From: an uncultured Alphaproteobacteria bacterium
GTDB lineage: Bacteria; Pseudomonadota; Alphaproteobacteria; JAJFIK01
Length of the DNA: 64,000 bases
NCBI GenBank assembly: GCA_964522525.1
Contig: CAZFWG010000001.1
Location: 36,341 to 100,340, forward strand
Reading direction: 5' to 3'
The position numbers and the translations under genes are program-made. Positions within the stretch are counted from its first letter, which is position 1. The number at the start of each line of letters is the position of its first letter. The notes below the pieces were generated by a model. The model had not been told where the DNA came from. It made no database searches and saw only the letters and a program-made list of their open reading frames with translations. This document shows positions 1-64,000 of this stretch, piece by piece.

Positions 1-995
1 GCGACATCGACAGGCGCGTGATCGGTACGGGCCAGATCGGGACGAATATCCGCTTCAGCTTCTCATTCGATTCCGGCGGTGATCCGGTCACCGCACCTTC
101 TTCCGTTGTCGGAAAATTTCCCTCCGACAACGAGCAGAGCCGGGCGACCGGGCGTCTGTTGGGTCATTACCGCCGGGAAGTGGCCTTCTATACGCAATTC
201 GCGCCGGTCGCCGCGCGTATCGCTCCGGGGACCTATTTCGCGGAGCATGACGAGGAGACCGACGGTTTTGCCCTGATCATGGAGGACATGGCGCCTGCGC
301 TTCAGGGGGACCAGCTCACGGGCTGTTCCTTCGAGGAGGCCTGCCGGGCGTTGAACCATGCCGCGGTGCTGCATGCCAGCCATTGGAATGATCCGGGCCT
401 TGAGCGTTTCGATTGGCTCCAGGGATCATTGAGTGCCCCACCGGACCCCATCACACCGGAAATCGTGGCGGGTCTGTGGGCAGGGTTCAAGGAGCGGTAT
501 GCGGAACATCTGTGGCCCCAGGCCATGGCCGTGGGCGATGTGTTCGCGGCCCGGATCCCCGAATGGTCGTTCAGCTATCGGGGGCCGCGGTGTCTGACCC
601 ATGGGGACTATCGTCTGGACAACATGCTGTTTGGTGAGCCTTCCAACCCTCGCAGCCTCGCGGTGGTGGACTGGCAGACCGTGGGCGTCCGGGGCCCTGC
701 GCTCGATGTCTCCTATTTCATCGGCGCAGGTCTGACGCGGGCGGACCGCCGGCGCTTTGAACGTCCGCTTCTGGAGCATTATCACGCATCGCTGGTTCGC
801 GAAGGCATCCGGGACTACAGTTTCCAGCAGCTCTATCGGGACTACCGGTGGTTCTCTTTTTACGGACTTTCGGTCGCCTTCGGGGCCGCCATGCTGGTCG
901 AGCGCACGGAGCGGGGCGATGCCATGTTCCTGACCATGGCGCGGCGTCACATCGACCAGATCATTGAGCACAACGCCCTGGCGTTGCTGCCCTAA
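1..995 (+). CDS. Phosphotransferase family protein (aminoglycoside phosphotransferase/CHK-like kinase fold), 5' end truncated by window edge
   Basis: ORF 18..995 has no in-window stop upstream, so it continues off the left edge. It contains the Brenner-type catalytic motif HGDYRLDNMLF and a DW..VG motif typical of APH/ecdysteroid-kinase-like enzymes. Confidence 0.7.
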   Translation, partial: DIDRRVIGTGQIGTNIRFSFSFDSGGDPVTAPSSVVGKFPSDNEQSRATGRLLGHYRREVAFYTQFAPVAARIAPGTYFAEHDEETDGFALIMEDMAPALQGDQLTGCSFEEACRALNHAAVLHASHWNDPGLERFDWLQGSLSAPPDPITPEIVAGLWAGFKERYAEHLWPQAMAVGDVFAARIPEWSFSYRGPRCLTHGDYRLDNMLFGEPSNPRSLAVVDWQTVGVRGPALDVSYFIGAGLTRADRRRFERPLLEHYHASLVREGIRDYSFQQLYRDYRWFSFYGLSVAFGAAMLVERTERGDAMFLTMARRHIDQIIEHNALALLP

Positions 996-1912
996 CCCTC
1001 ATCTTCCGGGTCGATGAGGCGACCCTCCGCGTCCCGGATTTCCGGCCCATGAACGCGCGCCCGGCCGTCACCGAATTTGGCGTCCCGGGCCCGCAGCGTG
1101 GCCTTTAACCCGTGCTCGGCCACGGATTGCCGAAAAGCGTCCGCCGCCCTTGTATTATGGCCGCGCACGTCGTTTTCCGCCGCCAGCCGTTGCAGCGTGC
1201 GGGCGCCCATCAATTCAAGCCCCAGATTGACGATGCGCTTGTTGGCGCTCAACAGATCCGGATCGATCAGGGCCAGGCGGTCCGCCAGTTGCTCGACCTC
1301 CGCCTCGAGAAGATCGCCGGGGACGGCTTTCATCACGAGGCCGATGGATTGCGCTTCCGCCCCCGTGACCGTGTCGCCGGTCAGAAGAAGGCGCTTGGCC
1401 CATTGGGGCCCCACATTGTAAAGCCACAGATTGGTGGGCAGGGCGCCCAGATCCCGGGCCGGCGGAAACCCGAAACTCGCGTCCTCGGCGGCGACAACCA
1501 TGTCGCACAACAGGGCAAGGTCGGTTCCCCCGGCCAGGCAATAACCATGGACCTGGGCGATGACCGGCTTGTGCATGTCGAACAGCGCCATGCGATAGCG
1601 CTGCTGGCGCTCGAGTTGCCAGGCATCGTCGTCGAGGCGGCGATATCCCCGATAGCTGTTCTCCGCCGACTGAACACGGGACACGGGCACATTGCTGTCC
1701 TTTCCCGACAGATCGTAACCTGCGCAAAAGGCCCGGCCGGCGCCTTTCAGGATCACGCAATGGATGTCGAGATTGTTGTCCGCCTCCCACAAAGCTTCCG
1801 AAAGCTCCGCCTGCATTTTCAAGGACATGGCGTTGAGCTTTTCGGGGCGATTGAGGGTGATGCGGGCGCGGCCCTGTTCGACCTCATAGAGAATTGTTTC
1901 GAATGTTTCCAT
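992..1912 (-). CDS. Enoyl-CoA hydratase/isomerase (crotonase superfamily)
   Basis: Motifs LNRPEKLNAM and GAGRAFCAGYDL are present. Start chosen at METFETILYEV (ATG at 1912) with a GGAGGG RBS 7 nt upstream. The 18 upstream codons of the ORF lack an RBS. Confidence 0.8.
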   Translation of the reverse strand: METFETILYEVEQGRARITLNRPEKLNAMSLKMQAELSEALWEADNNLDIHCVILKGAGRAFCAGYDLSGKDSNVPVSRVQSAENSYRGYRRLDDDAWQLERQQRYRMALFDMHKPVIAQVHGYCLAGGTDLALLCDMVVAAEDASFGFPPARDLGALPTNLWLYNVGPQWAKRLLLTGDTVTGAEAQSIGLVMKAVPGDLLEAEVEQLADRLALIDPDLLSANKRIVNLGLELMGARTLQRLAAENDVRGHNTRAADAFRQSVAEHGLKATLRARDAKFGDGRARVHGPEIRDAEGRLIDPEDEG

Positions 1913-2038
1913 GGCGCCCTCCGATGGTTGCTCCCCCATCGTGACGGGATGGGGGAGAGGGGGCAAGGAAACAAAAAAAAGGGGCGCTCAAGACCTTGAT
2001 GGCCGGCGCCCCGAAGGTGGAGGATTGGTTGGCAGGTG

Positions 2039-4594
2039 TCAGAAGGTAAGCGCGATCCTGGCACTGTAGAAGCGGGGAGGACCGGCAATGAAGGTCGGAA
2101 TGCCGAAGGCACCGCCCGTGTTGCCGCCATCGATGATGTAATCCGTGTCAAGCACGTTGGCCACTTCAAAGGTCAGCTGAACCCGTTCGTCCGGCGTGGT
2201 GTAGCCTGTCCGGATGTTGAACAGGCCAAATGATTGTTGCGATACGGAGGGCACAGTGAAAACGAGGTCACCCGTCATCGGATCGAAGACGGGGACTGCC
2301 GTCTGGTTTTCGTCCTCGAAGAAAACGAGGGACTGCCACGTGTAGGTCGGTGTGACGAACAGGGATCCCCAGTCGTCAAGCTGGTGGACATAGGTCAAAC
2401 CGGCAGACACGGTGTGGTCCGGGCTGAGGCGGAAGCGGTTGCCGCCAAAGACCAGGGGGTTGCCTTCATCATCCGTATCGTCGAAGCGGCTGCGGTTGTA
2501 GCCATAGGTGATGAACAGGTCCAAACCGTCCGTCGGCGTCGCGAAGAACTGGGATTCGAAACCGATCGAGTCCGCGTTCCCCGCATTGATGGTCTCCGTC
2601 AGGCCGGTCGTGGCGTCCACGATGGTCGTGATGAAGTCGCGGTAGTCGTAGAAGAACACCGATCCCGAGGCTTCGAGACGACCATTGAAGAACAGGCCCT
2701 TGGCGCCGATTTCATAACTGTCCACGGTTTCGTCGGGCAGTTCCTCGAAGCCCAGAAAGACCGGGCCCGCCACATCGACCTCGATGATGTTGGGGCGGCG
2801 GCCCCGCGAATAGGAGGCATACAGATTGAGGTTCGGGTTGACGGCGTAATTGGCAACAGCCCGCCAGACGAAATCCGTGAAGTTTTCTTCGTCGGATTCG
2901 ATGACCGTGTTGCCCGTATCGGCCGCCAGGATGGTCTCGACCGGTTCCCCGTCCAGGGGATTGATGATCGGTGTCCCCCCGGTCAGGATGCCCGCGGCCG
3001 CGAGGGCGCTGACCCCCTCGACGGCGCCGCCGGAAAAGCCCGTCGTGCGGTCATCAAGGGTCCAGCGGATGCCACCCGTAAGCTCCAGGCCGTCGAACAC
3101 TTCAACGGTCAATTCCGCGAAGACGTCGAAGGCGTTATTTTCGGCGAAATTGGTGAACTGCTCCACGAAAAAGGGGCTCAGCGCGTTGAACGGGGGAACG
3201 CCGGTGACGATCGGTTCAAGCTGGGCCGGATCTCCGCTCAGGAAAATGGAGGTGAGCCCCGGATCGCCGAACAGGAACGTAGCGTCGGCGGGCAGACCAA
3301 GGGCCGCCGCCAGATCCGGGCTAGCGCCCGTCGCCGATACGGAAGAAAAGAGGGCGAGGAGGGCGCGTTCGTCAAAGCCGAGTGGGACCTGTTGGTCGCC
3401 GTTCTCGAAAAACACATTGCCGCCGAAAAAGCCCCTGAACCGTCCGCCCCGGTCGAAATTGAAGCGCAGTTCCTCACTCCATTGTTGACCGAAAGCATCT
3501 TCGGCGAAGATCAGGACGTCGAACGCCGTGCCGTCCGGATCGAAGATCTCCACGGAGTCGAATTGGCGATAGGCGGCGATGTTCGTGAAGGTCCAGGCTG
3601 GCGAGATCTCATACTCGACCTGTGTGGTGACGCCCCACACCTCGCGGTCCACGCTCAAGGGCTGGCCGCCAAGGAAGCCGCCGAACGTGTTGAGGGAGGC
3701 GAATTCGTTCGGGTCCGTCGTGCCGCCCAGGGCCGGGATCACGCCGCTCTTGAAAGAAGACCCCGGAGGCGTGTCGTGCTGATAGGAGGCGATCACGTCG
3801 ACGGTCAGTTTCGAGGTCGGCTGCCAACGGATGCTGCCCCGGGTCGCGACGGTCTGGGTGCCGTTCAGGGCGACCCCGGTATTGTTGTCGATGAACCCGT
3901 TGCGGAAGGTATAGTTGCCGGCAACACGCACGGCGAGTTTGTCCTCGATGATCGGAATGTTGACCCAGGCTTCGACTTCGTCCTGGGACAGATTACCGAA
4001 TTCATAGGAGACGAAAGCGCCCCGCTCATAATCGGGGCGTTTGGAATGGACCGAGATGGCCCCGATCTGAGCGCTGCGGCCGAACAGGGTGCCCTGGGGT
4101 CCTTTGAGGACTTCGACCCGGTCGAGATCGAACAGCTGCACGATGGAGCCGCGGGACCGGGAGATGCTGACCCCGTCCTGGAACACGGACACGCGCGGTT
4201 CGATGTTGGAAGCGCCTGAATCCGACGTAATGCCCCGGATCACGAAGCCCGGATTGTTGACGCTCTGCTCCTGAACCACGAGGCCCGGCACGAAACGGGC
4301 GAGCTCGTCGAATTCGGTGACGCCGATATCCTGAAGGAATGCCCCGTCATAGGCGGTGATGTTGATCGGAACATCGAGGATCGCTTCTTCGCGCTTCTGC
4401 GCGGTCACCAGGATCACTTCCCGGGTGCGGATGGACGGCACGTTGTCGTCGGCCGCCCGTTCCTGACCATTCTCGATGCCGACTTGATCTTCACTGTCGT
4501 CGGCTGTCTGGGCCAGGGCCGGTGCCCCACCCAGCAATGCGCCCGCGCATGCACCACTCAAAAGGCGCCGCCACAGACCGTTGCCCCGCTGCAT
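2039..4594 (-). CDS. TonB-dependent outer-membrane receptor
   Basis: 851 aa. N-terminal signal peptide ending ALAQ. TonB-box/plug region VILVTAQKREEAILDVPINITAY. C-terminal residue is aromatic (...ARIALTF), as in beta-barrel receptors. Confidence 0.85.
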   Translation of the reverse strand: MQRGNGLWRRLLSGACAGALLGGAPALAQTADDSEDQVGIENGQERAADDNVPSIRTREVILVTAQKREEAILDVPINITAYDGAFLQDIGVTEFDELARFVPGLVVQEQSVNNPGFVIRGITSDSGASNIEPRVSVFQDGVSISRSRGSIVQLFDLDRVEVLKGPQGTLFGRSAQIGAISVHSKRPDYERGAFVSYEFGNLSQDEVEAWVNIPIIEDKLAVRVAGNYTFRNGFIDNNTGVALNGTQTVATRGSIRWQPTSKLTVDVIASYQHDTPPGSSFKSGVIPALGGTTDPNEFASLNTFGGFLGGQPLSVDREVWGVTTQVEYEISPAWTFTNIAAYRQFDSVEIFDPDGTAFDVLIFAEDAFGQQWSEELRFNFDRGGRFRGFFGGNVFFENGDQQVPLGFDERALLALFSSVSATGASPDLAAALGLPADATFLFGDPGLTSIFLSGDPAQLEPIVTGVPPFNALSPFFVEQFTNFAENNAFDVFAELTVEVFDGLELTGGIRWTLDDRTTGFSGGAVEGVSALAAAGILTGGTPIINPLDGEPVETILAADTGNTVIESDEENFTDFVWRAVANYAVNPNLNLYASYSRGRRPNIIEVDVAGPVFLGFEELPDETVDSYEIGAKGLFFNGRLEASGSVFFYDYRDFITTIVDATTGLTETINAGNADSIGFESQFFATPTDGLDLFITYGYNRSRFDDTDDEGNPLVFGGNRFRLSPDHTVSAGLTYVHQLDDWGSLFVTPTYTWQSLVFFEDENQTAVPVFDPMTGDLVFTVPSVSQQSFGLFNIRTGYTTPDERVQLTFEVANVLDTDYIIDGGNTGGAFGIPTFIAGPPRFYSARIALTF

Positions 4595-4857
4595 CCCACA
4601 CTCCTTAAGTTCTGGCCTAAAGGTCTAGAAAGACAGACCCCGGAACAAGCTCGTCCTGACCCACGAGCATTCTTCCGCGCAAATTGTCGGGGCACGGCGC
4701 AACGGGCATATGTCGGGGAGACGAAGCTTTTGTGACGCCAGAGGGCGTTGAGGGGGAGGCAGGGGCGGGGTCTCGGGGCAGGCGGGCATGGAAGCGCCGG
4801 GGAGCGCTGCCGCGATCCGGCGACGGACCGCGACGGCGGGGTGGTCGTATCTGGGTC

Positions 4858-5598
4858 TTAGCGGCGGGTCATGAAGGCCGCGATCCGCTCCTGCATGTCC
4901 GGGCCGACGCCTTCATTTTCCATGACTTCCCATTGCAGGCCCGCATCCATGGCGCGGGCGTCGGTCGCCTCGAGGAGCCGCTTGTTCGCCCGGTGACTGA
5001 AGGGCGAGTTGGCGGTGATTTCCCGGGCAACGGCCGTCACTTCGTCGAAGAACCGGTCGTCCGGAAAGACCGCTTCGGCAAGGCCCATTTCCACGGCCTG
5101 GGTGCCGTTGATCGTCCGGGCGGTGAACATCATGAATTTGGCTTTGGCCAAGCCGACCCGCCGGGGCAGGCGCTGGCTCATGCCCCAGATGGGCGTCAGG
5201 GCGAAACGGGCATGGGTATCGGCGAAGCGCGCATTCTCCGCCGCCAGAATGAAATCGGCGGCGAGGGCCACTTCGAGGGCGCCCGTATAACAATGTCCGT
5301 GGACGGCGGCGATCACCGGCTGGGGCAGGCGTTCCATCATCCGCAAGGTTTCGGAATGCCACCCCGGCGAGGGCACGCTTTCGCCCGCCGCAATGTCGCC
5401 CAGGTCGTGGCCGGCGGAGAAACAGCGTCCGGCACCGCCCAGAACCACGCAGCCGATGGTCTTGTCGCGGGCGAGATCGACCACATGGGCGCGCAGTTCC
5501 GCGAACAGGGCCACGGTCAAGGCATTGAGCTTTTCCGGCCGGTTGAGGGTCAGGAAGGCGGTGCCGTCCCGATCCTCCCTGACGACGAGCCCGGTCAC
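4858..5598 (-). CDS. Enoyl-CoA hydratase/isomerase family protein
   Basis: Motifs LNRPEKLNAL and GAGRCFSAGHDL are present. Its start (ATGA) overlaps the stop of the upstream P450 by 4 bp, indicating translational coupling. Confidence 0.8.
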   Translation of the reverse strand: MTGLVVREDRDGTAFLTLNRPEKLNALTVALFAELRAHVVDLARDKTIGCVVLGGAGRCFSAGHDLGDIAAGESVPSPGWHSETLRMMERLPQPVIAAVHGHCYTGALEVALAADFILAAENARFADTHARFALTPIWGMSQRLPRRVGLAKAKFMMFTARTINGTQAVEMGLAEAVFPDDRFFDEVTAVAREITANSPFSHRANKRLLEATDARAMDAGLQWEVMENEGVGPDMQERIAAFMTRR

Positions 5599-6920
5599 GC
5601 AGGGCTCCCCATCTCAACCTTCAGCATACGAATGGCATGCACGAAATTGTTGGGGGCGATATCCACCTCGCCGGTCCAGGCAATTTCCGGGAAGCGGCCG
5701 AGGATCTGGCGATAGGCGGCTTCGAGCTGCATATTGGCGACCCGCTGTCCGAGGCACACATGGGGGCCAAGCCCGAACGCGATGTGTTCCTTGGCGTTTT
5801 CCCGCGTCACGTCGAAGCGGTCCGGATTCGGATAGACATCCGGGTCCCGGTTCGCGGCGCCGTAATACATGACGATCTTCTCGCCTTCGGCAATCTTCTG
5901 CCCCCGGATCTCGGCGTCGCGCGTGGCCGTGCGGCGCATATAGATCACGGGCGAGACCATGCGGATGGCCTCATGGACCATGTTGCCGATCAGGTCCGGG
6001 TTGTCGATCAGCTTCTGCTTTTCCTTCGGAAACTCCGTCAACAGCTTCATGGTGCCTGACAGGGAGTTGCGCGTCGTGTCGTTGCCGGCAAAGACGATGA
6101 GGAGCCAGGAGCCGTCCAGATAGTTGTCGGAAAGAAGCTCCCCGTCGATGCGGGCATTGGCGATCGCCGACAGCAGATCCTGGCGGGGCTCCTTGCGACG
6201 GGCCTTCAGGACATATTGTCCGTAATCAAACATCTCCTGGATGGCTTCCAGGAACTTCATCAGGAAATCCGGGTCCACTTCGCCGAGTGCCTTCTGCTGG
6301 AAGGTGTAGGAGGCGATTTCCAGATAATGCATCCAGCCCACAAGTTTCGGCCGGTCCGCCTCGTCGACGCCCAGGATCTCGCACAGGGTGAAAAGGGGCA
6401 GTTCGGCGGAAAAATGCTCGACCATGTCGACCCGTGGGCCCTGGCGCACCATGCCGTCAAGAAGGCTGCTCACCTTGACGTCCACCTTCTTGCGCAACTC
6501 CTCCACATAGGTCGGTGTGAAGAAGCTCATATGCTCCCGGCGCAGGGGCATGTGATGGGGCTGGTCGAGGCAGATCATGGTGTCGAGGGAGGAGCGGTGG
6601 AGCAGGGGATGGCGTTGATCCTCCCGCCCGTAGGTCATCAGGATGCCGCCCCGCTGGGAGGAAAAGGTCGCGGTGTCCAGTTCCACGCTGCGCACATCGT
6701 CATATCGGGTCAGGGCCCAGAAGCCCGGCCCTTCCTGGACGGGATGCCACATGACGGGGGCATGGTCGCGCATGGCGCGGAACGCCTCATGGGGCTGACC
6801 GGTGACGAAGGGGCCATTGTCGGCCAGATTGACCGGTGGTTCGAGGGGGAAGACGGGGGCGTATTTCGGATCCCGCGCGTCCATATCTTCCTGGTAGGTT
6901 TCACTTACCGGTTGCAGCAT
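5595..6920 (-). CDS. Cytochrome P450 monooxygenase
   Basis: Heme-binding loop FGLGPHVCLGQRVA (FxxGxHxCxG), an AGNDTT I-helix motif and an ExxR motif are present. Length 441 aa. Confidence 0.85.
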   Translation of the reverse strand: MLQPVSETYQEDMDARDPKYAPVFPLEPPVNLADNGPFVTGQPHEAFRAMRDHAPVMWHPVQEGPGFWALTRYDDVRSVELDTATFSSQRGGILMTYGREDQRHPLLHRSSLDTMICLDQPHHMPLRREHMSFFTPTYVEELRKKVDVKVSSLLDGMVRQGPRVDMVEHFSAELPLFTLCEILGVDEADRPKLVGWMHYLEIASYTFQQKALGEVDPDFLMKFLEAIQEMFDYGQYVLKARRKEPRQDLLSAIANARIDGELLSDNYLDGSWLLIVFAGNDTTRNSLSGTMKLLTEFPKEKQKLIDNPDLIGNMVHEAIRMVSPVIYMRRTATRDAEIRGQKIAEGEKIVMYYGAANRDPDVYPNPDRFDVTRENAKEHIAFGLGPHVCLGQRVANMQLEAAYRQILGRFPEIAWTGEVDIAPNNFVHAIRMLKVEMGSPA

Positions 6921-7030
6921 TTTTATGAACTCCCTTGCAGCGCTTCGGCTTACGTATCATCGATTGACGCCAGCTTACGACGTACCGGAACAAAGGTGAA
7001 GACAAGGGGGGAAAGGGAACAACGGCCCCG

Positions 7031-8260
7031 CTATTCGTGGCGGAGGGCGTCGATCGGATTGAGCCGGGCGGCCCGCCGGGCGGGGACATAGCCGAAAACG
7101 ATGCCCACGCCGCCCGAGGCCACCAGGGCGAGGATGACGGTGCCCAGATCGATCACGATCGGCCAACCGGCAATCGCCGCCGAGGCCAGCGCCCCGCCCA
7201 CGCCGATGACAAGCCCGATCAGGCCGCCGATCAGGCACAAAGTGACCGCTTCGACCAGGAACTGCATCAGGATGGCGCTGGCCCGCGCGCCGACGGCCAT
7301 GCGCAACCCGATCTCCCGGGTCCGCTCGGTCACCGAGACGAGCATGATGTTCATGATGCCGATCCCGCCCACGAGAAGAGAGATCATTGCCGTTGCCAGG
7401 AGAAGCCAGGTCAGGGTCGAAAAGGTTGCTGTCCGGGCCCGGATCAGGTCAGCAAAATTGTTGACACGAAAGTCATCTTCCGAGCCCGGCGCAATACGAC
7501 GGCGTACCCGCATCAAGTCGGTGATCTCATCGGTCAGCGGATCAAGGTCGTCAACGCTCTGGGCCTTGATGAAAATGGCCTGGACCTGGTCGGGTACGGT
7601 GCTGGCCCGTTCCCCCAGAAGGCGGCTTCGGCCCGTGCGCAAGGGCACAAGGATGACGTCATCCTGGTCGCGACCGAAGCTGCTCTGGCCCCGGCTTTCC
7701 ATGACGCCGATCACTTCCATGGGCACATTGGAAATGCGGATGCGCGCGCCCAGGGCCGACCCCTGGAAAAGCTGATCACGGATGGTTGTGCCGATAATGG
7801 CGACCCGTGCCCCCCGCCGGCTTTCGTCCTCGCTGAAGAAACGGCCCTCGAGCACCTTCCAGTCCCGCACAAAGGGATAGCTGCTCTCGACACCGATTAC
7901 CGTTGTCGTCCAGTTGGCGGCGCCGGCGATGATCGGCGCCTGGGTCTGGACATAGCCCGAAACGCCGGCTACGCCGGGCAGGGCCCGGATGGCCCGGACG
8001 TCCCCTTCCGTCAGGGGCTTTGCCGTCCCGGCCCCGCCAAACCGGCCGCCAAGCCGGGACGACCCCGGAAAGATGTTGAGGAGGTTGGAGCCAAGCTGGG
8101 AAATCCGTTCCTCAACGGATTGGCGCGCGCCGGCGCCAACGGCCACCATGATGATCACCGACGCAACGCCGATAATGATGCCAAGGGTGGTCAGGATCGA
8201 GCGCAGCGTGTTGGCGCGGATCGCCTTGACGGCGATAGCGAAGGTGTCAACCAGTCTCAT
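7031..8260 (-). CDS. ABC transporter permease, MacB/FtsX family
   Basis: 409 aa. N-terminal TM helix, a large periplasmic domain, then three C-terminal TM helices (FtsX-like). Start overlaps the ATPase gene stop (8257..8260). Confidence 0.8.
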   Translation of the reverse strand: MRLVDTFAIAVKAIRANTLRSILTTLGIIIGVASVIIMVAVGAGARQSVEERISQLGSNLLNIFPGSSRLGGRFGGAGTAKPLTEGDVRAIRALPGVAGVSGYVQTQAPIIAGAANWTTTVIGVESSYPFVRDWKVLEGRFFSEDESRRGARVAIIGTTIRDQLFQGSALGARIRISNVPMEVIGVMESRGQSSFGRDQDDVILVPLRTGRSRLLGERASTVPDQVQAIFIKAQSVDDLDPLTDEITDLMRVRRRIAPGSEDDFRVNNFADLIRARTATFSTLTWLLLATAMISLLVGGIGIMNIMLVSVTERTREIGLRMAVGARASAILMQFLVEAVTLCLIGGLIGLVIGVGGALASAAIAGWPIVIDLGTVILALVASGGVGIVFGYVPARRAARLNPIDALRHE

Positions 8261-8970
8261 GGTGCGTCCCTCCGCCGGTCCTCGACGATCAGCCCGTCGC
8301 GCAAGTGGATCTGGCGCCGGGCATAGACCGCGACCTCCGGATCATGGGTCACGACAATCACGGTACGGCCCTGTCCGTTCAGGGTAACGAACAAGTCCAT
8401 GATCTCTTCGGATGTATTGGTATCCAGGGCGCCCGTCGGCTCGTCAGCCAGCAGAATACGAGGGTCGTTGACAAGGGCGCGGGCGACGGCCACCCGCTGC
8501 TGTTGGCCCCCGGAGAGTTGCGACGGATTGTGATCCATCCGGTCGCTCAAGCCTACATCCTTGAGACAGCGTTCGGCGATGCCATCGGCATTGTCCACCG
8601 GCTGGCGGGCATAGAGCAGGGGCAGTTTCACATTGTCGAGGGCCGTTGTGCGGGGCAGCAGATTGAATTGCTGGAAGACAAAGCCGATCGTGGCGTTGCG
8701 CAGATCGGCAAGACCATCCTGCCCGAGACTGTTCAGGTCCTGGCCGGCAATGGCGAGGCGCCCCGTGGTGGGCGTGTCAAGCGCCCCCAGCAGGTTCATC
8801 AGCGTGGATTTTCCGGATCCGGACGGTCCCATGATGGCGACGAATTCGCCGGGCTCGATGGTGAAGGATACGCCCCGGAGCGCGGCGACTTCCTGGTCCC
8901 CCATGCGATAGATGCGACTGACCTCGTCACAGAGAATGTCGAGGCCCGGATTCGCGGCGACGGTGTTCAC
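8257..8970 (-). CDS. ABC transporter ATP-binding protein (MacB/LolD-type ATPase)
   Basis: Walker [10 protein letters not shown], signature [15 protein letters not shown], Walker [13 protein letters not shown]. Overlaps the upstream adaptor gene by 4 bp. Confidence 0.85.
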
Positions 8971-10463
8971 GAGGCGCTCCGCCGAACCCGTGTCGCCACG
9001 GCCTCGCCCGGTTCGAGCTCACCGGCGATGACTTCCACATATTGCCCGTCATCGAGGCCGAGCAAGACGGGGCGCGCCTCAAGGCGCAGCGAAGACACGG
9101 CGACCCAGACATTGGTCGCGCGGGCCTCCGGGAGACGGCCCTTGAGCGCCTCATAGGTCGGCTTTTGGGTGTCCGTCAGAAGATCCGCAAAGAGACGATC
9201 AATGGCGGCCAGGCGAAGCTGGCGCAAGCGGGCCGGATCAAAACCGGCCGGCGGGGCGCCTGATGGACCGCCACGGTTTCCGCCGGACCGGCGGCGCTGA
9301 CGGGCCCGTTCCGCCATGGCTTCAAGGCCCGCCTCCAGTTCTTCTTTCTGATCCGCCGTCAAATCAAGAGCGGCGGCCATGGCGAGCACGGTCGTGCGCA
9401 GCCCGGCCCGGCGATCGGAAGCACTGGTGCGTTGTTCCCCTGGCGGAATGAAACGCGCGGCGGCGACGGGGACGCGCATCACATCCTCGACGCTGCCCGT
9501 GGTGATCTCCGCCGTGGCGGTCATGCCGGGGAAGAGCCGCTGGTCCCGATTGGTGGCCGAAATGATGACCGTGTAGGTCACCACGCTGGCGATTTCCGTC
9601 GCGGCGAGACGGACCTGTTTGACGACACCTCGAAAAACCCGATCAGGAAAGGTGTCGACACTGAAGGTCACGGGATCGCCCGTCTCGATCCGGCCCACAT
9701 CGGCCTCGTTGACATCGGCCGCGACCTGAATGATCGAGAGGTCCTGGGCGATGGTGAACAGGATCGGGGCCTGGAGGCTCGCGGCCACGGTCTGGCCCAC
9801 ATCCACGTCCCGGCTGACGATCACCCCGTCAATGGGCGAGCGGATTTCGGTGCGCTCCAGATCGATCCGGGCCTGTTCAAGGGTTGCCGCGCGCTGCAGA
9901 ACCACGGCTTTTGCGTTGTCCACCTGCGCCTTGGCGATGCTGAGATCGGCCGTGGCCACGGCGACATCCGTCTGGGCGTTTTCAAGGGCGGTCTGGGCGG
10001 CGGTGCCCCGCTCGGCAAGACGGCTCTGGCGATCGGCCTCGCGCCGGCTCTGCTGCAACACGGCTTCGGCCTTGGCCACATTGGCGATCTGGATGGCGAG
10101 GGAGGCTTCGGCCACCGCCAGATCCGCCTCCGCCGAGGCCACCCGGCTGGCAAAGGTCTGGGGATCGAGCTGGGCGATGAGCTGATCCTTCGTGACCTGA
10201 TCATTGTAGTCCGCGTAGATGGCGGCGATCTGGCCGGAGAGTTGGGAGCCCACTTCGACGGTGACCACGGGTTCGACGCGTCCGCTTGCGGTCACGCGCT
10301 GGACGACGGCACCGCGATCGACCGTCTCGGTGTCATAGGCCGTGCCCGGCGCCTCGGTGTCCACCGATCTGTAAGCGAAATAGAGGACGGCCGAGATTGC
10401 CAGCACCCCCACGAGGGCGGGCCACCCGAACCATCCCAATCGTCCATGCCGGCCAGTCGCCAT
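8967..10463 (-). CDS. Efflux periplasmic adaptor (membrane fusion protein, HlyD/MacA family), with a ~90-aa Arg/Gly/Pro-rich insertion near the C-terminus
   Basis: N-terminal TM anchor, RVEPVVTVEVGSQLSGQI beta-barrel/lipoyl motif, long coiled-coil (LSIAKAQVDNAKAVV...) and a membrane-proximal domain ending VWVAVSSL...DGQYVEVIAGELEPGEAV. Confidence 0.8.
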   Translation of the reverse strand: MATGRHGRLGWFGWPALVGVLAISAVLYFAYRSVDTEAPGTAYDTETVDRGAVVQRVTASGRVEPVVTVEVGSQLSGQIAAIYADYNDQVTKDQLIAQLDPQTFASRVASAEADLAVAEASLAIQIANVAKAEAVLQQSRREADRQSRLAERGTAAQTALENAQTDVAVATADLSIAKAQVDNAKAVVLQRAATLEQARIDLERTEIRSPIDGVIVSRDVDVGQTVAASLQAPILFTIAQDLSIIQVAADVNEADVGRIETGDPVTFSVDTFPDRVFRGVVKQVRLAATEIASVVTYTVIISATNRDQRLFPGMTATAEITTGSVEDVMRVPVAAARFIPPGEQRTSASDRRAGLRTTVLAMAAALDLTADQKEELEAGLEAMAERARQRRRSGGNRGGPSGAPPAGFDPARLRQLRLAAIDRLFADLLTDTQKPTYEALKGRLPEARATNVWVAVSSLRLEARPVLLGLDDGQYVEVIAGELEPGEAVATRVRRSAS

Positions 10464-10642
10464 GGTGCCGTTCCCCTTTCATTCAGATGGGGAATTATGG
10501 GGCGAAAGACGCGCGATTGGCCATATGGGGACGGGATGAAAACCGTGCCAATTCGTCACGAAAAGACGGCTTGGTACGATTTGTTACAAATTTGTCCCCG
10601 CGGGCGTCCGTCGGTCTCAAGAACGGGCCTGGGGGTCGGTCC

Positions 10643-11845
10643 TCAGCGCACGCCCGACTCGATGCGGTCGATGCGGGGCGCTTCCGTGAGACGCGGAAGC
10701 CAGTCCGTGGTGTTGAACCAGTAATCCCGGGTCTTGGTCAGGAACTGGTCCAGGCTCCGCGCCAGGATCCACGCATCCAGATAGGCCAACAGATCCGGAT
10801 TGCCCCGACGGATCCCAAAGGCAAGCGCGGTCTCGCCCAGGGGTTCATCAAGGGGCATGACGAACTGGTCCGGGGATTGGGCAACGAGCACTTCCGGAAA
10901 AGGGGAGGCGGCGATCAGGATGCCCACCTGGTTTTCAAGCAGGGCCTTTTTCGCCGCCTGGGAATCCGGGAACGGAACCAGCTGCGCCGCCGCAAGGCGT
11001 TCGGTTGCGACCCGTTCCTCGAGCGTGCCGCGCGGCACGCCGATCTGAACGGTCGAGCGGTTGAGATCGTCCAGGCTCTGAACACGGGGAATGCCCCGGC
11101 GCGCCGCCACCACATGGACGGCCCGGCGGGCATAGGGGCGGGTGAACGTCACGCTCAAGGCCCGGCTTGGGGTCACGGCATAGGCGGCGATGATGACATC
11201 GATCGCGTTGCGGGCCAGCGCGCCGATCAATTCGCCCTCGGCCAGGGGCACGACATCGACCTCGACTCCCAAATCGGCGCCGAGGGTCAGGGCGATATCG
11301 ATTTCATGGCCGATCAGGGTGCCGGCCGCGTCGCGCATGGCATAGGGGGCGAAGAGGATCGTTCCCACCCGGAGCGTGCCGCGATTGAGGATCACGTCGA
11401 ACTCATCACCCGAAGGACTGCTTGTTGGCGCCGGGGATTCGGTCGAAGCGGTTTCGTTCTGGGTCCCTTGCGCCGGCGTCTTGAACTGCCGGGGTTCGGG
11501 TTGGTCGACCGCGAAATCGGCCAGGGGATCCACGGGCGAGGGGTCCGCATCGGCATCGCTCGGCGCCTCAAGTGGCCGGCGCATCGGCAGCGGGGCATCG
11601 GCTTCGCTGTCCGGTACTGGGGTCTCTTCAGACGGAGTTGGGTCGGTTTGGGGCGAGGGAGGCAAAGGGCCTTCCGGTTCATCCTCTTGCGTCAATTGGT
11701 TCAACAGAGAATCCGCCCGGCTTGCCGAGCCCGGCGTGGCATCCGCCTCGGGTCCCGCCGCAACAGTGAGGGCCAACACCGCCAGGACGAGGATGCCCCC
11801 CTTTTGAAGGGCGGAGCAAACGACGGAGAGCGGGCAAGCGGTCAT
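10643..11845 (-). CDS. Family-3 extracellular solute-binding protein (PBPb/SBP_bac_3-like) with a signal peptide and ~130-aa Pro/Glu/Asp-rich disordered linker
   Basis: C-terminal 250 aa resemble the SBP_bac_3 / MltF N-domain (LRVGTILFAPYAMRDAAGTLIGHEIDIALTLGADLG...). Start set at MTACPL (ATG 11845) with an AAGAGGA RBS and a signal-like segment. The ORF track's alternative upstream start at 11914 lacks an RBS. Confidence 0.6.
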   Translation of the reverse strand: MTACPLSVVCSALQKGGILVLAVLALTVAAGPEADATPGSASRADSLLNQLTQEDEPEGPLPPSPQTDPTPSEETPVPDSEADAPLPMRRPLEAPSDADADPSPVDPLADFAVDQPEPRQFKTPAQGTQNETASTESPAPTSSPSGDEFDVILNRGTLRVGTILFAPYAMRDAAGTLIGHEIDIALTLGADLGVEVDVVPLAEGELIGALARNAIDVIIAAYAVTPSRALSVTFTRPYARRAVHVVAARRGIPRVQSLDDLNRSTVQIGVPRGTLEERVATERLAAAQLVPFPDSQAAKKALLENQVGILIAASPFPEVLVAQSPDQFVMPLDEPLGETALAFGIRRGNPDLLAYLDAWILARSLDQFLTKTRDYWFNTTDWLPRLTEAPRIDRIESGVR

Positions 11846-12108
11846 GACGCGCGGTCCTCTTCTTCCGGGGCCATCGGGTCGAAAGGCACACCGATTTACT
11901 CGACCGGAGGACACTAAGCCTCTTATTTAAAGATTTGAACCACTCTGGGGGTCCATCCTTGGGGCTAAGACTATTGCTACGGTCATGAGCAGCCTTGTGG
12001 TCGTGACCCGGGGGTGGATGTCCGGCAAACTGTGTCGGGGTTTTCGCGAGGCGCGGGTGGCGCGTGTCGCTTCAAAAAATGGGTCGCAACGGGCGTGAAG
12101 GTGGCGTG

Positions 12109-12891
12109 ATGATCGGGTTGGAGAGCCGCAAGGCGAAATCGGCGTTTGGGAAAACAAGACGCATCGCAGCGATATGGGGGGGCCTGCTGACGAGCGCGTT
12201 TATCCTGTCCGGGTGCGGTGCCGTCGCCTGGCTGACGGAGCCCGGAGACAGCGTGGAACCCAGACGCGTCGAGACCCGGCCGGAACGCACCGCCCAGGCA
12301 CAAGCGCCCACGCCGGCATCGGCCGAGACAGGCGACAAGGTCATCCGTTGTGAATCCCGCGATTCGTCCTACACGACCTGCCGCGCCGAGACCGTGGGCG
12401 GAGTGCGCCTGGTCCGTCAGATCAGCGATGTGCGGTGCCAGGAAAACCGCAGCTGGGGCGTTGAGGATGGTCAGATCTGGGTCGATTTCGGCTGCCGGGG
12501 GGATTTCCAATTGATCGGGACGGCTCCGCCGCCACCGGCACCCCAGCAGGCCGCCGCCGCGCCTAATCTGAGCCTTGGGGCGGAACCGACGGCGGGTCTG
12601 CAATTCGGCACGCCGGGGCGGGATGAGGCCGTGCGCGCCTGCGCCACCTATGCCGATTTCAAGGTGCGCGAACAGGGCGCGGAAGGCGCCCGCGCCGACC
12701 GGATCGTCCATTTACGCAAGGTGGAAGAGCGCCATTTCCAGGTACAGGCCTATGTCCGTGTGCGGTATGATGACCTCTTTCTGCGGCAGCTTGCGAAGGA
12801 AGGTCAGCCACGGCCACGCGATGTGTTCTACATCGATTGCGAAACCGTCCGTGGTCAGGTGATCCATTTCGAATATAACAACTTCCTGTGA
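12109..12891 (+). CDS. DUF3011 family lipoprotein
   Basis: Lipobox LSGC follows a positively charged N-region. The DUF3011 signature is RCESRDSSYTTCRAETVGGVRLVRQISDVRCQENRSWGVEDGQIWVDFGCRGDF. Start chosen at MIGLESRK, preceded by AAGGTGG. Confidence 0.6.
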   Translation: MIGLESRKAKSAFGKTRRIAAIWGGLLTSAFILSGCGAVAWLTEPGDSVEPRRVETRPERTAQAQAPTPASAETGDKVIRCESRDSSYTTCRAETVGGVRLVRQISDVRCQENRSWGVEDGQIWVDFGCRGDFQLIGTAPPPPAPQQAAAAPNLSLGAEPTAGLQFGTPGRDEAVRACATYADFKVREQGAEGARADRIVHLRKVEERHFQVQAYVRVRYDDLFLRQLAKEGQPRPRDVFYIDCETVRGQVIHFEYNNFL

Positions 12892-12935
12892 TCCGCCTTT
12901 GACCCTTGATTGAGGAGAGGGTACACCGCACAGGG

Positions 12936-12966
12936 CCGGCCGGAGCCGCGTCGGCCTCGGCTTTTC
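12936..12966 (+). terminator. Putative rho-independent terminator after the DUF3011 gene
   Basis: Imperfect stem GCCGGAGC/GCCTCGGC (7 of 8 pairs including one G-U) with a 7-nt loop, followed by TTTT. Confidence 0.4.
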
Positions 12967-13082
12967 CCTTCATGGATGATCAAAAGGGCGGGCCCGGCGT
13001 TTTATGGTTGTTGAAAGCAAGGTCAGCCCTGCTGGATCGTGACAAGCAACAATAAAAAAAGCTGGAGACTTGAGGGGCTATC

Positions 13083-13095
13083 TGACTAATTGTCA
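13083..13095. promoter_or_regulatory. Near-palindrome TGACTAATTGTCA in the long AT-richer leader upstream of the second TonB-dependent receptor; candidate operator
   Basis: TGAC-N5-GTCA dyad lies about 195 bp upstream of the 13290 start, inside a ~400-bp lower-GC non-coding region. It matches no known box (not a Fur box). Confidence 0.2.
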
Positions 13096-13289
13096 GTCAG
13101 CGCAACACCGTTTTTCTGCGGCTTTTTCTCCTTTGGCATCCCTGTCTGACCTGCCCGTCACCTTTCTTCGTCTTCTCCTTTGCTGCAAAGCAGCATGAAA
13201 TTCCAGTTCACGGCCCCCTGACACGAATGTTACTCTGCTTGTTAACTATTGAGGGGACCGAAAAAAGCTATCTGGGGAGCGAGAAGCCA

Positions 13290-16160
13290 ATGGAGTATTT
13301 CGGGCGGTTTGCGGCGTGGACGGCACTGGGCACCATCCTGGCCTTGACGCCGGCATGGGCACAGGATGCTGAGGATACTCAGCCAGCGGAAGACAATCAG
13401 TCCTCGGATGAGGGCATGACCCGGGACGAGGCGGTCCAAAGCGGCATCGAACTGATGACCGTGACGGCTCAGAAGCAGGAAGAGTCACTCCTCGATGTGC
13501 CGATCGCCGTGACCTCCCTGGGTGAGGAAGCACTTGAGCTGCGTCAGATCGACAACTTCTCCGACATCCAGTTCAACACGCCCAACCTGACCTTCCAGAA
13601 AGGTCAGTTCACGGGGACGAACATCCAGATTCGCGGGATCGGCTCGGCCCTGACGGCGGCCTCCGCGGATAGCGGGATCAGTACCCACGTCAACAACGTG
13701 TTCTTCCAGTCGCCGCGCCTGTTCGAGACGGAGTTTTTCGACGTCGAACGGGTCGAAATCCTGCGCGGGCCCCAGGGCACCCTGTTCGGACGCAACGCCA
13801 CGGGCGGCGTGATCAATGTCATCACCGCCCGGCCCGACCTTCAGGACTATGGGTTCAATGTTCAGGCCGAATACGGGAACTTCAACAACATTCGTGTCAA
13901 AGGCCACGCGAATGTGCCCATCATCGAGGACAAACTCGGGATCCGCGTCGCCGGTATCTATCTGGAGCGCGACGGCTTCACCGAGAACATCTTCACCGGC
14001 AATGACATTGACGGTCGTGAACAGTTCTCCGTGCGCGGATCACTGCGTTTCACGCCGACGGAACGGACCACGATCGACATCATCGGCTCCTATTTCCAGG
14101 AGGACGACAATCGGGTCCGTTCGGCCAAACAACTGTGTAACCGCGACCCCAGCGGCGTTCTGGGTTGTCTGCCGGACAGGCTTGCCTTTGACGTGCCGAA
14201 CGGCAATGCGACGCTGGGCGGCCTGCTCGTCACGGATCTGATTCTCGGGCCGCTCGCGCTGACGCCCTTTGCCGGACCGGGCGGCGGGGCCACCGCCTTC
14301 AACCCGCCGGACCTGCGCGTCGTCAATGTGGATTTCGAGCCGATTTTCGAGGCGGACGAGACCTTCATCATTGCCTCCTTCACCCAGGAACTGACCGACA
14401 GTCTGACCCTCGTCATCGAAGGCGGCTATCAGGAGACGTCCTTTTTCTCGCAGCAGGACTTCAACAATCAGTTCCTCGCCGATGAGTTCGCTGTTCCCGA
14501 CCTTCTGGCGACGGCATTCCCCACTGTCTTCGAGACGTTCTTTGCCGGAGATCGGTTCCCGATTTCCGCGATCGATGCCGGAAACACCGGCCTCATCGGC
14601 GGGAACATCCTCTCCGATCAGGCCTTCTTCAACGAGGGCTATGACCAGTCCAACATCGATGCGGAACAGTTCAGCGCCGAGATCCGTCTGCAATCTGATT
14701 TCGAAGGGCCTTTGAACTTCCTCGTCGCCGGTTACTACCTCGACAGCGAATCGGAGTCCGATTATTTCGTCGTCGCCAACAGCCTCGACTATTTCTCCCT
14801 GGTCGGAGCGGGCGTGGACGGCATCGGGCTTGTGGCGCCGTTCTTCCGCAGTGAGACGGATCTGTTCGAGCTTCAGTCCTTCGCCTTTTTCGGCGAGGCC
14901 TATTATGACGTGACCGATACCTTCAAGATCACCGGTGGCATCCGCTACACGGTCGATGACAAGGAAATCAGGGACCGCCAGCTTCTGCTGAACACGGCCG
15001 TGCCGATCGGCACCACCGATGCGAACCCCGCCCTGGCACTGGTCGATGCGGATGTCACGGCGCCAGGTATCCAGGAATTCAGGGATGCGGGCGTCGTCTT
15101 CCAGGAGGTGACCGGTCGTTTTGTCGCCCAATGGACCCCGGAACTGTCGTTCACGGATTCCACGAACATCTATTTCTCCTATTCCCGGGGCTTCAAGAGC
15201 GGGGGCATCAATCCGCCTTTCGATGCGGCGCTTTTCCCGAATGTGCCGGCCTTCTTCGATCCTGAATTCATCAACGCCTATGAAGTCGGGACCAAGAACT
15301 CCCTGTTCGGCAATCGCCTCCAGGCCAACCTCACGGGCTTCTTCTATGACTATTCCGGGCTGCAGATTTCCCAGATCGTCAACCGGACATCGGTCAACGT
15401 GAATGTGGATGCCCGGATTTTCGGCCTCGAAGCCGAATTCCTCGCGGCGCCCACGGACAACTGGCTGTTCAATCTCGATATCGGTTACTTGAACACCTCC
15501 ATTCAGGATACGGCCATTGTTGATCCCCGTGATCCCAGCAACGGATCGGACGACGTCACGTTGATCAAGGATTTCGCCGATGCCTCCAACTGCGTCGTGG
15601 ACCACAATGGGGGCGGGGACCTGATCTCGTCCGGTGTCGCCGATGCGCTTGGTGCCGCCGGTGTTCCCTTCATTCCCGCCCAGACGCCGGGCATCGCCTT
15701 CTCCGGGTTCAGCACATGTGCCGGCCTTCAGGCGGCCCTGCAGGCTCTGGGTGTGCCCCAGTTCGTGACCGACGGCGTGCCGCAGGATCTTGATGGCAAC
15801 AATCTTCAGAACTCCCCGGAATTGACCTTCAATATCGGGGCTCAGTACACCTATGATTTCAATCTCGACGGGCGGAGCCTCGCTCTTGAGACACGGGTGG
15901 ACTACTACTATCAGACCAGCTTCTTTGGTCGGATCTTCAACGACCCGATCGATGAGTTCGACGCCTTCGGCCATTTGAACCTGCAAGTGACCCTGTATGG
16001 CCCGGATCAGGACTGGTTCGTGCGCGGGTTTGTCCAGAACCTGACCAACAATGATGCGATTACCGGTCAGTTCCTGACCGACGCCTCTTCAGGTTTGTAT
16101 ACGAATGTCTTCGTGCTCGACCCGCGCCTGTTCGGCGGTGAGATCGGCTACCGTTTCTGA
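13290..16160 (+). CDS. TonB-dependent outer-membrane receptor
   Basis: Start at MEYFGRFAAWTALGTILALTPAWAQ (signal peptide, GGGAG RBS). TonB-box/plug IELMTVTAQKQEESLLDVPIAVTS. C-terminus ends ...GGEIGYRF. Confidence 0.85.
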   Translation: MEYFGRFAAWTALGTILALTPAWAQDAEDTQPAEDNQSSDEGMTRDEAVQSGIELMTVTAQKQEESLLDVPIAVTSLGEEALELRQIDNFSDIQFNTPNLTFQKGQFTGTNIQIRGIGSALTAASADSGISTHVNNVFFQSPRLFETEFFDVERVEILRGPQGTLFGRNATGGVINVITARPDLQDYGFNVQAEYGNFNNIRVKGHANVPIIEDKLGIRVAGIYLERDGFTENIFTGNDIDGREQFSVRGSLRFTPTERTTIDIIGSYFQEDDNRVRSAKQLCNRDPSGVLGCLPDRLAFDVPNGNATLGGLLVTDLILGPLALTPFAGPGGGATAFNPPDLRVVNVDFEPIFEADETFIIASFTQELTDSLTLVIEGGYQETSFFSQQDFNNQFLADEFAVPDLLATAFPTVFETFFAGDRFPISAIDAGNTGLIGGNILSDQAFFNEGYDQSNIDAEQFSAEIRLQSDFEGPLNFLVAGYYLDSESESDYFVVANSLDYFSLVGAGVDGIGLVAPFFRSETDLFELQSFAFFGEAYYDVTDTFKITGGIRYTVDDKEIRDRQLLLNTAVPIGTTDANPALALVDADVTAPGIQEFRDAGVVFQEVTGRFVAQWTPELSFTDSTNIYFSYSRGFKSGGINPPFDAALFPNVPAFFDPEFINAYEVGTKNSLFGNRLQANLTGFFYDYSGLQISQIVNRTSVNVNVDARIFGLEAEFLAAPTDNWLFNLDIGYLNTSIQDTAIVDPRDPSNGSDDVTLIKDFADASNCVVDHNGGGDLISSGVADALGAAGVPFIPAQTPGIAFSGFSTCAGLQAALQALGVPQFVTDGVPQDLDGNNLQNSPELTFNIGAQYTYDFNLDGRSLALETRVDYYYQTSFFGRIFNDPIDEFDAFGHLNLQVTLYGPDQDWFVRGFVQNLTNNDAITGQFLTDASSGLYTNVFVLDPRLFGGEIGYRF

Positions 16161-16189
16161 TCCCGCACCTTTCGCTAGAAGGCTTGCCA

Positions 16190-16226
16190 TCCCCGCGCTC
16201 GGCCTCATGGGCGCGGGGATTTTTCG
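16190..16226 (+). terminator. Rho-independent terminator after the TonB-dependent receptor
   Basis: Perfect 8-bp GC stem CCCCGCGC / GCGCGGGG with a 12-nt loop, followed by ATTTTT. Confidence 0.65.
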
Positions 16227-16358
16227 TTGCTGCCTGAAGATCGCCCTCGACTTTTCCGGCTTCTCGCATCCGTGTCCCTGTCCTAGACTGACTGGAAACC
16301 GGGTAATTCCGCTTCCCGGGCTAAGCGTGTCAGCGTGATGGCGATTATGGGGGTTCCT

Positions 16359-18269
16359 ATGGAAAAGCGACGTCTGTTTTGCCTTGCAGCCACGGGGCTC
16401 ATTCTTGGCCTGATGATCCGCGTGACGGATGCCGGGGCCGTTGATCCAGACCTTGATCGAACGGACGAGGCGATCGGGGCGGAATTTGAGGAATTGGGTG
16501 AGGCCCAGGAACATGTGCTCGTGCCCATGCGTGACGGGATCGGGCTTTCCACCAATATTTATCTGCCTAAGGACCGGGATGGTCCGGTACCGGCCGTGTT
16601 CTGGCGCACGCCCTATCGGTTCACGCCCTTGCGCACGACACACAAGCGCATGGCGCTCAAGGCCATGCGCCGGGGCTATGCGTTCGTGATTCAGAATGAG
16701 CGCGGCAAGTTCTTTTCGGAAGGGGAGTTCGAGATCCTCGGCTATCCGCAGACGGATGGTGTGGATGCCTTGGACTGGATCGCGGAACAGGACTGGTCCA
16801 ACGGTAAAGTGGGGACGCTCGGCTGTTCCTCGCCCGCGGAATGGCAGATGGCGCTTGCCGCCCAGGATCACCCGGCCCATGCCGCCATGGTGCCGATGGC
16901 GCCGGGGGCCGGCATCGGCAAGATGGGGCCCTATTGGGAGCAGGGAAACTGGTATCGGGGTGGGGCGGAGCAAATGTTCTATCCGCCCTGGCTCTATAGC
17001 GCCGTGCAAAGCCCGTTGCGCCCCCAATTGCCCAAGGGTCTGAGCCAGGAGGAGCGGGCGCGGCTCGCTTCCTACTACACGCTTGCGGCCAAGATGCCCG
17101 AGGTCGATTGGGCCAAGGCCATCCGCCATCTGCCCTTGAGCCGGATGATGCGGGAGGTGAAGGGGCCGCGCGGCACCTGGGATGATTATGTTTCGCGCAC
17201 GCCAGGCGATCCGGGTTGGCGTGAGGGTGGATTGTTCCATGACGACATGAAGATCGGTGTTCCGTCCTTGTGGATCTATTCCTGGTTCGACGTCTCCATC
17301 GGTCCCAATCTGGCGCTGTTCAACCATGCCCGCACCAACGCCACCGACCGTCAAACGGCGCGCGACCAGTTCATGGTGGTGGGCCCCAATCTCCATTGCG
17401 CGTTTTTCAGGGATAACAGCGATCTGACCGTTGGGGAACGGAAAATGGGCGATGCCAGTTTCGATTATGAGGAACTGATCTATGCGTTTTTCGACCGGCA
17501 TCTGAAGGGGGAGCGCAACGGGTTCCGCCGCAACAATCCGCCGGTGCGTTATTTCAATATGGGAGAGAACAAATGGCGGGAGGCGGATCAATGGCCGCCC
17601 GCCGGAACCAAGACTCGCACGCTCTATCTGACCAGCGAGGCCGGTGCCAATTCTCTCTATGGGGACGGGACGCTTGTCTCGGAAGCCCCCGAAACAGCGG
17701 CAGCGGACGGTTTCACCTATGATCCCATGAACCCGGTGCCCTCGAAGGGCGGCGGCATCTGTTGCATTGGCGATGCGGTGGAGGGCGGCGTCTTTGATCA
17801 GCGTCCCATTGAGGTGCGTCACGATGTCCTCGTCTACACGACGGCACCGTTGGAAAGCGACATGGACGTGACGGGACCCGTGGGTGTCACCCTCTATGTC
17901 TCGTCCGATGCACCGGACACGGATTTTACGGTGAAGCTGATCGATGTTCAGCCCGACGGCACGGCGTTCAATGTCGACGAAACGATCCAGCGCGTGCGCT
18001 GGCGGGAAGGGTATGACCAGGACCCGGTCTTCATGGCGGCGGGGGAGATCTATGAGGTCAGCATCCAGCCCATGGCCACGGCGACGCGGTTCAAGAAGGG
18101 CCACCGGATCCGTCTCGAGGTTTCCTCATCGAACTTTCCCCGCTTCTCCCGCAACCTGAACACGGGCGGCGCCAATTACGATGAAAGCGAACCGCGGGTT
18201 GCGAAAAACAAGGTGCATCACGGGCCGGACCATCCGTCCCGTCTGGTCCTGACGGTGGTTGAAGACTGA
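16359..18269 (+). CDS. CocE/NonD family hydrolase (Xaa-Pro dipeptidyl-peptidase S15-like alpha/beta hydrolase)
   Basis: Signal-peptide-like N-terminus MEKRRLFCLAATGLILG. CocE/NonD-like blocks (GYAFVIQNERGKF, DGVDALDWIAEQDWSNGKVGTLGCS) and a C-terminal beta-sandwich (GHRIRLEVSSSNFPRF). Start is uncertain; ATGs occur at 16335, 16347 and 16359. Confidence 0.7.
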   Translation: MEKRRLFCLAATGLILGLMIRVTDAGAVDPDLDRTDEAIGAEFEELGEAQEHVLVPMRDGIGLSTNIYLPKDRDGPVPAVFWRTPYRFTPLRTTHKRMALKAMRRGYAFVIQNERGKFFSEGEFEILGYPQTDGVDALDWIAEQDWSNGKVGTLGCSSPAEWQMALAAQDHPAHAAMVPMAPGAGIGKMGPYWEQGNWYRGGAEQMFYPPWLYSAVQSPLRPQLPKGLSQEERARLASYYTLAAKMPEVDWAKAIRHLPLSRMMREVKGPRGTWDDYVSRTPGDPGWREGGLFHDDMKIGVPSLWIYSWFDVSIGPNLALFNHARTNATDRQTARDQFMVVGPNLHCAFFRDNSDLTVGERKMGDASFDYEELIYAFFDRHLKGERNGFRRNNPPVRYFNMGENKWREADQWPPAGTKTRTLYLTSEAGANSLYGDGTLVSEAPETAAADGFTYDPMNPVPSKGGGICCIGDAVEGGVFDQRPIEVRHDVLVYTTAPLESDMDVTGPVGVTLYVSSDAPDTDFTVKLIDVQPDGTAFNVDETIQRVRWREGYDQDPVFMAAGEIYEVSIQPMATATRFKKGHRIRLEVSSSNFPRFSRNLNTGGANYDESEPRVAKNKVHHGPDHPSRLVLTVVED

Positions 18270-18285
18270 AGGTGCGCCGACCGCC

Positions 18286-18681
18286 CTACGCGGTCTCGAC
18301 CGGCGGGTCGGTTTCAACCAGCCCGCCGGGTTTCACGGACCAGAAAAAGCAGGTGGGCCGATTGGTGTGGCAGGCGGGTCCGGTCTGGTCGACCTGCATC
18401 AGGATCGTGTCGCCATCGCAATCCACCCGCAGTTCCACAAGTTTCTGGATATGGCCCGAGCTTTCGCCCTTGCGCCACAGGGCCTGGCGGGAGCGGGACC
18501 AGTAGCAGACGCGACCCGTTGAAAGGGTTTCGCGCAATGCGTGTTCATTCATCCAGGCCATCATAAGCACCGCGCCGCTCTCGGCGTCCTGGGCGATCGC
18601 CGGGACAAGGCCGGCCCTGTCGAAAGACACGGCATCAAGAGCGGCGGTGAGCGCCTCGGGGCTGGGTGGGGTCCAGGTCAT
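18286..18681 (-). CDS. hisI: Phosphoribosyl-AMP cyclohydrolase
   Basis: [20 protein letters not shown]...DCDGD...[13 protein letters not shown] matches the HisI zinc/Mg-binding core. 131 aa from MTWTPP. The upstream 47 in-frame codons are judged non-coding. Confidence 0.75.
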
Positions 18682-18904
18682 GGAGCACTCCAAGGGGTTG
18701 GTGGGGCCGAAGTCTAACGGGGGTACCCCATTTCCGGCCCGATCCTTGCTTCTAAATGGGAGCGAGACAATGGCGGGACGAGCATCGGCGGTATTTGACC
18801 CTGTCGATCGGGCGGTACGCAACGTGCAAGGGCGCGCCGTCTCGACGGTTTCCCGCCCCCGATGCTAGGATCCTTGGTCGGGACGAGAGTGAAGGCTGAC
18901 AGCG

Positions 18905-21658
18905 GTGATCATCTCCCACAAATACCAATTCATCTTCATTCGGACCAGCAAGACCGCTGGAACCAGCGTCGAGATCAGCCTGTCGCGGTTCTGCGGCCCC
19001 GACGATGTGGTGACGCCCCTGGACCCGGAAGAGGAATATGTCCGGCGGGACTTGGGTGTCCATCCCCGGCATTTTCTGCGTCCTCCGTTCCAGTTTCTGG
19101 CGGGCAACATGCTCAATCTCTTTCAGGTTCATCCCCCGTCCGGCCGCCTGCTGACGCGGATAGTGGGTCAGCGCTATTCCGCCTTCATGTCCGCCCGCGA
19201 GGTCAAAGCGCGGGTGGGCCCCGACATCTGGGACAGCTATACCAAATTCGCCATCGAACGGGACCCGCTCGACCGGTTGATGTCGTCCTACTATGCGGAT
19301 CTGGTGGCGGACCGGGTGCGGACCATCGACGAGTTCATGGCCCAGCCGACGCTTGAGTCCAATTTCGAGACCTATTCCCAGGACGGGGAGATCATCGTCG
19401 ACCGGATCCTGCGCTACGATCAGCTTAAAGAGGAGCTGCGGGACCTGTGTGGCCAGTTGGGCGTGCCCTTTGACGGCTGGCTGCCCCGCGCCAAGGCCAA
19501 CAACCGACGCAACAAGCGCAACTGGCGGGACTTGCTGGACGAGACGCAGATCGACCGGATCTGGTTTGAATGCGCGCGGGAATTCCGTGTCTTGAAGGAT
19601 TTGGGAGCGCCGCTTCCGGAGGAAGTCCTGCCGCTGGTCGAGCCGGCCCCGGCTCCCCGTCCCAAGGCGCCCGCAACCGAAGCGCCCCGATCGGAAACAC
19701 CAAGACCGGAAACACCCAGACCGCAGGCGCCCAAGCCGGAGAAAATCCGTCCGGCGGCACCAAAGACGCCGGCGCCCGAACCGGCCGCAACGAGACCAGC
19801 CGAAACCATCGCCAGGTCCGAGGGACCATCGGACCGGATCAATCGGAAGCCGGCCGCCGCCCCAAGCGCCGCGAAGCCGGTCCGCAAACCCGTGCGGGTG
19901 CGTCCCCAGGATCGGGCGCCCGAGCCCATTGTGGATCCTCTGCCGGCGCATCATCCGGGCCCGGCGCCCTCGGCGCCCCCATCCTCCGCGCGCGGCCAGA
20001 GCCCGCTTTCCGGGGAACTCCTGTCGGAAATCGACGCCCCCGCCCGGGATCCCGTGGTGCCCGAACCCGCGGTGGCGGAGGAACCCGCTCCCGTGCAAGG
20101 CACGCCAAAGGCGCGTCCCTGGCTTGATCCGGAACCGGCGGTGACCCCGTTGGAACGGGTCAATGGGCGGGGGGGCAAGCAAGACAAGACCGTCGCGTCC
20201 GCCGGCCGTCCGAAGACGCCGCGCCCGCCAAAGGAGCCCGTCGATCCGCTTGTGGATGTGCTGGCCGAGGTCAAGGCCGATCTGGTTCGCCCGAAGGGGC
20301 CCCTGCGGCCTGTTCCCTTGGACGAGGAGAAAGCGCCTCGGGATGGCGAGCCGTCACCGGCGGGGACCGTGTCCGAGGTGGCGGGCACGCAGGGCGGCGC
20401 CGTTGATCCCGCAGCCCCGAAATCCGCCGCCGGACCTTACGAAACCGTTGATAAGACCCTGGTCGATCACGATGCTGCGGAAATCGACGTGGCGGATGAC
20501 GGGCCCGATGGTTTTCCGGATGCGGCCGTCATGTCGAGCCTGCCGCAGGAGGAAACCGCGCCCCGTCCCCAGCCCGATGAGGGGCTGGACGCGGATGAAC
20601 TCCTCGGCTCGATCCGGGCCATTCAAGCGGTGCGCGCGGCTCAGGTGCCTGAAGGCGACGCCGTCTTGAGCTATGACGATGTGTGGCAGGGGGAGAAAAC
20701 CCCACAAGCGCCGCCGCCCGTTGAACCGGCGCCCCCCGCACGGGTCCCGGATCCGGAGCAGCGTCCGGCCCCGGTTCCCCCACAAGCTCCTGCAACGCAG
20801 CCGCCGCAAACGGACAGTGGATCGGCGCCTTTGTCCCCCTCCGCCATGATGGCCAAGGCCAAGGAAGGTCTTCCGAGCAAGGAATCTTTCCAGGCGCAGC
20901 TCAAGGCGGAGATCGAGAAATCACTGCGCAATGCCTTGAGCGAGGCTCTGGTGTCGCGCCGCATTGCCGAGGCCCTGCAAAAGCGGGTGGCCCGGAAAGA
21001 AGAACCGAGCGAAGCGGAAGAGGCGCTAAGCCAAATCGAGACAGCACCGGCGCCCCAAACTGAATCAAACGAGCCTCCCCTGTCCCGGGACGAGTCACCG
21101 TCAGCGCCCGTGCCATCGGTCCCCGAATCCAGTCCGGCCATCGCCATGCTGGAGCGTTTCCAGGAAAAATGGGCCCCGCTTTTGCGTCCGGAAACGGCAC
21201 GCGACCAAGGCAGCCAAAAGCTGAACGAGCCGCGCGCGCCGGCGCTTCCCGCCGCTTCGGGTTCGGGCCGCCCATCCGTTTCGCCGCCCCTGCAGGAAAC
21301 GCCGGTCGAGGCTTCGGCGAAGGCCGCGCCTGAGATCCAGATCGCCGCGCCGGATCCTCGACAGGTCCGGACCCAAACGGTGAAGGTCCCTCCCGCGCGC
21401 ACGCCGGGCATGTTCGATGAGACCGGGGCCGGGGGCCCGTTGACCCTGGCGCCGCCGGAACCGCCCGCTTGGCTCGATGATGACGATCTTTCCTGGTTGC
21501 CGGGATATGAATCCGACGACGAGGATGGTCCTTTCCCGGACGGGCTCGGCGGCCCGACCAGTGGTGCCGACAGCACAATGGTGACCACGGCGGCGCCCCC
21601 CGGCCAGACGGCCCCTGTGCCGGGTGTGCCCATCCTGCCGTCAACGCCCAGCAAATAA
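18905..21658 (+). CDS. NodH-like sulfotransferase domain (~250 aa) fused to a ~650-aa Pro/Ala/Glu-rich low-complexity tail
   Basis: N-terminus KYQFIFIRTSKTAGTSVE matches the PAPS 5'-phosphosulfate-binding loop of Sulfotransfer_3/NodH-type enzymes. The rest is compositionally biased (PAPEP/PRPETPRP-like repeats). It uses a GTG start. Codon usage is uniform across the whole ORF. Confidence 0.6.
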   Translation: MIISHKYQFIFIRTSKTAGTSVEISLSRFCGPDDVVTPLDPEEEYVRRDLGVHPRHFLRPPFQFLAGNMLNLFQVHPPSGRLLTRIVGQRYSAFMSAREVKARVGPDIWDSYTKFAIERDPLDRLMSSYYADLVADRVRTIDEFMAQPTLESNFETYSQDGEIIVDRILRYDQLKEELRDLCGQLGVPFDGWLPRAKANNRRNKRNWRDLLDETQIDRIWFECAREFRVLKDLGAPLPEEVLPLVEPAPAPRPKAPATEAPRSETPRPETPRPQAPKPEKIRPAAPKTPAPEPAATRPAETIARSEGPSDRINRKPAAAPSAAKPVRKPVRVRPQDRAPEPIVDPLPAHHPGPAPSAPPSSARGQSPLSGELLSEIDAPARDPVVPEPAVAEEPAPVQGTPKARPWLDPEPAVTPLERVNGRGGKQDKTVASAGRPKTPRPPKEPVDPLVDVLAEVKADLVRPKGPLRPVPLDEEKAPRDGEPSPAGTVSEVAGTQGGAVDPAAPKSAAGPYETVDKTLVDHDAAEIDVADDGPDGFPDAAVMSSLPQEETAPRPQPDEGLDADELLGSIRAIQAVRAAQVPEGDAVLSYDDVWQGEKTPQAPPPVEPAPPARVPDPEQRPAPVPPQAPATQPPQTDSGSAPLSPSAMMAKAKEGLPSKESFQAQLKAEIEKSLRNALSEALVSRRIAEALQKRVARKEEPSEAEEALSQIETAPAPQTESNEPPLSRDESPSAPVPSVPESSPAIAMLERFQEKWAPLLRPETARDQGSQKLNEPRAPALPAASGSGRPSVSPPLQETPVEASAKAAPEIQIAAPDPRQVRTQTVKVPPARTPGMFDETGAGGPLTLAPPEPPAWLDDDDLSWLPGYESDDEDGPFPDGLGGPTSGADSTMVTTAAPPGQTAPVPGVPILPSTPSK

Positions 21659-21715
21659 GATCGCTGGGGCCAATAAGGCAATTTAGAAGGATTTCTGCCT
21701 ACCTTCTCGGAAAAC

Positions 21716-21751
21716 GGGGAGGACGCGTCGAGGCGTCCGTCCCCTGTTTTT
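21716..21751 (+). terminator. Putative rho-independent terminator between the sulfotransferase and the histidine kinase
   Basis: Stem GGGGAGGACGC / GCGTCC(G)TCCCC with one bulge, followed by TGTTTTT. Confidence 0.5.
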
Positions 21752-21767
21752 CGGGAGTGCCTTTGCC

Positions 21768-23579
21768 ATGATACGGAGGCTGTGGGCCGGCTGGCTGGGC
21801 TGGATCGACCGTTTCGCGGTCGAAGGCGCCGGTGAGGACTTCGTCGCAATCGTCCGTTACCGGACTTTGGCGACGACCAGCCTGCTGATTACCCTCCTCA
21901 TGCTGCCGAGCCCCGTCCGAGGCTACTTCGTGCTTGACCTGCCGGACTGGGTCGTGGGCTATCATGTCCTGTGTCTGCTCATGGTCGCGGCCGCCATGCC
22001 CACGATGGTCTTGACACGACACATTATATGGCCGACGACACAGATTGTGGCCGGCTTATATCTTTCCGTGATCGAAACAGGCCTGCGGGCCGGCGGTCTT
22101 GACGGCGCCACATCCCAGATCCTGGCTATTCTTCCCCTGGCCGCCGGTCTGATGCTGGGTATGCGCTATTGCCTCATTTGTGGTCTGATCGTTGTCTTGA
22201 CTTATGGCTTTTTGTTCTATGTTTCCGTCAGTCTTCCCGCCGCACCAATGGCCTCACCGTCCAGCGGGCCGGGCAGACAACTCCTCTACTATGTGATCGT
22301 CACCCTCGGCATCACCGGTTTCACCTTTGCGCTTCTTCTGATCCTGAAACATGCTGTCCGCTCTCTCGAGCAGGCCAGGGACATCGCCGATGCGGCCAAT
22401 CGGCAAAAATCCGAGTTCCTCGCCAATATGAGCCATGAAATCCGGACACCCATGAACGGCGTTCTGGGACTGCTCCATATTGCCCGTGAGAAGAACGCAT
22501 CGCCGGACGTCGGCGACCTGTTGGACGACGCCCATGCAAGTGCGGGTCTGCTGCTGGACATCATCAATGACATCCTGGATTTCTCGAAGCTGGAAGCTGG
22601 CTGTATGGCCATCCACGCCCGGCCCTTCGCGTTCAAGGAGACGGTCCGGCGGGTCGCCGCCCTCGTGAAGCCGAAAGCGGTCGAGAAGGGGCTCGATTTC
22701 CGGATCTCCTTTGACGCTGACATCCCCCCGTGCCTCATCGGAGACGAGACGCGACTTCAGCAGATCCTTTTCAATATCCTGGGCAACGCCGTCAAATTCA
22801 CGGATCAGGGCCGGGTCGATCTGCGGGTCACCGCGTTTGAGATCCAGGCGGAGCACGTCTCGCTGCGTATGGAGGTTGAGGATACGGGGCCCGGCCTTTC
22901 CGATTTCGACCGATCAAGGGTGTTTGAACGGTTTACCCAAGTCGATTCATCGGTGACTAAGACCAAAGGCGGCACGGGCCTGGGCCTTGCGATCTGCAAG
23001 CAGTTGGTGGATCTCATGGACGGGCGGATCGGTGTGGCCAGCCGGGAGGGCGAGGGGAGCTTGTTCTGGATAGAGATCACCCTGCCCATCGATCATGTCG
23101 GGGACATTCAACATCAGGACGAGACCAGCGTTGCATCGGGGGGACGGGCACTCCGGATATTGGTCGCCGAAGACAATATGATCAATCAGAAGATCATCGT
23201 TCTGATGCTGGAGAGTCTTGGGTTTGAACCGCCGATCCTCGTGGAGGACGGTCAGGCAGCCCTCGATATGCTGGGGACGAATGAGTTTGACGTGGCCCTT
23301 CTTGATATTCAGATGCCGACCAAGGACGGGTTGACCGTCGCCCGAGAGGCGCGTGCCCGATTGCAGAACGTCCCGCCCCTGATTGCCGTGACCGCCAATG
23401 CGATGGCCGGGGATGAAGAACGCTATTTGGACAATGGTTTTGACGGTTATGTCTCAAAACCCTTGAGTGCCCAGGCCCTCTGGACGGAGATCACCCGGGT
23501 CACTTGCGCATCGCGCAGCGTCGCTCAGCCGGGCAGGTCGCACAGTCAAGATCCGCCTGGAAGCCGCTCCGTTGCATGA
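21768..23579 (+). CDS. Hybrid sensor histidine kinase/response regulator (membrane-embedded sensor, HisKA, HATPase_c, C-terminal receiver)
   Basis: About six N-terminal TM helices. H-box ANMSHEIRTPMNG. N/G boxes LGNAVKFT and GGTGLGLAICK. Receiver domain has LVAEDN...DVALLDIQMP...VSKP. Confidence 0.8.
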   Translation: MIRRLWAGWLGWIDRFAVEGAGEDFVAIVRYRTLATTSLLITLLMLPSPVRGYFVLDLPDWVVGYHVLCLLMVAAAMPTMVLTRHIIWPTTQIVAGLYLSVIETGLRAGGLDGATSQILAILPLAAGLMLGMRYCLICGLIVVLTYGFLFYVSVSLPAAPMASPSSGPGRQLLYYVIVTLGITGFTFALLLILKHAVRSLEQARDIADAANRQKSEFLANMSHEIRTPMNGVLGLLHIAREKNASPDVGDLLDDAHASAGLLLDIINDILDFSKLEAGCMAIHARPFAFKETVRRVAALVKPKAVEKGLDFRISFDADIPPCLIGDETRLQQILFNILGNAVKFTDQGRVDLRVTAFEIQAEHVSLRMEVEDTGPGLSDFDRSRVFERFTQVDSSVTKTKGGTGLGLAICKQLVDLMDGRIGVASREGEGSLFWIEITLPIDHVGDIQHQDETSVASGGRALRILVAEDNMINQKIIVLMLESLGFEPPILVEDGQAALDMLGTNEFDVALLDIQMPTKDGLTVAREARARLQNVPPLIAVTANAMAGDEERYLDNGFDGYVSKPLSAQALWTEITRVTCASRSVAQPGRSHSQDPPGSRSVA

Positions 23580-23604
23580 CCGGCTGTGAAGTCTGGACCT
23601 GCGC

Positions 23605-24354
23605 CTAGAGCCGTCGAACGCTTTCGGGATCAATCCGAAAACGGAGAATGGCGCCGGCCTGTTCCAATTGGCCGGATGCCTCGATGGGATCCGCCACATA
23701 CCGCAGGAGCGAGTCCGGCATCGGATTGCCATCCGGATCGGTGATCAGAGCATTCGTGAAGCCGTTTTCGTGGCGCACAACGAAATGGGGCGGCACGCCC
23801 CCGATCAGGCAGAGCGTGGCGCAGGCCTTGTGAGCCTTCCCCGCGCCGGGCTTCATGACACCCAGAAAGCATTTGCTGTCGACAATTTCCCCACGGATCG
23901 TCCGAGGTCCAAGGCTTTCGATGAGGAGGGGCGTGACGCCCGACGTGCCGAAGGCGGTAATCGCCTCGTCGCCGTCAATGAACTCGATCGAGACGCGCCC
24001 CTGGCGCTCGATATAGAAGCCCTGAACCCGAACACGCTGGTCTTCGAGACCTTCGACCCGATCCTCCACGCCCAGTTTCCCAGTGGAAATCAGAGTGGCG
24101 ACTTTCTCGACACCGTCTTCCGTGTAGAACAGCATCGGGTAGGGGATGCGGCGCAGGGTTCCTTCGAAGGTCCGCGCCTCATCGCTGAGCCACCGACCGG
24201 TGCCGGGATCCTGCTGGGCGCCCGCGAGAAGGACGGCAAGGCCCGCGCTGGCCCCGAACAGGAATGCGGTCAGGATCATCATGGAGATGGCAAGACCGCG
24301 TGGCATGGGGGCAAGGCCGATATAGAACGGGCTTTCCGATGTCTTCTCTGCCAT
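23605..24354 (-). CDS. Membrane-anchored hypothetical protein with a C-x15-C-x3-C motif; last gene of the Rieske operon
   Basis: One N-terminal TM helix (AISMMILTAFLFGASAGLAVLLA). Contains CFLGVMKPGAGKAHKACATLC. GGAGGGA RBS before the ATG at 24354. Lies 10 nt downstream of the FRD-Rieske gene. Confidence 0.5.
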   Translation of the reverse strand: MAEKTSESPFYIGLAPMPRGLAISMMILTAFLFGASAGLAVLLAGAQQDPGTGRWLSDEARTFEGTLRRIPYPMLFYTEDGVEKVATLISTGKLGVEDRVEGLEDQRVRVQGFYIERQGRVSIEFIDGDEAITAFGTSGVTPLLIESLGPRTIRGEIVDSKCFLGVMKPGAGKAHKACATLCLIGGVPPHFVVRHENGFTNALITDPDGNPMPDSLLRYVADPIEASGQLEQAGAILRFRIDPESVRRL

Positions 24355-24366
24355 CACTCCCTCCGT

Positions 24367-25425
24367 CTACGCGCCATTCGGTGAAGCTGGGATCACGGCG
24401 GGTGCCTCCGGTGTGCCCGGCGGATTGGCTTTGGCATTGACCCAGACGATGCCGTCCTGAATGCCCACGCGATAGGTCGCAATCTTTTCCTGGTAGGGCG
24501 GCGGGGATTGCCCGCTTTCCGGCAGATATTGGTAGCCGTGCCAGGGACAGGTGATGCAGCCGTCGACGACGCGCCCTTCACCCAGGGGGCCGTTCTGATG
24601 GGCACAGACATTGCTGACGGCGGCGATCTTTCCGTCATATCGGAAGACGGCGATGCTGTCTTCGGGCCGGTGGATGATCTTGGCACGGTTGTTCGCGATA
24701 CTGTCGATGGGACCGACCTCGATCCACTCCTCGTCGATCACGGGGGAAACCCGGTCCGCGAAGGCCCGGCTCGTGCTGGTGATCAGGTGAAGCCCGCCGA
24801 CCCAGATGACGCTGCCCGCCAAAAGAGCCCAATAGGTCATGGACACTTCGTCCTGAAGAATGCCGAGTGCGATATGGACGCACAATGCCGCATAGGCGAC
24901 ATAGACGAACATATGAAGCGCCTTCCACAAGGGCGGCGACAGATTGGCGAGCCAGAAATCATGACTGGTCGCCGCCATCACGAACAAGACGATCAGCGCG
25001 AAGAACCCGAAGACTTCAAAGGGAATGACGGCGGTGGTCGAATAGTCCGCACTGGTGGCAAACAGGGAGACCAGAGGGCTGAGCACGCCGAAGCCGTGAT
25101 ACCATCCGAGGGCGATCACAAAATGGAAAAGCGCGATGAAGAAGGTGACCACACCGAAATGGCGCCGATTGTACAGCAGCGGCAGGAAGACCGTATTGAG
25201 TCGCGCCAGCGGACCGATGGACAGGATGATGGTCAGCATCAGGAAGGCACAGGTACCGAGCGCCCGGATCGCCATGATCGGCGGGCTGATCTCGTGGCCG
25301 GGTTCGGCGGTCAGAATGGAGACGACCATGAAGGTGACGAGATAGAGAACCACGCCCAGGCCCAGAAACAGATCATAGATCTTCTTGTTCCGGTTCCAGA
25401 GAACCATATTGTATCCGACGGCCAT
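24367..25425 (-). CDS. Fusion of a ferric-reductase-like (FRD/MsrQ-type) di-heme transmembrane domain with a C-terminal Rieske [2Fe-2S] domain
   Basis: Six predicted TM helices with two H-x12-H pairs on separate helices (RRHFGVVTFFIALFH and LHMFVYVAYAALCVH), the bis-His heme-b ligation pattern of FRD domains. The C-terminus has Rieske boxes CAHQNGPL and CPWHGYQY. Strong GGAGGGAG RBS. Confidence 0.7.
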   Translation of the reverse strand: MAVGYNMVLWNRNKKIYDLFLGLGVVLYLVTFMVVSILTAEPGHEISPPIMAIRALGTCAFLMLTIILSIGPLARLNTVFLPLLYNRRHFGVVTFFIALFHFVIALGWYHGFGVLSPLVSLFATSADYSTTAVIPFEVFGFFALIVLFVMAATSHDFWLANLSPPLWKALHMFVYVAYAALCVHIALGILQDEVSMTYWALLAGSVIWVGGLHLITSTSRAFADRVSPVIDEEWIEVGPIDSIANNRAKIIHRPEDSIAVFRYDGKIAAVSNVCAHQNGPLGEGRVVDGCITCPWHGYQYLPESGQSPPPYQEKIATYRVGIQDGIVWVNAKANPPGTPEAPAVIPASPNGA

Positions 25426-25468
25426 GGTGTCTCCCTCCGATCCGCGGTCCTCCGCGGTCTGTCAGCAG

Positions 25469-25651
25469 TCAGGCAAATCCGAGTGGGTCGGCAGAAAGGG
25501 GCATGCTCTGGGACCGCACGCCCAAACCTTCTTCCAGGGGCACGACCGGTGTTTCCCGGCGCGCCTCATAGGCGAGGATGAGGGCGAGCAGGGTCAAGGG
25601 CAAAAGGATCAGCCAGATGATCAGATGGGCACGTCTCTGGGCGCGCTTCAT
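25469..25651 (-). CDS. Small membrane protein (60 aa)
   Basis: Single TM helix LIIWLILLPLTLLALILA after a basic N-region. Starts 3 nt after the stop of the 77-aa gene. GGGGAAGG RBS. Confidence 0.4.
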   Translation of the reverse strand: MKRAQRRAHLIIWLILLPLTLLALILAYEARRETPVVPLEEGLGVRSQSMPLSADPLGFA

Positions 25652-25654
25652 GGT

Positions 25655-25888
25655 TCAAGCCTTCCCCTCTCGGGCGGGAATCCCGCCGCGAATCCAATGG
25701 TAAAGCAGAACAGGCCACAAGGCCACGCTTCCCGGGATGAGCAGGAGACGGACGGAAAGCTTGGCGCCCTTGGCGTTGGGGTCGACGCGGCCGATGCCGA
25801 TCGTGACAAAGATGACGGCGAAGATCAGTCCCGCCGCGAAATAGAGGGCCAAGGCGCTGACGATCATTTCCGCCGTTTGAATGTCCAT
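25655..25888 (-). CDS. Small two-TM membrane protein (77 aa)
   Basis: Two hydrophobic helices. GGAAAGG RBS 6 nt upstream. Tightly spaced within the operon. Confidence 0.45.
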   Translation of the reverse strand: MDIQTAEMIVSALALYFAAGLIFAVIFVTIGIGRVDPNAKGAKLSVRLLLIPGSVALWPVLLYHWIRGGIPAREGKA

Positions 25889-25917
25889 GATGCCTTTCCC
25901 GGTGCCGTTCGGTTGTC

Positions 25918-26511
25918 TCAGGAAGGAAGCGGCAGCGCTTCGTTCCGTTCAAGGTGTAATGCGTTGCGGCTTCCCGTTGTCCGCCAGAGGGCGGCCGCCA
26001 GAAGCACGCCGTATCCGGCCTGTATCCAGGGCGAAAGACCCGCCCATTGCCGCGCGGTCTCGGGCGCCATGCCCAGCAGCATGAACAGGCCCCCCGATTG
26101 ATCCGTACCGACACAGTGGCCGAGCAGGCCGGGGCCCACGGCGATGACGAGCCCGAACGCCGCCAGGACCATGAGGCTTGCCCGGTTGGTTTCGATGGCG
26201 CGCGCCCATGCAAGACCCATCAACACCGCAAGGCCCACGGACAGAACCACCTGGGTCAGGGTCACCGCATAGGAACGTTCCACGGGCATGCGGGCGGCAA
26301 GGTCGATCTCAAAAACGGGCAGGGCCCAGATCACTGCAGGATCCAAGACATGGAGCGTGGGCCAGGCCCGCCACAGGGGGGCGTCGAAAGCAAGCCGCAG
26401 GCTGCCGATTTCGCCATAGACAAAGAGCGCCGCCACCAGACCCGGCAGGGTGAAAACCGCATAAAGCGCCAACAGCACAAGGCCGAGGCGCACGGTCAGG
26501 CGCTCCGTCAT
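25918..26511 (-). CDS. Integral membrane protein (~197 aa, 5-6 TM helices), function unknown
   Basis: Start MTERLTV, whose ATG overlaps the TGA of the upstream Rieske-TPP gene (ATATGA). The upstream 39 codons of the ORF look non-coding. Confidence 0.5.
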   Translation of the reverse strand: MTERLTVRLGLVLLALYAVFTLPGLVAALFVYGEIGSLRLAFDAPLWRAWPTLHVLDPAVIWALPVFEIDLAARMPVERSYAVTLTQVVLSVGLAVLMGLAWARAIETNRASLMVLAAFGLVIAVGPGLLGHCVGTDQSGGLFMLLGMAPETARQWAGLSPWIQAGYGVLLAAALWRTTGSRNALHLERNEALPLPS

Positions 26512-28511
26512 ATCAGTTCCACATCCTGCATGATCTCGATCAAGGCGGGCTTGTCGCTCGCCAGCCCCTTGGCGAAAGCATCCTTCAGTTCCTCGCGCTG
26601 CGTGACCCGGATGCCGAGGCCTCCGCACAGGGTCGCATAGTCCGCAAAGGAAGGGTTATGCAGACTGGTCTGCCAGACCGGCCATTGTCCGGCCCGCTGT
26701 TCCTTGGAAATCTTGCCCAGTTCGCTGTTGTTGAGCAGGATATGGGTGATGTTCATGCCGTATTTCACGGCCGTGGTGAATTCGGCCATATACTGACCAA
26801 ACCCGCCATCGCCACTGATCGACACCACTTTGCGGTCGGGGCCGCCCGGCGCCGTGCCGGCCTTGACCGCGCACCAGGCGCCAAGTGCCGCCGGAAAGGC
26901 AAAGCCGATCGAGCCCAGATAGCCGGACATCAAGACGGCCTGGTGTTTGGGCTCGAAATAGCGGCCGAAGGAATAGGTGTTGTTGCCCACATCGACGGCG
27001 ATGACGGCATCATCCGGTATCGTATCATTGAGAACGTCGAACACCGCGGCCGCGGAAAGGCCCTTGCCCAGATCATCCGTCAGGCGGCGTTTTTTCTCCT
27101 CCCGCCAGATGCGCCAGCGTTCGGCGATTTCATCGCGCTGATCCACCCGGTCGGCGGTACCGTCAAGGGCGCCGCACATCAGATCGGCCGTGACCCCCAC
27201 TTCGCCCCAGACCGGCGCATGGACCATGTGAAACTTGCCCAGCGCCATCTGGTCGAAATCGACCTGGATCAGGATCTTGGAGGTGGAAATACCGGTGTGG
27301 TCGGAAAACGAGGCCCCGAAAACACAGATCACGTCGGCTTCATTCATGAACCAACTGGCGATCGGCGTCCCGCTGCGCCCCAACACGCCGGCGGCGAGGG
27401 GGTGGGCGTCGGGGATCTGGCCCTTGCCCTTGAAGGTCGTTAGGACAGGCGCGTTCAGACGCTCGGCCAGGGCGATGATCTTGTCCATGGCCGTGCGCGC
27501 GCCATAGCCCACGACGATGATCGGCCGTTTGGCGGCGTTCAGGAAACGCATGGCCTGATCGAGGGCGTCGGGCGCCGGGGCGATATGGGGGTCGCCGATC
27601 CGGCCCTTGGGGTTCGAGGGCCGGGCTTTTTCATCCGCCTTCTGAACCTGGACTTCATCGGGGAAGATCAGATGGGCCACGTCGCGTTTGATGGTGGCGT
27701 GTTTGAGCGCGAGCGTCATCAGCTCCGCATGATCCGAGTTCTGCAAGGTCGTCTGGCTGAAGGTGGCCACGGGCGCGAAGGCGGAGGCCAGATCGATTTC
27801 CTGGAAGGCGCCGGGGCCGAAAACCTGGGTGTTGACCTGGCCGGTCAAGGCCAGGACCGGGGCCCGGTCGACCTTGGCATCCCATAGGCCCGTGAGCAGA
27901 TTGGTGGCGCCCGGCCCCGCGATCGCCAGACAGGCGGCGGGCTTGCCCGACAATTTGGCATAGCCGGAACAGGCAAAGGACGCCGCCCCTTCATGGCGAA
28001 TGCCGATATAGCTGAGATGGCCCGCGTCCTCTTCCCGGCGCAGGGCATCGGCCAGACCCAGATTGGAATGGCCCACCATGCCGAAGACATGGGTGACCCC
28101 CCAACGGGTCATGGTCTGGGCCATGATATCGCTGACCGTCGTTTCATGGGGTCCGCGCCCCGGCACGCCGACATAGATCCCGTCTTCCCGTTCCTCCACG
28201 GGAAAGGTGTCGATGCCGTCATCATGACCGCCGGGCGAGGTGCCGTCCCGGGGGTCAAAGTCCCAGCCATGCCAGGGGCAGCGCAACCAGCACCGGCCTT
28301 CGGCGCCGGTCTCGATCGAGCCTTCGCCCAAGGGACCACCCTGGTGGGGGCAGCGGTTGTCGACCGCCCAATGACGGCCCTCGAATTTGGACAGGGCCAC
28401 CGATGTGGTACCGGCGGTCGCGCTCTTGACGCGGCCCTCGTCCAACTCATCGAGCTCGGCCACCTTGTGCCATTCGAGGTCCGGGTTTGGGGCGGCGCCT
28501 TTGGTGCTCAT
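26508..28511 (-). CDS. N-terminal Rieske [2Fe-2S] domain fused to a thiamine-pyrophosphate-dependent enzyme (acetolactate synthase/pyruvate oxidase family)
   Basis: Rieske boxes CPHQGGPL and CPWHGWDF in the first ~110 aa. Then TPP_enzyme_N (GVTHVFGMVGHSNL), central and C-terminal TPP-binding domains (GSIGFAFPAALGA, ISGDGGFGQY). 667 aa. Confidence 0.75.
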   Translation of the reverse strand: MSTKGAAPNPDLEWHKVAELDELDEGRVKSATAGTTSVALSKFEGRHWAVDNRCPHQGGPLGEGSIETGAEGRCWLRCPWHGWDFDPRDGTSPGGHDDGIDTFPVEEREDGIYVGVPGRGPHETTVSDIMAQTMTRWGVTHVFGMVGHSNLGLADALRREEDAGHLSYIGIRHEGAASFACSGYAKLSGKPAACLAIAGPGATNLLTGLWDAKVDRAPVLALTGQVNTQVFGPGAFQEIDLASAFAPVATFSQTTLQNSDHAELMTLALKHATIKRDVAHLIFPDEVQVQKADEKARPSNPKGRIGDPHIAPAPDALDQAMRFLNAAKRPIIVVGYGARTAMDKIIALAERLNAPVLTTFKGKGQIPDAHPLAAGVLGRSGTPIASWFMNEADVICVFGASFSDHTGISTSKILIQVDFDQMALGKFHMVHAPVWGEVGVTADLMCGALDGTADRVDQRDEIAERWRIWREEKKRRLTDDLGKGLSAAAVFDVLNDTIPDDAVIAVDVGNNTYSFGRYFEPKHQAVLMSGYLGSIGFAFPAALGAWCAVKAGTAPGGPDRKVVSISGDGGFGQYMAEFTTAVKYGMNITHILLNNSELGKISKEQRAGQWPVWQTSLHNPSFADYATLCGGLGIRVTQREELKDAFAKGLASDKPALIEIMQDVELI

Positions 28512-28689
28512 CAGGGACGGTCCTTTCGGTCGTTTCTTGACCCTTCACAGATTATGTTTCCCACGGTCATGCCCCGGGCGTCACCAGTTTACCATTGTAA
28601 AAAATGCGCGATCACAGAAAACAACTTGTCGTAAGCGGTTGAGACGGTCGAGCATGGCGCTCCCGGCGGTCACAAGGAGAGAATGCCCC

Positions 28690-30306
28690 ATGAAGAATCG
28701 CATCGCGATCGCCCAATGGGATGAATTGAAAGATCGGGATCCGACCTATGCCTGTGTGGCGAATGTGGATCTTGTGATCATTCGTTACGACAATCAGGTA
28801 TCGGTCCTTTACGGACGATGTCTGCATCGGGGTGCTCTCCTGGCCGATGGGCATATTCGCGGTGAGGACCTGATCTGTGGTGTACATAATTGGGATTATC
28901 GCTACGACACGGGCGTCAGCGCCTACAACAATGAAGAGGTCCTGCAGAAATTCACGACCGAGATCGATTCGGGCTATGTTTATGTGGATGCGGACGAGAT
29001 CGCGGCGTGGGAAAAGGACCATCCCCAGCCCTATGACCGTCAGGCCTATCTTGGTCTCTATGCGGATACGCAAGGGACGCCGGACGAACCGCACACCGCG
29101 TTCATCCAGGAACTCGCCAATCATGGCCTGAAACGGGTGGGCCACCACGGGCCCATGGCGGCCATGGGCGTGCCCTTTCACACCCTTCCCCAGTGGGACG
29201 ACATTCAATTCGTCACGGCCCAGTTGCACCGTTTCCCGCTGCTTGATGAGGATCCGGTGGCGAGCGACGTGGTGATCGGCCCCAAGGCCAGACGGCCCCT
29301 CAAACTCGACATTCCCTTGCTGGTCTCGGATATGAGCTTCGGGGCGCTCTCCCAGGAAGCCAAGCTCGCCCTCGCCAAGGGCGCGGACGACGCGGGCACG
29401 GGCATCTGCTCGGGCGAGGGCGGCATGCTGCCCGAGGAGCAGGAAGCCAATCGGCGCTATTTCTATGAGCTGGCCTCGGCCCGTTTCGGCTTTTCCTGGG
29501 ACGCGGTTGGTAAGGTTCAGGCTTTCCATTTCAAGGGAGGTCAGGGCGCCAAGACCGGCACCGGCGGCCATGTGCCGGGCAGCAAAGTCACGGGCAAGGT
29601 GGCGCAGGTGCGCGGTCTTCAGGAGGGGGAGCCCGCGGTCTCGCCGGCCCGTTTTCCCGACTGGACCGAGCTGCGCCAGATCCGGGATTTCGCCGAGGAA
29701 GTGCGCGAGCGCACCGGCGGTATTCCCATCGGCTACAAGCTTTCCGCGCAGCAGGTGGAAAAGGACATCGACGCGGCGCTCAAGGTCGGTGTCGACTACA
29801 TCATCCTCGACGGCCGGGGCGGCGGCACCGGTGCCGCGCCGACCCTGTTTCGGGACCACATCGCCGTGCCCACGATTCCGGCCCTGGCCCGGGCCCGGCG
29901 CCATCTCGACCATCTGGGCTGTGCCCATGTCACGCTGATCGTGACCGGGGGCCTGCGCACGCCGGCCGATTTCGCCAAGGCGCTGGCGCTGGGGGCCGAC
30001 GCCATTGCCCTTTCCAACGCGGCGATGATGGCCATCGGCTGTCTGGCCATGCGGGCCTGCAACACCAACAACTGTCCCGTCGGTATTACCTCCATGAAGG
30101 ACCATCTCAGGGCGCGCCTTGAGATCGAGGCCTCGGCCCGTCGATTGCACAATTTTTTCGAAGCCTCGGTCGATCTTATGAAGGTAATGGCAAGGGCCTG
30201 CGGTCATCATCATTTGGGGGACTTCTGTCTTGAGGACTTGGTCACCTGGAAGGATGACGTGGCAAAGCTGACGGGCGTTCCCTATGGCGGCGTGGGGCGC
30301 TCATAG
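28690..30306 (+). CDS. N-terminal Rieske-type [2Fe-2S] domain fused to an FMN-binding glutamate-synthase-family (GltS FMN) domain
   Basis: Rieske-like boxes CLHRGALL and CGVHNWDY. Then the Glu_synthase-type FMN/Fe-S barrel (SDMSFGALS, GEGG, KVAQ..GQGAKTGTGGHVPG, ILDGRGGGTGAAP). AAGGAGAG RBS 9 nt before the ATG at 28690. The 101 in-frame codons upstream were rejected. Confidence 0.75.
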   Translation: MKNRIAIAQWDELKDRDPTYACVANVDLVIIRYDNQVSVLYGRCLHRGALLADGHIRGEDLICGVHNWDYRYDTGVSAYNNEEVLQKFTTEIDSGYVYVDADEIAAWEKDHPQPYDRQAYLGLYADTQGTPDEPHTAFIQELANHGLKRVGHHGPMAAMGVPFHTLPQWDDIQFVTAQLHRFPLLDEDPVASDVVIGPKARRPLKLDIPLLVSDMSFGALSQEAKLALAKGADDAGTGICSGEGGMLPEEQEANRRYFYELASARFGFSWDAVGKVQAFHFKGGQGAKTGTGGHVPGSKVTGKVAQVRGLQEGEPAVSPARFPDWTELRQIRDFAEEVRERTGGIPIGYKLSAQQVEKDIDAALKVGVDYIILDGRGGGTGAAPTLFRDHIAVPTIPALARARRHLDHLGCAHVTLIVTGGLRTPADFAKALALGADAIALSNAAMMAIGCLAMRACNTNNCPVGITSMKDHLRARLEIEASARRLHNFFEASVDLMKVMARACGHHHLGDFCLEDLVTWKDDVAKLTGVPYGGVGRS

Positions 30307-30453
30307 GGCATCGGGAGAAACGCGTTGCCAGGGGAGGTAGTCGGTCCGGCTTAGGCCTTTTGACCAGTTCCCGGCGTTAACCAAAATTTTACCTTTCATT
30401 GGACCCGAGGTGCCATCCCGGCTAGCCTTGGAGCCGGTGGAGGGACGGCAGCA

Positions 30454-30747
30454 ATGCGGATCTGGTACGAAATCGAAGACGCTTTGGAGACCTGCTTCGA
30501 AGATGTGGAGCGGGCGATCCATACGGAATGTCGGTTCGAGGTTTGGGAGTGGTGTGCCCTGGAAAGCGGCGCCGAGGCGAGCCTTGTGGGGCGCTTCTCA
30601 AACCGCCGACTTGCCCAGCTGTTCATTTCCCGGATGGAAAGCGAAGTCGAGGAAACGGGCCGGGGCGCCCATTATCCCCGTGACGACCGTCAGCGGGCGC
30701 TCGATGCTTTCCATGCCGTCAGTCCTACCGACAGCACCGTCCACTGA
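30454..30747 (+). CDS. Hypothetical acidic protein (97 aa)
   Basis: GGAGGG RBS upstream of the ATG. No recognisable motif. Lies downstream of, and co-oriented with, the Rieske-GltS gene. Confidence 0.4.
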   Translation: MRIWYEIEDALETCFEDVERAIHTECRFEVWEWCALESGAEASLVGRFSNRRLAQLFISRMESEVEETGRGAHYPRDDRQRALDAFHAVSPTDSTVH

Positions 30748-30862
30748 AGACACGGTTTTGAGACCGCGATTGTAAGCGCGCGGTTTCGGGCACGCAGGCC
30801 GCGCCAGGTCTCCTGTGCGCAGGTATTATCTGCCGCTTGCGGATGAAACGAAGGCGCGCGTC

Positions 30863-31012
30863 TTATTGGGTGACGGCCTCTGCGTTTTCCTCCATGCCAT
30901 CCTGTGCCGGAACATCCTCGGAAAATGTCACGGCGAGCATCAGCAGGGCGATGATGCCGATTGCGATGCCAAGGGGGCTCGGCCGATTGTCGTCCAGCGA
31001 AAAATCCGCCAT
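30863..31012 (-). CDS. Small single-TM protein (49 aa), below the ORF-track length cutoff
   Basis: Reverse-strand translation gives MADFSLDDNRPSPLGIAIGIIALLMLAVTFSEDVPAQDGMEENAEAVTQ. GAGGAA RBS 9 nt upstream. Lies in an AT-richer 460-bp gap. Confidence 0.35.
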   Translation of the reverse strand: MADFSLDDNRPSPLGIAIGIIALLMLAVTFSEDVPAQDGMEENAEAVTQ

Positions 31013-31207
31013 GAGACGTTCCTCATTTTATCATTATGTCGGCAGGGAGGCCGACACTTCTTCAGTATTTGATATACTATCGATCGCGCGGGCCGCCGGG
31101 CGCGACCCCTCGTTTGTTGTCTGAACGTGGCCGAACCCCAAAATAAGCAGGGCCTCACGCCGTGTTACGAATTATGCATCACATGTGAGAACAGCTTCTC
31201 ATCAACA

Positions 31208-32170
31208 TTACGGATTGGCAAGATCTTCCCGCGCCAGGGTTTCAACACCCAGAATCCAGGCCTCTTCCTTGAGAATCGCCTTGTTTTGCGCCGCCGTCAC
31301 GACGCGTGGCCCCTTAAACAATTGGTGCAGCTCGTTTTTTTCGTCGAGGGCTGACAGATACTCGACAACATTTCGCACCTGCACGGCGTCTTTCACCTCT
31401 CCGGGCGCCCCATGTCGAACCCAGAGAGAAGGATAAATCTCCGCCATTGTGACCATGGCGTCACAGTCATCGGGTGGCGCCAGGCCGGTTTCAAACGGCC
31501 AGACATTGATCCGGGAGCCGATCACCGGATCCCGGCGGAGCGCTTCGAGGACGGGCAGACCCATCAGCACCTGGCTGCCCACCGATCCCGTGGTGTAGAG
31601 CTTCCACACCGGTTGGGCGCCTTGCGCGGCCCGGTCGGCCAATCGTCGCTCCGCGATATCACCGGGGCCATGGGGCCGGCTTTTGCGTTGGGTCAAGAAG
31701 GGCGCGTCCCTGCCCACGGGACATCCCCAGAACGGAAACGCGGTCCCGGATAGGGTCTCGTTCATCCGTGCCGCGACGGTGAAGCGATTGTTTTCATTGC
31801 GCGGACCATCTTCGATCTCCCGCGCCAGATAGGACCAGAGCCGTTGCCAGGGAGGCTTCCGACCCGGCAAGCGCAACGCTGCCGCTGTCCCCGCCGGATA
31901 GCCGAAGGGGAAGTCGAAGCCGGCAAGCACCTGGCTTCCCCGGTTCAGCCGCTCACGGAACAAGTCATGGAGCCTGGCGCGTGCCTGCCCGCGAGTCTCG
32001 GGATTTTCCAGATGAACGGGCGTGTGCGCGCCCGCGTCCCGATCTAACACCGCGATCCAGATGCTGTCGGCGCCCGTCCGGGGGCGGGCAGCGGCGGACC
32101 AGTCCACCATGATGAAACTGTCGAACTGGGCGATGGCTTGGGACCGGTTTGGGGCGTCGCGGGCAGGCAT
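31208..32170 (-). CDS. Conserved hypothetical protein (possibly DUF429-like)
   Basis: 320 aa with no diagnostic motif I can name with certainty. Codon usage is consistent with the genome. Confidence 0.5.
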   Translation of the reverse strand: MPARDAPNRSQAIAQFDSFIMVDWSAAARPRTGADSIWIAVLDRDAGAHTPVHLENPETRGQARARLHDLFRERLNRGSQVLAGFDFPFGYPAGTAAALRLPGRKPPWQRLWSYLAREIEDGPRNENNRFTVAARMNETLSGTAFPFWGCPVGRDAPFLTQRKSRPHGPGDIAERRLADRAAQGAQPVWKLYTTGSVGSQVLMGLPVLEALRRDPVIGSRINVWPFETGLAPPDDCDAMVTMAEIYPSLWVRHGAPGEVKDAVQVRNVVEYLSALDEKNELHQLFKGPRVVTAAQNKAILKEEAWILGVETLAREDLANP

Positions 32171-32196
32171 CGACGCAATGTCGGTTCCGGCCTCCG

Positions 32197-32874
32197 TCAG
32201 CCTGCCCGATATCTTTGGGGGAAGCCATGCCTGAAGGGCGTACCACCCCTCAGGACAGAGAGGAAATCATAGGCTTTCGTGGTGTGCAAATGCCGGAGGC
32301 GAGCCAAAATGCCGCTTGAGGCCATATGCAGGCGCAAGGTCGAGGCTTTCCTCGGATGCACTGGGCCGGCGCCCTGAGCGGGCGAGGCCACGAGAGGATC
32401 ATTGACCTTGTTTTCCGTCCCAAGACCATTGAGGCGCTGCCGCTCCGCTGGCGTGAGGTGCAACATGGCGTCATCCATATGCCAGTCCAGCGCGGCATCG
32501 CTGGCGAAACGGTGCGTCCTGGGAATACCGTCGAGGGTCGGTGACAGATCACTGGCCTGGGATCGGAGGGGCGGTCGCACCGAAAGGCCCTGAAGGGCGA
32601 GGGAGATTTCGCTGGCCTGTACGCTTCTCAGCGTGACGAGACGACCGGATCCCTGTTGATCCTGGGTCATGGGCAGACCCAAAAGGGCCCAATCTGCCTT
32701 CGGAGCCGACGCCGGGCCTTGGGCCTGCCGGAAGCTGTGAAGCAATCGCTGCGCAAAAGGCATCTTCTCGTTGACGAAGGCGCCATAGGCCCCGATCAGG
32801 ACGATCATGCACAGGCCGGCGATGGCCCTGTAGGTCAGCCGTTTTCGAAACTCGTTGAGGAGGAAATAGATCAT
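32197..32874 (-). CDS. Membrane-anchored hypothetical protein
   Basis: One N-terminal TM helix (AIAGLCMIVLIGAYGAFV). Weak RBS. Lies between motA and the downstream hypothetical on the same strand. Confidence 0.4.
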   Translation of the reverse strand: MIYFLLNEFRKRLTYRAIAGLCMIVLIGAYGAFVNEKMPFAQRLLHSFRQAQGPASAPKADWALLGLPMTQDQQGSGRLVTLRSVQASEISLALQGLSVRPPLRSQASDLSPTLDGIPRTHRFASDAALDWHMDDAMLHLTPAERQRLNGLGTENKVNDPLVASPAQGAGPVHPRKASTLRLHMASSGILARLRHLHTTKAYDFLSVLRGGTPFRHGFPQRYRAG

Positions 32875-33035
32875 GGATTTGAGGAACCTTACCGCTCCGT
32901 AAGATAGCCGGAGTGTAAGGGCGCCGATCCAGGACCAACAAGTAAAGAAACCCTTGCCGGAGGTCTTATTTGGTCACATGTTGCCGTGAAGTGCCAGTCT
33001 GTGAATAAAGAGAGTAAGTCTCGACTTGCGCACAG

Positions 33036-33908
33036 CTAGCCCACTTCTGGGGGTATCTCTTTGATCGCCTCTTCAAGCTGGGAAAAGCTTGGCTGGACTT
33101 CCGTGGGCACATTTCCGCGCCCGATTTCCACAGAGATTTGCGGCGCGTTGCCGTGGAGATGGGCAACGAGCACATCCCGGACAATCAAATAATAGTGGGT
33201 GTCCTCGCCCAGGATGGCCTTCAGCCGGGCCGCCATGGGACCGACGAAACCATAGGCCAGGAACACGCCCAGAAACGTCCCGACCAGGGCGCCGCCGATC
33301 ATCTTGCCGAGCACGGCCGGCGGTTCGTTGATCGCCGACATGGTCTTGATGATCCCCAAAACGGCGGCCACGATCCCAAGGGCCGGCAGGCCGTCGGCCA
33401 TGTTCTGCATGGCATCGGCGGAGGCTTCGGTCTCGTGGTGGTGCTTGTCGAGTTGCTTCTCCATCACGTCCTCGACCTGATGGGGGTCCTCGAAATTCAT
33501 CGTCATCATGCGGAGGGTATCGGTGACGAAGTGAAGCACGTGATGATCCTTAAGGATCTTGGGATAGCGCGAGAAGATCGTGCTTTCTTCGGGGTTTTCC
33601 AGATGCGCCTCGAGGGCGATCACGCCCTTGGTCTTGATGGTCTTGGTCAGGAGGAAAAGCAGGCAGAGAAGATCGGTGTAGTCCTGCGCCTTCCATTTCG
33701 GGCCTGCGAATACCTTGCCGAAACCGCCCAGTGTCGCCTTCACATTGGCCATGCCGTTGGAGATAAGGAAGGCCCCGACGGCGGCGCCGCCGATCATCAT
33801 CAATTCAAAGGGGGCCGCCTTGATGATCACGTCGAAGTGACCGCCGGCGAGCATGAAGCCGCCGAAAACCATCACGAACACGACAATAATACCGACAATC
33901 GGCAGCAT
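33036..33908 (-). CDS. motA: Flagellar motor stator protein MotA
   Basis: MotA/TolQ/ExbB proton-channel architecture. N-terminus MLPIVGIIVVFVMVFGGFMLAGG, cytoplasmic loop, C-terminal TM3/TM4 (LGIVAAVLGIIKTMSAINEPPAVLGKMIGGALVGTFLG). Start chosen at the second ATG (33908). The ORF-track ATG at 33953 is an alternative. Confidence 0.75.
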   Translation of the reverse strand: MLPIVGIIVVFVMVFGGFMLAGGHFDVIIKAAPFELMMIGGAAVGAFLISNGMANVKATLGGFGKVFAGPKWKAQDYTDLLCLLFLLTKTIKTKGVIALEAHLENPEESTIFSRYPKILKDHHVLHFVTDTLRMMTMNFEDPHQVEDVMEKQLDKHHHETEASADAMQNMADGLPALGIVAAVLGIIKTMSAINEPPAVLGKMIGGALVGTFLGVFLAYGFVGPMAARLKAILGEDTHYYLIVRDVLVAHLHGNAPQISVEIGRGNVPTEVQPSFSQLEEAIKEIPPEVG

Positions 33909-34238
33909 CACGCACCCCCACCCCAGACCCGGGTGCGTTGATCGTTCCGTCACCCCCGAGCGTGAGAGCGCCCGCCGGCAAAAGACCTCTTCGGATCGTG
34001 CCGGCCGTGGCGCTCACTCGCCCGCCAGTATCTCCGGTCACCCTTAATGTCGGATGAAATGGCGGGCCCTTGGCGCGTGCCCTTGAGGGCTGAGGGCTGA
34101 GGGCTGAGGGAGGGGGCACCCCGGGACCGGGCATCCATAAGGGTTGCCATCGCTGCTTGACGCCATGGGGTTTTCCGTTGTCTGACTGGTCCGGAGGATT
34201 TCTCCTTTCCCGCCGCCCCGCGCAGGGTACGATGCTTC

Positions 34239-35564
34239 ATGACCATGGAAAAACACGCCGGGGCTGGCGATCAGGACCGCGACATGCCGATGGAGGCGGC
34301 GATCCATGGAGCTGCCCCCTCCGAGACATCCTGTAAGCCGATGCCCGATCCCGCCGTTTCCGCGGGCCGCGTCACCACGCCGCGTGAGCGGGCGCGGGCC
34401 TTCGTCATCCTGTTTTTGAGCATGACCTGCCTTGGCATGGGGCAGACGGTGATCTTTGCCATCCTGCCGCCGCTCGCCCGGCAACTGGGCTTTATCGATT
34501 TTCAGGTGGGCGCGATCTTTATGGTTTCGGCCGTGGCCTGGCTGGTCATGAGCCCGTTTTGGGGACGGCAAAGCGACTATTGGGGCCGCAAACCCGTCAT
34601 CCTGGTCGGGCTTGTGGGTTTCGTTCTGTCCACGATCCTGTTTGCTGGGCTGTTGGCCTGGGGGCTTGCGGCGGCCGTACCGATGATTCTGCTCTACCCA
34701 GCGCTCATCCTGTCACGGACGATCTACGGGGTGCTGGGCCCGGGGGCCGCGAGCGCCGCCCAGGCCTATGTCGCCGACCGCACCAGCCTTGAAAACAGGA
34801 CCTCAAGCCTTGCGGCCATGGGCTCGGCTTTCGTGTTGGGCACGACCTTCGGCCCCGGCATGGTCGGCCTGTTGTCGGGTTACGGCCTGCTCGCGCCCCT
34901 TTTCGGGGTCGCCGCCCTGGGCGCGATCAGCGTTTTGGCGATCGGGCTGTTGCTGCCGGAACGGACCGGCCCCAAGCCTCAAAAACCGACGCCCCGCATG
35001 CAGCTGTGGGATCCCCGGGTGCGTGAGCCCTTGGGGATTTGCATCCTGCTGTCAACGGCCCAGGCCATCCCGGTGCAGACCGTTACGTTTTTCTTCATCG
35101 ACCGGTTCCAGAAGGCGCCGGCCCTGGCCGCCGAGTTCGCGGCCCAGGCTCTGCTGGCCTCCTCTTTTTCCATGCTGATTGTCCAGCTCGTGGTCCTGCC
35201 GCGCTTGAGATGGACAGGGCGTCGCCTGATGGGCGTCGGTTCCGTCCTCGCCACGATCGGCTTTGCTTTGATGATCGCGGCGGACGCACCGAACATGGTC
35301 GTTGTGGGCATGGTGTTTGTGGGTCTGGGTTTCGCGGCCGCGCGGGCGGGCGGTGTCGGCGAGGCGTCTCTTGCCGTGCCGCCGGAGGAACAAGGGGCCG
35401 TTGCCGGGCTCGTCAGCGCCACGGGCGGTGCGGGATTCGTGGTGGCCCCCCTTGTCGCCTTTCCGCTCTACGCACTGACGCCCTCGGCACCCTATGGCCT
35501 GTCCATGGCGCTTCTGGTCGCGGTCGTCCTCTGGCTGATGTTCAATAGAGGCGCGCGCAGATAG
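34239..35564 (+). CDS. MFS transporter
   Basis: 12 predicted TM helices. MFS motif-A-like GRQSDYWGRKPV between TM2 and TM3. The true start may be an internal ATG (for example 34341). Confidence 0.75.
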   Translation: MTMEKHAGAGDQDRDMPMEAAIHGAAPSETSCKPMPDPAVSAGRVTTPRERARAFVILFLSMTCLGMGQTVIFAILPPLARQLGFIDFQVGAIFMVSAVAWLVMSPFWGRQSDYWGRKPVILVGLVGFVLSTILFAGLLAWGLAAAVPMILLYPALILSRTIYGVLGPGAASAAQAYVADRTSLENRTSSLAAMGSAFVLGTTFGPGMVGLLSGYGLLAPLFGVAALGAISVLAIGLLLPERTGPKPQKPTPRMQLWDPRVREPLGICILLSTAQAIPVQTVTFFFIDRFQKAPALAAEFAAQALLASSFSMLIVQLVVLPRLRWTGRRLMGVGSVLATIGFALMIAADAPNMVVVGMVFVGLGFAAARAGGVGEASLAVPPEEQGAVAGLVSATGGAGFVVAPLVAFPLYALTPSAPYGLSMALLVAVVLWLMFNRGARR

Positions 35565-35607
35565 CCCCGCGCCCGCGAACCGGGGACGCTTATCCTGATC
35601 CTGGCGG

Positions 35608-36936
35608 TCAGCCGCCCGTGGCCTGACGCAGGGCATCCAGCAGATGATCCGTGGCAAAACCATCCGCCGTCAGGCCCCGGTCGCGTTGGAAGGAGCGGAT
35701 CGCCGCGCGGGTCCGGGCGCCCAGAATGCCATCCACTTCGCCGATCTTGTATCCGGCCGTGATGAGGCGGCGCTGCATTTCCTCCCGCTCGGACCGGGAC
35801 AGGATCTTGGTATCCCGGGGCCAGGCGGCCTGGAACGGGCCCGCCCCGGCGATGCGATCGGAGAGATGGGCAATGCCCAGCGCATAGGCCGTAGCCGGAT
35901 TATAGCGCATGATCGATCGGAAATTGCCGTAGATCAGGAAGGCCGGACCCCGATGGCCGCCTGGCACGATGAGCGATGCCTTGATGTCGGCGGCGGGCAG
36001 GGGCGCCCCTCCCGGGCGGCGCACGCCCAGGGTTGCCCATTGGCTGATCGGCTTCGTCGTCTGACGCCCGGCCAGGGCATAGTCAAAGCCGTCGGGCAGG
36101 GCGACTTCCCGGCCCCAGCGATAGTCCGGGTCCCATTTGGCCTTTTTCAGGAAGTTCGCCGTCGAGGCGAAGGCATCCGGCAGGCTGTCCCAGATGTCCC
36201 GTCGCCCGTCACCGTCAAAGTCGACGGCCGATTCAAGAAAGCTTGAGGGCATGAACTGGGTATGGCCCATGGCCCCGGCCCAGGATCCCTTGAGTTCCGA
36301 ACGCGGTTTATCTCCGGCCTGAATGATTTTGAGCGTGTTGATCAGCTCCCGCTCTCCGAAGGTGCGCCGCCGCCCCGTATAGGCAAAGGTCGCCAGGGAC
36401 CGGACCACGTCATATTTGCCGCGCAAGGCCCCGTAGCTGGTCTCAAGGCCCCAAATGGCCACGATCACGCGCGCCGGCACCCCGTAAGCCTGTTCCACTT
36501 GGGCGAGAAGCGCCCGGTGCTGATCAAGCTTCGCCTTGCCATTGCGCACCCGCGTCTGGGACACGGCGCCATCGAGATATTCCCAGATCGGACGGGTGAA
36601 TTCGGGTTGCCGGGCATTGCGGCGCAGGACTTCCGGGTCCGGCGTCACGCCGGCCATTTCCGCGTCATAGAGGTCGGCGCGGATCCCGGCGCGAATCGCC
36701 TGGGCCCGGAAGCGGGTCCGCCACGCATCGAAGCCCGGCGGGATCACCACTTCAGGGACTGTCGGCTTGCTCGGCGCCGCGCCCTTCGCCTTCACGACGG
36801 GGATGGGGATCTCTTCCTGGGCCACGGCGGTGGCCGCGCCGAAGCCTTGCGCGAGGGCCAGCAACGCGGCGCCTGCGACCATGGACATGTTCGATCGCCG
36901 ATCGTGGGGGAGACGCGGGCTGAAGCGCGAAGCCAT
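35608..36936 (-). CDS. Lytic murein transglycosylase (MltB/Slt35-like) with C-terminal peptidoglycan-binding domain
   Basis: Signal peptide. MltB-like core. C-terminal PG_binding_1 (GEVDGILGARTRAAIRSFQRDRGLTADGFATDHLLDAL). AGAGGA RBS before the ATG at 36936. Confidence 0.75.
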   Translation of the reverse strand: MASRFSPRLPHDRRSNMSMVAGAALLALAQGFGAATAVAQEEIPIPVVKAKGAAPSKPTVPEVVIPPGFDAWRTRFRAQAIRAGIRADLYDAEMAGVTPDPEVLRRNARQPEFTRPIWEYLDGAVSQTRVRNGKAKLDQHRALLAQVEQAYGVPARVIVAIWGLETSYGALRGKYDVVRSLATFAYTGRRRTFGERELINTLKIIQAGDKPRSELKGSWAGAMGHTQFMPSSFLESAVDFDGDGRRDIWDSLPDAFASTANFLKKAKWDPDYRWGREVALPDGFDYALAGRQTTKPISQWATLGVRRPGGAPLPAADIKASLIVPGGHRGPAFLIYGNFRSIMRYNPATAYALGIAHLSDRIAGAGPFQAAWPRDTKILSRSEREEMQRRLITAGYKIGEVDGILGARTRAAIRSFQRDRGLTADGFATDHLLDALRQATGG

Positions 36937-37175
36937 TGGCATTCCTCTGATCCTGTCCTTGAATGTCTTCACGCAGACATGAACCGATGCCTTGGCCCGG
37001 TGCAAGAGCCGAGTGCCGTCGGCATCAGTTGGTCGGGAGAGATTGACCCGCCGGGAGCTGGCCGTTAGGGTCGCGCTTCAATTTTTGCGGTTCGTTTCAG
37101 GACACAGGGTGCTGGCGCCCGTTATGGCGGCCATGACCCGGCGACGAGCGAACCCGGAAGACCAGAGGTTCCGTC

Positions 37176-37301
37176 ATGAAGATCAAGAACTCCCTGCGTT
37201 CCCTGAAGGAGCGCCACAAGGCCTGCCGTGTCGTCCGCCGTCGTGGCCGGGTCTATGTGATCAACAAGGTGCAACGCCGTTTCAAGGCTCGCCAGGGTTG
37301 A
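37176..37301 (+). CDS. rpmJ: 50S ribosomal protein L36, zinc-independent type B (YkgO-like)
   Basis: 41 aa [41 protein letters not shown], aligning with E. coli YkgO ([41 protein letters not shown]). AGAGG RBS. Not in the ORF track because it is under 60 aa. Confidence 0.7.
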
Positions 37302-37528
37302 TCTCCCTTCTTTACCGAAGATTTATGTACATAAAATCAATGGCTTGACGGATTGTCGCGCCTAGATGCTTGCGCCTGGGCGCGACGCACGCCCAAATCT
37401 CCATGGCGTAAGACTTGATTTGTCGATCCGTTAACCGCGCTTCCATTGCTCTTTGCGACCACTGCTGCAGTGTCGCGGTCGTTGGAACGCGGCTGCACGA
37501 TCGGTGGCGGTAAAGGGGTGGCGAACCG

Positions 37529-38581
37529 ATGGGCGGGCGGATCCTTCTCTATGGCGCGAATGGATATACGGGGCGGTTGACGGCGAAACTCGCCCGGGAC
37601 AAGGGGCAGTCCCTCATTCTCGCGGGCCGGAACGGCGCGCTGATCAAGGCGCAGGCCGATGGCCATTCCTTTGAGTGGCGCGCTTTCGATCTCACCGATC
37701 CGGACACCATCGACCGCAATCTTGAAGACGTGGACGTGGTGCTGCACATGGCCGGACCCTTTTCGGCGACCATGGCGCCCATGCTCGATGCCTGCCTCAG
37801 GACCAAGACCCACTATCTCGACATCACCGGCGAGATCGACGTCATCGAGGCCCTGTCGGGGCGTTTCGCCGATGCCCAGGCCGCCGGGATTATGATGATG
37901 CCGGGCGCCGGCTTCGATGTCGTGCCGAGTGATTGTCTGCTGGCCCATGTCAAGAATCGCCTGCCCGAGGCCAAGCGCCTGACGCTGGCGATCGAAGGGC
38001 TCACTTCCATGTCCCGGGGCACCGCGAAAACCGCGATCGAATCCCTGGGGCAGGGCATGCGGTTGCGCCGTAAGGGGCGCATCGTGACCCTTGGCGCGCC
38101 GCGCCGGCGGGATTTCGATTTCGGCCATGGTCCGGTGGATTGCGTCGGGGTCGGCTGGGGCGATGTCTCAAGCGCCTATCACTCGACCGCCGTGCCCAAC
38201 ATTCAGGTCTATTTCGCGGTCACACCCGATCTGGAGCGGGCCGCCAAGCTCTCCTCCCTGACCCGCTGGTTCCTCCGTCGCCGGCTCATCCAAGACCAGT
38301 TGAAGCGGGCCGTTGAGAAGCGTCCGGACGGTCCGAACCGGGAGGAGCGGGCCAAGGGCCGGGCCACGCTTCTCGGGGTCGCGGAAGACGGGGAGGGCGG
38401 CATCGCCGTCAGCCGGCTGACGACACCGGAACCCTATTCGCTGACCGCCCGTGTCGCCCTTGACATGGCGGTGAAGGCCGCGGGCAAGACCGCGTGTCAG
38501 GGCTTCTTCACGCCGACCCGGTTTCAAGGGGCCGATTACATTCTGGGCTTTGACGGCGTGAGGCGCGAGGACATTGTCTAA
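37529..38581 (+). CDS. Saccharopine dehydrogenase NADP-binding domain protein (enoyl-reductase-like)
   Basis: N-terminal Rossmann motif LLYGANGYTGRL. Sacchrp_dh_NADP-like. Confidence 0.7.
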   Translation: MGGRILLYGANGYTGRLTAKLARDKGQSLILAGRNGALIKAQADGHSFEWRAFDLTDPDTIDRNLEDVDVVLHMAGPFSATMAPMLDACLRTKTHYLDITGEIDVIEALSGRFADAQAAGIMMMPGAGFDVVPSDCLLAHVKNRLPEAKRLTLAIEGLTSMSRGTAKTAIESLGQGMRLRRKGRIVTLGAPRRRDFDFGHGPVDCVGVGWGDVSSAYHSTAVPNIQVYFAVTPDLERAAKLSSLTRWFLRRRLIQDQLKRAVEKRPDGPNREERAKGRATLLGVAEDGEGGIAVSRLTTPEPYSLTARVALDMAVKAAGKTACQGFFTPTRFQGADYILGFDGVRREDIV

Positions 38582-38673
38582 TTTCTCGGCCTGTTGAGGG
38601 TCCTGGGCGTGCGGTGTTGTCGCTGCGGTCCGGAAGCCGTATTGGCCACGGGGCGACGCTCCGCTAGGATCGC

Positions 38674-39222
38674 GTGATGATGAAGCGGTTCATCCTTCTG
38701 ATTTCTTTCTGCGCGATTTTGTCTTTTCCGGGCCTCGCCCGCGCCGAAGACGACGTTGATCTCCTGTTGCAGGCTCTTCTCAAAGCACCCGATGCTGAAC
38801 GTGCCGCCGGGATCGCCGCTGAAATCCGAAACCGGTGGCGGGCCCAGGGTGGTCCGACCGTGACCCTGCTCTTCGAGCACGCCGACGCCGCGCTTGAGGC
38901 GGATGATCTCTTTCTGGCCCGTGCGAAATTCTCCGGCATCACCGACGTCCAGCCCGATTTCGCGGAAGGCTGGGCGAGCCGGGGCGAGTTTCTCTGGCAA
39001 TTGGGGGAGCGGGAAACGGCCTTGAGTGATCTGGAAACCGCCGTGGACCTCGATCCGCGTCACTTCGCCGCCCACGCCCTGATCGGCGAGATTCGCGAGG
39101 CTGAGGGCGATTGGGACGGCGCGCTCGCAGCCTACCGCGCCGCACACGATCTTTATCCGCAATGGCCGCGCCCGGCCGAGCGCGTTCGCACGCTTGAAAA
39201 ACTGATCGGGTCGGAGGAATAG
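38674..39222 (+). CDS. Secreted tetratricopeptide-repeat protein
   Basis: Signal peptide ending ARA, followed by TPR-like helical repeats. Confidence 0.6.
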   Translation: MMMKRFILLISFCAILSFPGLARAEDDVDLLLQALLKAPDAERAAGIAAEIRNRWRAQGGPTVTLLFEHADAALEADDLFLARAKFSGITDVQPDFAEGWASRGEFLWQLGERETALSDLETAVDLDPRHFAAHALIGEIREAEGDWDGALAAYRAAHDLYPQWPRPAERVRTLEKLIGSEE

Positions 39223-39276
39223 GGCGCGCACGGGCGTGACCTGGTCCCCCGCAAACCGGGGGCACCAACCGGGATC

Positions 39277-40317
39277 ATGAACCGGGACGACATGGGGGAG
39301 GATCGGCCCGACGGGACGGGCGCTTTGGGGGTCTTGATGAAAATACTGGTGCTTTTGCTTGGGCTGCTCCTGATCGGCGTGTTGGGACTCCTTGTTTATG
39401 GTGTGGTTTTCGTCGGCCGTATCGAGGCGCGCTATCCCCGCGTCGGCGGTTTTGTCGATGTGGAGGCGGCCCGGCTCCACTATATCGACCGGCTGCCGAG
39501 CCTCGCCGATGGCGATGGCGGCGACAAACCGGCCTTCGTGCTCCTCCACGGCGCCAGCGCCAATTTACGGGACATGCTGATCAGTCTTGTCGAGCCGCTT
39601 TCTGCGCGGGGCTTCCGGGTCATCGCCTTTGACCGGCCGGGCCATGGCTGGTCCACCCGGTCCGATCCCAAAGGCCACGACCCCCGCGTCCAGGCGCGCA
39701 TGATCGCCGAGGCCCTGGATCAGCTGCGCATCGACCGCCCGATTCTGGTGGGCCATTCCTGGAGCGGGTCGGTCGTCATGGCCTTCCTTCTTCAGTACAA
39801 AGACCAGGTACGGGCCGGCGTGACGCTGGGCGGGGCCACGCATCCCTGGAAAGGACCGCCGAGCTGGTACAATCGGGTGGCCTTGGCGCCGGGCGTGGGC
39901 TGGCTCTTCCGGCGCACGGCCATTCCCCTGGCCGGCCCCGCGCTCCTCCCCGAAGGGATCAAGTCGAATTTCGCGCCCGACAGGCCGATCACGGACTACG
40001 CCAAGCGGGCGGGGATCGTCATGTTGTTCCGGCCCCGTCAGTTCCTGGCCAATGCCCTCGACAGCGTTCATCTGAAGGGGGCGCTTGCCGAAATGAGCCA
40101 GGACTACGCCCAGGTGACGACGCCCCTGCTGATCATCACCGGGGACAAGGACCGGACCGTCACGCCCCGGATCCACTCTATGCCGCTCCATGATCAGGTG
40201 GCGGGGTCACGACTGGTGGTCTTCGACAATGTGGGGCACATGCCCCATCACGCCCGCCAGGAGGCGGTCGTGACGGAACTCATCGCCCTTGCCGACCGTA
40301 CTGGCGGGGCGCCCTGA
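39277..40317 (+). CDS. Alpha/beta hydrolase
   Basis: N-terminal TM anchor. HGxxxS oxyanion region LLHGASAN. Nucleophile elbow GHSWSG. The start may instead be the ATG at 39337. Confidence 0.7.
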   Translation: MNRDDMGEDRPDGTGALGVLMKILVLLLGLLLIGVLGLLVYGVVFVGRIEARYPRVGGFVDVEAARLHYIDRLPSLADGDGGDKPAFVLLHGASANLRDMLISLVEPLSARGFRVIAFDRPGHGWSTRSDPKGHDPRVQARMIAEALDQLRIDRPILVGHSWSGSVVMAFLLQYKDQVRAGVTLGGATHPWKGPPSWYNRVALAPGVGWLFRRTAIPLAGPALLPEGIKSNFAPDRPITDYAKRAGIVMLFRPRQFLANALDSVHLKGALAEMSQDYAQVTTPLLIITGDKDRTVTPRIHSMPLHDQVAGSRLVVFDNVGHMPHHARQEAVVTELIALADRTGGAP

Positions 40318-40332
40318 GACGGGAGCGATGGG

Positions 40333-41769
40333 TTACACGGGCGCCGGCTGGCCGCCCACATAGGCGATGCGCATGAGATTGGTCGCCCCCGGCGTGCCGA
40401 AGGGCAGGCCGGCCGTGATCACGAGCCGCTCGCCGGACTTGGCGAAGCCTTCCTGGCTGGAGACCGCGCAGGCCTTACGCAACATGTCGTCGAGGTCGCT
40501 CGCATCCTCCGTGGTCACACAATGGACCCCCCAGGCGACGGCCAGGCGCCGGGCTGTATCGATGCTGGGCGACAGGGCCAGAATGGGCGCCTTGGGCCTT
40601 TCTCGGGCGGCGCGCAGCGCCGTGGAACCCGATGAGGTATAGCAGACGATCGCGCCCACATTGAGGGTTTCGGCGACTTCCCGGGCGGCCGCCGTGATGG
40701 CGTCGGCCGTGGTGGGCTCGGGATCGGCGTGACGGGCCTGCAGGATCGCACGGTAGTTGGGGTCGTTCTCGACGGTCTCCGCGATCTTGTTCATGGTGCT
40801 GACGGCCTCAACCGGAAACTCTCCGGCGGCTGATTCCGCCGACAGCATGACCGCATCGGCCCCCTCGAAGACCGCGTTCGACACGTCCGACACTTCAGCC
40901 CGGGTCGGGACGGGGGCGGTGATCATGGATTCAAGCATCTGGGTCGCGACCACGACCGGCTTGCCCGCGAGCCGGGTCGCGGCGATAATCTGTTTCTGCA
41001 ATCCCGGCACCTGCTCAATGGGCAGTTCAACGCCCAGATCGCCCCGCGCCACCATGAGACCGTCGGACAGGGTCAGGATCTGTTCCAGATGGGTGAGGGC
41101 GGATGGTTTCTCGATCTTCGACATGACGAAGGCCCGGCCGGCCACGAGCTTGCGGGTCTCCGCCACATCCTCCGGCCGCTGAACAAAGGACAGAGCCACC
41201 CAGTCGACGCCCAGATCAAGGGCCCGGTCCAGGTCCTGACGGTCCTTGGTGGACAGGGACGACAGGGGGAGGATGGCATCGGGGACATTGACGCCCTTGC
41301 GGTCGGAAATCTTGCCGCAGACTTCCGCCTTCGTCTGGGCAAAGCCCTTGCCCACTTCCGTGACGCGCAGGCGCATCTTGCCGTCATCGACAAGCAGCAG
41401 CCCACCGGGCTTCACGGCCTCGAAGATCTCCGGATGGGGCATGCCCACCCGGTTCTTGTCGCCGGGCGTGTCATCCAGATCGAGGCGGAAGGGATCGCCT
41501 TTTTCGAGACGGACCGGCCCGTCGGCGAATTTGCCCACGCGCAGCTTTGGCCCCTGGAGGTCCACCAGGATCCCGATCGGCCGGCCCGACTGGGCCTCGA
41601 CCTGGCGGATCATGCTGTGGGTGAGGGCGAGGCGCTCATGGTCGGCATGGCTCATATTGATACGGAAAACGTCCGCGCCCGCTTCATGGAGTTCCATGAT
41701 GCGGTCTGGGGTGGCGGACGCGGGCCCAAGGGTCGCGACGATTTTCACGTTCCGGCGACGGCGCTGCAT
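40333..41769 (-). CDS. pyk: Pyruvate kinase
   Basis: KIVATLGPAS...FRINMSHA...MVARGDLGVE motifs. Start at MQRRRRNVKIV with a GGGAG RBS. Confidence 0.85.
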   Translation of the reverse strand: MQRRRRNVKIVATLGPASATPDRIMELHEAGADVFRINMSHADHERLALTHSMIRQVEAQSGRPIGILVDLQGPKLRVGKFADGPVRLEKGDPFRLDLDDTPGDKNRVGMPHPEIFEAVKPGGLLLVDDGKMRLRVTEVGKGFAQTKAEVCGKISDRKGVNVPDAILPLSSLSTKDRQDLDRALDLGVDWVALSFVQRPEDVAETRKLVAGRAFVMSKIEKPSALTHLEQILTLSDGLMVARGDLGVELPIEQVPGLQKQIIAATRLAGKPVVVATQMLESMITAPVPTRAEVSDVSNAVFEGADAVMLSAESAAGEFPVEAVSTMNKIAETVENDPNYRAILQARHADPEPTTADAITAAAREVAETLNVGAIVCYTSSGSTALRAARERPKAPILALSPSIDTARRLAVAWGVHCVTTEDASDLDDMLRKACAVSSQEGFAKSGERLVITAGLPFGTPGATNLMRIAYVGGQPAPV

Positions 41770-41851
41770 CGGTCTGGCTCCCTGTCTGCAATTGCCGGGC
41801 ATACTCATTGCCGGTTCGGGCGCAGATGCAATGCGAAAATTGCATTCACCC

Positions 41852-42814
41852 TCACGATTTCACATTTTCGTCTTCCGGGACGGCGGTTTGGCGACCCGGT
41901 CGGGTCGTTCGCTGGGCCAGAACAACACCGGCCAGTACCACCGTCCCGCCCAAGGCCTGCCAGGCGCTTAAGCTTTCGGAAAGGATGAGCCAGCCCAGAA
42001 GAGCCGCCGCGACGGGTTCGATCAAAATCACGAGAGCGGACAGGCCGGCCGGCAGATGACCGAGGGCAAAGGCCAGGAGGCCCTGGCCGCCGGCATGGGA
42101 CACCCAGGCAAGACCTGCCAGCACCAGCCAGCCCTCAAGCGTCAGGGGCCACAAGGTCTCCCCAGCAATGAGCGCCACGGCCAAGAGTACGGCGGCGGTC
42201 ACAAGCCCCGATCCCATCATCAGGCGAGCCGCGCTCATCCGGTGGCGCAGGGACCGGACGGCCAGAACATAGCTGCCGAAAAAGAAAGCCGTGACTAGAC
42301 CGTAAATGTCTCCGGCCAGATGGTCCGGCTTCAGCGCAAAACTGTCCCCCAGGAGAAGGACGGCGCCCGCCATGGCGGTGATCAGGCCCAGGACGAAGCC
42401 GGCACCGACCCGCTCGCCCAGCAGGAACCACGCCCCGATGGTGACGATGACGGGGGAGAAATTCGCGAACAGCGTGGCATTGGCGACGCTCGTGTTCAGG
42501 ATCGACAAGTGCCAGAAGGTTAGATCGCCCGCGAACAGCACGCCGGCGAGAACCAAGGCGCCCATGTCCCCGGCTGTCAGGCGCCGAGGGCGCCCGGTCC
42601 GGCTCTCCGTCCGGCTTGCCCAATGGGCCCAGGCAAAAAGCAAGGGCAGGGCAAGGGCGACGCGCCAAAAGGCCGTGGCGAAGGGCCCCAATTCGCTCAG
42701 GCGCACGAAAATGGGCGAGGCGCCGATCGCGATGGCGCCGAGCAGAAGCGCGGGCAGGGCCCAGCCGTCGGCGCTTTGCCGGGGCGGTGAAACGGCGCCA
42801 TCAATTTCCGCCAT
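41852..42814 (-). CDS. DMT superfamily (EamA) transporter
   Basis: Two EamA repeats and about 10 TM helices. GGGAGG RBS before the ATG at 42814. Confidence 0.75.
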   Translation of the reverse strand: MAEIDGAVSPPRQSADGWALPALLLGAIAIGASPIFVRLSELGPFATAFWRVALALPLLFAWAHWASRTESRTGRPRRLTAGDMGALVLAGVLFAGDLTFWHLSILNTSVANATLFANFSPVIVTIGAWFLLGERVGAGFVLGLITAMAGAVLLLGDSFALKPDHLAGDIYGLVTAFFFGSYVLAVRSLRHRMSAARLMMGSGLVTAAVLLAVALIAGETLWPLTLEGWLVLAGLAWVSHAGGQGLLAFALGHLPAGLSALVILIEPVAAALLGWLILSESLSAWQALGGTVVLAGVVLAQRTTRPGRQTAVPEDENVKS

Positions 42815-42998
42815 GGCCGGCCTCCCGTTCTTTCTGTGCCCCTTTGATTTGGGCGTCGATTCGTGCCTCTTAAGGGCCCTTGGGCGTCCGCCGAGGACAG
42901 CGAGACGGTTGTCCGCTCGGAATGGCCGCAAGGCAAGATCCCGCGTGCGTCTCTCTTTTCAGAAAAAAGCTGGGTTGCACACCAAGAGAAAGACCGCG

Positions 42999-43811
42999 AT
43001 GCATCCTTACCTGGTCCATCTTTCCGACTCCGATAAGGTGCGCTTCGCCCTGTCCTATCCCTTTGCCCAGGCACCGGGCTCCTTCGTCTTCGCCGATGGA
43101 CGGGCCTACAGCCTCACGGCTTTCGATGTGGAGGACTGGCCGGGCGCGCGGATCCTGGGCGATCGGGACGAGATGGATCTGATGGAAGTCCTGGGCCCCA
43201 TCCACTATTCGGATCTGGCCGCGCCGCGCTTTCCCGTGCTGGCCGTTGGTTCCAACGCTTCCCCGGAACAGCTGGCCCGCAAATATGCCGGCACGCGGGA
43301 CGTGATCCCGACCGTGCGGGTCGAGGTGCATGACCATGCCATTGCCTATGCGGGCCAGATCGCGGGCTATGGATCCTTCCCGGCGACCCTGCACCATGTG
43401 CCGGGGGCCAAGACCTGTGCCTATGTCAATTTCCTGACCGATCAGCAGCGCGATCTGATGGATGCGACGGAGACGCTGGGCAAGCATTACGCCTACACGA
43501 CCTTGGAAGGGGTCGACATTCGCCTTGCGGACGGGACGGGTCTTGAGCATGTCTCCGGCTATGTGGCGATCCAGGGTGTGCTTGCGAAAGATGGGGAGAC
43601 GCTGGCCTTGTCGACCATCGAACAAACGGGGCCGGGTCTGGCCATGCGCACCCAGCGCCAGATCGCCGACTATATTCGCGGCGTGCTGGCGCCCGACCTC
43701 ACCCTGGAACAATTCGTCCTCGGCCAGATCCAGGACACCGACTTGCGCCATGCCCGGGAGGCGGCCATGGAAACCCTGGTCGTGCCCACACGGATCGCCA
43801 CATCAAGATAG
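42999..43811 (+). CDS. Hypothetical protein (270 aa)
   Basis: Start MHPYLVHL with an AGAGAAAG RBS. The 231 in-frame codons upstream are antisense to the EamA gene and were rejected. Confidence 0.5.
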   Translation: MHPYLVHLSDSDKVRFALSYPFAQAPGSFVFADGRAYSLTAFDVEDWPGARILGDRDEMDLMEVLGPIHYSDLAAPRFPVLAVGSNASPEQLARKYAGTRDVIPTVRVEVHDHAIAYAGQIAGYGSFPATLHHVPGAKTCAYVNFLTDQQRDLMDATETLGKHYAYTTLEGVDIRLADGTGLEHVSGYVAIQGVLAKDGETLALSTIEQTGPGLAMRTQRQIADYIRGVLAPDLTLEQFVLGQIQDTDLRHAREAAMETLVVPTRIATSR

Positions 43812-43846
43812 CGTTTTTTCCCACCCCCAAGCAGGAGGTCACATTC

Positions 43847-44158
43847 ATGACGGACCGTGACGATGTGCAAGCCCTGGAGGCCGCCGCCTTTCGCCGTCTC
43901 GTGAACCATCTTCGCGAGCGGCCCGAGGTTCAGAATATCGAGCTGATGACGCTTGCGGGCTTCTGTCGCAACTGCCTCGCGGATTGGCTCGCCGATGCCG
44001 CCCAGGAGACGGGGGCACCCTTGTCGAAGGATGCGGCCCGCGAACATGTCTATGGCATGCCCTATGCCGACTGGAAGGCCCAGCATCAGAAACCGGCGAC
44101 GCCCGAACAGGTGGCGGCCTTCGAGGCGGCGCAAAAGGCCAAGGGCGAATCGGGGTAA
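43847..44158 (+). CDS. DUF1244 domain protein
   Basis: MTDRDD...ALEAAAFRRLVNHLRERPEVQNIELMTLAGFCRNCLADW matches the DUF1244 signature. AGGAGG RBS. Confidence 0.7.
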   Translation: MTDRDDVQALEAAAFRRLVNHLRERPEVQNIELMTLAGFCRNCLADWLADAAQETGAPLSKDAAREHVYGMPYADWKAQHQKPATPEQVAAFEAAQKAKGESG

Positions 44159-44233
44159 ACAAAGAGTTAACGGCTTGGGTGCGGCTCGCATCCTGCGCTG
44201 TTCCCGCCCCATTTTTCCCAAAGGAGCCCTGCC

Positions 44234-44533
44234 ATGGACTCTGCCGCCCCCAATGGCGCCGCCACGAGCGGTGACAATGCCGCCGCCCCCAAATCCGTCG
44301 GCGGCGTCTCCACGGGCCAGCTCAAATCCGTCATTGAGCGGATCGAACGTTTGGAAGAAGAAAAGGCCGCCATCGCCGCCGACATCAAGGATGTCTTTGC
44401 GGAGGCCAAGGCCAATGGCTTTGATCCCAAAATCCTGCGTCAGGTGCTGAAGATCCGCAAAATGGACAAGGCCGACCGGGACGAACAGGAAGCCATCCTC
44501 GATCTTTATCTAAGTGCGCTCGGCATGGCGTGA
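44234..44533 (+). CDS. gapR: GapR-like nucleoid-associated protein (DUF2312)
   Basis: [70 protein letters not shown] is near-collinear with Caulobacter GapR (GQLKSIIDRVERLEVEKAEI...[39 protein letters not shown]). AAGGAG RBS. Confidence 0.75.
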
Positions 44534-44609
44534 GCCCTGGGCCCGCCGTCGTGCTGTTTTCCCGGCCCTGATTACCTGCTACCATAGACGGGTTTAGGGA
44601 AGGGAAACC

Positions 44610-46247
44610 ATGACGGTGTTGATCCGTATCGTTGCGGTATCGTGCCTGCTGCATGTTTTTTTGAGCATCGCTCCGGCCGCCTGGGCGCGGACCGGCACGG
44701 AGGGTTTCGTCAGCGTCGATGGACGGCTCGCCTTCAATGCGGATGGCATGGTTTCCGGTCGCCATGAAATCAGGGTCAATGTTCACGGTAAGGACATCAA
44801 GCGCGGCATCTTTTTGAATTTTCCCCGCCATCTCGGCCGGATCTCCAATGTCATGGTTACCCGCGATGGAGCGCGGGAGCCTTTTTTCTGGGCGGGCGGT
44901 GGCAAAAGGGACCTGCGCACCGGCACCAAAGATGTCCGTCTTGAGCCCGGCCTCCACGACTATGTCATCACCTATCGGATCAAGCGTCCTTTCGCACCGG
45001 GCCCGTCCGGCGCGCCGATGTTCCGCTGGCGTCCTTTCATGCTGGACAGCGACCTGCCCTGGGAGCGGGCGTCCCTGGACGTGACATGGCCGGCAGGCAT
45101 GGCGCCTGAAGGGATGAGCCCGGACGCGCAAAACATCGCCTACCGATGGCGGGGGTCTTTGGGTGGTCCCGGCGATGGCGATGTCCTCAGCGGGTCGGTG
45201 AGCTTGGTCTGGGCAGCGGGCACCTTCCCCGAAATCGCCTTTCAGACTGTCGGCCACAGCCGGCCGCTGCGCTATGGCGCGCCGTCCTTGGCTTTGCTCA
45301 TCCTCCTGGTCTTCCACTTGACCTGGCGGGCCGTCGGCCGTGACCGCCGGCCCGGTGTCATTCAGATCGAAGGGGAGGTGCCGGCCGGCATTTCACCGGC
45401 CGCCGCGCGCTATATCCGGCGCATGCGATCGGATCTGACCACCAATCTGACCGCCCTTGTCAGTCTCACGACAAAAGGGGCCATCTCCCTGGAGCGGACA
45501 GACCGTGAGCTGACGATTCGCGATATCGGCGGTTCCCGCGAGCAGGGCGCGTCGATCGAGGAAAGAGCGCTCGTCAAGGCGCTTTTTGAACGGGGGCCGC
45601 AAGTGACCGTCCGGCCGGGAAAGGGGCGGATCGGACGGGCCTTCGGTCGCGTGGGTCAATCCTTGAGCGACCAATATCGGGGACGGATGTTCAAGCGGAA
45701 TCTGGGACCCTGGACATGGTGTGTGTTGTTGGTGGGGGCGCTCGCCATCTGGGTTGCCTTCCGGGTTGTTGCGCAGACCCAGCTCGATCGTCCGGACACG
45801 TTCGGCATCGCTCTGGGTATTGCCAGCGTGATGGCGGCGCAAATCGGCGGCCTTGCCTATCTGAACTATTTCAAGGCGCCGACGCGACAGGGCCGAGCCG
45901 TCATGGACCGGATCGAAGGCCTGCACCGCTATCTGGCTGAAGACAGCCCGTTGCGGGAAAGCGAGGCGACGGTCGACCATTTCTTCGAGCTTTTGCCCTA
46001 TGCCGTCGCTCTTGATGACGAGGAGGCCTGGGAGAAGCGGTTCGGTGATCATCTTCCGAGCTCGGATGAAAACACGGAAATGAGCGCCCTGCTGCGGTGG
46101 TACCGCGCCATCAGGGCGCGAGATGATGGGGCGGCCGCGACCCTGTCCGCGGCGATGATCCCGATCATGGCCGCCTCCACCGCATCAGGCTCCAGCAGTT
46201 CAAGCGGTTTTTCCGGCGGCGGGGGCGGATCGGCCGGCGGCTGGTAG
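44610..46247 (+). CDS. DUF2207 domain membrane protein
   Basis: N-terminal signal/TM, central TM pair, and a C-terminal Gly/Ser-rich tail SSSSSGFSGGGGGSAGGW characteristic of DUF2207. Confidence 0.65.
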   Translation: MTVLIRIVAVSCLLHVFLSIAPAAWARTGTEGFVSVDGRLAFNADGMVSGRHEIRVNVHGKDIKRGIFLNFPRHLGRISNVMVTRDGAREPFFWAGGGKRDLRTGTKDVRLEPGLHDYVITYRIKRPFAPGPSGAPMFRWRPFMLDSDLPWERASLDVTWPAGMAPEGMSPDAQNIAYRWRGSLGGPGDGDVLSGSVSLVWAAGTFPEIAFQTVGHSRPLRYGAPSLALLILLVFHLTWRAVGRDRRPGVIQIEGEVPAGISPAAARYIRRMRSDLTTNLTALVSLTTKGAISLERTDRELTIRDIGGSREQGASIEERALVKALFERGPQVTVRPGKGRIGRAFGRVGQSLSDQYRGRMFKRNLGPWTWCVLLVGALAIWVAFRVVAQTQLDRPDTFGIALGIASVMAAQIGGLAYLNYFKAPTRQGRAVMDRIEGLHRYLAEDSPLRESEATVDHFFELLPYAVALDDEEAWEKRFGDHLPSSDENTEMSALLRWYRAIRARDDGAAATLSAAMIPIMAASTASGSSSSSGFSGGGGGSAGGW

Positions 46248-46253
46248 ACCCGT

Positions 46254-47297
46254 TCAGGGAACCGTGGGGGCATGCAAGGGCGCCCGTTGCACCGCGACAT
46301 AGAGGGCATCGCTGGTCCAGGCGTCGGGCGCTGCATCCCAGGCATGAATTTCCGTCGGCACATGATCCGGGCGGAAACCACAGGCACCCCAGGCGTGGAG
46401 GGCGCCGTCGCGCCCGACCCGGCAGTCGGGCCGTCCAATGTCCCAGCGGACGCCCTTCTGATAGAGCGCACCCGTGTCCACATTCGGCGATGCATCGACC
46501 GCATAGGTGACACTTGTCACCGCCCCGGCGGGTGCGACCACGCGGAACGCGTGCTCAAGGGCCGCCGCGAAGGGCAGCGCCACCACGACGATATCAAAGG
46601 GCCCATCGCCCAGATCTTCCGGGGTTTCGCTGACCCGGGCGCCGTAGCTCCTGGCCAGATCGCGGCGCCGATGATCCGGGTCCGAATAGGCCACATCGCC
46701 CGCGCCCAGGCTCACCGCCAATCCGGCCGCATAAAGACCGATCGTGCCCGGCAGGCCACTGATCACGAGGACCGTGCCGCCCGGTCTTTCCCGTAATTGG
46801 GGGGCGACGGCGCGCCAGGCGTCGGTTGCCATGTCCGACGCGCCGATCAGTTGGGCCGGATCCTTGACCGGGGGCAGGGCGCTCAGCATGCCATCGGCGA
46901 AGGGCACACGGACGAGATCGGCCACGCCGCCGCCAAATCCCCCCGCCCGGCCCATGCCATAGGATGCGCCGAAAGGCACGGATTGGCAGCGTCCCGTGGC
47001 GCCGCGCCGGCAGGCCGAACAGACGCCACAGGAAATCTGTGCAGGTACGAACACCTGCTGTCCGATGTGCCACTTGCGGGCGGCGTCTTCGCCGAGGTCG
47101 ACAATCTCTCCGATGATTTCATGGCCAATGGGCTCGCCCGAAGCCAGCGGCGCCAGGCCTGTGACATAGGCCACATCCAAATCGCATCGACCGGCGACAA
47201 TGGGTCGGATAAGGGCTTCGCCCGGTCCCTGAATCATGGGATCCACAACCTCACGCCATTCGAGGCGGCCCGCTTCAACGAAAACCAAATGTCTCAT
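46254..47297 (-). CDS. Zinc-binding alcohol dehydrogenase family protein (MDR superfamily)
   Basis: Catalytic Zn ligands GHEIIGE and structural Zn cluster CGVCSACRRGATGRC. Start at MRHLVFVE. Confidence 0.7.
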   Translation of the reverse strand: MRHLVFVEAGRLEWREVVDPMIQGPGEALIRPIVAGRCDLDVAYVTGLAPLASGEPIGHEIIGEIVDLGEDAARKWHIGQQVFVPAQISCGVCSACRRGATGRCQSVPFGASYGMGRAGGFGGGVADLVRVPFADGMLSALPPVKDPAQLIGASDMATDAWRAVAPQLRERPGGTVLVISGLPGTIGLYAAGLAVSLGAGDVAYSDPDHRRRDLARSYGARVSETPEDLGDGPFDIVVVALPFAAALEHAFRVVAPAGAVTSVTYAVDASPNVDTGALYQKGVRWDIGRPDCRVGRDGALHAWGACGFRPDHVPTEIHAWDAAPDAWTSDALYVAVQRAPLHAPTVP

Positions 47298-47485
47298 GGC
47301 TTTTTCTTCCCCAAGCCACGCATGGCGCCCTAGAAAAAAACGAATGAACCCACCATAAATCAATTAGTTAACACGAATATACCGACCGGTCTAGCACATT
47401 AAGAGACTGGCATATAATGGTCGCTTCACGGCAAAATCAGGGCATGGAAGTGACGGGGATAGCGTTAGCCAGTGGAGTCATCTCA

Positions 47486-48274
47486 ATGACCTATCAAACA
47501 ATGCGGCTCGACAAAGAAGCCGGCCTCGCGCGCATCACCTTTACGCGGCCTGATGCGGCGAATGCTGTGTCTCCGCAATTTGCCAAGGACCTGCTGGCGG
47601 CGGCCCGAAGCCTCCACTACGGATCCTCAGCGCGGGCCGTGCTCCTGGTTGCCGAGGGACCGGTCTTTTGTGCCGGCGGAGACCTCAAGACCTTCGCGGC
47701 GGCGGGCGCGGCGTTACCCCGTACCCTGAGCGCCATGATCGACGATCTTCATGCGGCGCTTCAGATCCTGGCGGAGTTGGACGCGCCGATCGTGGCGGCG
47801 GTCTCCGGGTCCGCGGGCGGGGCCGGCCTGTCCCTCGTGGCGATGAGCGATATCGTGATTGCCTCGGACAATGCCAAATTCGTCATGGCCTATACTGGGG
47901 CTGGTTTGTCCCCCGATGGCGGCTCGACCTGGTTCCTGCCGCGGGTTCTCGGCGTGCGTCGGGCGGCGGAGCTGATGCTGCTCAATCGTCCGCTTACGGC
48001 GCAAGAGGCTCTCGATTGGGGATTGATCACCCGCGTTGTCGCGGAGGATCAGTTGATGGGCGAGGCGGAAAAGACAGCGCAGCAATTGAGCCAGGGTCCC
48101 ACGCGGGCCTTTGGGCGGGTGCGTCATCTCCTGCAAAACACCTTCACCGGGTCCTTTGCCGATCAGCTGGCCCGGGAAAAGGCCAGCATTGTGGGCATGG
48201 CGGGCACCAAGGACGGCCAGGAAGGCATCCACGCCTTTGTCGAGAAGCGCAAGCCCAGCTTCACCGGACAATAA
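47486..48274 (+). CDS. Enoyl-CoA hydratase/isomerase family protein
   Basis: FTRPDAANAVS and VFCAGGDLK are present. Followed directly by a thiolase gene. Confidence 0.75.
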   Translation: MTYQTMRLDKEAGLARITFTRPDAANAVSPQFAKDLLAAARSLHYGSSARAVLLVAEGPVFCAGGDLKTFAAAGAALPRTLSAMIDDLHAALQILAELDAPIVAAVSGSAGGAGLSLVAMSDIVIASDNAKFVMAYTGAGLSPDGGSTWFLPRVLGVRRAAELMLLNRPLTAQEALDWGLITRVVAEDQLMGEAEKTAQQLSQGPTRAFGRVRHLLQNTFTGSFADQLAREKASIVGMAGTKDGQEGIHAFVEKRKPSFTGQ

Positions 48275-48352
48275 GGCCGGGGTTGGAATCCGCGTCCGCA
48301 CGGCCCATGCTGGGTCCCAATGGACCGGTTTGAAACAGGGGAGACGCCAGCC

Positions 48353-49588
48353 ATGCCTGACGCTTTGATTATTGACGCTTGCCGCACGCCTCGGGGTATC
48401 GGGAAACCGGGCAAAGGGGCCCTGACGGAAATCCACCCCCAGCAATTGGGCGCCGCGGTGCTCAAGGCGATTGCCGAGCGCAACAATATCGACACCGAGG
48501 CCGTCGAGGATGTCATCTGGGGTACCTCCTCCCAGCGGGGCACCCAATCCGGTGACCTGGGACGCATGGCCGCCCTTGATGCGGGCTACTCGATCAAATC
48601 GAGCGGCGTGACCCTGGATCGCTTCTGCGGTTCCGGCATCACCTCCGTCAATTTCGCGGCCCAGGCGGTCATGTCCGGCATGGAAGATCTCGTGGTGGCC
48701 GGCGGCACCGAGATGATGTCGCTCCATGGCCAGCATTCGAGCGGTCAGCCCCCGATGATGGATTCCGGCAATCTGCGTCTGCGTGCCCGACATCCCCAGA
48801 CCCAGCAGGGCGTGGCGGCCGATGCCATCGCCACCATTGAGGGCATCTCCCGCTATGCGGTGGATCAGCTCGCCTATGTCAGCCAGATGCGCGCCAAGCA
48901 CGCGATCGAGAACGGTCATTTCGACAAGGCGCTCGTGCCCGTCTATCACGAGGACGGACGGTTGGCGCTCGACAAGGAAGAGTTCCCGCGCCCGACCACG
49001 ACCTTGGAAGCGCTCGCCGCGCTCAAGCCCTCTTTTGAGCAGCTTGCGGATTTTCCCCTCAATGATGAAGGCCTGACCTACCGCCAGCTCGTGCTTGCGA
49101 AATACCCGGATCTTGAGATCACCCACATCCACACCCCCGGCAATTCCTCCGGCGTGGTCGATGGCGCGGCGGCCGTCCTGGTCGCATCCCCCGACTACGT
49201 CAAGGCCCATGGCTTGAAGCCCCGGGCGCGGGTCGTGGCCATGGCCAATATGGGCGATTGTCCCACCCTGATGTTGAATGCCCCCGTGCCGGCGGCCCGC
49301 AAGGTGCTGGAAAAGGCCGGGCTTTCGATCATGGACATCGATCTCTTCGAGATCAACGAGGCCTTCGGTGTGGTGGCCGAGAAATTCATCCGGGATCTGA
49401 ACCTGGATCGCGACAAAGTCAATGTGAATGGTGGGGCCATGGCGCTGGGCCATCCCATCGGCGCCACGGGCTCGATCCTGATCGGCACGATCCTCGATGA
49501 ACTGGAGCGGCGCGATCTCCATCGCGGCCTCGTCACCATGTGCGCCGCTGGCGGCATGGCGCCCGCAATTATCATCGAACGGGTCTGA
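48353..49588 (+). CDS. Acetyl-CoA C-acyltransferase (thiolase)
   Basis: Active-site Cys region DRFCGSGI and C-terminal NVNGGAMALGHPIGATG...CAAGGMAPA. GGGGAG RBS. Confidence 0.85.
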   Translation: MPDALIIDACRTPRGIGKPGKGALTEIHPQQLGAAVLKAIAERNNIDTEAVEDVIWGTSSQRGTQSGDLGRMAALDAGYSIKSSGVTLDRFCGSGITSVNFAAQAVMSGMEDLVVAGGTEMMSLHGQHSSGQPPMMDSGNLRLRARHPQTQQGVAADAIATIEGISRYAVDQLAYVSQMRAKHAIENGHFDKALVPVYHEDGRLALDKEEFPRPTTTLEALAALKPSFEQLADFPLNDEGLTYRQLVLAKYPDLEITHIHTPGNSSGVVDGAAAVLVASPDYVKAHGLKPRARVVAMANMGDCPTLMLNAPVPAARKVLEKAGLSIMDIDLFEINEAFGVVAEKFIRDLNLDRDKVNVNGGAMALGHPIGATGSILIGTILDELERRDLHRGLVTMCAAGGMAPAIIIERV

Positions 49589-49731
49589 GCGCGCCCCGAT
49601 CAAACCAGCCAAGGCCCGTCCTGATCTCCGTACAGGGCGGGTCTACGCACGTCCTGTGAGGCAACGCCTGGAGCCTTGGGGGGAGAGACAATGGCGTCTC
49701 GGAAAAATTCCTATCCGGAAGATCGGCATGT

Positions 49732-50127
49732 TCACGTCGCAGACAATATGTCCGTGTGCGTGAAATCATCGCCCTTGAACAGCAAGGGCCGGCCCGTCTC
49801 CTTGCTCAGCGCATAGGCAAAACAGTCTCCAAAATTGAGACCGGCGCGATGACGGCCCTTGCCGTATTGAGCATAAGCCATGCGGGCCAAACGGGTGTGG
49901 GAAAGGGTAACCGGCTCGATCCGGATGGCGCTTTCTTCCATGAAGGCTTCGAATTTCTGGACGGCGACAACGTTGTTCTTGCCGTCGATGCGAATGGCGA
50001 CCTCCTGGAAATTGACGGCCGACATGCAGCAATCTTCGGCCTGATCCAGGGCCTCGACGAAGAGGCGTGCTTCTTCTTCCTGGAACAGGATGGCCAGCAG
50101 CGCGGAGGCGTCGACGACGATTTTCAT
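49732..50127 (-). CDS. vapC: Type II toxin-antitoxin system VapC toxin (PIN domain)
   Basis: MKIVVDASALLA start with the first PIN acidic residue, and a C-terminal GDCFAYA region. 4-bp overlap with the upstream antitoxin gene. Confidence 0.8.
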   Translation of the reverse strand: MKIVVDASALLAILFQEEEARLFVEALDQAEDCCMSAVNFQEVAIRIDGKNNVVAVQKFEAFMEESAIRIEPVTLSHTRLARMAYAQYGKGRHRAGLNFGDCFAYALSKETGRPLLFKGDDFTHTDILSAT

Positions 50128-50414
50128 GATCGCGGTCGGGAAGACCCCTCCACCGGCAGACCCGTGTCGTCATAGAGGTCGGCATGGTCAGCCGATGTCT
50201 CGCCCTTGATGTCCAGAGCATCAGCGCAGTCCCGCGCCAGGGCCATGAGGCTGTCGACCCGGTCCTTGCGTGTCTTGGCTTTCGCTGCCCCTTCGACCCG
50301 GTCCAATTTCTCGCGGATCGCCGCACGGACGGCGTCGGTGATCGTGCTTCCAGTCAGCGCGGCCAGCCGTTTTGCCTCTTCATGGGCTTCCGGGTCTTTG
50401 ATGTTCAATGGCAC
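50124..50414 (-). CDS. vapB: VapB-family antitoxin (FitA/StbC-like ribbon-helix-helix)
   Basis: MPLNIKDPEAHEEAKRLAALTGSTITDAVRAAIREKL, 96 aa, immediately upstream of and overlapping vapC. Confidence 0.7.
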   Translation of the reverse strand: MPLNIKDPEAHEEAKRLAALTGSTITDAVRAAIREKLDRVEGAAKAKTRKDRVDSLMALARDCADALDIKGETSADHADLYDDTGLPVEGSSRPRS

Positions 50415-50486
50415 TGTCTGTTCCTCCTATCCTGAAAGAATGGAGGAAAGGTGTAAAAATTCAAGCCGTCTCAGCACTCGGGGTGT

Positions 50487-50912
50487 TCAAGGCGCCGGAT
50501 CGAGGCCGCCCTTGGCGCAGATATGGCGCCATTCCTCCGGGCTGATCGGCGTCACCGACAGACGGGACTGGCGCACCAGCGCCATTTCCGACAGGGCCGG
50601 GTCGGCCTTGATGTCGGCCAGGGTCACGGGGCTGGGCATGGGGCTGACGGCCTTCACGGTGACGAGCCCGAAGCGGCCGCTGGCATCCGTGGGGTCCGGG
50701 GCATATTCCTTGATCACTTCCACCACGCCGACGATCTGCTTCTCGTTCACGGAGTGATAGAAGAAGCCCAGGTCGCCCTTCTTCATGGCCTTCATATTGT
50801 TCGAGGCCTGATGGTTTCGGACACCGTCCCAGCCTTCGCCCTTGGCGCCCTTCTTGACCTGATCGTCCCAGGACCAGGTGCCGGGTTCCGATTTGAACAA
50901 CCAATAGGCCAT
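50487..50912 (-). CDS. EVE (PUA-like) domain protein
   Basis: MAYWLFKSEPGTWSWDDQ...GDLGFFYHS matches the EVE domain signature. Confidence 0.7.
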   Translation of the reverse strand: MAYWLFKSEPGTWSWDDQVKKGAKGEGWDGVRNHQASNNMKAMKKGDLGFFYHSVNEKQIVGVVEVIKEYAPDPTDASGRFGLVTVKAVSPMPSPVTLADIKADPALSEMALVRQSRLSVTPISPEEWRHICAKGGLDPAP

Positions 50913-51001
50913 GAACCTTTTCCTTTTCGCCGCCGTGGCCGGGCTTGTCAGCTTTCTCTAGGGTTACGGGCGGATTTCATCAAGGGCCCGCGACCCATTC
51001 A

Positions 51002-51607
51002 CTACCGCTTCAGTCCCGACTGCATCAGCCACAGTCCCACGAGTCGCGACACCAAGTCCGGCTGCCCCGTCACCCGCGCCTGGATCGTGGCCCCGTCGAG
51101 CACCGCGAGGCCGAGCCGGGCGTGGGTCAGCGCCTGGTCCCGTGGCGTGCCGGCCGCCATATCCGCCGTCGTCAGACGATCGAGGAGCTGGTCCGTGGCC
51201 TTTTCCAGGCTTGCGGCGACGGCCGGGGCATGGGGCACGGTTTCCTGCGCCAGGATCGTGTAGAGCGATCCGCGCATCCGGTCCGGCTTGCGCAAGCCGT
51301 CCGCCATGTGGGCCGCCAGTCCCAAAAGAAGGCCGTCGAAGCGGCAGCCCTCCGCCTCCAGATGATCGAGATGGTCCAGGATCTCCCGGGTCAACCATTC
51401 AAGCGCGGCAATGGCCAGCGCTTCCTTGCCGGCGGGGAAATGGTGGTAGAAGGATCCCTTGGGCGCCCCGGCCCGTTCCAGGATTTCGGTCAGGCCCGTG
51501 GCCGCATAGCCCTTCATCTGGAACAGGCCCAGTCCGGCGCGGATCAGGCGTTCCCGGGTCGGCGGTCGGGGGGATCGTTCTTCTTTTGCTGGGCGCGCTT
51601 CGGGCAT
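51002..51607 (-). CDS. TetR/AcrR family transcriptional regulator
   Basis: HTH LFQMKGYAATGLTEILERAGAPKGSFYHHF. Start at MPEARPA. Divergent from the SDR gene. Confidence 0.75.
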   Translation of the reverse strand: MPEARPAKEERSPRPPTRERLIRAGLGLFQMKGYAATGLTEILERAGAPKGSFYHHFPAGKEALAIAALEWLTREILDHLDHLEAEGCRFDGLLLGLAAHMADGLRKPDRMRGSLYTILAQETVPHAPAVAASLEKATDQLLDRLTTADMAAGTPRDQALTHARLGLAVLDGATIQARVTGQPDLVSRLVGLWLMQSGLKR

Positions 51608-51756
51608 GATGCCCCTATCTGTGCCTGAACCGGATGATCTGTCCAGCCCTCCCGGGGGGCCGTTCCCCGTCCCCTTGATGTCCGGGCGCGGACACCCGAC
51701 GTAATGGACGCAGGATGGCAGTCGGTGCTGGACGCCGCCAATCGAGGAGACAAGCC

Positions 51757-52500
51757 ATGACAAACAGCCTTCAGGGAAAAACCGCTTTCATCACCGGAGG
51801 CAGCCGTGGCATCGGCGCCGCCATTGCCAAACGCCTCGCGGGCGAGGGGGCGAATGTCGCGCTGACCTATAATGCCTCTCCCGGAGCGGCCGATGAGGTC
51901 GTCAAGGCGGTTGAGGCAGCGGGCGCGAAGAGCCTTGCCCTCAAGGCCGACTCGAATGACGCAGGCGCGGTCGCCGGTGCCGTGGCCCAGGCGGCCGAAC
52001 AGTTCGGCCGGGTCGACATCCTGGTCAACAATGCCGGCATTTTCACATTGGGCGGCGCCGGTCAGGCGACGCTCGATGATTTCGACCGTATAACGAATGT
52101 CAATGTGCGGGCGGTTTTTGCCGCCGTGTCCGAGGCCGTCAAGACCATGGGCGAGGGCGGCCGGATCATCACCATCGGCAGCGTCAATGCCGATCACATG
52201 CCCATCCAGGGCGGGGCTCTCTACGGCATGTCGAAGGCCGCCGTGCAGGCCTTGAGCCGGGGCTGGGCGCGGGATCTGGGTGAAAAGGGCATCACGGTCA
52301 ACACGGTTCAACCCGGTCCGGTGGACACGGACATGAACCCGGCCGAGGGCGACTTCGCCAATTTCCTGACCCAGATGACGGCGATCAAGCGCTATGGCCG
52401 CGCCGAGGAAATCGCCGGTCTCGTGGCCTATCTGGTGTCCCCGGAAGCGGCCAACATCACCGGCGCCACCATCGATATCGATGGTGGCATGACAATCTGA
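51757..52500 (+). CDS. SDR family oxidoreductase
   Basis: TGGSRGIGAAIA cofactor motif, NNAG, and catalytic YGMSKAA. GAGGAG RBS. Confidence 0.85.
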   Translation: MTNSLQGKTAFITGGSRGIGAAIAKRLAGEGANVALTYNASPGAADEVVKAVEAAGAKSLALKADSNDAGAVAGAVAQAAEQFGRVDILVNNAGIFTLGGAGQATLDDFDRITNVNVRAVFAAVSEAVKTMGEGGRIITIGSVNADHMPIQGGALYGMSKAAVQALSRGWARDLGEKGITVNTVQPGPVDTDMNPAEGDFANFLTQMTAIKRYGRAEEIAGLVAYLVSPEAANITGATIDIDGGMTI

Positions 52501-52525
52501 CCGGCCGCTCAGTGCTTGGGAGCGT

Positions 52526-54175
52526 TCACCCTGCGGATTGGGCCCGCACGTCGAGGCCCAGTTCGCGGACCTTGCGGTAAAGGGTCGAGCGGCCGATGCC
52601 GAGCCGGCGGGCCACTTCCGACATGTGCCCGGCATAGCGATCAATCGCCAGACGGATCATCTCGCCTTCAATGTCCTCAAGGCGGCGGACATGGCCCGTG
52701 TCGTCGACGATGCGGATCTGTTCGCCGTCTTCCTCCCCATCCACACCGTTCCCCGCCTCCGATAGGGCGGTGGCCAGACCGTTCGGCGGGAAGCCGGGCT
52801 GGTTTTGAGCCGCCGGCATGCCCATGCTGGTGGGATCGGCGGCACTCGGATGAGCTGCGGCCAGGGGCGTGGGACTCAAGGGCGCGGGCGAAAGAGGGGG
52901 CGAGGCGAGGGGCGCGGCCATCGGCGCCGCCGTGGTGACCGGGGTGGCCGTCGGTGCCGGTTGGGGCGCCGCGAGGCTGGCCATGGCCGATTGGGTGAAC
53001 TGGGCGATCTGGGGAAAATCGTCCACACCCAGAAGATCATTGTCGCACAGGACCACGGCGCGGAACACGGCGTTCTCCAACTGGCGAACATTGCCGGGCC
53101 AGTCATAGCGGCACAACAGCTCCAACGCGGCGGCGTCGAGACCGTTCAGCTTCTTGCCCTCTTCGGCGGCGAAACGCTTCACGAACATGGCGATCAGGTC
53201 GGGAATGTCCTGGGCGCGGTCCCGCAAGGGCCCCACATCGATGGGGAAGACATTCAGGCGATAGTAGAGATCCTCCCGAAACTCCCCATCCTGGGCCATG
53301 GTCAGCAGGTCCCGGTTGGTGGCCGAGATGAAGCGGATATCCACCTTGACCGGCTTTTTCGCACCGACCGGATCGATCTCGCCTTCCTGGAGCGCGCGCA
53401 GCAGCTTGACCTGCATGTCGAGGCGCAGCTCGCCGATCTCGTCCAGAAACAGGGTGCCGCCATTGGCTTCCTGGAATTTGCCCGCGTGCTTTTCCATGGC
53501 GCCCGTGAAGGCGCCTTTCTCATGGCCGAACAGAATGCTCTCCACGAGATTTTCCGGAATCGCGCCGCAATTGACCGTGACGAAGGGTTTGCCGGAGCGC
53601 TCGCTCTCGCCCTGAATCGCCCGGGCGATGACTTCCTTGCCGACGCCGCTTTCGCCGCCGATCAGAATCGGGATGTTCGAGGCCGCCGCGCGCTTGCCCA
53701 GGCGAATCACCTGCTGCATGGCCGGGCTTTTGGCCACGATGTCGTCGAAGGTCATCTTGCCCTTCTGACGTTTGGTCAGACGGGAGATCTCCGAACTCAA
53801 GGCATTGAGGCGCAGGGCGTTCTGGATCGAGACCTGGATGCGCTCGGGCGCGGCCGGCTTGACCATGAAGTCATCGGCGCCGGCGCGCATGGCGCTCACC
53901 ACGGTATCGATGCTGCCCTTGGCCGTGAGGACGATCACGGGCAGATGGGGCCGTTTGGGCTTGATGTCGCTCAAGACCGCGAGGCCGTCGACTTCGGGCA
54001 TCACCAGGTCGAGCAGGATCAGCGCGATATCGGGCCCTTGCGGGCCGTTCAGGATTTCCATGGCGTCCCGGCCGCCCCCGGCCTGCACCACTTTATGTCC
54101 AAGGCGGGTCACGACGCTTTCAATCAGGCGCCGTTGGGTCGGATCGTCGTCCACGATCAGGATGTTTTGGACCAT
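52526..54175 (-). CDS. Sigma-54-dependent response regulator (NtrC family: receiver, AAA+, HTH_8) with a ~120-aa Pro/Ala-rich linker before the HTH
   Basis: Receiver ILIVDDD...DLVMP. AAA+ Walker A GESGVGKE and GAFTGA sigma-54 contact motif. C-terminal Fis-type HTH SEVARRLGIGRSTLYRKV. ATG at 54175 with a GGGGA RBS. Confidence 0.8.
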   Translation of the reverse strand: MVQNILIVDDDPTQRRLIESVVTRLGHKVVQAGGGRDAMEILNGPQGPDIALILLDLVMPEVDGLAVLSDIKPKRPHLPVIVLTAKGSIDTVVSAMRAGADDFMVKPAAPERIQVSIQNALRLNALSSEISRLTKRQKGKMTFDDIVAKSPAMQQVIRLGKRAAASNIPILIGGESGVGKEVIARAIQGESERSGKPFVTVNCGAIPENLVESILFGHEKGAFTGAMEKHAGKFQEANGGTLFLDEIGELRLDMQVKLLRALQEGEIDPVGAKKPVKVDIRFISATNRDLLTMAQDGEFREDLYYRLNVFPIDVGPLRDRAQDIPDLIAMFVKRFAAEEGKKLNGLDAAALELLCRYDWPGNVRQLENAVFRAVVLCDNDLLGVDDFPQIAQFTQSAMASLAAPQPAPTATPVTTAAPMAAPLASPPLSPAPLSPTPLAAAHPSAADPTSMGMPAAQNQPGFPPNGLATALSEAGNGVDGEEDGEQIRIVDDTGHVRRLEDIEGEMIRLAIDRYAGHMSEVARRLGIGRSTLYRKVRELGLDVRAQSAG

Positions 54176-54542
54176 GCTGTCCCCGGTCAATCAGATGTGA
54201 GCCCCCATCGGTCCTGACGCATCCCGGCTGCCCAAACCTTAAGGCTCGGCGCCGAGCGGCCACGGCCGACAAGCGCGCCCAACCCCTTAGAAGGCGCCAA
54301 ACTCATCGGTTACGTCCATCGCACGCTTGGTGGCGGAGACTGTTGTCTCGAATTGGTAAAGAGGGGATTAACCGGTGACCCGAAACGGAACGCTTACGCG
54401 TGTAGCATGGTGGTAGCGACACGTTCATGGTGTGGCCATCAGGGGCATCAGGCAGGCTGCGTCAGCGCCGATCGATGCCTGATCCAGATCTTCATGGTAG
54501 GGATGAGAAAACGATCTCCCCTCAAGAATAAGGAGCCTGCCC

Positions 54543-56327
54543 ATGGCGCAAGCCGCACACAACCTTGGTGATCTGCCGGAATGGGCCTTGGATGACCTTT
54601 ATCGGGGGCCGGAAGACCCGGCCGTGGCGCGGGATCTGACGGCTCTGGAAAAGGAGGTCGCCGACTTCGCCGCGGCTCATGCCGGCAAGGTGACGCAGCT
54701 CGACGGCGAGGGGCTTGCGCGCGCCATTACCGTCTATGAGACCCTTCAGGAAAGGGCCGGCAAATTGTCGAGTTTCGCGGGCCTCCTGTTCGCCGGTGAC
54801 AGCACCGATGCAGCCAATGCCAAATTCTACGCCGACATGCAGGGCAGGCTGACGGGTCTGGCCGGGCAGACCTTGTTTTTTGAACATGAACTCAATGATC
54901 TGACCGATGAGGCCCTGGAAGCCGCCTGCGCGGCAAGTCCCGCCCTTGCCCGTTACCGGCCCTGGCTGCGGCGTTTGCGCACCCTGCGGCCCTATCGTCT
55001 GTCCCAGGACCTTGAACGGCTGAGCCTGGAGCATGGGCAGACGGGCAACGCGGCCTGGACCAGACTCTTCGACCAGACCATGGCCGGGCTGCAAATCGAG
55101 ATTGGCAGCACCTCCCAGACCCTGGTCGAGGCCAGCAATCGGCTGAGCGATCCGGAACGCCCGGTCCGTGAGGCCGCCGCGCGCGCCATTGAAGCGGAAG
55201 CCCGGCGGAACCATCCGCTGCTCGGCCTTGTGTTCAATACGCTGATCAAGGACAAGGCCATCGATGATCGTTGGCGCAAGCTCGAAGGGCCGACTCAGGC
55301 GCGCCATTTGTCCAATGATGTGGACGGGGAGGTGGTCGAGGCGCTGGCCGAGGCGGTCAAGGCGGCCTACGCGCCGATCTCCCACCGTTATTACGCGTGG
55401 AAGGCCAAGGCGCTGGGCTTTGAGCGGCTGGCCCATTGGGATCGTCTGGCGCCCTTGCCGGACCACGATGATCGCACCATTCCTTGGTCCCAGGCCCAGG
55501 AGATCGTGCTTGAGGCCTTTGGCCGTTTCTCTCCCCGCATGGCGGAACTGGGCGCCCGCTTTTTCGAGTGCTCCTGGATCGATGCGCCGCCCCGCGCGGG
55601 CAAGGCGGGCGGGGCCTTTTCCCACCCCACCGTGCCCAGTGCGCATCCTTACATTCTGTTGAACTACCAGGGGCGCACCCGCGACGTCATGACCCTGGCC
55701 CATGAGCTGGGCCATGGGGTGCACCAATTATTGGCGGCGGAACAGGGACTTCTTCTGTCCTCGACGCCCCTGACCCTTGCCGAAACCGCCAGCGTTTTCG
55801 GGGAGATGCTGACCTTCCAGGCGCTCCTCGACCGAGAGAGCGATCCGGCGCGCCGCCGACATCTTCTCGCCGCCAAGATTGAAGACAAAATCGGCACGGT
55901 GGTGCGGCAGATTGCCTTTTACGAATTCGAGAAGGCGGCCCATCTGGCGGCCCGGGACGGGGAGCTGCGGCCTGAGGATTTCGATCGGTTGTGGCGGGAA
56001 ACCCAGGAAGCGGCGCTGGGCCCTGCAATGGATTTGGACGGCTATGATGGATTTTGGTGCCTGGTGCCCCATTTCATTCATGCGCCCTTCTATGTGTATG
56101 CCTATGCCTTCGGGGACGGGCTGGTGAATGTGCTCTATGATCTGTATGCAGATAGTGATGACATGTTCGTGGACCGGTATCTGGGCCTGCTCGCCGCCGG
56201 GGGCGCACGGCGATACGACGAAGCCCTGGCGCCGTTCGGGCTTGATGCCCGGGATCCGGCGTTTTGGGCGCGGGGGCTTGGCGTCATCGGGCGCATGCTG
56301 GATCAGCTTGAGGACATGGATGGCTGA
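54543..56327 (+). CDS. M3 family oligoendopeptidase (PepF-like)
   Basis: Zinc motif HELGHGVH with a downstream Glu ligand. 594 aa. AAGGAG RBS. Confidence 0.85.
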   Translation: MAQAAHNLGDLPEWALDDLYRGPEDPAVARDLTALEKEVADFAAAHAGKVTQLDGEGLARAITVYETLQERAGKLSSFAGLLFAGDSTDAANAKFYADMQGRLTGLAGQTLFFEHELNDLTDEALEAACAASPALARYRPWLRRLRTLRPYRLSQDLERLSLEHGQTGNAAWTRLFDQTMAGLQIEIGSTSQTLVEASNRLSDPERPVREAAARAIEAEARRNHPLLGLVFNTLIKDKAIDDRWRKLEGPTQARHLSNDVDGEVVEALAEAVKAAYAPISHRYYAWKAKALGFERLAHWDRLAPLPDHDDRTIPWSQAQEIVLEAFGRFSPRMAELGARFFECSWIDAPPRAGKAGGAFSHPTVPSAHPYILLNYQGRTRDVMTLAHELGHGVHQLLAAEQGLLLSSTPLTLAETASVFGEMLTFQALLDRESDPARRRHLLAAKIEDKIGTVVRQIAFYEFEKAAHLAARDGELRPEDFDRLWRETQEAALGPAMDLDGYDGFWCLVPHFIHAPFYVYAYAFGDGLVNVLYDLYADSDDMFVDRYLGLLAAGGARRYDEALAPFGLDARDPAFWARGLGVIGRMLDQLEDMDG

Positions 56328-56335
56328 GGACATCG

Positions 56336-57679
56336 ATGGCTGAAGACAAGGCAAGTTTCGGAGGGCGCCTGACCCGTTATGCGCGGGTCGGTGCCGGTGT
56401 CGGCGGGGTCGCAGCGCGGATGGCCGGTGCGCGGATCCTGGGGAACGGACCGGATCACGCCCGTCACGCGGCGGATCTCAAGACGGCGCTTGGCGGCCTC
56501 AAGGGACCGCTCATGAAAGTGGCCCAGATTCTAGCCACCATCCCCGATGTGGTGCCGCCGGAATATGCAAGCGAGCTTGCCGAACTCCAGACCAACGCGC
56601 CGCCCATGGGCTGGTCGTTCGTCCGCCGGCGCATGAAGGCGGAGCTGGGCCCCGACTGGCAGGCCCGCTTCGCCGAGTTCGGCCACGAGGCCGCCGCCGC
56701 GGCGTCCCTCGGGCAGGTGCACAAGGCCCGTGGCCTCGATGGCCAGGCTCTTGCCTGCAAACTTCAGTATCCGGATATGCAATCCGCCGTGGAAGCGGAT
56801 CTGAGCCAGCTCAAGATCATCTTCTCCCTTTACCGGCGCATGGACAGCGCCATCGACCCCACCCAGATCGGGGAGGAGCTCGGCGCAAGGCTGCGGGAGG
56901 AGTTGGACTATGAGCGGGAAGCGGCCCATATGCGTATGTACAGCGCCATGCTGGCCTCCATTCCCGCCATCACCGTGCCCGAAGTGATCGATGATCTGTC
57001 CACGGCGCGCCTTTTGACCATGACCTGGCTTGAGGGGCGTCCGGTGCTCACGGCCAAGGACGCGCCGCTTGAGGAGCGCAATCATCTGGCCACGGCCCTG
57101 TTCCAGGCCTGGTGGCTGCCCTTTGCCCGCTATGCGGCGATTCATGGCGACCCTCATCTGGGCAACTATGCGATCCGCGCCGACGGGACGGGGATCAACC
57201 TGCTTGATTTCGGATGTGTCCGGATCTTCCCCGCCAGTTTTGTGCAAGGCGTGATCGATCTCTATCGCGGCATTCTGTCGAATGACCGGGATCTGATCGT
57301 CGCGGCCTATGAGCGCTGGGGCTTTCAAGGCCTCTCCAACGAACTCATTGATGCACTGACAATCTGGGCGGAGTTCATCTACCGGCCGCTGCTCGATGAT
57401 CGGGTGCGCACCGTGGCCGACGGCATCGCGCCGGGCGATTACGGACGTCGGGAAGCCTTTCAGGTCCACCAGGCCTTGCGGGAGCATGGCCCCGTGACGC
57501 CGCCCCGGGAATTCGTGTTCATGGACCGGGCAGCCATCGGGCTGGGCGCCGTGTTCCTCCATCTGGGGGCGGAGCTCAACTTCTTTCGCCTGTTCAACGA
57601 GGCGATCGATGCTTTCTCGGTCGATGCGGTGGCACAGGCGCAAGCCCAGGCAATGAGCGACGCCCGCGTGCCGGTTTGA
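56336..57679 (+). CDS. ABC1/UbiB/AarF family atypical kinase
   Basis: ABC1 signature ASLGQVHKA...HGDPHLGN...DFG. Confidence 0.75.
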   Translation: MAEDKASFGGRLTRYARVGAGVGGVAARMAGARILGNGPDHARHAADLKTALGGLKGPLMKVAQILATIPDVVPPEYASELAELQTNAPPMGWSFVRRRMKAELGPDWQARFAEFGHEAAAAASLGQVHKARGLDGQALACKLQYPDMQSAVEADLSQLKIIFSLYRRMDSAIDPTQIGEELGARLREELDYEREAAHMRMYSAMLASIPAITVPEVIDDLSTARLLTMTWLEGRPVLTAKDAPLEERNHLATALFQAWWLPFARYAAIHGDPHLGNYAIRADGTGINLLDFGCVRIFPASFVQGVIDLYRGILSNDRDLIVAAYERWGFQGLSNELIDALTIWAEFIYRPLLDDRVRTVADGIAPGDYGRREAFQVHQALREHGPVTPPREFVFMDRAAIGLGAVFLHLGAELNFFRLFNEAIDAFSVDAVAQAQAQAMSDARVPV

Positions 57680-57716
57680 TCAGGCGGCGGTGCTATCTGT
57701 GTCCTCTCTCTCGGCC

Positions 57717-58940
57717 TCAAAGATAAGAGAACAGGACGGATTGGCTCCGCCGCTTCACCCCCGCATACCAGGCGCATAGCGGAGTGAGCAGCGCGACCAC
57801 CAACAGCCACAGGCCGAAAACGGCCCAGAGCGAGACGCCGAATTCCTTGGGAAGCATGAAGAACCAGGGCTGCATCTGCGCCAGGGAGAAGCCCTGGGCG
57901 AGGCCCAGAAGGATCGCGATCCCATGGATCAAGAACAGATGCAGGACATAGTAGAAGAGAGGAACCCGCCCGATGGTGGCCAGGACACGGGCAACGGGCC
58001 CGCGGCTTTGTTCCGTCCACGCTAGGAAAAGAAAAGCGGGCCCCAGCGTCATCAGCAGATAGGCCAGCGAGGATGGGTATTTGGTGGTGTTCAGGAACGA
58101 CAGTACCGTGAATATGGAGCTTTCCTGACCGGTCCAAGGGCTGGGATCGCCATAGCCATTGAGGCCCCGCACGACAAAAAAGCCTGCCGTAAACAGGAAC
58201 CCGAGCGAGAGCAGGACCCGGCGCCTCAGGATCTCAGGCACGCCGTAAAGGCCACTCAGCCCATAACCCAGACCAATAACTCCGATCAATGGAATCAAGG
58301 GATAGAGCGCAAAAGGTGACCATCCGCCCACGGTGACCACCGCTTGCGCATGGAGGATTTTCCAAAAGCCCGACGGCAGACCCGTTGCCGCCTCAAAGCC
58401 GTCAGGTGTGATGCCGTCGAGCAGATTGTGCCCGAAAATGATGGCCAGGCTGAGAGCGATCAGCGCCATTCTCGGCAGCCAGAGCAATCCGGCCAGGACG
58501 ATCATGGAAGCGCCGATGGCCCAGATGATGCCCAGGACTGCCGTCTGATAGAAATCGAGGGTCATGTTCCAGGCGAACAGGATAATGGTCAGCTCAAGGA
58601 AAATGAGCCACAAACCACGGGTGATGAGAAAGCGGGCCTGATCGATCCGGGATCTGCCCGACAACGCTGACAGGCCGGCGCCAAGTCCCGCGAGAAGGAC
58701 AAAGATCGGCGCGCAGTAATGGGTGATCCACCGGGTCAGGAACAACAAGGGGGAGGTCTGGTCCAGATCCGTCGGGATGAAGAGACGGGCCTCCACATGC
58801 ATGTAATCGCGGACATGGTCGAGGGCCATGATCACCATCACGAGACCCCGGAGGATATCGACGGAAGACACTCGGGCGAGGTCCTCCGTCACTATGGAAA
58901 TGGCGGTGCGCACGCCCGCCGGAGCTGTAATACCTGCCAT
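57717..58940 (-). CDS. Acyltransferase-family polytopic membrane protein (DUF1624 / heparan-alpha-glucosaminide N-acetyltransferase-like)
   Basis: N-terminal [24 protein letters not shown] motif and about 10 TM helices. Confidence 0.6.
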
Positions 58941-59092
58941 GTTACGCGCCTGGTTCCTGTCCGCTTAAAGACCGACGGGATAACACAGGGTCTGTCATCG
59001 GCCTAGGGCCTGGGGCGGATACCCACTTTCGAGGACGGATCCATCCTTGTAGAATTAAGGGAACAAACAGCAGCCAGCGGAACAGCCTGCCC

Positions 59093-59533
59093 ATGACCGA
59101 CGATCTCTTGGCCGACCGGGACTATGCGATACTGGCGGGATTCAGCCAGATGAACTGGGTGCGCGGTTTCGGCCGCCAGATTGGTCCCCTTTATGAACGC
59201 ATCGAGGGGGACGGCACCTATGTCCGGGGGTTTTATGTCGCCGAGCACCACACCAATGGCATGATGAACTGCCATGGCGGCATGCTCATGGCCTTTGCCG
59301 ATGTGGCCTTCGGCCATTGCGTGTCGATCCGCTATCCGTCCCGTTTCTGGGTGACCGTGCGCCTTCTGACGGATTTCGTGTCCGCCGCGCGGCTCGGCGA
59401 TTGGGTCGAAGGCACGGGCGAGATCATGGGGGAACAGGATGATATCCTTTCCGTCCGGGGACAGATCTGGTCTGGGGAGCGGACATTGATGACCGGCACC
59501 GGCGTCTTCAAGGTGCTGGGGGACCGCGGTTGA
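59093..59533 (+). CDS. PaaI-family hotdog thioesterase
   Basis: [22 protein letters not shown] motif. Confidence 0.75.
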
Positions 59534-59564
59534 CGGCGCATTGATAGAAGGATCACCCCCATAG

Positions 59565-60074
59565 ATGATGACGGCAGCCTATTTCCAGATGCTTGCCCGG
59601 TATAATCGGTGGGCGAATGGTCTTCTCTATGATATGGCGGCGATCCTGCCCGAGGAGGCTTATGTCCAGGATCGGGGGGCGTTTTTCGGATCCCTCCATG
59701 GCACCATGAACCATATTCTGGTGGCGGATCGCATCTGGCTTGCGCGCTTCACGGGAAGGCCCAATCCGGACGTTGGCCTGGATGATATTCTTTATGCGGA
59801 TCTGAAGAGCCTGCGTGAGGCAAGGGTGTGGGAAGACGCCTATATCATTGATTTGATGAACAGGGTGGGCGACGATCAACTCTCCGGGATCTTGGAATAC
59901 AAGAGCATGGCCGGGCAGGCGGGGCAGATCCCTCTCGCCAAGGCCTTCGGCCATTTCTTCAACCATCAGACCCATCACCGGGGCCACTGCCATTGCATGT
60001 TGTCCCAGGCGGGGCTCAAGCCGCCCCAATTCGATCTTCTGTATTTCAATGATGACGAGGACGGAAAGCCTTGA
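59565..60074 (+). CDS. DinB-family (DinB_2) protein
   Basis: His triad in a four-helix bundle (HGTMNHIL, FNHQTHHRGH). Confidence 0.7.
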   Translation: MMTAAYFQMLARYNRWANGLLYDMAAILPEEAYVQDRGAFFGSLHGTMNHILVADRIWLARFTGRPNPDVGLDDILYADLKSLREARVWEDAYIIDLMNRVGDDQLSGILEYKSMAGQAGQIPLAKAFGHFFNHQTHHRGHCHCMLSQAGLKPPQFDLLYFNDDEDGKP

Positions 60075-61090
60075 CCGACAGTGCCTCCCCCGACGCGCCG
60101 CGCGTAAGTCCAATTCCCGAAGGTTCCAAGGAAGGGCCGCTTGCCCCGTTCCGTGGGCAACAGGTGCCGGCGCCCGATTGGTTCGCCCGGGCCATTGCTC
60201 AAGGGGGAACGCCGGGCACCGTCGAGGTCGAAGGCGCACGGGTCAGCTATCGCACCTGGGGACAACCCCATCGCCCCGGTCTCCTGCTCACCCATGGCAA
60301 CGGCGCCCATGAACATTGGTGGGACTTCATCGCGCCCTATCTCGCGCGGGACTATCACGTCGTGGCCATGACCTTGAGCGGCATGGGGGACAGCGACTGG
60401 CGCGAGAGCTATTCCATGGAAGTCTTCGCGCGGGAACAAATGGCCGTATGCGAAGCGACGGGCCTGTTCGATCATGAGGTGCCGCCCATTGTGGTCGGGC
60501 ACAGCTTCGGCGGCTTCGTCACCATCTTGACGGGCGCCCTCTATGGTGAACGGCTTTCCGGCACGGTGCTCGTAGACAGTCCGGTCAATCCCCCGGACCG
60601 GCATTCCGGCGGGCCGCCGCGGGGGCCGCGACCCAATCGGGTCTATCCGGATCTGGCGAGCGGGCTCGCCCGCTTCCGCCTTGCGCCGCCCCAGGAATGC
60701 GAAAATCTCTACATCGTCGATCACATCGCGCGCCGGTCCTTGAAACCGGTCGAAGGCGGATGGACGTGGAAATTCGACCCCAATATCTGGCAGCGCTTTT
60801 CCATCGGCAACACGTCGAACCGCCTGCGGGAGACACGCTGCCGGATCGGCATTTTCCGGGGTGAGTATTCGGTGATCTTTCCGCCCGATGTGGGGGACTA
60901 CATGTTCGGCCTGCTCGGCCACGCGGTGCCGGTGATCGAGATTCCGGAAGCGCGCCACCACATCATGCTCGATCAGCCCCTGGCCTTTGTTTCGGCGCTC
61001 CGGGCCCTGCTCACCGATTGGGACCATTCCCAGGCCAACCGTGTGCCGCCCCAACTGGTGAGCGATCCCATGGCCGCGCTGGATGAATAA
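60071..61090 (+). CDS. Alpha/beta hydrolase
   Basis: Oxyanion loop LLTHGNGAHE and nucleophile elbow GHSFGG. ATGA overlap with the DinB gene. Confidence 0.75.
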   Translation: MTDSASPDAPRVSPIPEGSKEGPLAPFRGQQVPAPDWFARAIAQGGTPGTVEVEGARVSYRTWGQPHRPGLLLTHGNGAHEHWWDFIAPYLARDYHVVAMTLSGMGDSDWRESYSMEVFAREQMAVCEATGLFDHEVPPIVVGHSFGGFVTILTGALYGERLSGTVLVDSPVNPPDRHSGGPPRGPRPNRVYPDLASGLARFRLAPPQECENLYIVDHIARRSLKPVEGGWTWKFDPNIWQRFSIGNTSNRLRETRCRIGIFRGEYSVIFPPDVGDYMFGLLGHAVPVIEIPEARHHIMLDQPLAFVSALRALLTDWDHSQANRVPPQLVSDPMAALDE

Positions 61091-61093
61091 CCC

Positions 61094-62326
61094 TTACGGA
61101 CGATACCGGGCGAGGGCCGTTTCCGGCACGCGGGCCACGGCAATATGCTTGGGCGCCCGGCCGACCGGGATCCGGGCGATCTCCCTTCCGTCGGCATAGG
61201 AGATGACGGAAACATCATCACTGCGATTGTTGGCGAGAACGCAAAGATCCCCTTGCGGACTGTTGACGGACCAGCTCGGCGCGTCGCCCACGGGGATGAT
61301 TGCGCGGGGCTCAAGCGTGTCGGTCGCCACAAGCGCGGCATAGTCCGAGGCCCGTCCCGCAAGGCACAGGGTGCTTTCATCGGGCGACAGGGCAAGTCCG
61401 TGATGGGGTGCCTCGAAATCCCAATCCGCTTCCGTCACGCCGTCCTTCACCGGCAATGTCGTGCGGGCGGTCTCGCGTTCCGCCTCCAGATCATAGGCGA
61501 TGACGTCGTGGACATTGGAAAGCTGGGCGAAAAGGCGGGTTTCATTCCGGGTGACCGCAAAGGGACGGATGCCGGCAGAAAAGCGTATGCGTTTGAGGAT
61601 TTCCAGGCTCTGCGCGTCCGCCACGGTCAACTGATACGCATAGCCCTGGCGGTCGGTGGCTTCTCCCACATTGTCCCGCTGCGTCACCTCGATCCTGGCA
61701 TCACCCAGACTGGCATTGTAGACCCGCGCGCCATCTTCCGAGACATGGACGTCATGGGGAAAGGTGCCGGTCACGAAGGATCCGATCCTGCGGGCGCTCG
61801 CGGTGTCGATCACCTCGACCCGATTGGCGGTCAGGGCCGAGACGAAAAGCTTTTTGCCGTCGGGTGAGATCGCCATATGATCGGCACGGAAACCACCGAT
61901 CGCGAGGCGCCACATCAGGGCGCCGCTGGCGACATCAAAGGCCGCCACATCGCCCAGATGTCCCCGGGAGACGTACAGAACCCGGCCGTCCGGCGAAACA
62001 TCCGCATCTTGAGCATAGTTGAGGCCCGAGCGCTCCACGATCGGCTGTCCGATCATCTGGAGGGGATCGCGGAAAAAGCCGACCCGCTTGCCGTCGGGCG
62101 TGACATCAATGGTGCCGATGACGGCACGGCCATTCAGGTCGATCAGGCTGACACTACCCTCGACCGCGTTTGAGACAAAGGCGATATCGCGGGTCGGGCC
62201 TTGCGGTGTGGGCGCCGTTGTCATGGGGCCTGAGCCGACTTGGCTCTCCTGGTAAAAGCTCACGCCCGCAAACCCGGCGATAACCAGGAAAAGAATAAGA
62301 ACGGGCAGGGCCAGGCGACGTCCCAT
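61094..62326 (-). CDS. YncE/YVTN-type beta-propeller protein (lactonase-like), secreted
   Basis: Signal peptide MGRRLALPVLILFLVIAG. Repeated ~40-aa blades (VSPDGRVLYVS, ISPDGKKLFVS, VSEDGARVYNAS, LSPDESTLCLAG). GGAGG RBS before the ATG at 62326. Confidence 0.65.
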   Translation of the reverse strand: MGRRLALPVLILFLVIAGFAGVSFYQESQVGSGPMTTAPTPQGPTRDIAFVSNAVEGSVSLIDLNGRAVIGTIDVTPDGKRVGFFRDPLQMIGQPIVERSGLNYAQDADVSPDGRVLYVSRGHLGDVAAFDVASGALMWRLAIGGFRADHMAISPDGKKLFVSALTANRVEVIDTASARRIGSFVTGTFPHDVHVSEDGARVYNASLGDARIEVTQRDNVGEATDRQGYAYQLTVADAQSLEILKRIRFSAGIRPFAVTRNETRLFAQLSNVHDVIAYDLEAERETARTTLPVKDGVTEADWDFEAPHHGLALSPDESTLCLAGRASDYAALVATDTLEPRAIIPVGDAPSWSVNSPQGDLCVLANNRSDDVSVISYADGREIARIPVGRAPKHIAVARVPETALARYRP

Positions 62327-62521
62327 GGGGGCCTCCGTTGATTGGGCTCGGTGAAGTGTCCGTGATCGCGGCGGGGCCCACAAGATGGGTTTGTGGCTGC
62401 GGCTCCCTTGCGATTGCGGCCCGGGGCGCCTTTGTTATGATCCGGCCCGAATTTGGTTCGCGGATCAGTGGGGCAAACCATGGAACAGGATCAGGGGCCG
62501 CCGGCCCGACGGGAGAGCAAA

Positions 62522-62704
62522 ATGAATATGACGGAACACCAAAAGACCTGGGACGGTTTCATGGCCGTGGCCAAAGTCTCCACGCTGGTGGTCGGCGCGC
62601 TTATCGCCCTTCTCACGGCCTGGCTGGGCGCGGGCGTGCCCTTTTTCTCGGCCCTGGTCGGCGTGGTGTTGATCTCGGCCGTGATCGCCTATCTCTTCCG
62701 CTGA
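62522..62704 (+). CDS. Small membrane protein resembling bacterial aa3-type cytochrome c oxidase subunit IV (COX4_pro_2-like)
   Basis: MNMTEHQKTWDGFMAVAKVSTLVVGALIALL has the H-x3-W/Y-xGF pattern plus one TM helix. GGAGAG RBS. Lies directly upstream of pntAA. Confidence 0.5.
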   Translation: MNMTEHQKTWDGFMAVAKVSTLVVGALIALLTAWLGAGVPFFSALVGVVLISAVIAYLFR

Positions 62705-62815
62705 AGGTGCGCCTGTGATGGCGGTCGGAGACCGCTGATTTGGCTTTGGCCCCGCAAGGCGGCACACTCTGAAATTCGTCACTGGGACGCCGCTTGCGAA
62801 AAGGGCTGATCATCC

Positions 62816-63958
62816 ATGAAAATTGCCATTCCCACCGAAACCCGCCCCTATGAGACCCGGGTGGCGGCCTCGCCGGAAACCGTCGGCAAATATGTTGCCT
62901 TGGGCGCCGAGGTCGTGGTGCAGCAGGGCGCGGGCGCCAATGCCCGCTTTCTCGACGGCGCCTTTGAGGAGGCCGGGGCGCGCATCGCGCCTGACTACGG
63001 GGCGACGGTGGGGGCGGCGGACATGGTGCTGAAGGTGGCGCCGCCGACGGAAGAGGAAGTGGGCGGGCTGCGGGCCGGCAGCATGCTTGTCAGCCTCCTC
63101 AATCCCTTCAATGAAAAGGACATGATGGCGGGCCTGGCGCGGCAGTCCGTGACGGGTTTCGCCATGGAATTCATGCCTCGGATCACCCGGGCCCAAAGCA
63201 TGGATGTGCTGTCCTCCCAATCCAATCTCGCGGGCTACATCGCCGTGATCGAGGCGGCGTCCCTGTTCAATCGCGCCTTTCCCCAGATGATGACCGCCGC
63301 CGGGACCATTGCGCCGGCCAAGGTATTTGTCATGGGGGCCGGGGTCGCCGGGCTTCAGGCCATCGCGACCGCCAAGCGTCTTGGCGCGCAGGTCAGCGCG
63401 ACGGATGTGCGTCCGGCCGCCCGGGAGCAGGTCGAGAGCCTTGCCGCCAAATTCGTGATGGTCGAAAGCGAGGAGACTCGCGAGGCCGAGACGGCCGGGG
63501 GTTATGCCCGCGAGATGAGCGAGGATTACCGTCAACGCCAGGCCGAACTGATCGCCCAGACCATCGCCAAACAGGACATCGTGATCACGACGGCCCTCAT
63601 TCCCGGCCGGCCGGCTCCCGTGCTTGTCACCGACGAGATGGTGGCGAGCATGGCGCCGGGCTCCGTGATCGTGGATCTGGCTGTGGAGCAGGGGGGCAAC
63701 TGCACCCTGTCCCAATTGGCGCAGGTGATCGACGTCCATGGCGTGACGATTGCCGGCTTCGCCAATATGCCGGGCATGGTGGCCGCCGATGCCTCATCTC
63801 TCTATGCCCGCAATCTCCACAATTTTCTGGCGCTCATGATCGACAAGGAGGCCGGTGCCTTCGCCGTCGACTGGGAGGACGAGATCATCCAGGCCACCGT
63901 GGTGACGCGGGACGGGGCGATCGTGCATCCTTCCCTGACCGAGGCCCAGGCGCGCTGA
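62816..63958 (+). CDS. pntAA: NAD(P) transhydrogenase subunit alpha part 1 (dI, NAD(H)-binding)
   Basis: MKIAIPTETRPYETRVAASPETV start and GAGVAGLQAIATAKRLGA Rossmann motif. Ends after the dI domain (380 aa), as in Rhodospirillum-type split PntA. Confidence 0.85.
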   Translation: MKIAIPTETRPYETRVAASPETVGKYVALGAEVVVQQGAGANARFLDGAFEEAGARIAPDYGATVGAADMVLKVAPPTEEEVGGLRAGSMLVSLLNPFNEKDMMAGLARQSVTGFAMEFMPRITRAQSMDVLSSQSNLAGYIAVIEAASLFNRAFPQMMTAAGTIAPAKVFVMGAGVAGLQAIATAKRLGAQVSATDVRPAAREQVESLAAKFVMVESEETREAETAGGYAREMSEDYRQRQAELIAQTIAKQDIVITTALIPGRPAPVLVTDEMVASMAPGSVIVDLAVEQGGNCTLSQLAQVIDVHGVTIAGFANMPGMVAADASSLYARNLHNFLALMIDKEAGAFAVDWEDEIIQATVVTRDGAIVHPSLTEAQAR

Positions 63959-64000
63959 CAGCCGCGCAGGGTCCGTTCGCCGGCAAATGCATGGTTGTCA

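Follow-up and report, generated by a model that had tools for sequence, protein, structure and literature searches.

The POX-type TPP flavoenzymes are known to use O2 or quinone as electron acceptors, and the aromatic residues F465 of PoxB and F479 of LpPOX relay electrons between TPP and flavin. AHAS, Gcl and CDH retain an FAD although they carry out no net redox reaction; in PFOR hydroxyethyl-TPP (HE-TPP) can be oxidised by Fe-S clusters. [2Fe-2S] carriers are normally preceded by a site that converts electron pairs into single electrons. GltS domains work reductively, and electrons are carried outward by FRD proteins.

The window analysed here is a stretch of 64,000 nucleotides from an uncultured Alphaproteobacteria bacterium (assembly GCA_964522525.1, contig CAZFWG010000001.1, positions 36,341 to 100,340), in which a POX-like enzyme fused to a Rieske domain is encoded. 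This enzyme is real and widely conserved. The existing annotations of the fusion and its neighbours go no further than 'TPP-binding protein', 'pyruvate oxidase' or 'hypothetical', and a full-text literature search found no publication on Rieske- or rubredoxin-fused TPP enzymes or on Rieske-GltS proteins.

A Rieske domain and a TPP enzyme in one reading frame

The fusion gene (26508-28511, minus strand) starts with ATG, about 11 nt downstream of a Shine-Dalgarno-like site (AAAGGA), and contains no internal stops. It encodes a protein of 667 aa, for which a 100% identical database entry (P0001), encoded on an NCBI contig of 115 kb, was found, and four Pfam domains were recognised in this single ORF. 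The N-terminal one is a Rieske [2Fe-2S] ferredoxin-like domain (residues 13-114; 28170-28475, minus strand), which matched both Pfam Rieske (residues 13-91, E 7e-15) and Rieske_2 (residues 13-114). The boxes CPHQGGPL and CPWHGWDF, quoted in the first-pass annotation, were found in the protein as the ligand motifs C54-x-H56 and C78-x-x-H81 and mapped to 28269-28352.

The rest of the protein, likewise encoded on the minus strand, comprises the PYR, middle and PP domains of the POX/PoxB/AHAS superfamily, all three present consecutively. The PYR domain (TPP_enzyme_N, E 8e-33; residues 125-242, 27786-28139) holds the catalytic Glu174 and the F236-Q237 pair, and the PP domain (TPP_enzyme_C, E 1e-31; residues 507-660, 26532-26993) holds the GDG...NN motif together with invariant Lys600 and Glu604, these assignments being based on Pfam, alignment to PoxB and invariance. 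Between them lies the middle domain (TPP_enzyme_M, E 3e-32; residues 318-441, 27189-27560), putatively FAD-binding according to its Pfam match, its similarity to FAD binders and its invariant blocks. The AF2 model of the fusion was of moderate confidence (pLDDT 72.7), with residues 196-287 poorly modelled.

The same fusion was identified, with 63-83% identity, in the genomes of at least 587 species, which span many phyla and are mostly marine. Cultured strains with an orthologue include Alpha proteobacterium Mf 1.05b.01 (BAOK01000001.1, L044) and Leptothoe kymatousa TAU-MAC 1615 (L063). Across 45-49 orthologues of several phyla the Rieske ligands C54, H56, C78 and H81 did not vary; nor did Glu174, which aligned with the RHE motif of PoxB, or GDG567-569...NN594-595, so the TPP machinery is intact. 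Invariant blocks were also observed in the middle domain (RPxxxxGxGA, TTFKxKG, GxSFSxHTG and D418), and the short linker between the Fe-S domain and the PYR domain was conserved. Specific to the family are three invariant basic residues, Lys600, Lys603 and Arg606, in an active-site loop that has Phe in POX and PoxB.

The first-pass annotation had described a Rieske domain covalently joined to a complete three-domain TPP enzyme, and this description held, including the points at which it could have failed, namely poor conservation of the Cys/His boxes or a Rieske domain that is in fact a separate gene. An apparent fusion created by frameshift, mis-assembly or a chance Cys/His pattern has a negligible probability: the four-domain layout in a single ORF recurred in all of the 120 best database matches and at 587 confirmed genome loci, the ligands were invariant, and the Pfam Rieske E-value alone was 7e-15. 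No point in favour of such an artefact was found, and it was rejected.

Family placement and the probable path of the electrons

The best solved relatives of the protein were PoxB (3EYA, E 5e-61), AHAS and LpPOX, with AHAS close behind PoxB in every search. The fold search was headed by LpPOX, PoxB, AHAS and C. glutamicum PQO, with TM values of about 0.65-0.82 to POX and PoxB. Among the NCBIfam models, pyruvate oxidase PRK08611 was the best, while the equivalog cut-offs of pyruvate oxidase were all missed (PRK08611, 385 vs 742 bits; PRK09124, 284 vs 792; TIGR02720, 283 vs 638), and so was that of AHAS (TIGR00118, 289 vs 538 bits). Because these scores fell far below every equivalog cut-off, pyruvate stays a putative substrate.

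When the middle domain was searched alone, its best matches were FAD-binding members of the superfamily (AHAS, CDH and POX), and from its sequence it looks like a domain of the FAD-binding type. Since it keeps the nucleotide-binding signature and matches FAD binders, and since the closest relatives of the enzyme are flavoenzymes, a route from TPP through FAD to the Rieske cluster is more likely than a direct one. The first-pass annotation had suggested that the built-in Rieske centre couples a TPP-acyl intermediate directly to an Fe-S acceptor. The 'direct' part of this idea found no support, given a middle domain that resembles the FAD-binding type and a whole protein whose nearest relatives, in sequence and in fold, are the flavoenzymes PoxB, LpPOX and PQO; the part that stood is the conserved redox centre itself, with a carrier role backed by parallel fusions and Rieske-bearing neighbours. 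The same annotation had stated that the family normally uses FAD or external ferredoxins; this is right for FAD in POX-family enzymes, but the use of external ferredoxins is a trait of PFOR/OFOR, a family not related to them. In the alignment the position of the PoxB F465 relay was occupied by Lys600, invariant in the fusion family, so the detailed electron path may differ.

The solved structures most similar to the Rieske domain were those of soluble, electron-shuttling Rieske ferredoxins (T4moC, NDO ferredoxin, BphF and CarAc). There was no conserved disulfide pair of the high-potential bc1/b6f type, and the extra Cys74 was missing in several phyla. The domain thus resembles, as far as its sequence tells, the low-potential soluble-ferredoxin type. 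The nearest non-Rieske relatives (37-50% identity) carried an N-terminal rubredoxin in the place of the Rieske domain, and one 60%-identical member carried CDGSH-Fer4_19-CDGSH ahead of it. Independent fusions to three carrier types (Rieske, rubredoxin and CDGSH/Fer4) argue for electron throughput. Together with the Rieske-bearing neighbours and the unfused archaeal pairing described below, they support the Rieske domain being a built-in one-electron carrier. No GltS-like or FRD partner was seen in the gene contexts of the few rubredoxin-fused loci available, and the context of the CDGSH-extended relative was uninformative.

Genes around the fusion

Of the three sets of Rieske boxes found in the window, one is that of the fusion and the other two belong to neighbouring genes, one set per gene. 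The first neighbour (28690-30306, plus strand) encodes a protein of 538 aa with a Rieske domain and a glutamate-synthase FMN domain (Pfam Rieske and Glu_synthase), in which the 3Fe-4S motif C-x5-C-x4-CP was recognised by alignment to the GltS structures 1EA0 and 1LLW; it is the putative electron-accepting partner. The ORF map leaves a divergent intergenic region of 178 bp (28512-28689) between the two genes, in which no consensus sigma-70 site was found; nor did the locus show a relevant tRNA or Rfam family, or promoter and terminator signals beyond the level of chance.

In 33 of 83 loci a Rieske-GltS gene lay no more than 10 kb from the fusion, and in the reverse direction the association was 17 of 80, with 4-bp overlaps. 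The two genes were often translationally coupled. A further pairing was revealed in an archaeal locus, where an unfused relative of the TPP enzyme (40% identity) adjoins a Glu_synthase-only gene, itself 40% identical to the partner in the window, near amt/P-II and acylphosphatase genes. This gene pair was the same on two near-identical contigs (L173 and L174). Judged from these sequences, the archaeal pair would support a pairing of the TPP enzyme with a GltS-like gene that predates the fusion, and its amt/P-II neighbourhood points to assimilation.

The second neighbour with a Rieske domain (24367-25425, minus strand) encodes a protein of 352 aa, composed of an FRD membrane domain with the His pairs H89/H101 and H171/H184 and a C-terminal Rieske domain (Pfam Ferric_reduct and Rieske). 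The His pairs and Rieske ligands were invariant in 22 orthologues, and its Rieske domain shared 33% identity with the one in the fusion. Next to it lies unk250 (23605-24357, minus strand), a membrane-anchored protein of 250 aa that has two OB-like barrels and in which C163, H176, C179 and C183 are invariant.

Three small ORFs, all on the minus strand, lie between the FRD-Rieske gene and the fusion. One encodes a protein of 77 aa with two predicted helices (25655-25888), conserved with the FRD-Rieske gene at 20 loci; another is a 60-aa ORF with a single predicted helix (25469-25651), at the site where a gene for 45-49 aa is found elsewhere (positional equivalents in L090 and L091). The third, poorly conserved and with a homologue only in L006, encodes a membrane protein of 197 aa (25918-26511), and its start codon ATG shares bases with the stop codon TGA of the fusion gene (ATGA).

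The FRD-Rieske triad lay at most 10 kb from the fusion in 22 of the 83 loci, and one-strand operons in the order TPP-GltS-sm77-FRD-unk250 were observed in L028, L036, L040, L053 and L091. The FRD-Rieske/unk250 module was also found without the fusion, and the triad was missing from most loci that have both the fusion and Rieske-GltS. Neither partner lay within 10 kb in over half of the loci with the fusion, and in 17 loci the tight neighbour was a DUF5996-like gene instead. ECF sigma and ZAS anti-sigma genes adjoined the module in some loci, hinting at redox-stress control. Malic enzyme at the operon end was considered as a hint for pyruvate and was given no weight, being found only in three closely related loci and one other.

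Proposed function and comparison with known systems

We favour, with moderate confidence, the reading that the fusion is a cytoplasmic, decarboxylating FAD/TPP 2-oxo-acid oxidoreductase of the POX/PoxB lineage, which has its own Rieske outlet and is wired to the neighbouring Rieske partners. In the route that we infer, a 2-oxo acid, most simply pyruvate, would add to TPP and be decarboxylated, and the enamine would then give two electrons to FAD. FAD would split the electron pair and pass single electrons to the Rieske cluster, with acetate or acetyl phosphate left. The outlet would thus be the N-terminal low-potential Rieske domain of the enzyme itself, not O2 or quinone, and from there electrons could reach the Rieske domains of partners encoded alongside. 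One of these would be the GltS-like Rieske/3Fe-4S/FMN reductase, probably catalysing reductive amination of 2-oxoglutarate; the other, in this window, would be the dihaem FRD-type membrane protein, whose cytoplasmic Rieske tail may receive electrons to be moved outward to the membrane-anchored double-OB-fold protein. This direction is drawn from homology, since POX is the sole oxidative enzyme of the set, GltS is reductive and FRD leads outward.

A more specific proposal, tentative and of low probability, is that the fusion and its Rieske/3Fe-4S/FMN neighbour form a pyruvate-driven glutamate synthase, working without NAD(P)H or ferredoxin, in which pyruvate, 2-oxoglutarate and NH4+ would be converted into acetate or acetyl phosphate, CO2 and glutamate, while the same Rieske outlet could also drive a dihaem conduit that crosses the membrane to a periplasmic protein. 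If true, it would name the missing electron donor of stand-alone GltS-like FMN proteins in bacteria and archaea, and would mean ATP-free, strongly driven ammonium assimilation in marine microbes. The Rieske-fused clade, and likewise its rubredoxin sister clade, would add to O2 and quinone a third outlet, a 2-oxo-acid-driven one-electron wire from protein to protein. The pairing with GltS-like genes, including the unfused archaeal locus, offers a concrete candidate reductant for the stand-alone GltS-like proteins, and the link to an FRD-type cytochrome and a periplasmic protein points to an undescribed electron-export route.

The two enzymes could also run as a catabolic pair, the GltS-like protein oxidising glutamate to 2-oxoglutarate and NH4+, the Rieske-TPP enzyme oxidatively decarboxylating this 2-oxoglutarate to succinate or succinyl phosphate, and both Rieske domains delivering electrons to the FRD-Rieske cytochrome. 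The product of one neighbour would then be the substrate of the other, and their genes are often translationally coupled; the GltS residues that bind 2-oxoglutarate are kept in the partner, Lys600, Lys603 and Arg606, at the Phe site of POX/PoxB, could bind a distal carboxylate, and the FRD-Rieske gene stands in the same operon. This arrangement is nevertheless unlikely, for the archaeal pair beside amt/P-II points to assimilation, the best family models are pyruvate-using enzymes, the FRD triad is missing in most two-enzyme loci, and we know of no GltS-type FMN domain that acts as a physiological glutamate dehydrogenase.

The remaining explanations differ on what the flavin and the Rieske cluster do. 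If no functional flavin were present, a reading that extends the idea of direct transfer from the first-pass annotation, the cluster would oxidise the hydroxyethyl-TPP enamine by single-electron steps that pass through a TPP radical, as PFOR does; this precedent, the replacement of the POX/PoxB Phe relay by an invariant Lys, and the short conserved linker that joins the Fe-S domain straight to the PYR domain are consistent with it. The kept nucleotide-binding blocks, a middle domain that matches FAD binders best, the flavoenzyme nature of all closest relatives and the usual need for a converter before [2Fe-2S] carriers make it improbable. Conversely, the enzyme may be a non-redox carboligase or lyase similar to AHAS, Xsc, Gcl or HACL, whose Rieske domain serves as a sensor of O2 or redox state, or has no role beyond keeping a structural FAD in its reduced form, in line with the idle FAD of AHAS, Gcl and CDH, the closeness of AHAS in the searches and the sigma/anti-sigma genes at some loci. 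We consider this very improbable, because the independent Rieske, rubredoxin and CDGSH/Fer4 fusions favour electron throughput, the gene is linked to FMN/3Fe-4S and dihaem partners, and no AHAS small-subunit gene (ilvN/ilvH-like) was found among the recurrent neighbours of the fusion loci.

Returning to the oxidoreductase with a Rieske outlet, its closest described counterparts are PoxB, C. glutamicum PQO and L. plantarum POX, which share the three-domain fold, the catalytic Glu, GDG...NN, an F-Q pair and a residue equivalent to Glu604, and oxidative decarboxylation with a flavin electron exit is, from sequence comparison, the most likely common chemistry. Identity is only about 26-30%, the N-terminal Rieske domain is found in the fusion only, and the C-terminal membrane-binding and activation peptide of PoxB (residues about 527-572) is absent, the alignment stopping at PoxB residue 526 and the protein six residues later. 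While those enzymes use quinone or O2, a protein-bound Fe-S centre is proposed as the acceptor here. The rubredoxin-fused POX-like proteins (P0127, P0134, P0135, P0141 and P0144) belong to the same TPP lineage and carry a one-electron iron carrier at the same N-terminal position, a 55-aa rubredoxin instead of the 110-aa Rieske domain, and the two closest of them keep the Lys600 equivalent.

PFOR/OFOR are functional analogues, since TPP-dependent oxidative decarboxylation sends electrons out through Fe-S centres to ferredoxin-type acceptors. They nevertheless form an unrelated family, with POR domains, [4Fe-4S] clusters, CoA dependence and no flavin, and none of the Pfam domains POR_N, PFOR_II and POR was detected in the fusion. 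In the Rieske-oxygenase systems, with their flavin and [2Fe-2S] reductases and Rieske ferredoxins (T4moC, BphF, CarAc), the order flavoprotein, [2Fe-2S] carrier, Rieske centre follows a logic shared with the fusion, although NAD(P)H is the reductant there and a 2-oxo acid, through TPP, is proposed here. A role as reductase of a Rieske oxygenase was considered and rejected, as an alpha subunit was nearby in a single genomic context (L002, duplicated in L003) and at one GltS locus, and did not recur.

Like ferredoxin-dependent glutamate synthase, the Rieske-GltS-like partner has an FMN barrel, the cysteines of the 3Fe-4S motif and the residues E903, Q969, K972 and R992, but it lacks the glutaminase and GXGXG domains, and at the place for ferredoxin docking it carries a Rieske domain. 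The FRD-Rieske protein has, like the FRD proteins MsrQ, NOX and FRE, the two pairs of histidines that characterise dihaem FRD domains; in contrast to them, a Rieske tail replaces the FAD/NADPH domain, and a double-OB protein rather than MsrP is encoded downstream.

A conserved Rieske-TPP fusion family

The fusion gene was a single open reading frame of 667 amino acids (window 26508-28511, minus strand). It began with ATG, preceded at a distance of about 11 nt by a Shine-Dalgarno-like AAAGGA, and its third-position GC was high, as real genes here should show. Pfam assigned a Rieske [2Fe-2S] domain to residues 13-91 (E 7e-15; the Rieske_2 model reached residue 114), TPP_enzyme_N to residues 125-242, TPP_enzyme_M to 318-441 and TPP_enzyme_C to 507-660, and the Cys/His boxes quoted in the first-pass annotation were found in the sequence. 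An identical protein was already present in the database, encoded on a 115-kb NCBI contig.

This four-domain architecture was common to 120 of 120 best matches (67-86% identity) in a search of 5.8 billion proteins, and at least 587 relatives were confirmed when each species was scanned through a single genome. The best 80 of these, with 63-83% identity and nearly all from marine or sediment samples, included Alpha- and Gammaproteobacteria (Woeseiaceae, Hyphomicrobiales, Hyphomonadaceae, sponge symbionts), Planctomycetota, Acidobacteriota, Gemmatimonadota, Nitrospirota, Poribacteria, Calditrichia and one cyanobacterium. Two alignments, one with 45 members and one with 49, showed no variation in the four Rieske ligands (C54, H56, C78, H81), in Glu174, which activates TPP, or in the GDG567-569...NN594-595 motif, and the interdomain linker of 8-10 residues kept its length. 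The first-pass annotation had allowed that the boxes might be unconserved in orthologues, or that a frameshift might conceal a separate Rieske gene. Since the four ligands were invariant and the single reading frame recurred with the same architecture in all best matches and throughout the confirmed relatives, both doubts fell away, and the fusion is not an artefact.

The TPP enzyme and its probable electron carrier

By sequence, E. coli PoxB (3EYA, E 5e-61), AHAS and L. plantarum pyruvate oxidase (POX) were the best solved relatives; a fold search with an AlphaFold model (pLDDT 72.7, pTM 0.71, residues 196-287 poor) returned the same relatives plus C. glutamicum pyruvate:quinone oxidoreductase. 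The top NCBIfam model was pyruvate oxidase PRK08611; the fusion scored 385 bits, far short of the 742-bit cut-off, which excludes it as an equivalog of the named enzymes. At the active site, Glu604 and the F236-Q237 pair corresponded to residues of POX and PoxB. Unlike PoxB, the fusion ended six residues past the equivalent of PoxB residue 526, thus without the membrane-binding peptide, and the position of PoxB Phe465 was taken by Lys600, invariant in the family. Among distant relatives, proteins of about 1080-1190 aa (P0148, P0159, P0163 and similar) consisted of two POX/AHAS-like TPP enzymes, each complete, one after the other.

The middle domain kept invariant blocks (RPxxxxGxGA, TTFKxKG, GVLGRSGTP, GxSFSxHTG and D418) typical of nucleotide-binding members, and searched alone it best matched FAD-binding AHAS I, plant AHAS, CsmA/BbmA, cyclohexanedione hydrolase and POX, which is consistent with a putative FAD site.

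The solved proteins closest to the Rieske domain were the soluble shuttle ferredoxins T4moC, naphthalene dioxygenase ferredoxin, BphF and CarAc. The extra Cys74 was absent from several phyla, so a high-potential-type disulfide is not conserved, and no signal peptide was found in the fusion, which places the Rieske domain in the cytoplasm. When 1.84 billion cluster representatives were searched exhaustively with HMMER, the closest relatives outside the Rieske family proved to bear an N-terminal rubredoxin at the same position (P0127, 50% identical to the fusion; P0134, P0135, P0141 and P0144, 37-42%), while in P0121 (873 aa, 60% identity) a CDGSH-Fer4_19-CDGSH stretch preceded the Rieske domain. 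The loci of this sister clade and of the extended protein were L086-L089 and L175; no literature on either was found. If no electrons moved between enzyme and carrier, it would be difficult to see why a single enzyme lineage should have acquired three types of one-electron carrier by independent fusions.

Putative partner genes and their linkage

Three Rieske boxes existed in the window, the fusion's own and one in each of two neighbouring genes. The divergent neighbour, 178 bp from the fusion, encoded Rieske-GltS (28690-30306, plus strand, 538 aa), an N-terminal Rieske domain joined to a glutamate-synthase FMN domain (Pfam). Its 3Fe-4S cysteines were kept, aligning with C1102, C1108 and C1113 of 1EA0, as were E903, Q969, K972 and R992 of Synechocystis Fd-GltS, with Q978 replaced by His and S1011 by Glu. 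The glutaminase and GXGXG domains were absent, leaving a stand-alone FMN/3Fe-4S domain. Rieske-GltS was about 70% identical across phyla, with at least 490 relatives confirmed in one metagenome scan.

On the minus strand, the fusion TGA was overlapped (ATGA) by the ATG of a 197-aa membrane protein (25918-26511) with a homologue in one other locus only. Downstream in the operon lay a 77-aa membrane peptide (25655-25888) conserved in 20 loci, a 60-aa membrane peptide (25469-25651) between the fusion gene and FRD-Rieske, FRD-Rieske itself (24367-25425, 352 aa), and a 250-aa protein without family assignment. FRD-Rieske combined a ferric-reductase-type membrane domain of about six helices, N-in, with a C-terminal Rieske domain 33% identical to that of the fusion, an architecture unlike those of MsrQ, NOX and FRE. 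Its His pairs H89/H101 and H171/H184 were invariant, which fits a predicted conduit that crosses the membrane with two haems and keeps its Rieske domain on the cytoplasmic side.

Convergent with the operon end was a hybrid histidine kinase (HisKA-HATPase-receiver; 21768-23579, plus strand); five Parvibaculaceae-like loci (L027, L043, L044, L049, L077) had similar kinases (about 37% identity) downstream of their fusion gene. A 917-aa reading frame (18905-21658, plus strand) had a good coding signal, and its only match, a weak one, aligned residues 1-144 with a sulfotransferase family. The rest of the window was ordinary chromosomal content (two TonB-dependent receptors, P450, MacB-type exporter, pyruvate kinase, sigma-54 activator), and the 64 kb held no tRNA genes and no Rfam families above gathering score.

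Across 83 fusion loci with flanks of up to 10 kb, Rieske-GltS was near the fusion in 33, and the 77-aa peptide, FRD-Rieske and 250-aa protein occurred as a triad, always together, in 22. A DUF5996-like gene of 280 aa, on either side of the fusion, was present in 17 (L001 12015-12869, L004 9152-9991 and 15 others), in most 26 bp away or less and never with the triad, as though either could serve as partner in place of the other. A K+/H+-antiporter-like gene (CPA-family, under NCBIfam cut-offs) also occurred in 17 (e.g. L008 6191-7468) and in 12 GltS loci, beside Rieske-GltS and often first or last in the operon. In Hyphomonadaceae, Maricaulaceae and locus L091, the fusion, Rieske-GltS, small peptides, FRD-Rieske and 250-aa protein formed one tight same-strand operon.

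Counted from Rieske-GltS, the fusion was present in 17 of 80 metagenome loci, and beside it in 6 of the 20 with flanks of 3 kb or more on each side, often with 4-bp overlaps or 8-bp gaps; the fusion and FRD-Rieske were the only Rieske proteins recurring there. Phycisphaerae had the FRD-Rieske module without the fusion, and in L090 and L092 it adjoined ECF sigma/anti-sigma, DinB_2 and TANGO2 genes. An ECF sigma gene, accompanied by one or two anti-sigma genes of the zf-HC2 type (HxxxCxxC), stood divergent beside the module in about 9 of 83 and 6 of 80 loci (e.g. L028 8391-9716, L036, L053, L104 1078-2000), a hint that redox or envelope stress may regulate the module.

An unfused archaeal relative, P0140, was 40% identical to the fusion's TPP part and reached 539 bits with the pyruvate oxidase model. 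Its gene was directly downstream of that for a 411-aa Glu_synthase-only protein, 40% identical to the window's Rieske-GltS (E 8e-89) with the 3Fe-4S motif kept; an ammonium transporter (amt) and P-II gene lay upstream and an acylphosphatase gene downstream. From this pair, on two near-identical contigs (L173 4485-7641, and L174), the TPP/GltS-like pairing appears to be older than the Rieske fusions.

Proposed electron flow and relation to known enzymes

The best-supported reading is that the fusion would be a POX-lineage oxidative decarboxylase whose electrons pass via FAD into the built-in Rieske ferredoxin domain and on to partner reductases, entering these at their own Rieske domains. We infer this direction from homology: only the POX among these enzymes is oxidising, GltS domains work reductively, and electrons are carried outward by FRD proteins. 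The first-pass annotation had proposed direct one-electron coupling of the TPP-acyl intermediate to the Fe-S centre. The built-in carrier, with its parallel rubredoxin and CDGSH/Fer4 fusions, supports the coupling of enzyme to carrier; the direct step is less likely than a flavin intermediate, since the middle domain matches FAD binders. By family resemblance the default substrate would be pyruvate. The loop with invariant Lys600, Lys603 and Arg606 may leave room for an acidic 2-oxo acid, e.g. 2-oxoglutarate, and that substrate would fit an alternative in which the fusion serves a glutamate-to-succinate catabolic route.

Database names for the components were generic, and no description of Rieske- or rubredoxin-fused POX-type TPP enzymes, or of the gene module, was found in literature searches. 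The fusion, a variant form of a familiar enzyme type, belongs to an undescribed multi-protein redox module.

Follow-up and report, generated by a model that had tools for sequence, protein, structure and literature searches.

To our knowledge, it is only from the giant GOGAT enzymes that FMN/[3Fe-4S] barrels of the glutamate-synthase type are understood. In the large subunit of glutamate synthase (GltS) and in the ferredoxin-dependent form (Fd-GltS; PDB entries 1ea0, 7mfm and 1ofd), the FMN TIM barrel, with its CX5CX4CP and FMN-phosphate motifs, is accompanied by amidotransferase, central and GXGXG domains and is served by GltD or ferredoxin as partner. The protein described here, Rieske-GltS, has the barrel and both motifs in common with these enzymes, yet it lacks all three additional domains and carries a fused Rieske domain instead of relying on such a partner. 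GltS is its best PDB sequence match (alpha subunit, 1ea0/7mfm; E ~1e-30 to 1e-32, ~25-28% identity) and also its top fold match (Foldseek). Flavocytochrome b2, the L-lactate:cytochrome c oxidoreductase, is the next-best structural match after GltS (Foldseek, 14-17% identity) and offers a functional analogy, since it likewise combines an N-terminal one-electron carrier with an FMN TIM-barrel dehydrogenase acting on an alpha-substituted acid; its carrier, however, is haem b5 rather than a Rieske cluster, it has no [3Fe-4S] cluster, and its barrel belongs to another FMN-barrel family. In the "type 5 CISD" proteins, tandem CDGSH domains are fused to a glutamate-synthase FMN domain (Lin et al. 2011, PMC3174974), and a small Fe-S domain thus stands ahead of the barrel as in Rieske-GltS, although the N-terminal cluster domain is CDGSH and not Rieske. 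Full-text searches yielded no literature on the Rieske-GltS fusion, the neighbouring Rieske-TPP fusion, the operon or any member, the mentions found being at the level of architecture: FRD plus Rieske, listed as architecture M4 in PMC3591440, and CDGSH plus the GltS domain in PMC3174974 and PMC5859297.

The gene was confirmed as an open reading frame, and a public protein that is 100% identical (P0001) is also called at 538 aa. A ribosome-binding site (AAGGAGAG, 28675-28682) lies 7 nt 5' of the start ATG, and 43 aligned homologues, 535-552 aa in length, have a consensus that opens with MKK at the Met of this ATG. The preliminary description had allowed that the true start might lie upstream at 28387 and add further domains, or that the Cys/His boxes might not be metal ligands. 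An in-frame TTG at 28387 does open a longer frame of 639 aa, but between 28387 and 28511 this frame overlaps, on the opposite strand, the 5' end of the divergent TPP gene, and this overlap, together with the ribosome-binding site, the length of P0001 and the MKK consensus, rules the TTG start out. The boxes themselves are invariant in the 43 homologues, as are all seven cluster ligands (7/7), so that a gene model in error on either count is extremely improbable. The TM scan found no transmembrane segments (0) in the protein, which is soluble and cytoplasmic.

Translation of the coordinates reproduces every motif quoted in the preliminary description, and its central claim, a Rieske domain fused to a glutamate-synthase-family FMN domain, is borne out by Pfam, both profiles scoring far above cutoff: Rieske (PF00355) over aa 5-75 (E=1.8e-11, 44.2 bits against a cutoff of 20.3) and Glu_synthase (PF01645) over aa 195-505 (E=1.5e-88, 297.9 bits against 20.4). 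Only the label "central-domain-like" for the barrel has to be changed: it does belong to the GltS family, but as the FMN-binding (synthase) domain, the central-domain profile (PF04898) reaching 17.9 bits, below its cutoff of 22.8. In the Rieske domain the pattern C44-L-H46, 16 residues, C63-G-V-H66 has the expected C-x-H...C-x-x-H spacing (~15-17), and C44, H46, C63 and H66 are invariant in the 43 homologues. The second Cys pair of high-potential (bc1/b6f-type) Rieske proteins (CxHxGC...CxCH) is absent from the boxes, which read CLHRGA and CGVHNW, and the domain is therefore assigned to the ferredoxin/NirD-like subtype; dioxygenase ferredoxins and NirD are the named proteins closest to it (NCBIfam, PDB).

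In the catalytic module, the segments GRGGGTGAAP and TGGLRTPADF align with GltS motifs, and a CX5CX4CP [3Fe-4S] motif, missed in the preliminary description, takes the form C451-X5-C457-X4-C462-P. Its three cysteines align to Cys1102, 1108 and 1113 of 1ea0 and are invariant in the 43 homologues. The same holds for Q285, K288 and R308, the equivalents of Q969, K972 and R992 of Synechocystis Fd-GltS; the numbering offset was checked on the known cysteine ligands (1102, 1108 and 1113) of the aligned 1ea0. This triad faces and positions the 2-oxo-acid carboxylate in GltS. The three residues are conserved throughout the PF01645 superfamily, including archaeal true glutamate synthases, and so do not fix the substrate, and the loop that reads PGEGGQ in GltS is TGTGGH here. 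The AF2 model is of moderate quality (pLDDT 75.7), with a disordered linker. From these motifs, a predicted composition of a Rieske [2Fe-2S] domain followed by an FMN/[3Fe-4S] domain is nearly certain, and this anatomy upholds the earlier reading as an oxidoreductase of unknown substrate.

Two named functions were considered and rejected. A bona fide glutamate synthase large subunit (NF008730) would be expected to approach the equivalog cutoff of 1047 bits, while Rieske-GltS scores 127.9 and matches only profile positions 865-1162 of 1490; no GltD-type partner gene is found in the cluster, nor is any amidotransferase, central domain, GXGXG domain or GltD found among the conserved neighbours in 80 loci. 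Subunit C of N-methylglutamate synthase (MgsC) is ruled out by the absence of its partner genes, since MgsA (GATase-like), MgsB (GXGXG) and methylamine-utilisation genes occur neither around the gene in the window (the whole 64-kb stretch of DNA that was analysed) nor among the conserved neighbours. The JGI label "methylamine-glutamate N-methyltransferase subunit C" is attached to 2 of 120 proteins among the matches listed.

The family to which the protein belongs is very large, with at least 8000 candidates. Sequence identity stays at ~70% between members drawn from Alpha-, Beta- and Gammaproteobacteria, Nitrospina, Nitrospirota, Planctomycetota, Gemmatimonadota and Acidobacteriota; the members form essentially one cluster at 50% identity, and their tree mostly tracks taxonomy. 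By sequence comparison, Rieske-GltS ranks among the most conserved proteins of its size over many bacterial lineages that are aerobic and largely marine. At 57-64% identity, the catalytic module (aa 127-535) also recurs behind tandem CDGSH, Fer4_19+CDGSH or CDGSH+Fer4_19+Rieske, and because the same catalytic domain thus follows other Fe-S domains, the Rieske domain appears to be an exchangeable electron module. More distant relatives carry a C-terminal rubrerythrin fusion; since rubrerythrin is an electron sink, the FMN barrel of these relatives must be the electron input.

The features of the locus are collected in the table below.

Table. Features of the Rieske-GltS locus, in positions of the window.
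Feature	Positions	Strand	Description and basis
Rieske-GltS gene	28690..30306	+	538 aa + stop codon; cytoplasmic Fe-S flavoprotein
N-terminal Rieske [2Fe-2S] domain, aa 1-112	28690..29025	+	PF00355, invariant ligands
CLHRGALL, aa 44-51	28819-28842	+	ligands C44/H46 within 28819-28827
CGVHNWDY, aa 63-70	28876-28899	+	ligands C63/H66 within 28876-28887
Catalytic module, aa 127-538	29068..30303	+	GltS FMN-binding TIM barrel; PF01645, PDB alignment, Foldseek
GQGAKTGTGGHVPG	29539-29580	+	site of QGAKTGTGGH loop
GRGGGTGAAP	29812-29841	+	FMN-phosphate motif
CLAMRACNTNNCP	30040-30078	+	CX5CX4CP [3Fe-4S] motif
Divergent intergenic region, 178 bp	28512..28689		RBS and weak ECF-promoter-like match
Rieske-TPP gene	26508..28511	-	667 aa; N-terminal Rieske + PoxB/pyruvate-oxidase-like thiamine-diphosphate enzyme
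197-aa membrane protein	25918..26511	-	ATG overlaps TPP stop codon; TM scan
s77	25655..25888	-	conserved 77-aa protein, two TM segments; homologues and TM scan
s60	25469..25651	-	60-aa single-TM protein, motif MKRxHRxxHxxIW; motif recurrence, TM scan
FRD-Rieske gene	24367..25425	-	six-TM ferric-reductase-type membrane domain + C-terminal Rieske; Pfam, TM scan
P250 gene	23605..24354	-	249 aa; N-terminal TM anchor + OB-fold-like beta domains

The divergent arrangement with a Rieske-TPP operon, proposed earlier, is confirmed, Pfam finding Rieske and TPP_enzyme_N/M/C domains in the first gene on the opposite strand. The best NCBIfam match of its product is pyruvate oxidase PRK08611 (385 bits, under the cutoff of that family), and it reaches the curated cutoff of no named TPP family. 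E. coli PoxB, a pyruvate:ubiquinone oxidoreductase, decarboxylates its substrate oxidatively and passes the electrons to the membrane. It is the best PDB match of Rieske-TPP (3eya, 4.9e-61), with the TPP_N/M/C core aligned over its full length; PoxB has a C-terminal lipid-binding membrane peptide, whereas Rieske-TPP lacks this peptide and has an N-terminal Rieske domain. The 197-aa membrane protein that follows is lineage-specific, its only homologue (49% identity) occupying the same position in locus L081, an 81% identical relative with exactly the layout of the window. The s77 gene adjoins the FRD gene in 22-23 loci, at 35-46% identity, and in many loci the s60 motif recurs in a small open reading frame placed between s77 and FRD; L081 has a 50-aa gene there.

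A third Rieske-fused protein of the module, FRD-Rieske, had been overlooked in the preliminary description. It matches Pfam Ferric_reduct (1.7e-11) and Rieske (6.3e-16), with partial NCBIfam matches to MsrQ and MamZ, and its His pairs and Rieske ligands are conserved in 25 sequences; the Rieske domain is predicted to be cytoplasmic. MsrQ-MsrP and the NOX/FRE proteins also use a six-TM dihaem ferric-reductase domain between a cytoplasmic donor and an extracytoplasmic acceptor, and in these systems the gene for the extracytoplasmic partner is adjacent, as P250 is beside FRD-Rieske. In FRD-Rieske, by contrast, the cytoplasmic donor module would be the fused Rieske domain, and where the partner of MsrQ is a molybdoenzyme, P250 is an OB-fold Cys/Met/His protein. 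The invariant residues of P250 are K161, C162, G165, M167, P169, G170, H175, C178 and C182; it is probably periplasmic, judged only by its TM helix and by fold analogies. The Rieske domain of Rieske-GltS is only 24% identical to those of Rieske-TPP and FRD-Rieske. Rfam and tRNA scans of the window were empty.

All five core genes (Rieske-GltS, Rieske-TPP, s77, FRD-Rieske and P250) are present in the window between 23605 and 30306, arranged divergently, and their association recurs elsewhere. Of 80 loci, 38 have Rieske-TPP adjacent to Rieske-GltS, as do 25 of the 43 related loci counted as full-flank (at least 6 kb on both sides of Rieske-GltS). Within this full-flank set, FRD-Rieske is present in 19/43, P250 and a Na+/H+ exchanger in 18/43 each, and TPP and FRD together in 15/43; four loci combine GltS with FRD without TPP. 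In Roseibium and others the genes form a single co-directional operon, NaH-GltS-TPP-s77-FRD-P250. Incidental adjacency, with Rieske-GltS acting alone or with unlinked partners, would account for the 14 of 43 full-flank loci in which TPP, FRD and P250 are all absent within 10 kb, among them L001 (at 79% identity the nearest relative in the genome-contigs scan) and most Woeseiaceae and Nitrospina members. Incidental adjacency is nevertheless very unlikely, since the genes lie side by side, in several orders, in Alpha-, Beta- and Gammaproteobacteria, Planctomycetota, Nitrospirota and Acidobacteriota, and since an exact ECF promoter motif (TGTAACC-N15-GCATCT) faces both divergent directions in L042 and L055, leading into GltS and TPP in L042. 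A functional link between Rieske-GltS and its neighbours is thus quite probable, and because Rieske-GltS travels with two other Rieske-fused redox proteins, it probably belongs to an undescribed electron-transfer pathway.

The same ECF promoter motif is exact in 9 related loci, and some lineages carry an ECF sigma factor and zinc anti-sigma pair beside the gene, the anti-sigma being ~100 aa with an HxxxCxxC motif. Other sites of the motif in related loci hint only anecdotally at a regulon, through a FolE2-like gene (L079) and a small membrane protein (L076). In the window itself, the region between the divergent genes had been proposed as a shared promoter region, but no common regulator site could be demonstrated in 28512-28689 by examining sigma-70 sites, repeats, conserved blocks and the ECF motif: the region has no sigma-70-like match, no inverted repeats, and no conserved block in common with L081, the locus of the same layout. 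An ECF-like match at 28630-28656 (CGTAAGC-N15-GCATG) has 3 mismatches, and at that tolerance the window holds 20 matches against 38 expected; for these reasons, and because the motif is absent in L081, the match is taken as chance. A tblastn search of the 64-kb window found no Na/H exchanger, DUF5996, DUF1622, ECF sigma factor or zf-HC2 anti-sigma. DUF5996 and DUF1622 co-occur with Rieske-GltS in other loci.

The reading that we favour, at a probability of roughly 0.45, is that Rieske-GltS and its linked genes act as an amino-acid or 2-oxo-acid dehydrogenase that feeds a membrane module. Given a barrel with a fused Rieske domain and no GltD-type partner, the Rieske cluster would exchange single electrons with the [3Fe-4S] cluster, a role that otherwise falls to the GltD subunit or to ferredoxin, forming a wire from Rieske to [3Fe-4S] to FMN to substrate that could run in either direction. 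The substrate would probably be of the glutamate/2-oxoglutarate type, an alpha-amino acid or a 2-oxo (imino) acid; glutamate itself is possible but on balance doubtful. The amino acid would be oxidised at FMN to a 2-oxo acid and ammonium, the two electrons passing singly via [3Fe-4S] to the Rieske cluster. The PoxB-like Rieske-TPP would likewise oxidise a 2-oxo acid, perhaps the one released by Rieske-GltS, and both enzymes would feed the Rieske domain of FRD-Rieske, whose two haems would move the electrons outward to the periplasmic P250, as in MsrQ-MsrP or NOX.

For the oxidative direction, taken separately, the odds are about even. The rubrerythrin-fused relatives need the barrel as electron input. 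FRD-family proteins carry electrons outward, and GltS occurs with FRD in the four loci without TPP. The partner enzyme resembles PoxB, and flavocytochrome b2 is the next fold match, both of which point the same way. Ferredoxin-type Rieske clusters have a potential of about -150 mV. This lies above the FMN and [3Fe-4S] potentials of GltS, -240 and -280 mV (PMC8097209), and so also favours flow from the barrel to the Rieske domain. Counted against the model are the TGTGGH loop, the superfamily-wide nature of the conserved residues, the low identity between the Rieske domains, the 14/43 partnerless loci and the moderate AF2 model. We know of no precedent for electron transfer from Rieske to Rieske between proteins.

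The same wire run in reverse would make Rieske-GltS an ammonium-dependent glutamate synthase independent of NAD(P)H and ferredoxin. Rieske-TPP would then oxidise pyruvate or another 2-oxo acid, electrons would pass from its Rieske domain to that of Rieske-GltS and on through [3Fe-4S] to FMN, and FMN would reduce the 2-iminoglutarate formed from 2-oxoglutarate and free ammonium. Retention of the GltS catalytic residues and cofactor motifs would fit this route, and no partner is tied to the gene as closely as the TPP enzyme, in many cases directly downstream. Pyruvate undergoing oxidative decarboxylation is a very strong source of electrons, which also suits this route, and the cation/proton antiporter gene directly upstream in 18/43 loci could, speculatively, supply or balance ammonium. 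We nevertheless consider the reductive route quite unlikely: a glutaminase or ammonia-tunnel partner is absent, the FRD-Rieske/P250 module and the four GltS + FRD loci without TPP are left unexplained, the rubrerythrin-fused relatives imply that the barrel is an electron donor, and a ferredoxin-type Rieske cluster would be a weak reductant for FMN and [3Fe-4S] at the potentials given above.

Alternatively, the wiring may be as proposed and the chemistry different, the substrate being unrelated to glutamate, for instance a stress-derived metabolite or a different imino, oxo or N-alkyl amino acid, and the module a stress-induced detoxification or repair system. A substrate loop unlike that of GltS and conserved residues generic to the superfamily leave room for this, and the presence in several lineages of the ECF sigma factor with its HxxxCxxC anti-sigma suggests a stress regulon; the JGI naming of some members after a methylamine-glutamate N-methyltransferase and the co-occurring DUF5996 and DUF1622 partners are in keeping with it. 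Yet genes of the MgsA/MgsB type or of another pathway are not conserved nearby, and the Q/K/R triad that positions the 2-oxo-acid carboxylate in GltS is invariant. Moreover, L046 has a second GltS-like protein, and the partners of that protein, a TPP enzyme resembling 2-oxo-acid decarboxylases and an aldehyde dehydrogenase, fit the conversion of an amino acid to an oxo acid. This alternative as a whole is rather unlikely.

The favoured dehydrogenase reading can be carried one step further. The three Rieske-fused proteins may constitute an undescribed "Rieske relay", independent of NAD(P)H and quinone, in which the oxidation of amino and 2-oxo acids (for example glutamate to 2-oxoglutarate to succinate) would drive electron export to P250, and which in several lineages would be switched on by the zinc-anti-sigma/ECF stress circuit. 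As a complete scheme this is unlikely. The family lends itself to testing, since it has carriers in culture, among them Roseibium, Ruegeria, Hoeflea, Ahrensia and Sulfidibacter.

The present work thus describes a compact version of the glutamate-synthase barrel with a built-in Rieske electron port. Its linkage to the module hints at a possible route, free of NAD(P)H and quinone, by which the reducing power of amino and keto acids may reach the periplasm. If true, this would bear on periplasmic oxidative-stress repair or metal reduction, on the extracellular output of electrons or superoxide by marine heterotrophs and nitrite oxidisers, and on the swapping of Fe-S domains (Rieske, CDGSH, Fer4_19 and rubredoxin) onto one catalytic core.

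The gene under study, Rieske-GltS, encodes a 538-residue protein in which a Rieske domain is fused to the FMN-binding domain of glutamate synthase, as the preliminary description had claimed. Both Pfam domains (Rieske, aa 5-75, E=1.8e-11; PF01645, aa 195-505, E=1.5e-88) lie well above their curated cutoffs, and translation of the ORF reproduces all four motifs quoted there and, in addition, reveals CLAMRACNTNNCP at 30040-30078. The observation is confirmed and its interpretation supported, except that the glutamate synthase barrel, described as the "central" domain, is the FMN-binding "synthase" domain, the central domain falling below cutoff. An alternative start at 28387 with additional domains had also been raised; the ATG at 28690 is favoured instead by the upstream AAGGAGAG, by the 538-aa length of an identical public protein and by a consensus MKK at this methionine in 43 aligned homologues (535-552 aa), while the longer ORF from the TTG at 28387 overlaps the neighbouring gene's 5' end in antisense orientation.

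Features of the Rieske-GltS protein, its module and the surrounding window, with occurrence in related loci
Feature	Position	Strand	Identity to window protein	Loci	Remarks
Rieske-GltS	28690..30306	+			gene under study
Rieske domain of Rieske-GltS	aa 1-112				C44-x-H46-x16-C63-x-x-H66
Linker of Rieske-GltS	aa ~113-126				low model confidence, extending to about aa 161
Catalytic module of Rieske-GltS	aa 127-538				aligns to FMN domain of GltS alpha (1ea0, 7mfm), E about 1e-30 to 1e-32
97-aa ORF	30454..30747	+			GC3 0.70; no Pfam match
Rieske-TPP	26508..28511	-	61-70%	25/43	divergent neighbour
Membrane protein	25918..26511	-			197 aa; ATG overlaps TPP stop codon; no Pfam match
s77	25655..25888	-	35-46%	16/43	77 aa, two TM segments
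s60	25469..25651	-			60 aa, one TM segment, MKRxHRxxHxxIW
FRD-Rieske	24367..25425	-	43-52%	19/43	six-TM ferric-reductase/MsrQ-type haem domain
P250	23605..24354	-	30-38%	18/43	anchored OB-fold Cys/Met/His protein
Na+/H+ exchanger			absent from window	18/43	
None of TPP, FRD, P250			n/a	14/43	
Hybrid histidine kinase	21768..23579	+			HisKA + HATPase_c + receiver
917-aa protein	18905..21658	+			only an N-terminal sulfotransferase-like match
S15 X-Pro dipeptidyl peptidase	16335..18269	+			
TonB-dependent receptor	13227..16160	+			syntenic with related locus L001
MotA homologue	33036..33953	-			

The Rieske domain lacks the extra Cys pair of the high-potential bc1 type, and among named proteins it is closest to dioxygenase ferredoxins and NirD. 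For the catalytic module, Foldseek ranks GltS alpha first, followed by the barrels of flavocytochrome b2 and glycolate oxidase. In the alignment with 1ea0, the FMN-phosphate motifs are retained, Q285, K288 and R308 align with the counterparts of Synechocystis Q969, K972 and R992, and C451, C457 and C462 stand opposite Cys1102, 1108 and 1113, which are the [3Fe-4S] ligands and which served to validate the residue numbering. Across 43 homologues there is no variation at the four Rieske ligands, at the three cluster cysteines or at Q285/K288/R308. A TM scan found no membrane segment, and the protein is cytoplasmic. Judged by its sequence, it is, strictly speaking, not a glutamate synthase, since amidotransferase, central and GXGXG domains are all missing and its score is 128 bits against an equivalog cutoff of 1047; membership tests place it in the Rieske family and PF01645, and outside bona fide GltB/Fd-GltS and MgsC.

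Databases already list thousands of proteins with this architecture, and within that uncharacterised family Rieske-GltS is an ordinary member; a literature search turned up no functional work on this fusion, on the Rieske-PoxB-like one or on the operon. A protein search returned at least 8000 scored candidates, all significant; the 120 matches listed are full-length and share the architecture, nearly all at 71-74% identity, and those named by their sources are called "glutamate synthase-related protein" or "Rieske 2Fe-2S domain-containing protein". At least 543 loci emerged when species-representative genomes were scanned, and the 80 kept span Alpha-, Beta- and Gammaproteobacteria, Nitrospina and Nitrospinaceae, Nitrospirota and Nitrospirales, Planctomycetota, Gemmatimonadota and the sponge-associated Candidatus Poriferihabitaceae, with Roseibium, Hoeflea, Nitratireductor, Ahrensia, Ruegeria, Roseivivax and Pelagibius among the cultured genera; the gene also occurs in Sulfidibacter (Acidobacteriota). 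The family forms essentially one cluster at 50% clustering, and its neighbour-joining tree mostly tracks taxonomy, with a few lineages misplaced; the roughly 70% identity between phyla therefore reflects strong constraint more than recent transfer. In the nearest paralogues the catalytic module is 57-64% identical, and the Fe-S module in front of it is swapped for tandem CDGSH, Fer4_19+CDGSH or CDGSH+Fer4_19+Rieske, one paralogue having none. Published records of the CDGSH-fused version are limited to its architecture, "type 5 CISD" (PMC3174974; PMC5859297). In more distant relatives the barrel is accompanied by a C-terminal rubrerythrin, by CCG+rubredoxin or by an archaeal GXGXG+Fer4 arrangement. 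We read the Rieske domain as an exchangeable one-electron port, one among several that serve a shared FMN/[3Fe-4S] core.

Rieske-GltS sits in a conserved gene module. Context was mapped in the 80 loci by tblastn with the window neighbours and de novo clustering of all ORFs, and neighbours were counted in the 43 loci with flanks of 6 kb or more on each side: 15 have both TPP and FRD, 10 have TPP but not FRD, and 4 have FRD but not TPP. The gene order in Roseibium and several further genera is a single co-directional string, NaH-GltS-TPP-s77-(small ORF)-FRD_Rieske-P250 (NaH, Na+/H+ exchanger); in other genera the blocks are permuted or divergent, and Sulfidibacter has GltS-TPP. The layout of the window is found exactly in L081, an 81% relative, with GltS on the plus strand and TPP, 211-aa, 74-aa, 50-aa, FRD_Rieske and 262-aa proteins on the minus strand. 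DUF5996 and DUF1622 also turn up repeatedly nearby, as does an ECF sigma factor accompanied by a zf-HC2 (HxxxCxxC) anti-sigma of roughly 100 aa; neither these nor the exchanger were found in the window. The 97-aa ORF directly downstream of Rieske-GltS keeps its position in the two closest relatives (L081, 72%; L001, 69%) and is missing in more distant loci. Two genes downstream of Rieske-GltS, L081 has an animal-haem-peroxidase + HemolysinCabind gene (12081-14351, -), an enzyme type that in Roseobacters has been linked to extracellular superoxide and Mn oxidation; the genes examined around the window cluster include no counterpart. The histidine kinase of the window converges on the operon end and has only weak counterparts (26-36% identity) in three related loci. 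No Rfam families or tRNAs were found across the 64-kb window.

The divergent neighbour is, as had been described, a Rieske-TPP gene: Pfam identifies a Rieske domain and a complete thiamine-diphosphate enzyme. The protein aligns end to end with E. coli PoxB (3eya, 4.9e-61) and also with pyruvate oxidases, stopping short of the membrane-binding C-terminal peptide of PoxB and carrying the Rieske domain instead. Published mentions of FRD-Rieske, the third Rieske fusion of the operon, are confined to its architecture. The protein contains six hydrophobic segments, five of them above the TM-scan threshold, the conserved His pairs of ferric-reductase/MsrQ/NOX domains, a positively charged N-terminus and invariant C-terminal Rieske ligands; six TM segments with the N-terminus inside would place its Rieske domain in the cytoplasm. 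The Rieske domains of TPP and FRD are 33% identical (CxHQxGPLGEG...CPWHG), whereas that of GltS is only 24% identical to them. Between these two genes lie s60 and s77, which recur there in many loci and look like accessory subunits. The 197-aa membrane protein has a homologue only in L081 and is thus an operon insertion specific to this lineage.

An exact TGTAACC-N15-GCATC(T) motif precedes the operon in nine loci (named ones L027, L032, L039, L042, L055, L072, L079 and L007), where it adjoins the pair of ECF sigma and HxxxCxxC anti-sigma (roughly 100 aa). In L042 and L055 it faces both divergent directions, in L042 towards GltS and TPP (9907, +; 7490, -). There is good evidence, from these sites, for a common regulon of the module in motif-bearing lineages (some Alpha- and Gammaproteobacteria). 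In L079 (Ruegeria) a copy with one mismatch at 7456 precedes an ORF (6437-7414, -) that by eye resembles FolE2, the zinc-independent GTP cyclohydrolase IB (KGINMSR, CPCS); this single case hints at a link of the motif to zinc limitation. A common regulator site suggested for the GltS/TPP intergenic region of the window was not borne out: the ECF motif matches there only with 3 mismatches, at chance level, and no sigma-70 consensus, inverted repeat or conserved block in common with L081 was found.

The arrangement may form an intramolecular wire, Rieske -> [3Fe-4S] -> FMN, in place of GltD or ferredoxin, a wiring that works as in the GltS synthase domain or a flavocytochrome-b2-type dehydrogenase. 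The oxidative direction, amino acid -> 2-oxo acid + NH4+, with electrons leaving via the Rieske cluster, is the one we favour. FRD proteins move electrons outward, and four loci have GltS with the FRD module but no TPP; in rubrerythrin-fused relatives the barrel has to be the electron input, and the TPP partner resembles an oxidative decarboxylase. Typical ferredoxin-type Rieske centres lie at about -150 mV. The lower potentials of GltS FMN (about -240 mV) and [3Fe-4S] (about -280 mV; PMC8097209) also argue for this direction. The main rival, a pyruvate-driven, ammonium-dependent glutamate synthase, would run in reverse. A sequential glutamate -> 2-oxoglutarate -> succinate route would account for the GltS-TPP pairing, and is weakly echoed in a Nitrosomonas MAG (L046:4445-9200, +). 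Behind Rieske-GltS, this locus encodes a second GltS-like protein (29% identity) with a membrane anchor, then an ALS-type TPP enzyme (PRK08322, 903 bits) and an aldehyde dehydrogenase; here a GltS-like barrel and a 2-oxo-acid-decarboxylase-like enzyme are paired independently. The second rival keeps the wiring with a different substrate: the residues common to GltS and Rieske-GltS are shared by the superfamily as a whole, and the loop at the substrate reads TGTGGH in place of the PGEGGQ of GltS. A Rieske-relay electron-export pathway is proposed tentatively, at a probability of roughly one in five. The interesting part is the conserved three-Rieske module (Rieske-GltS, Rieske-TPP, s77, FRD-Rieske and P250), rather than the Rieske-GltS gene itself.
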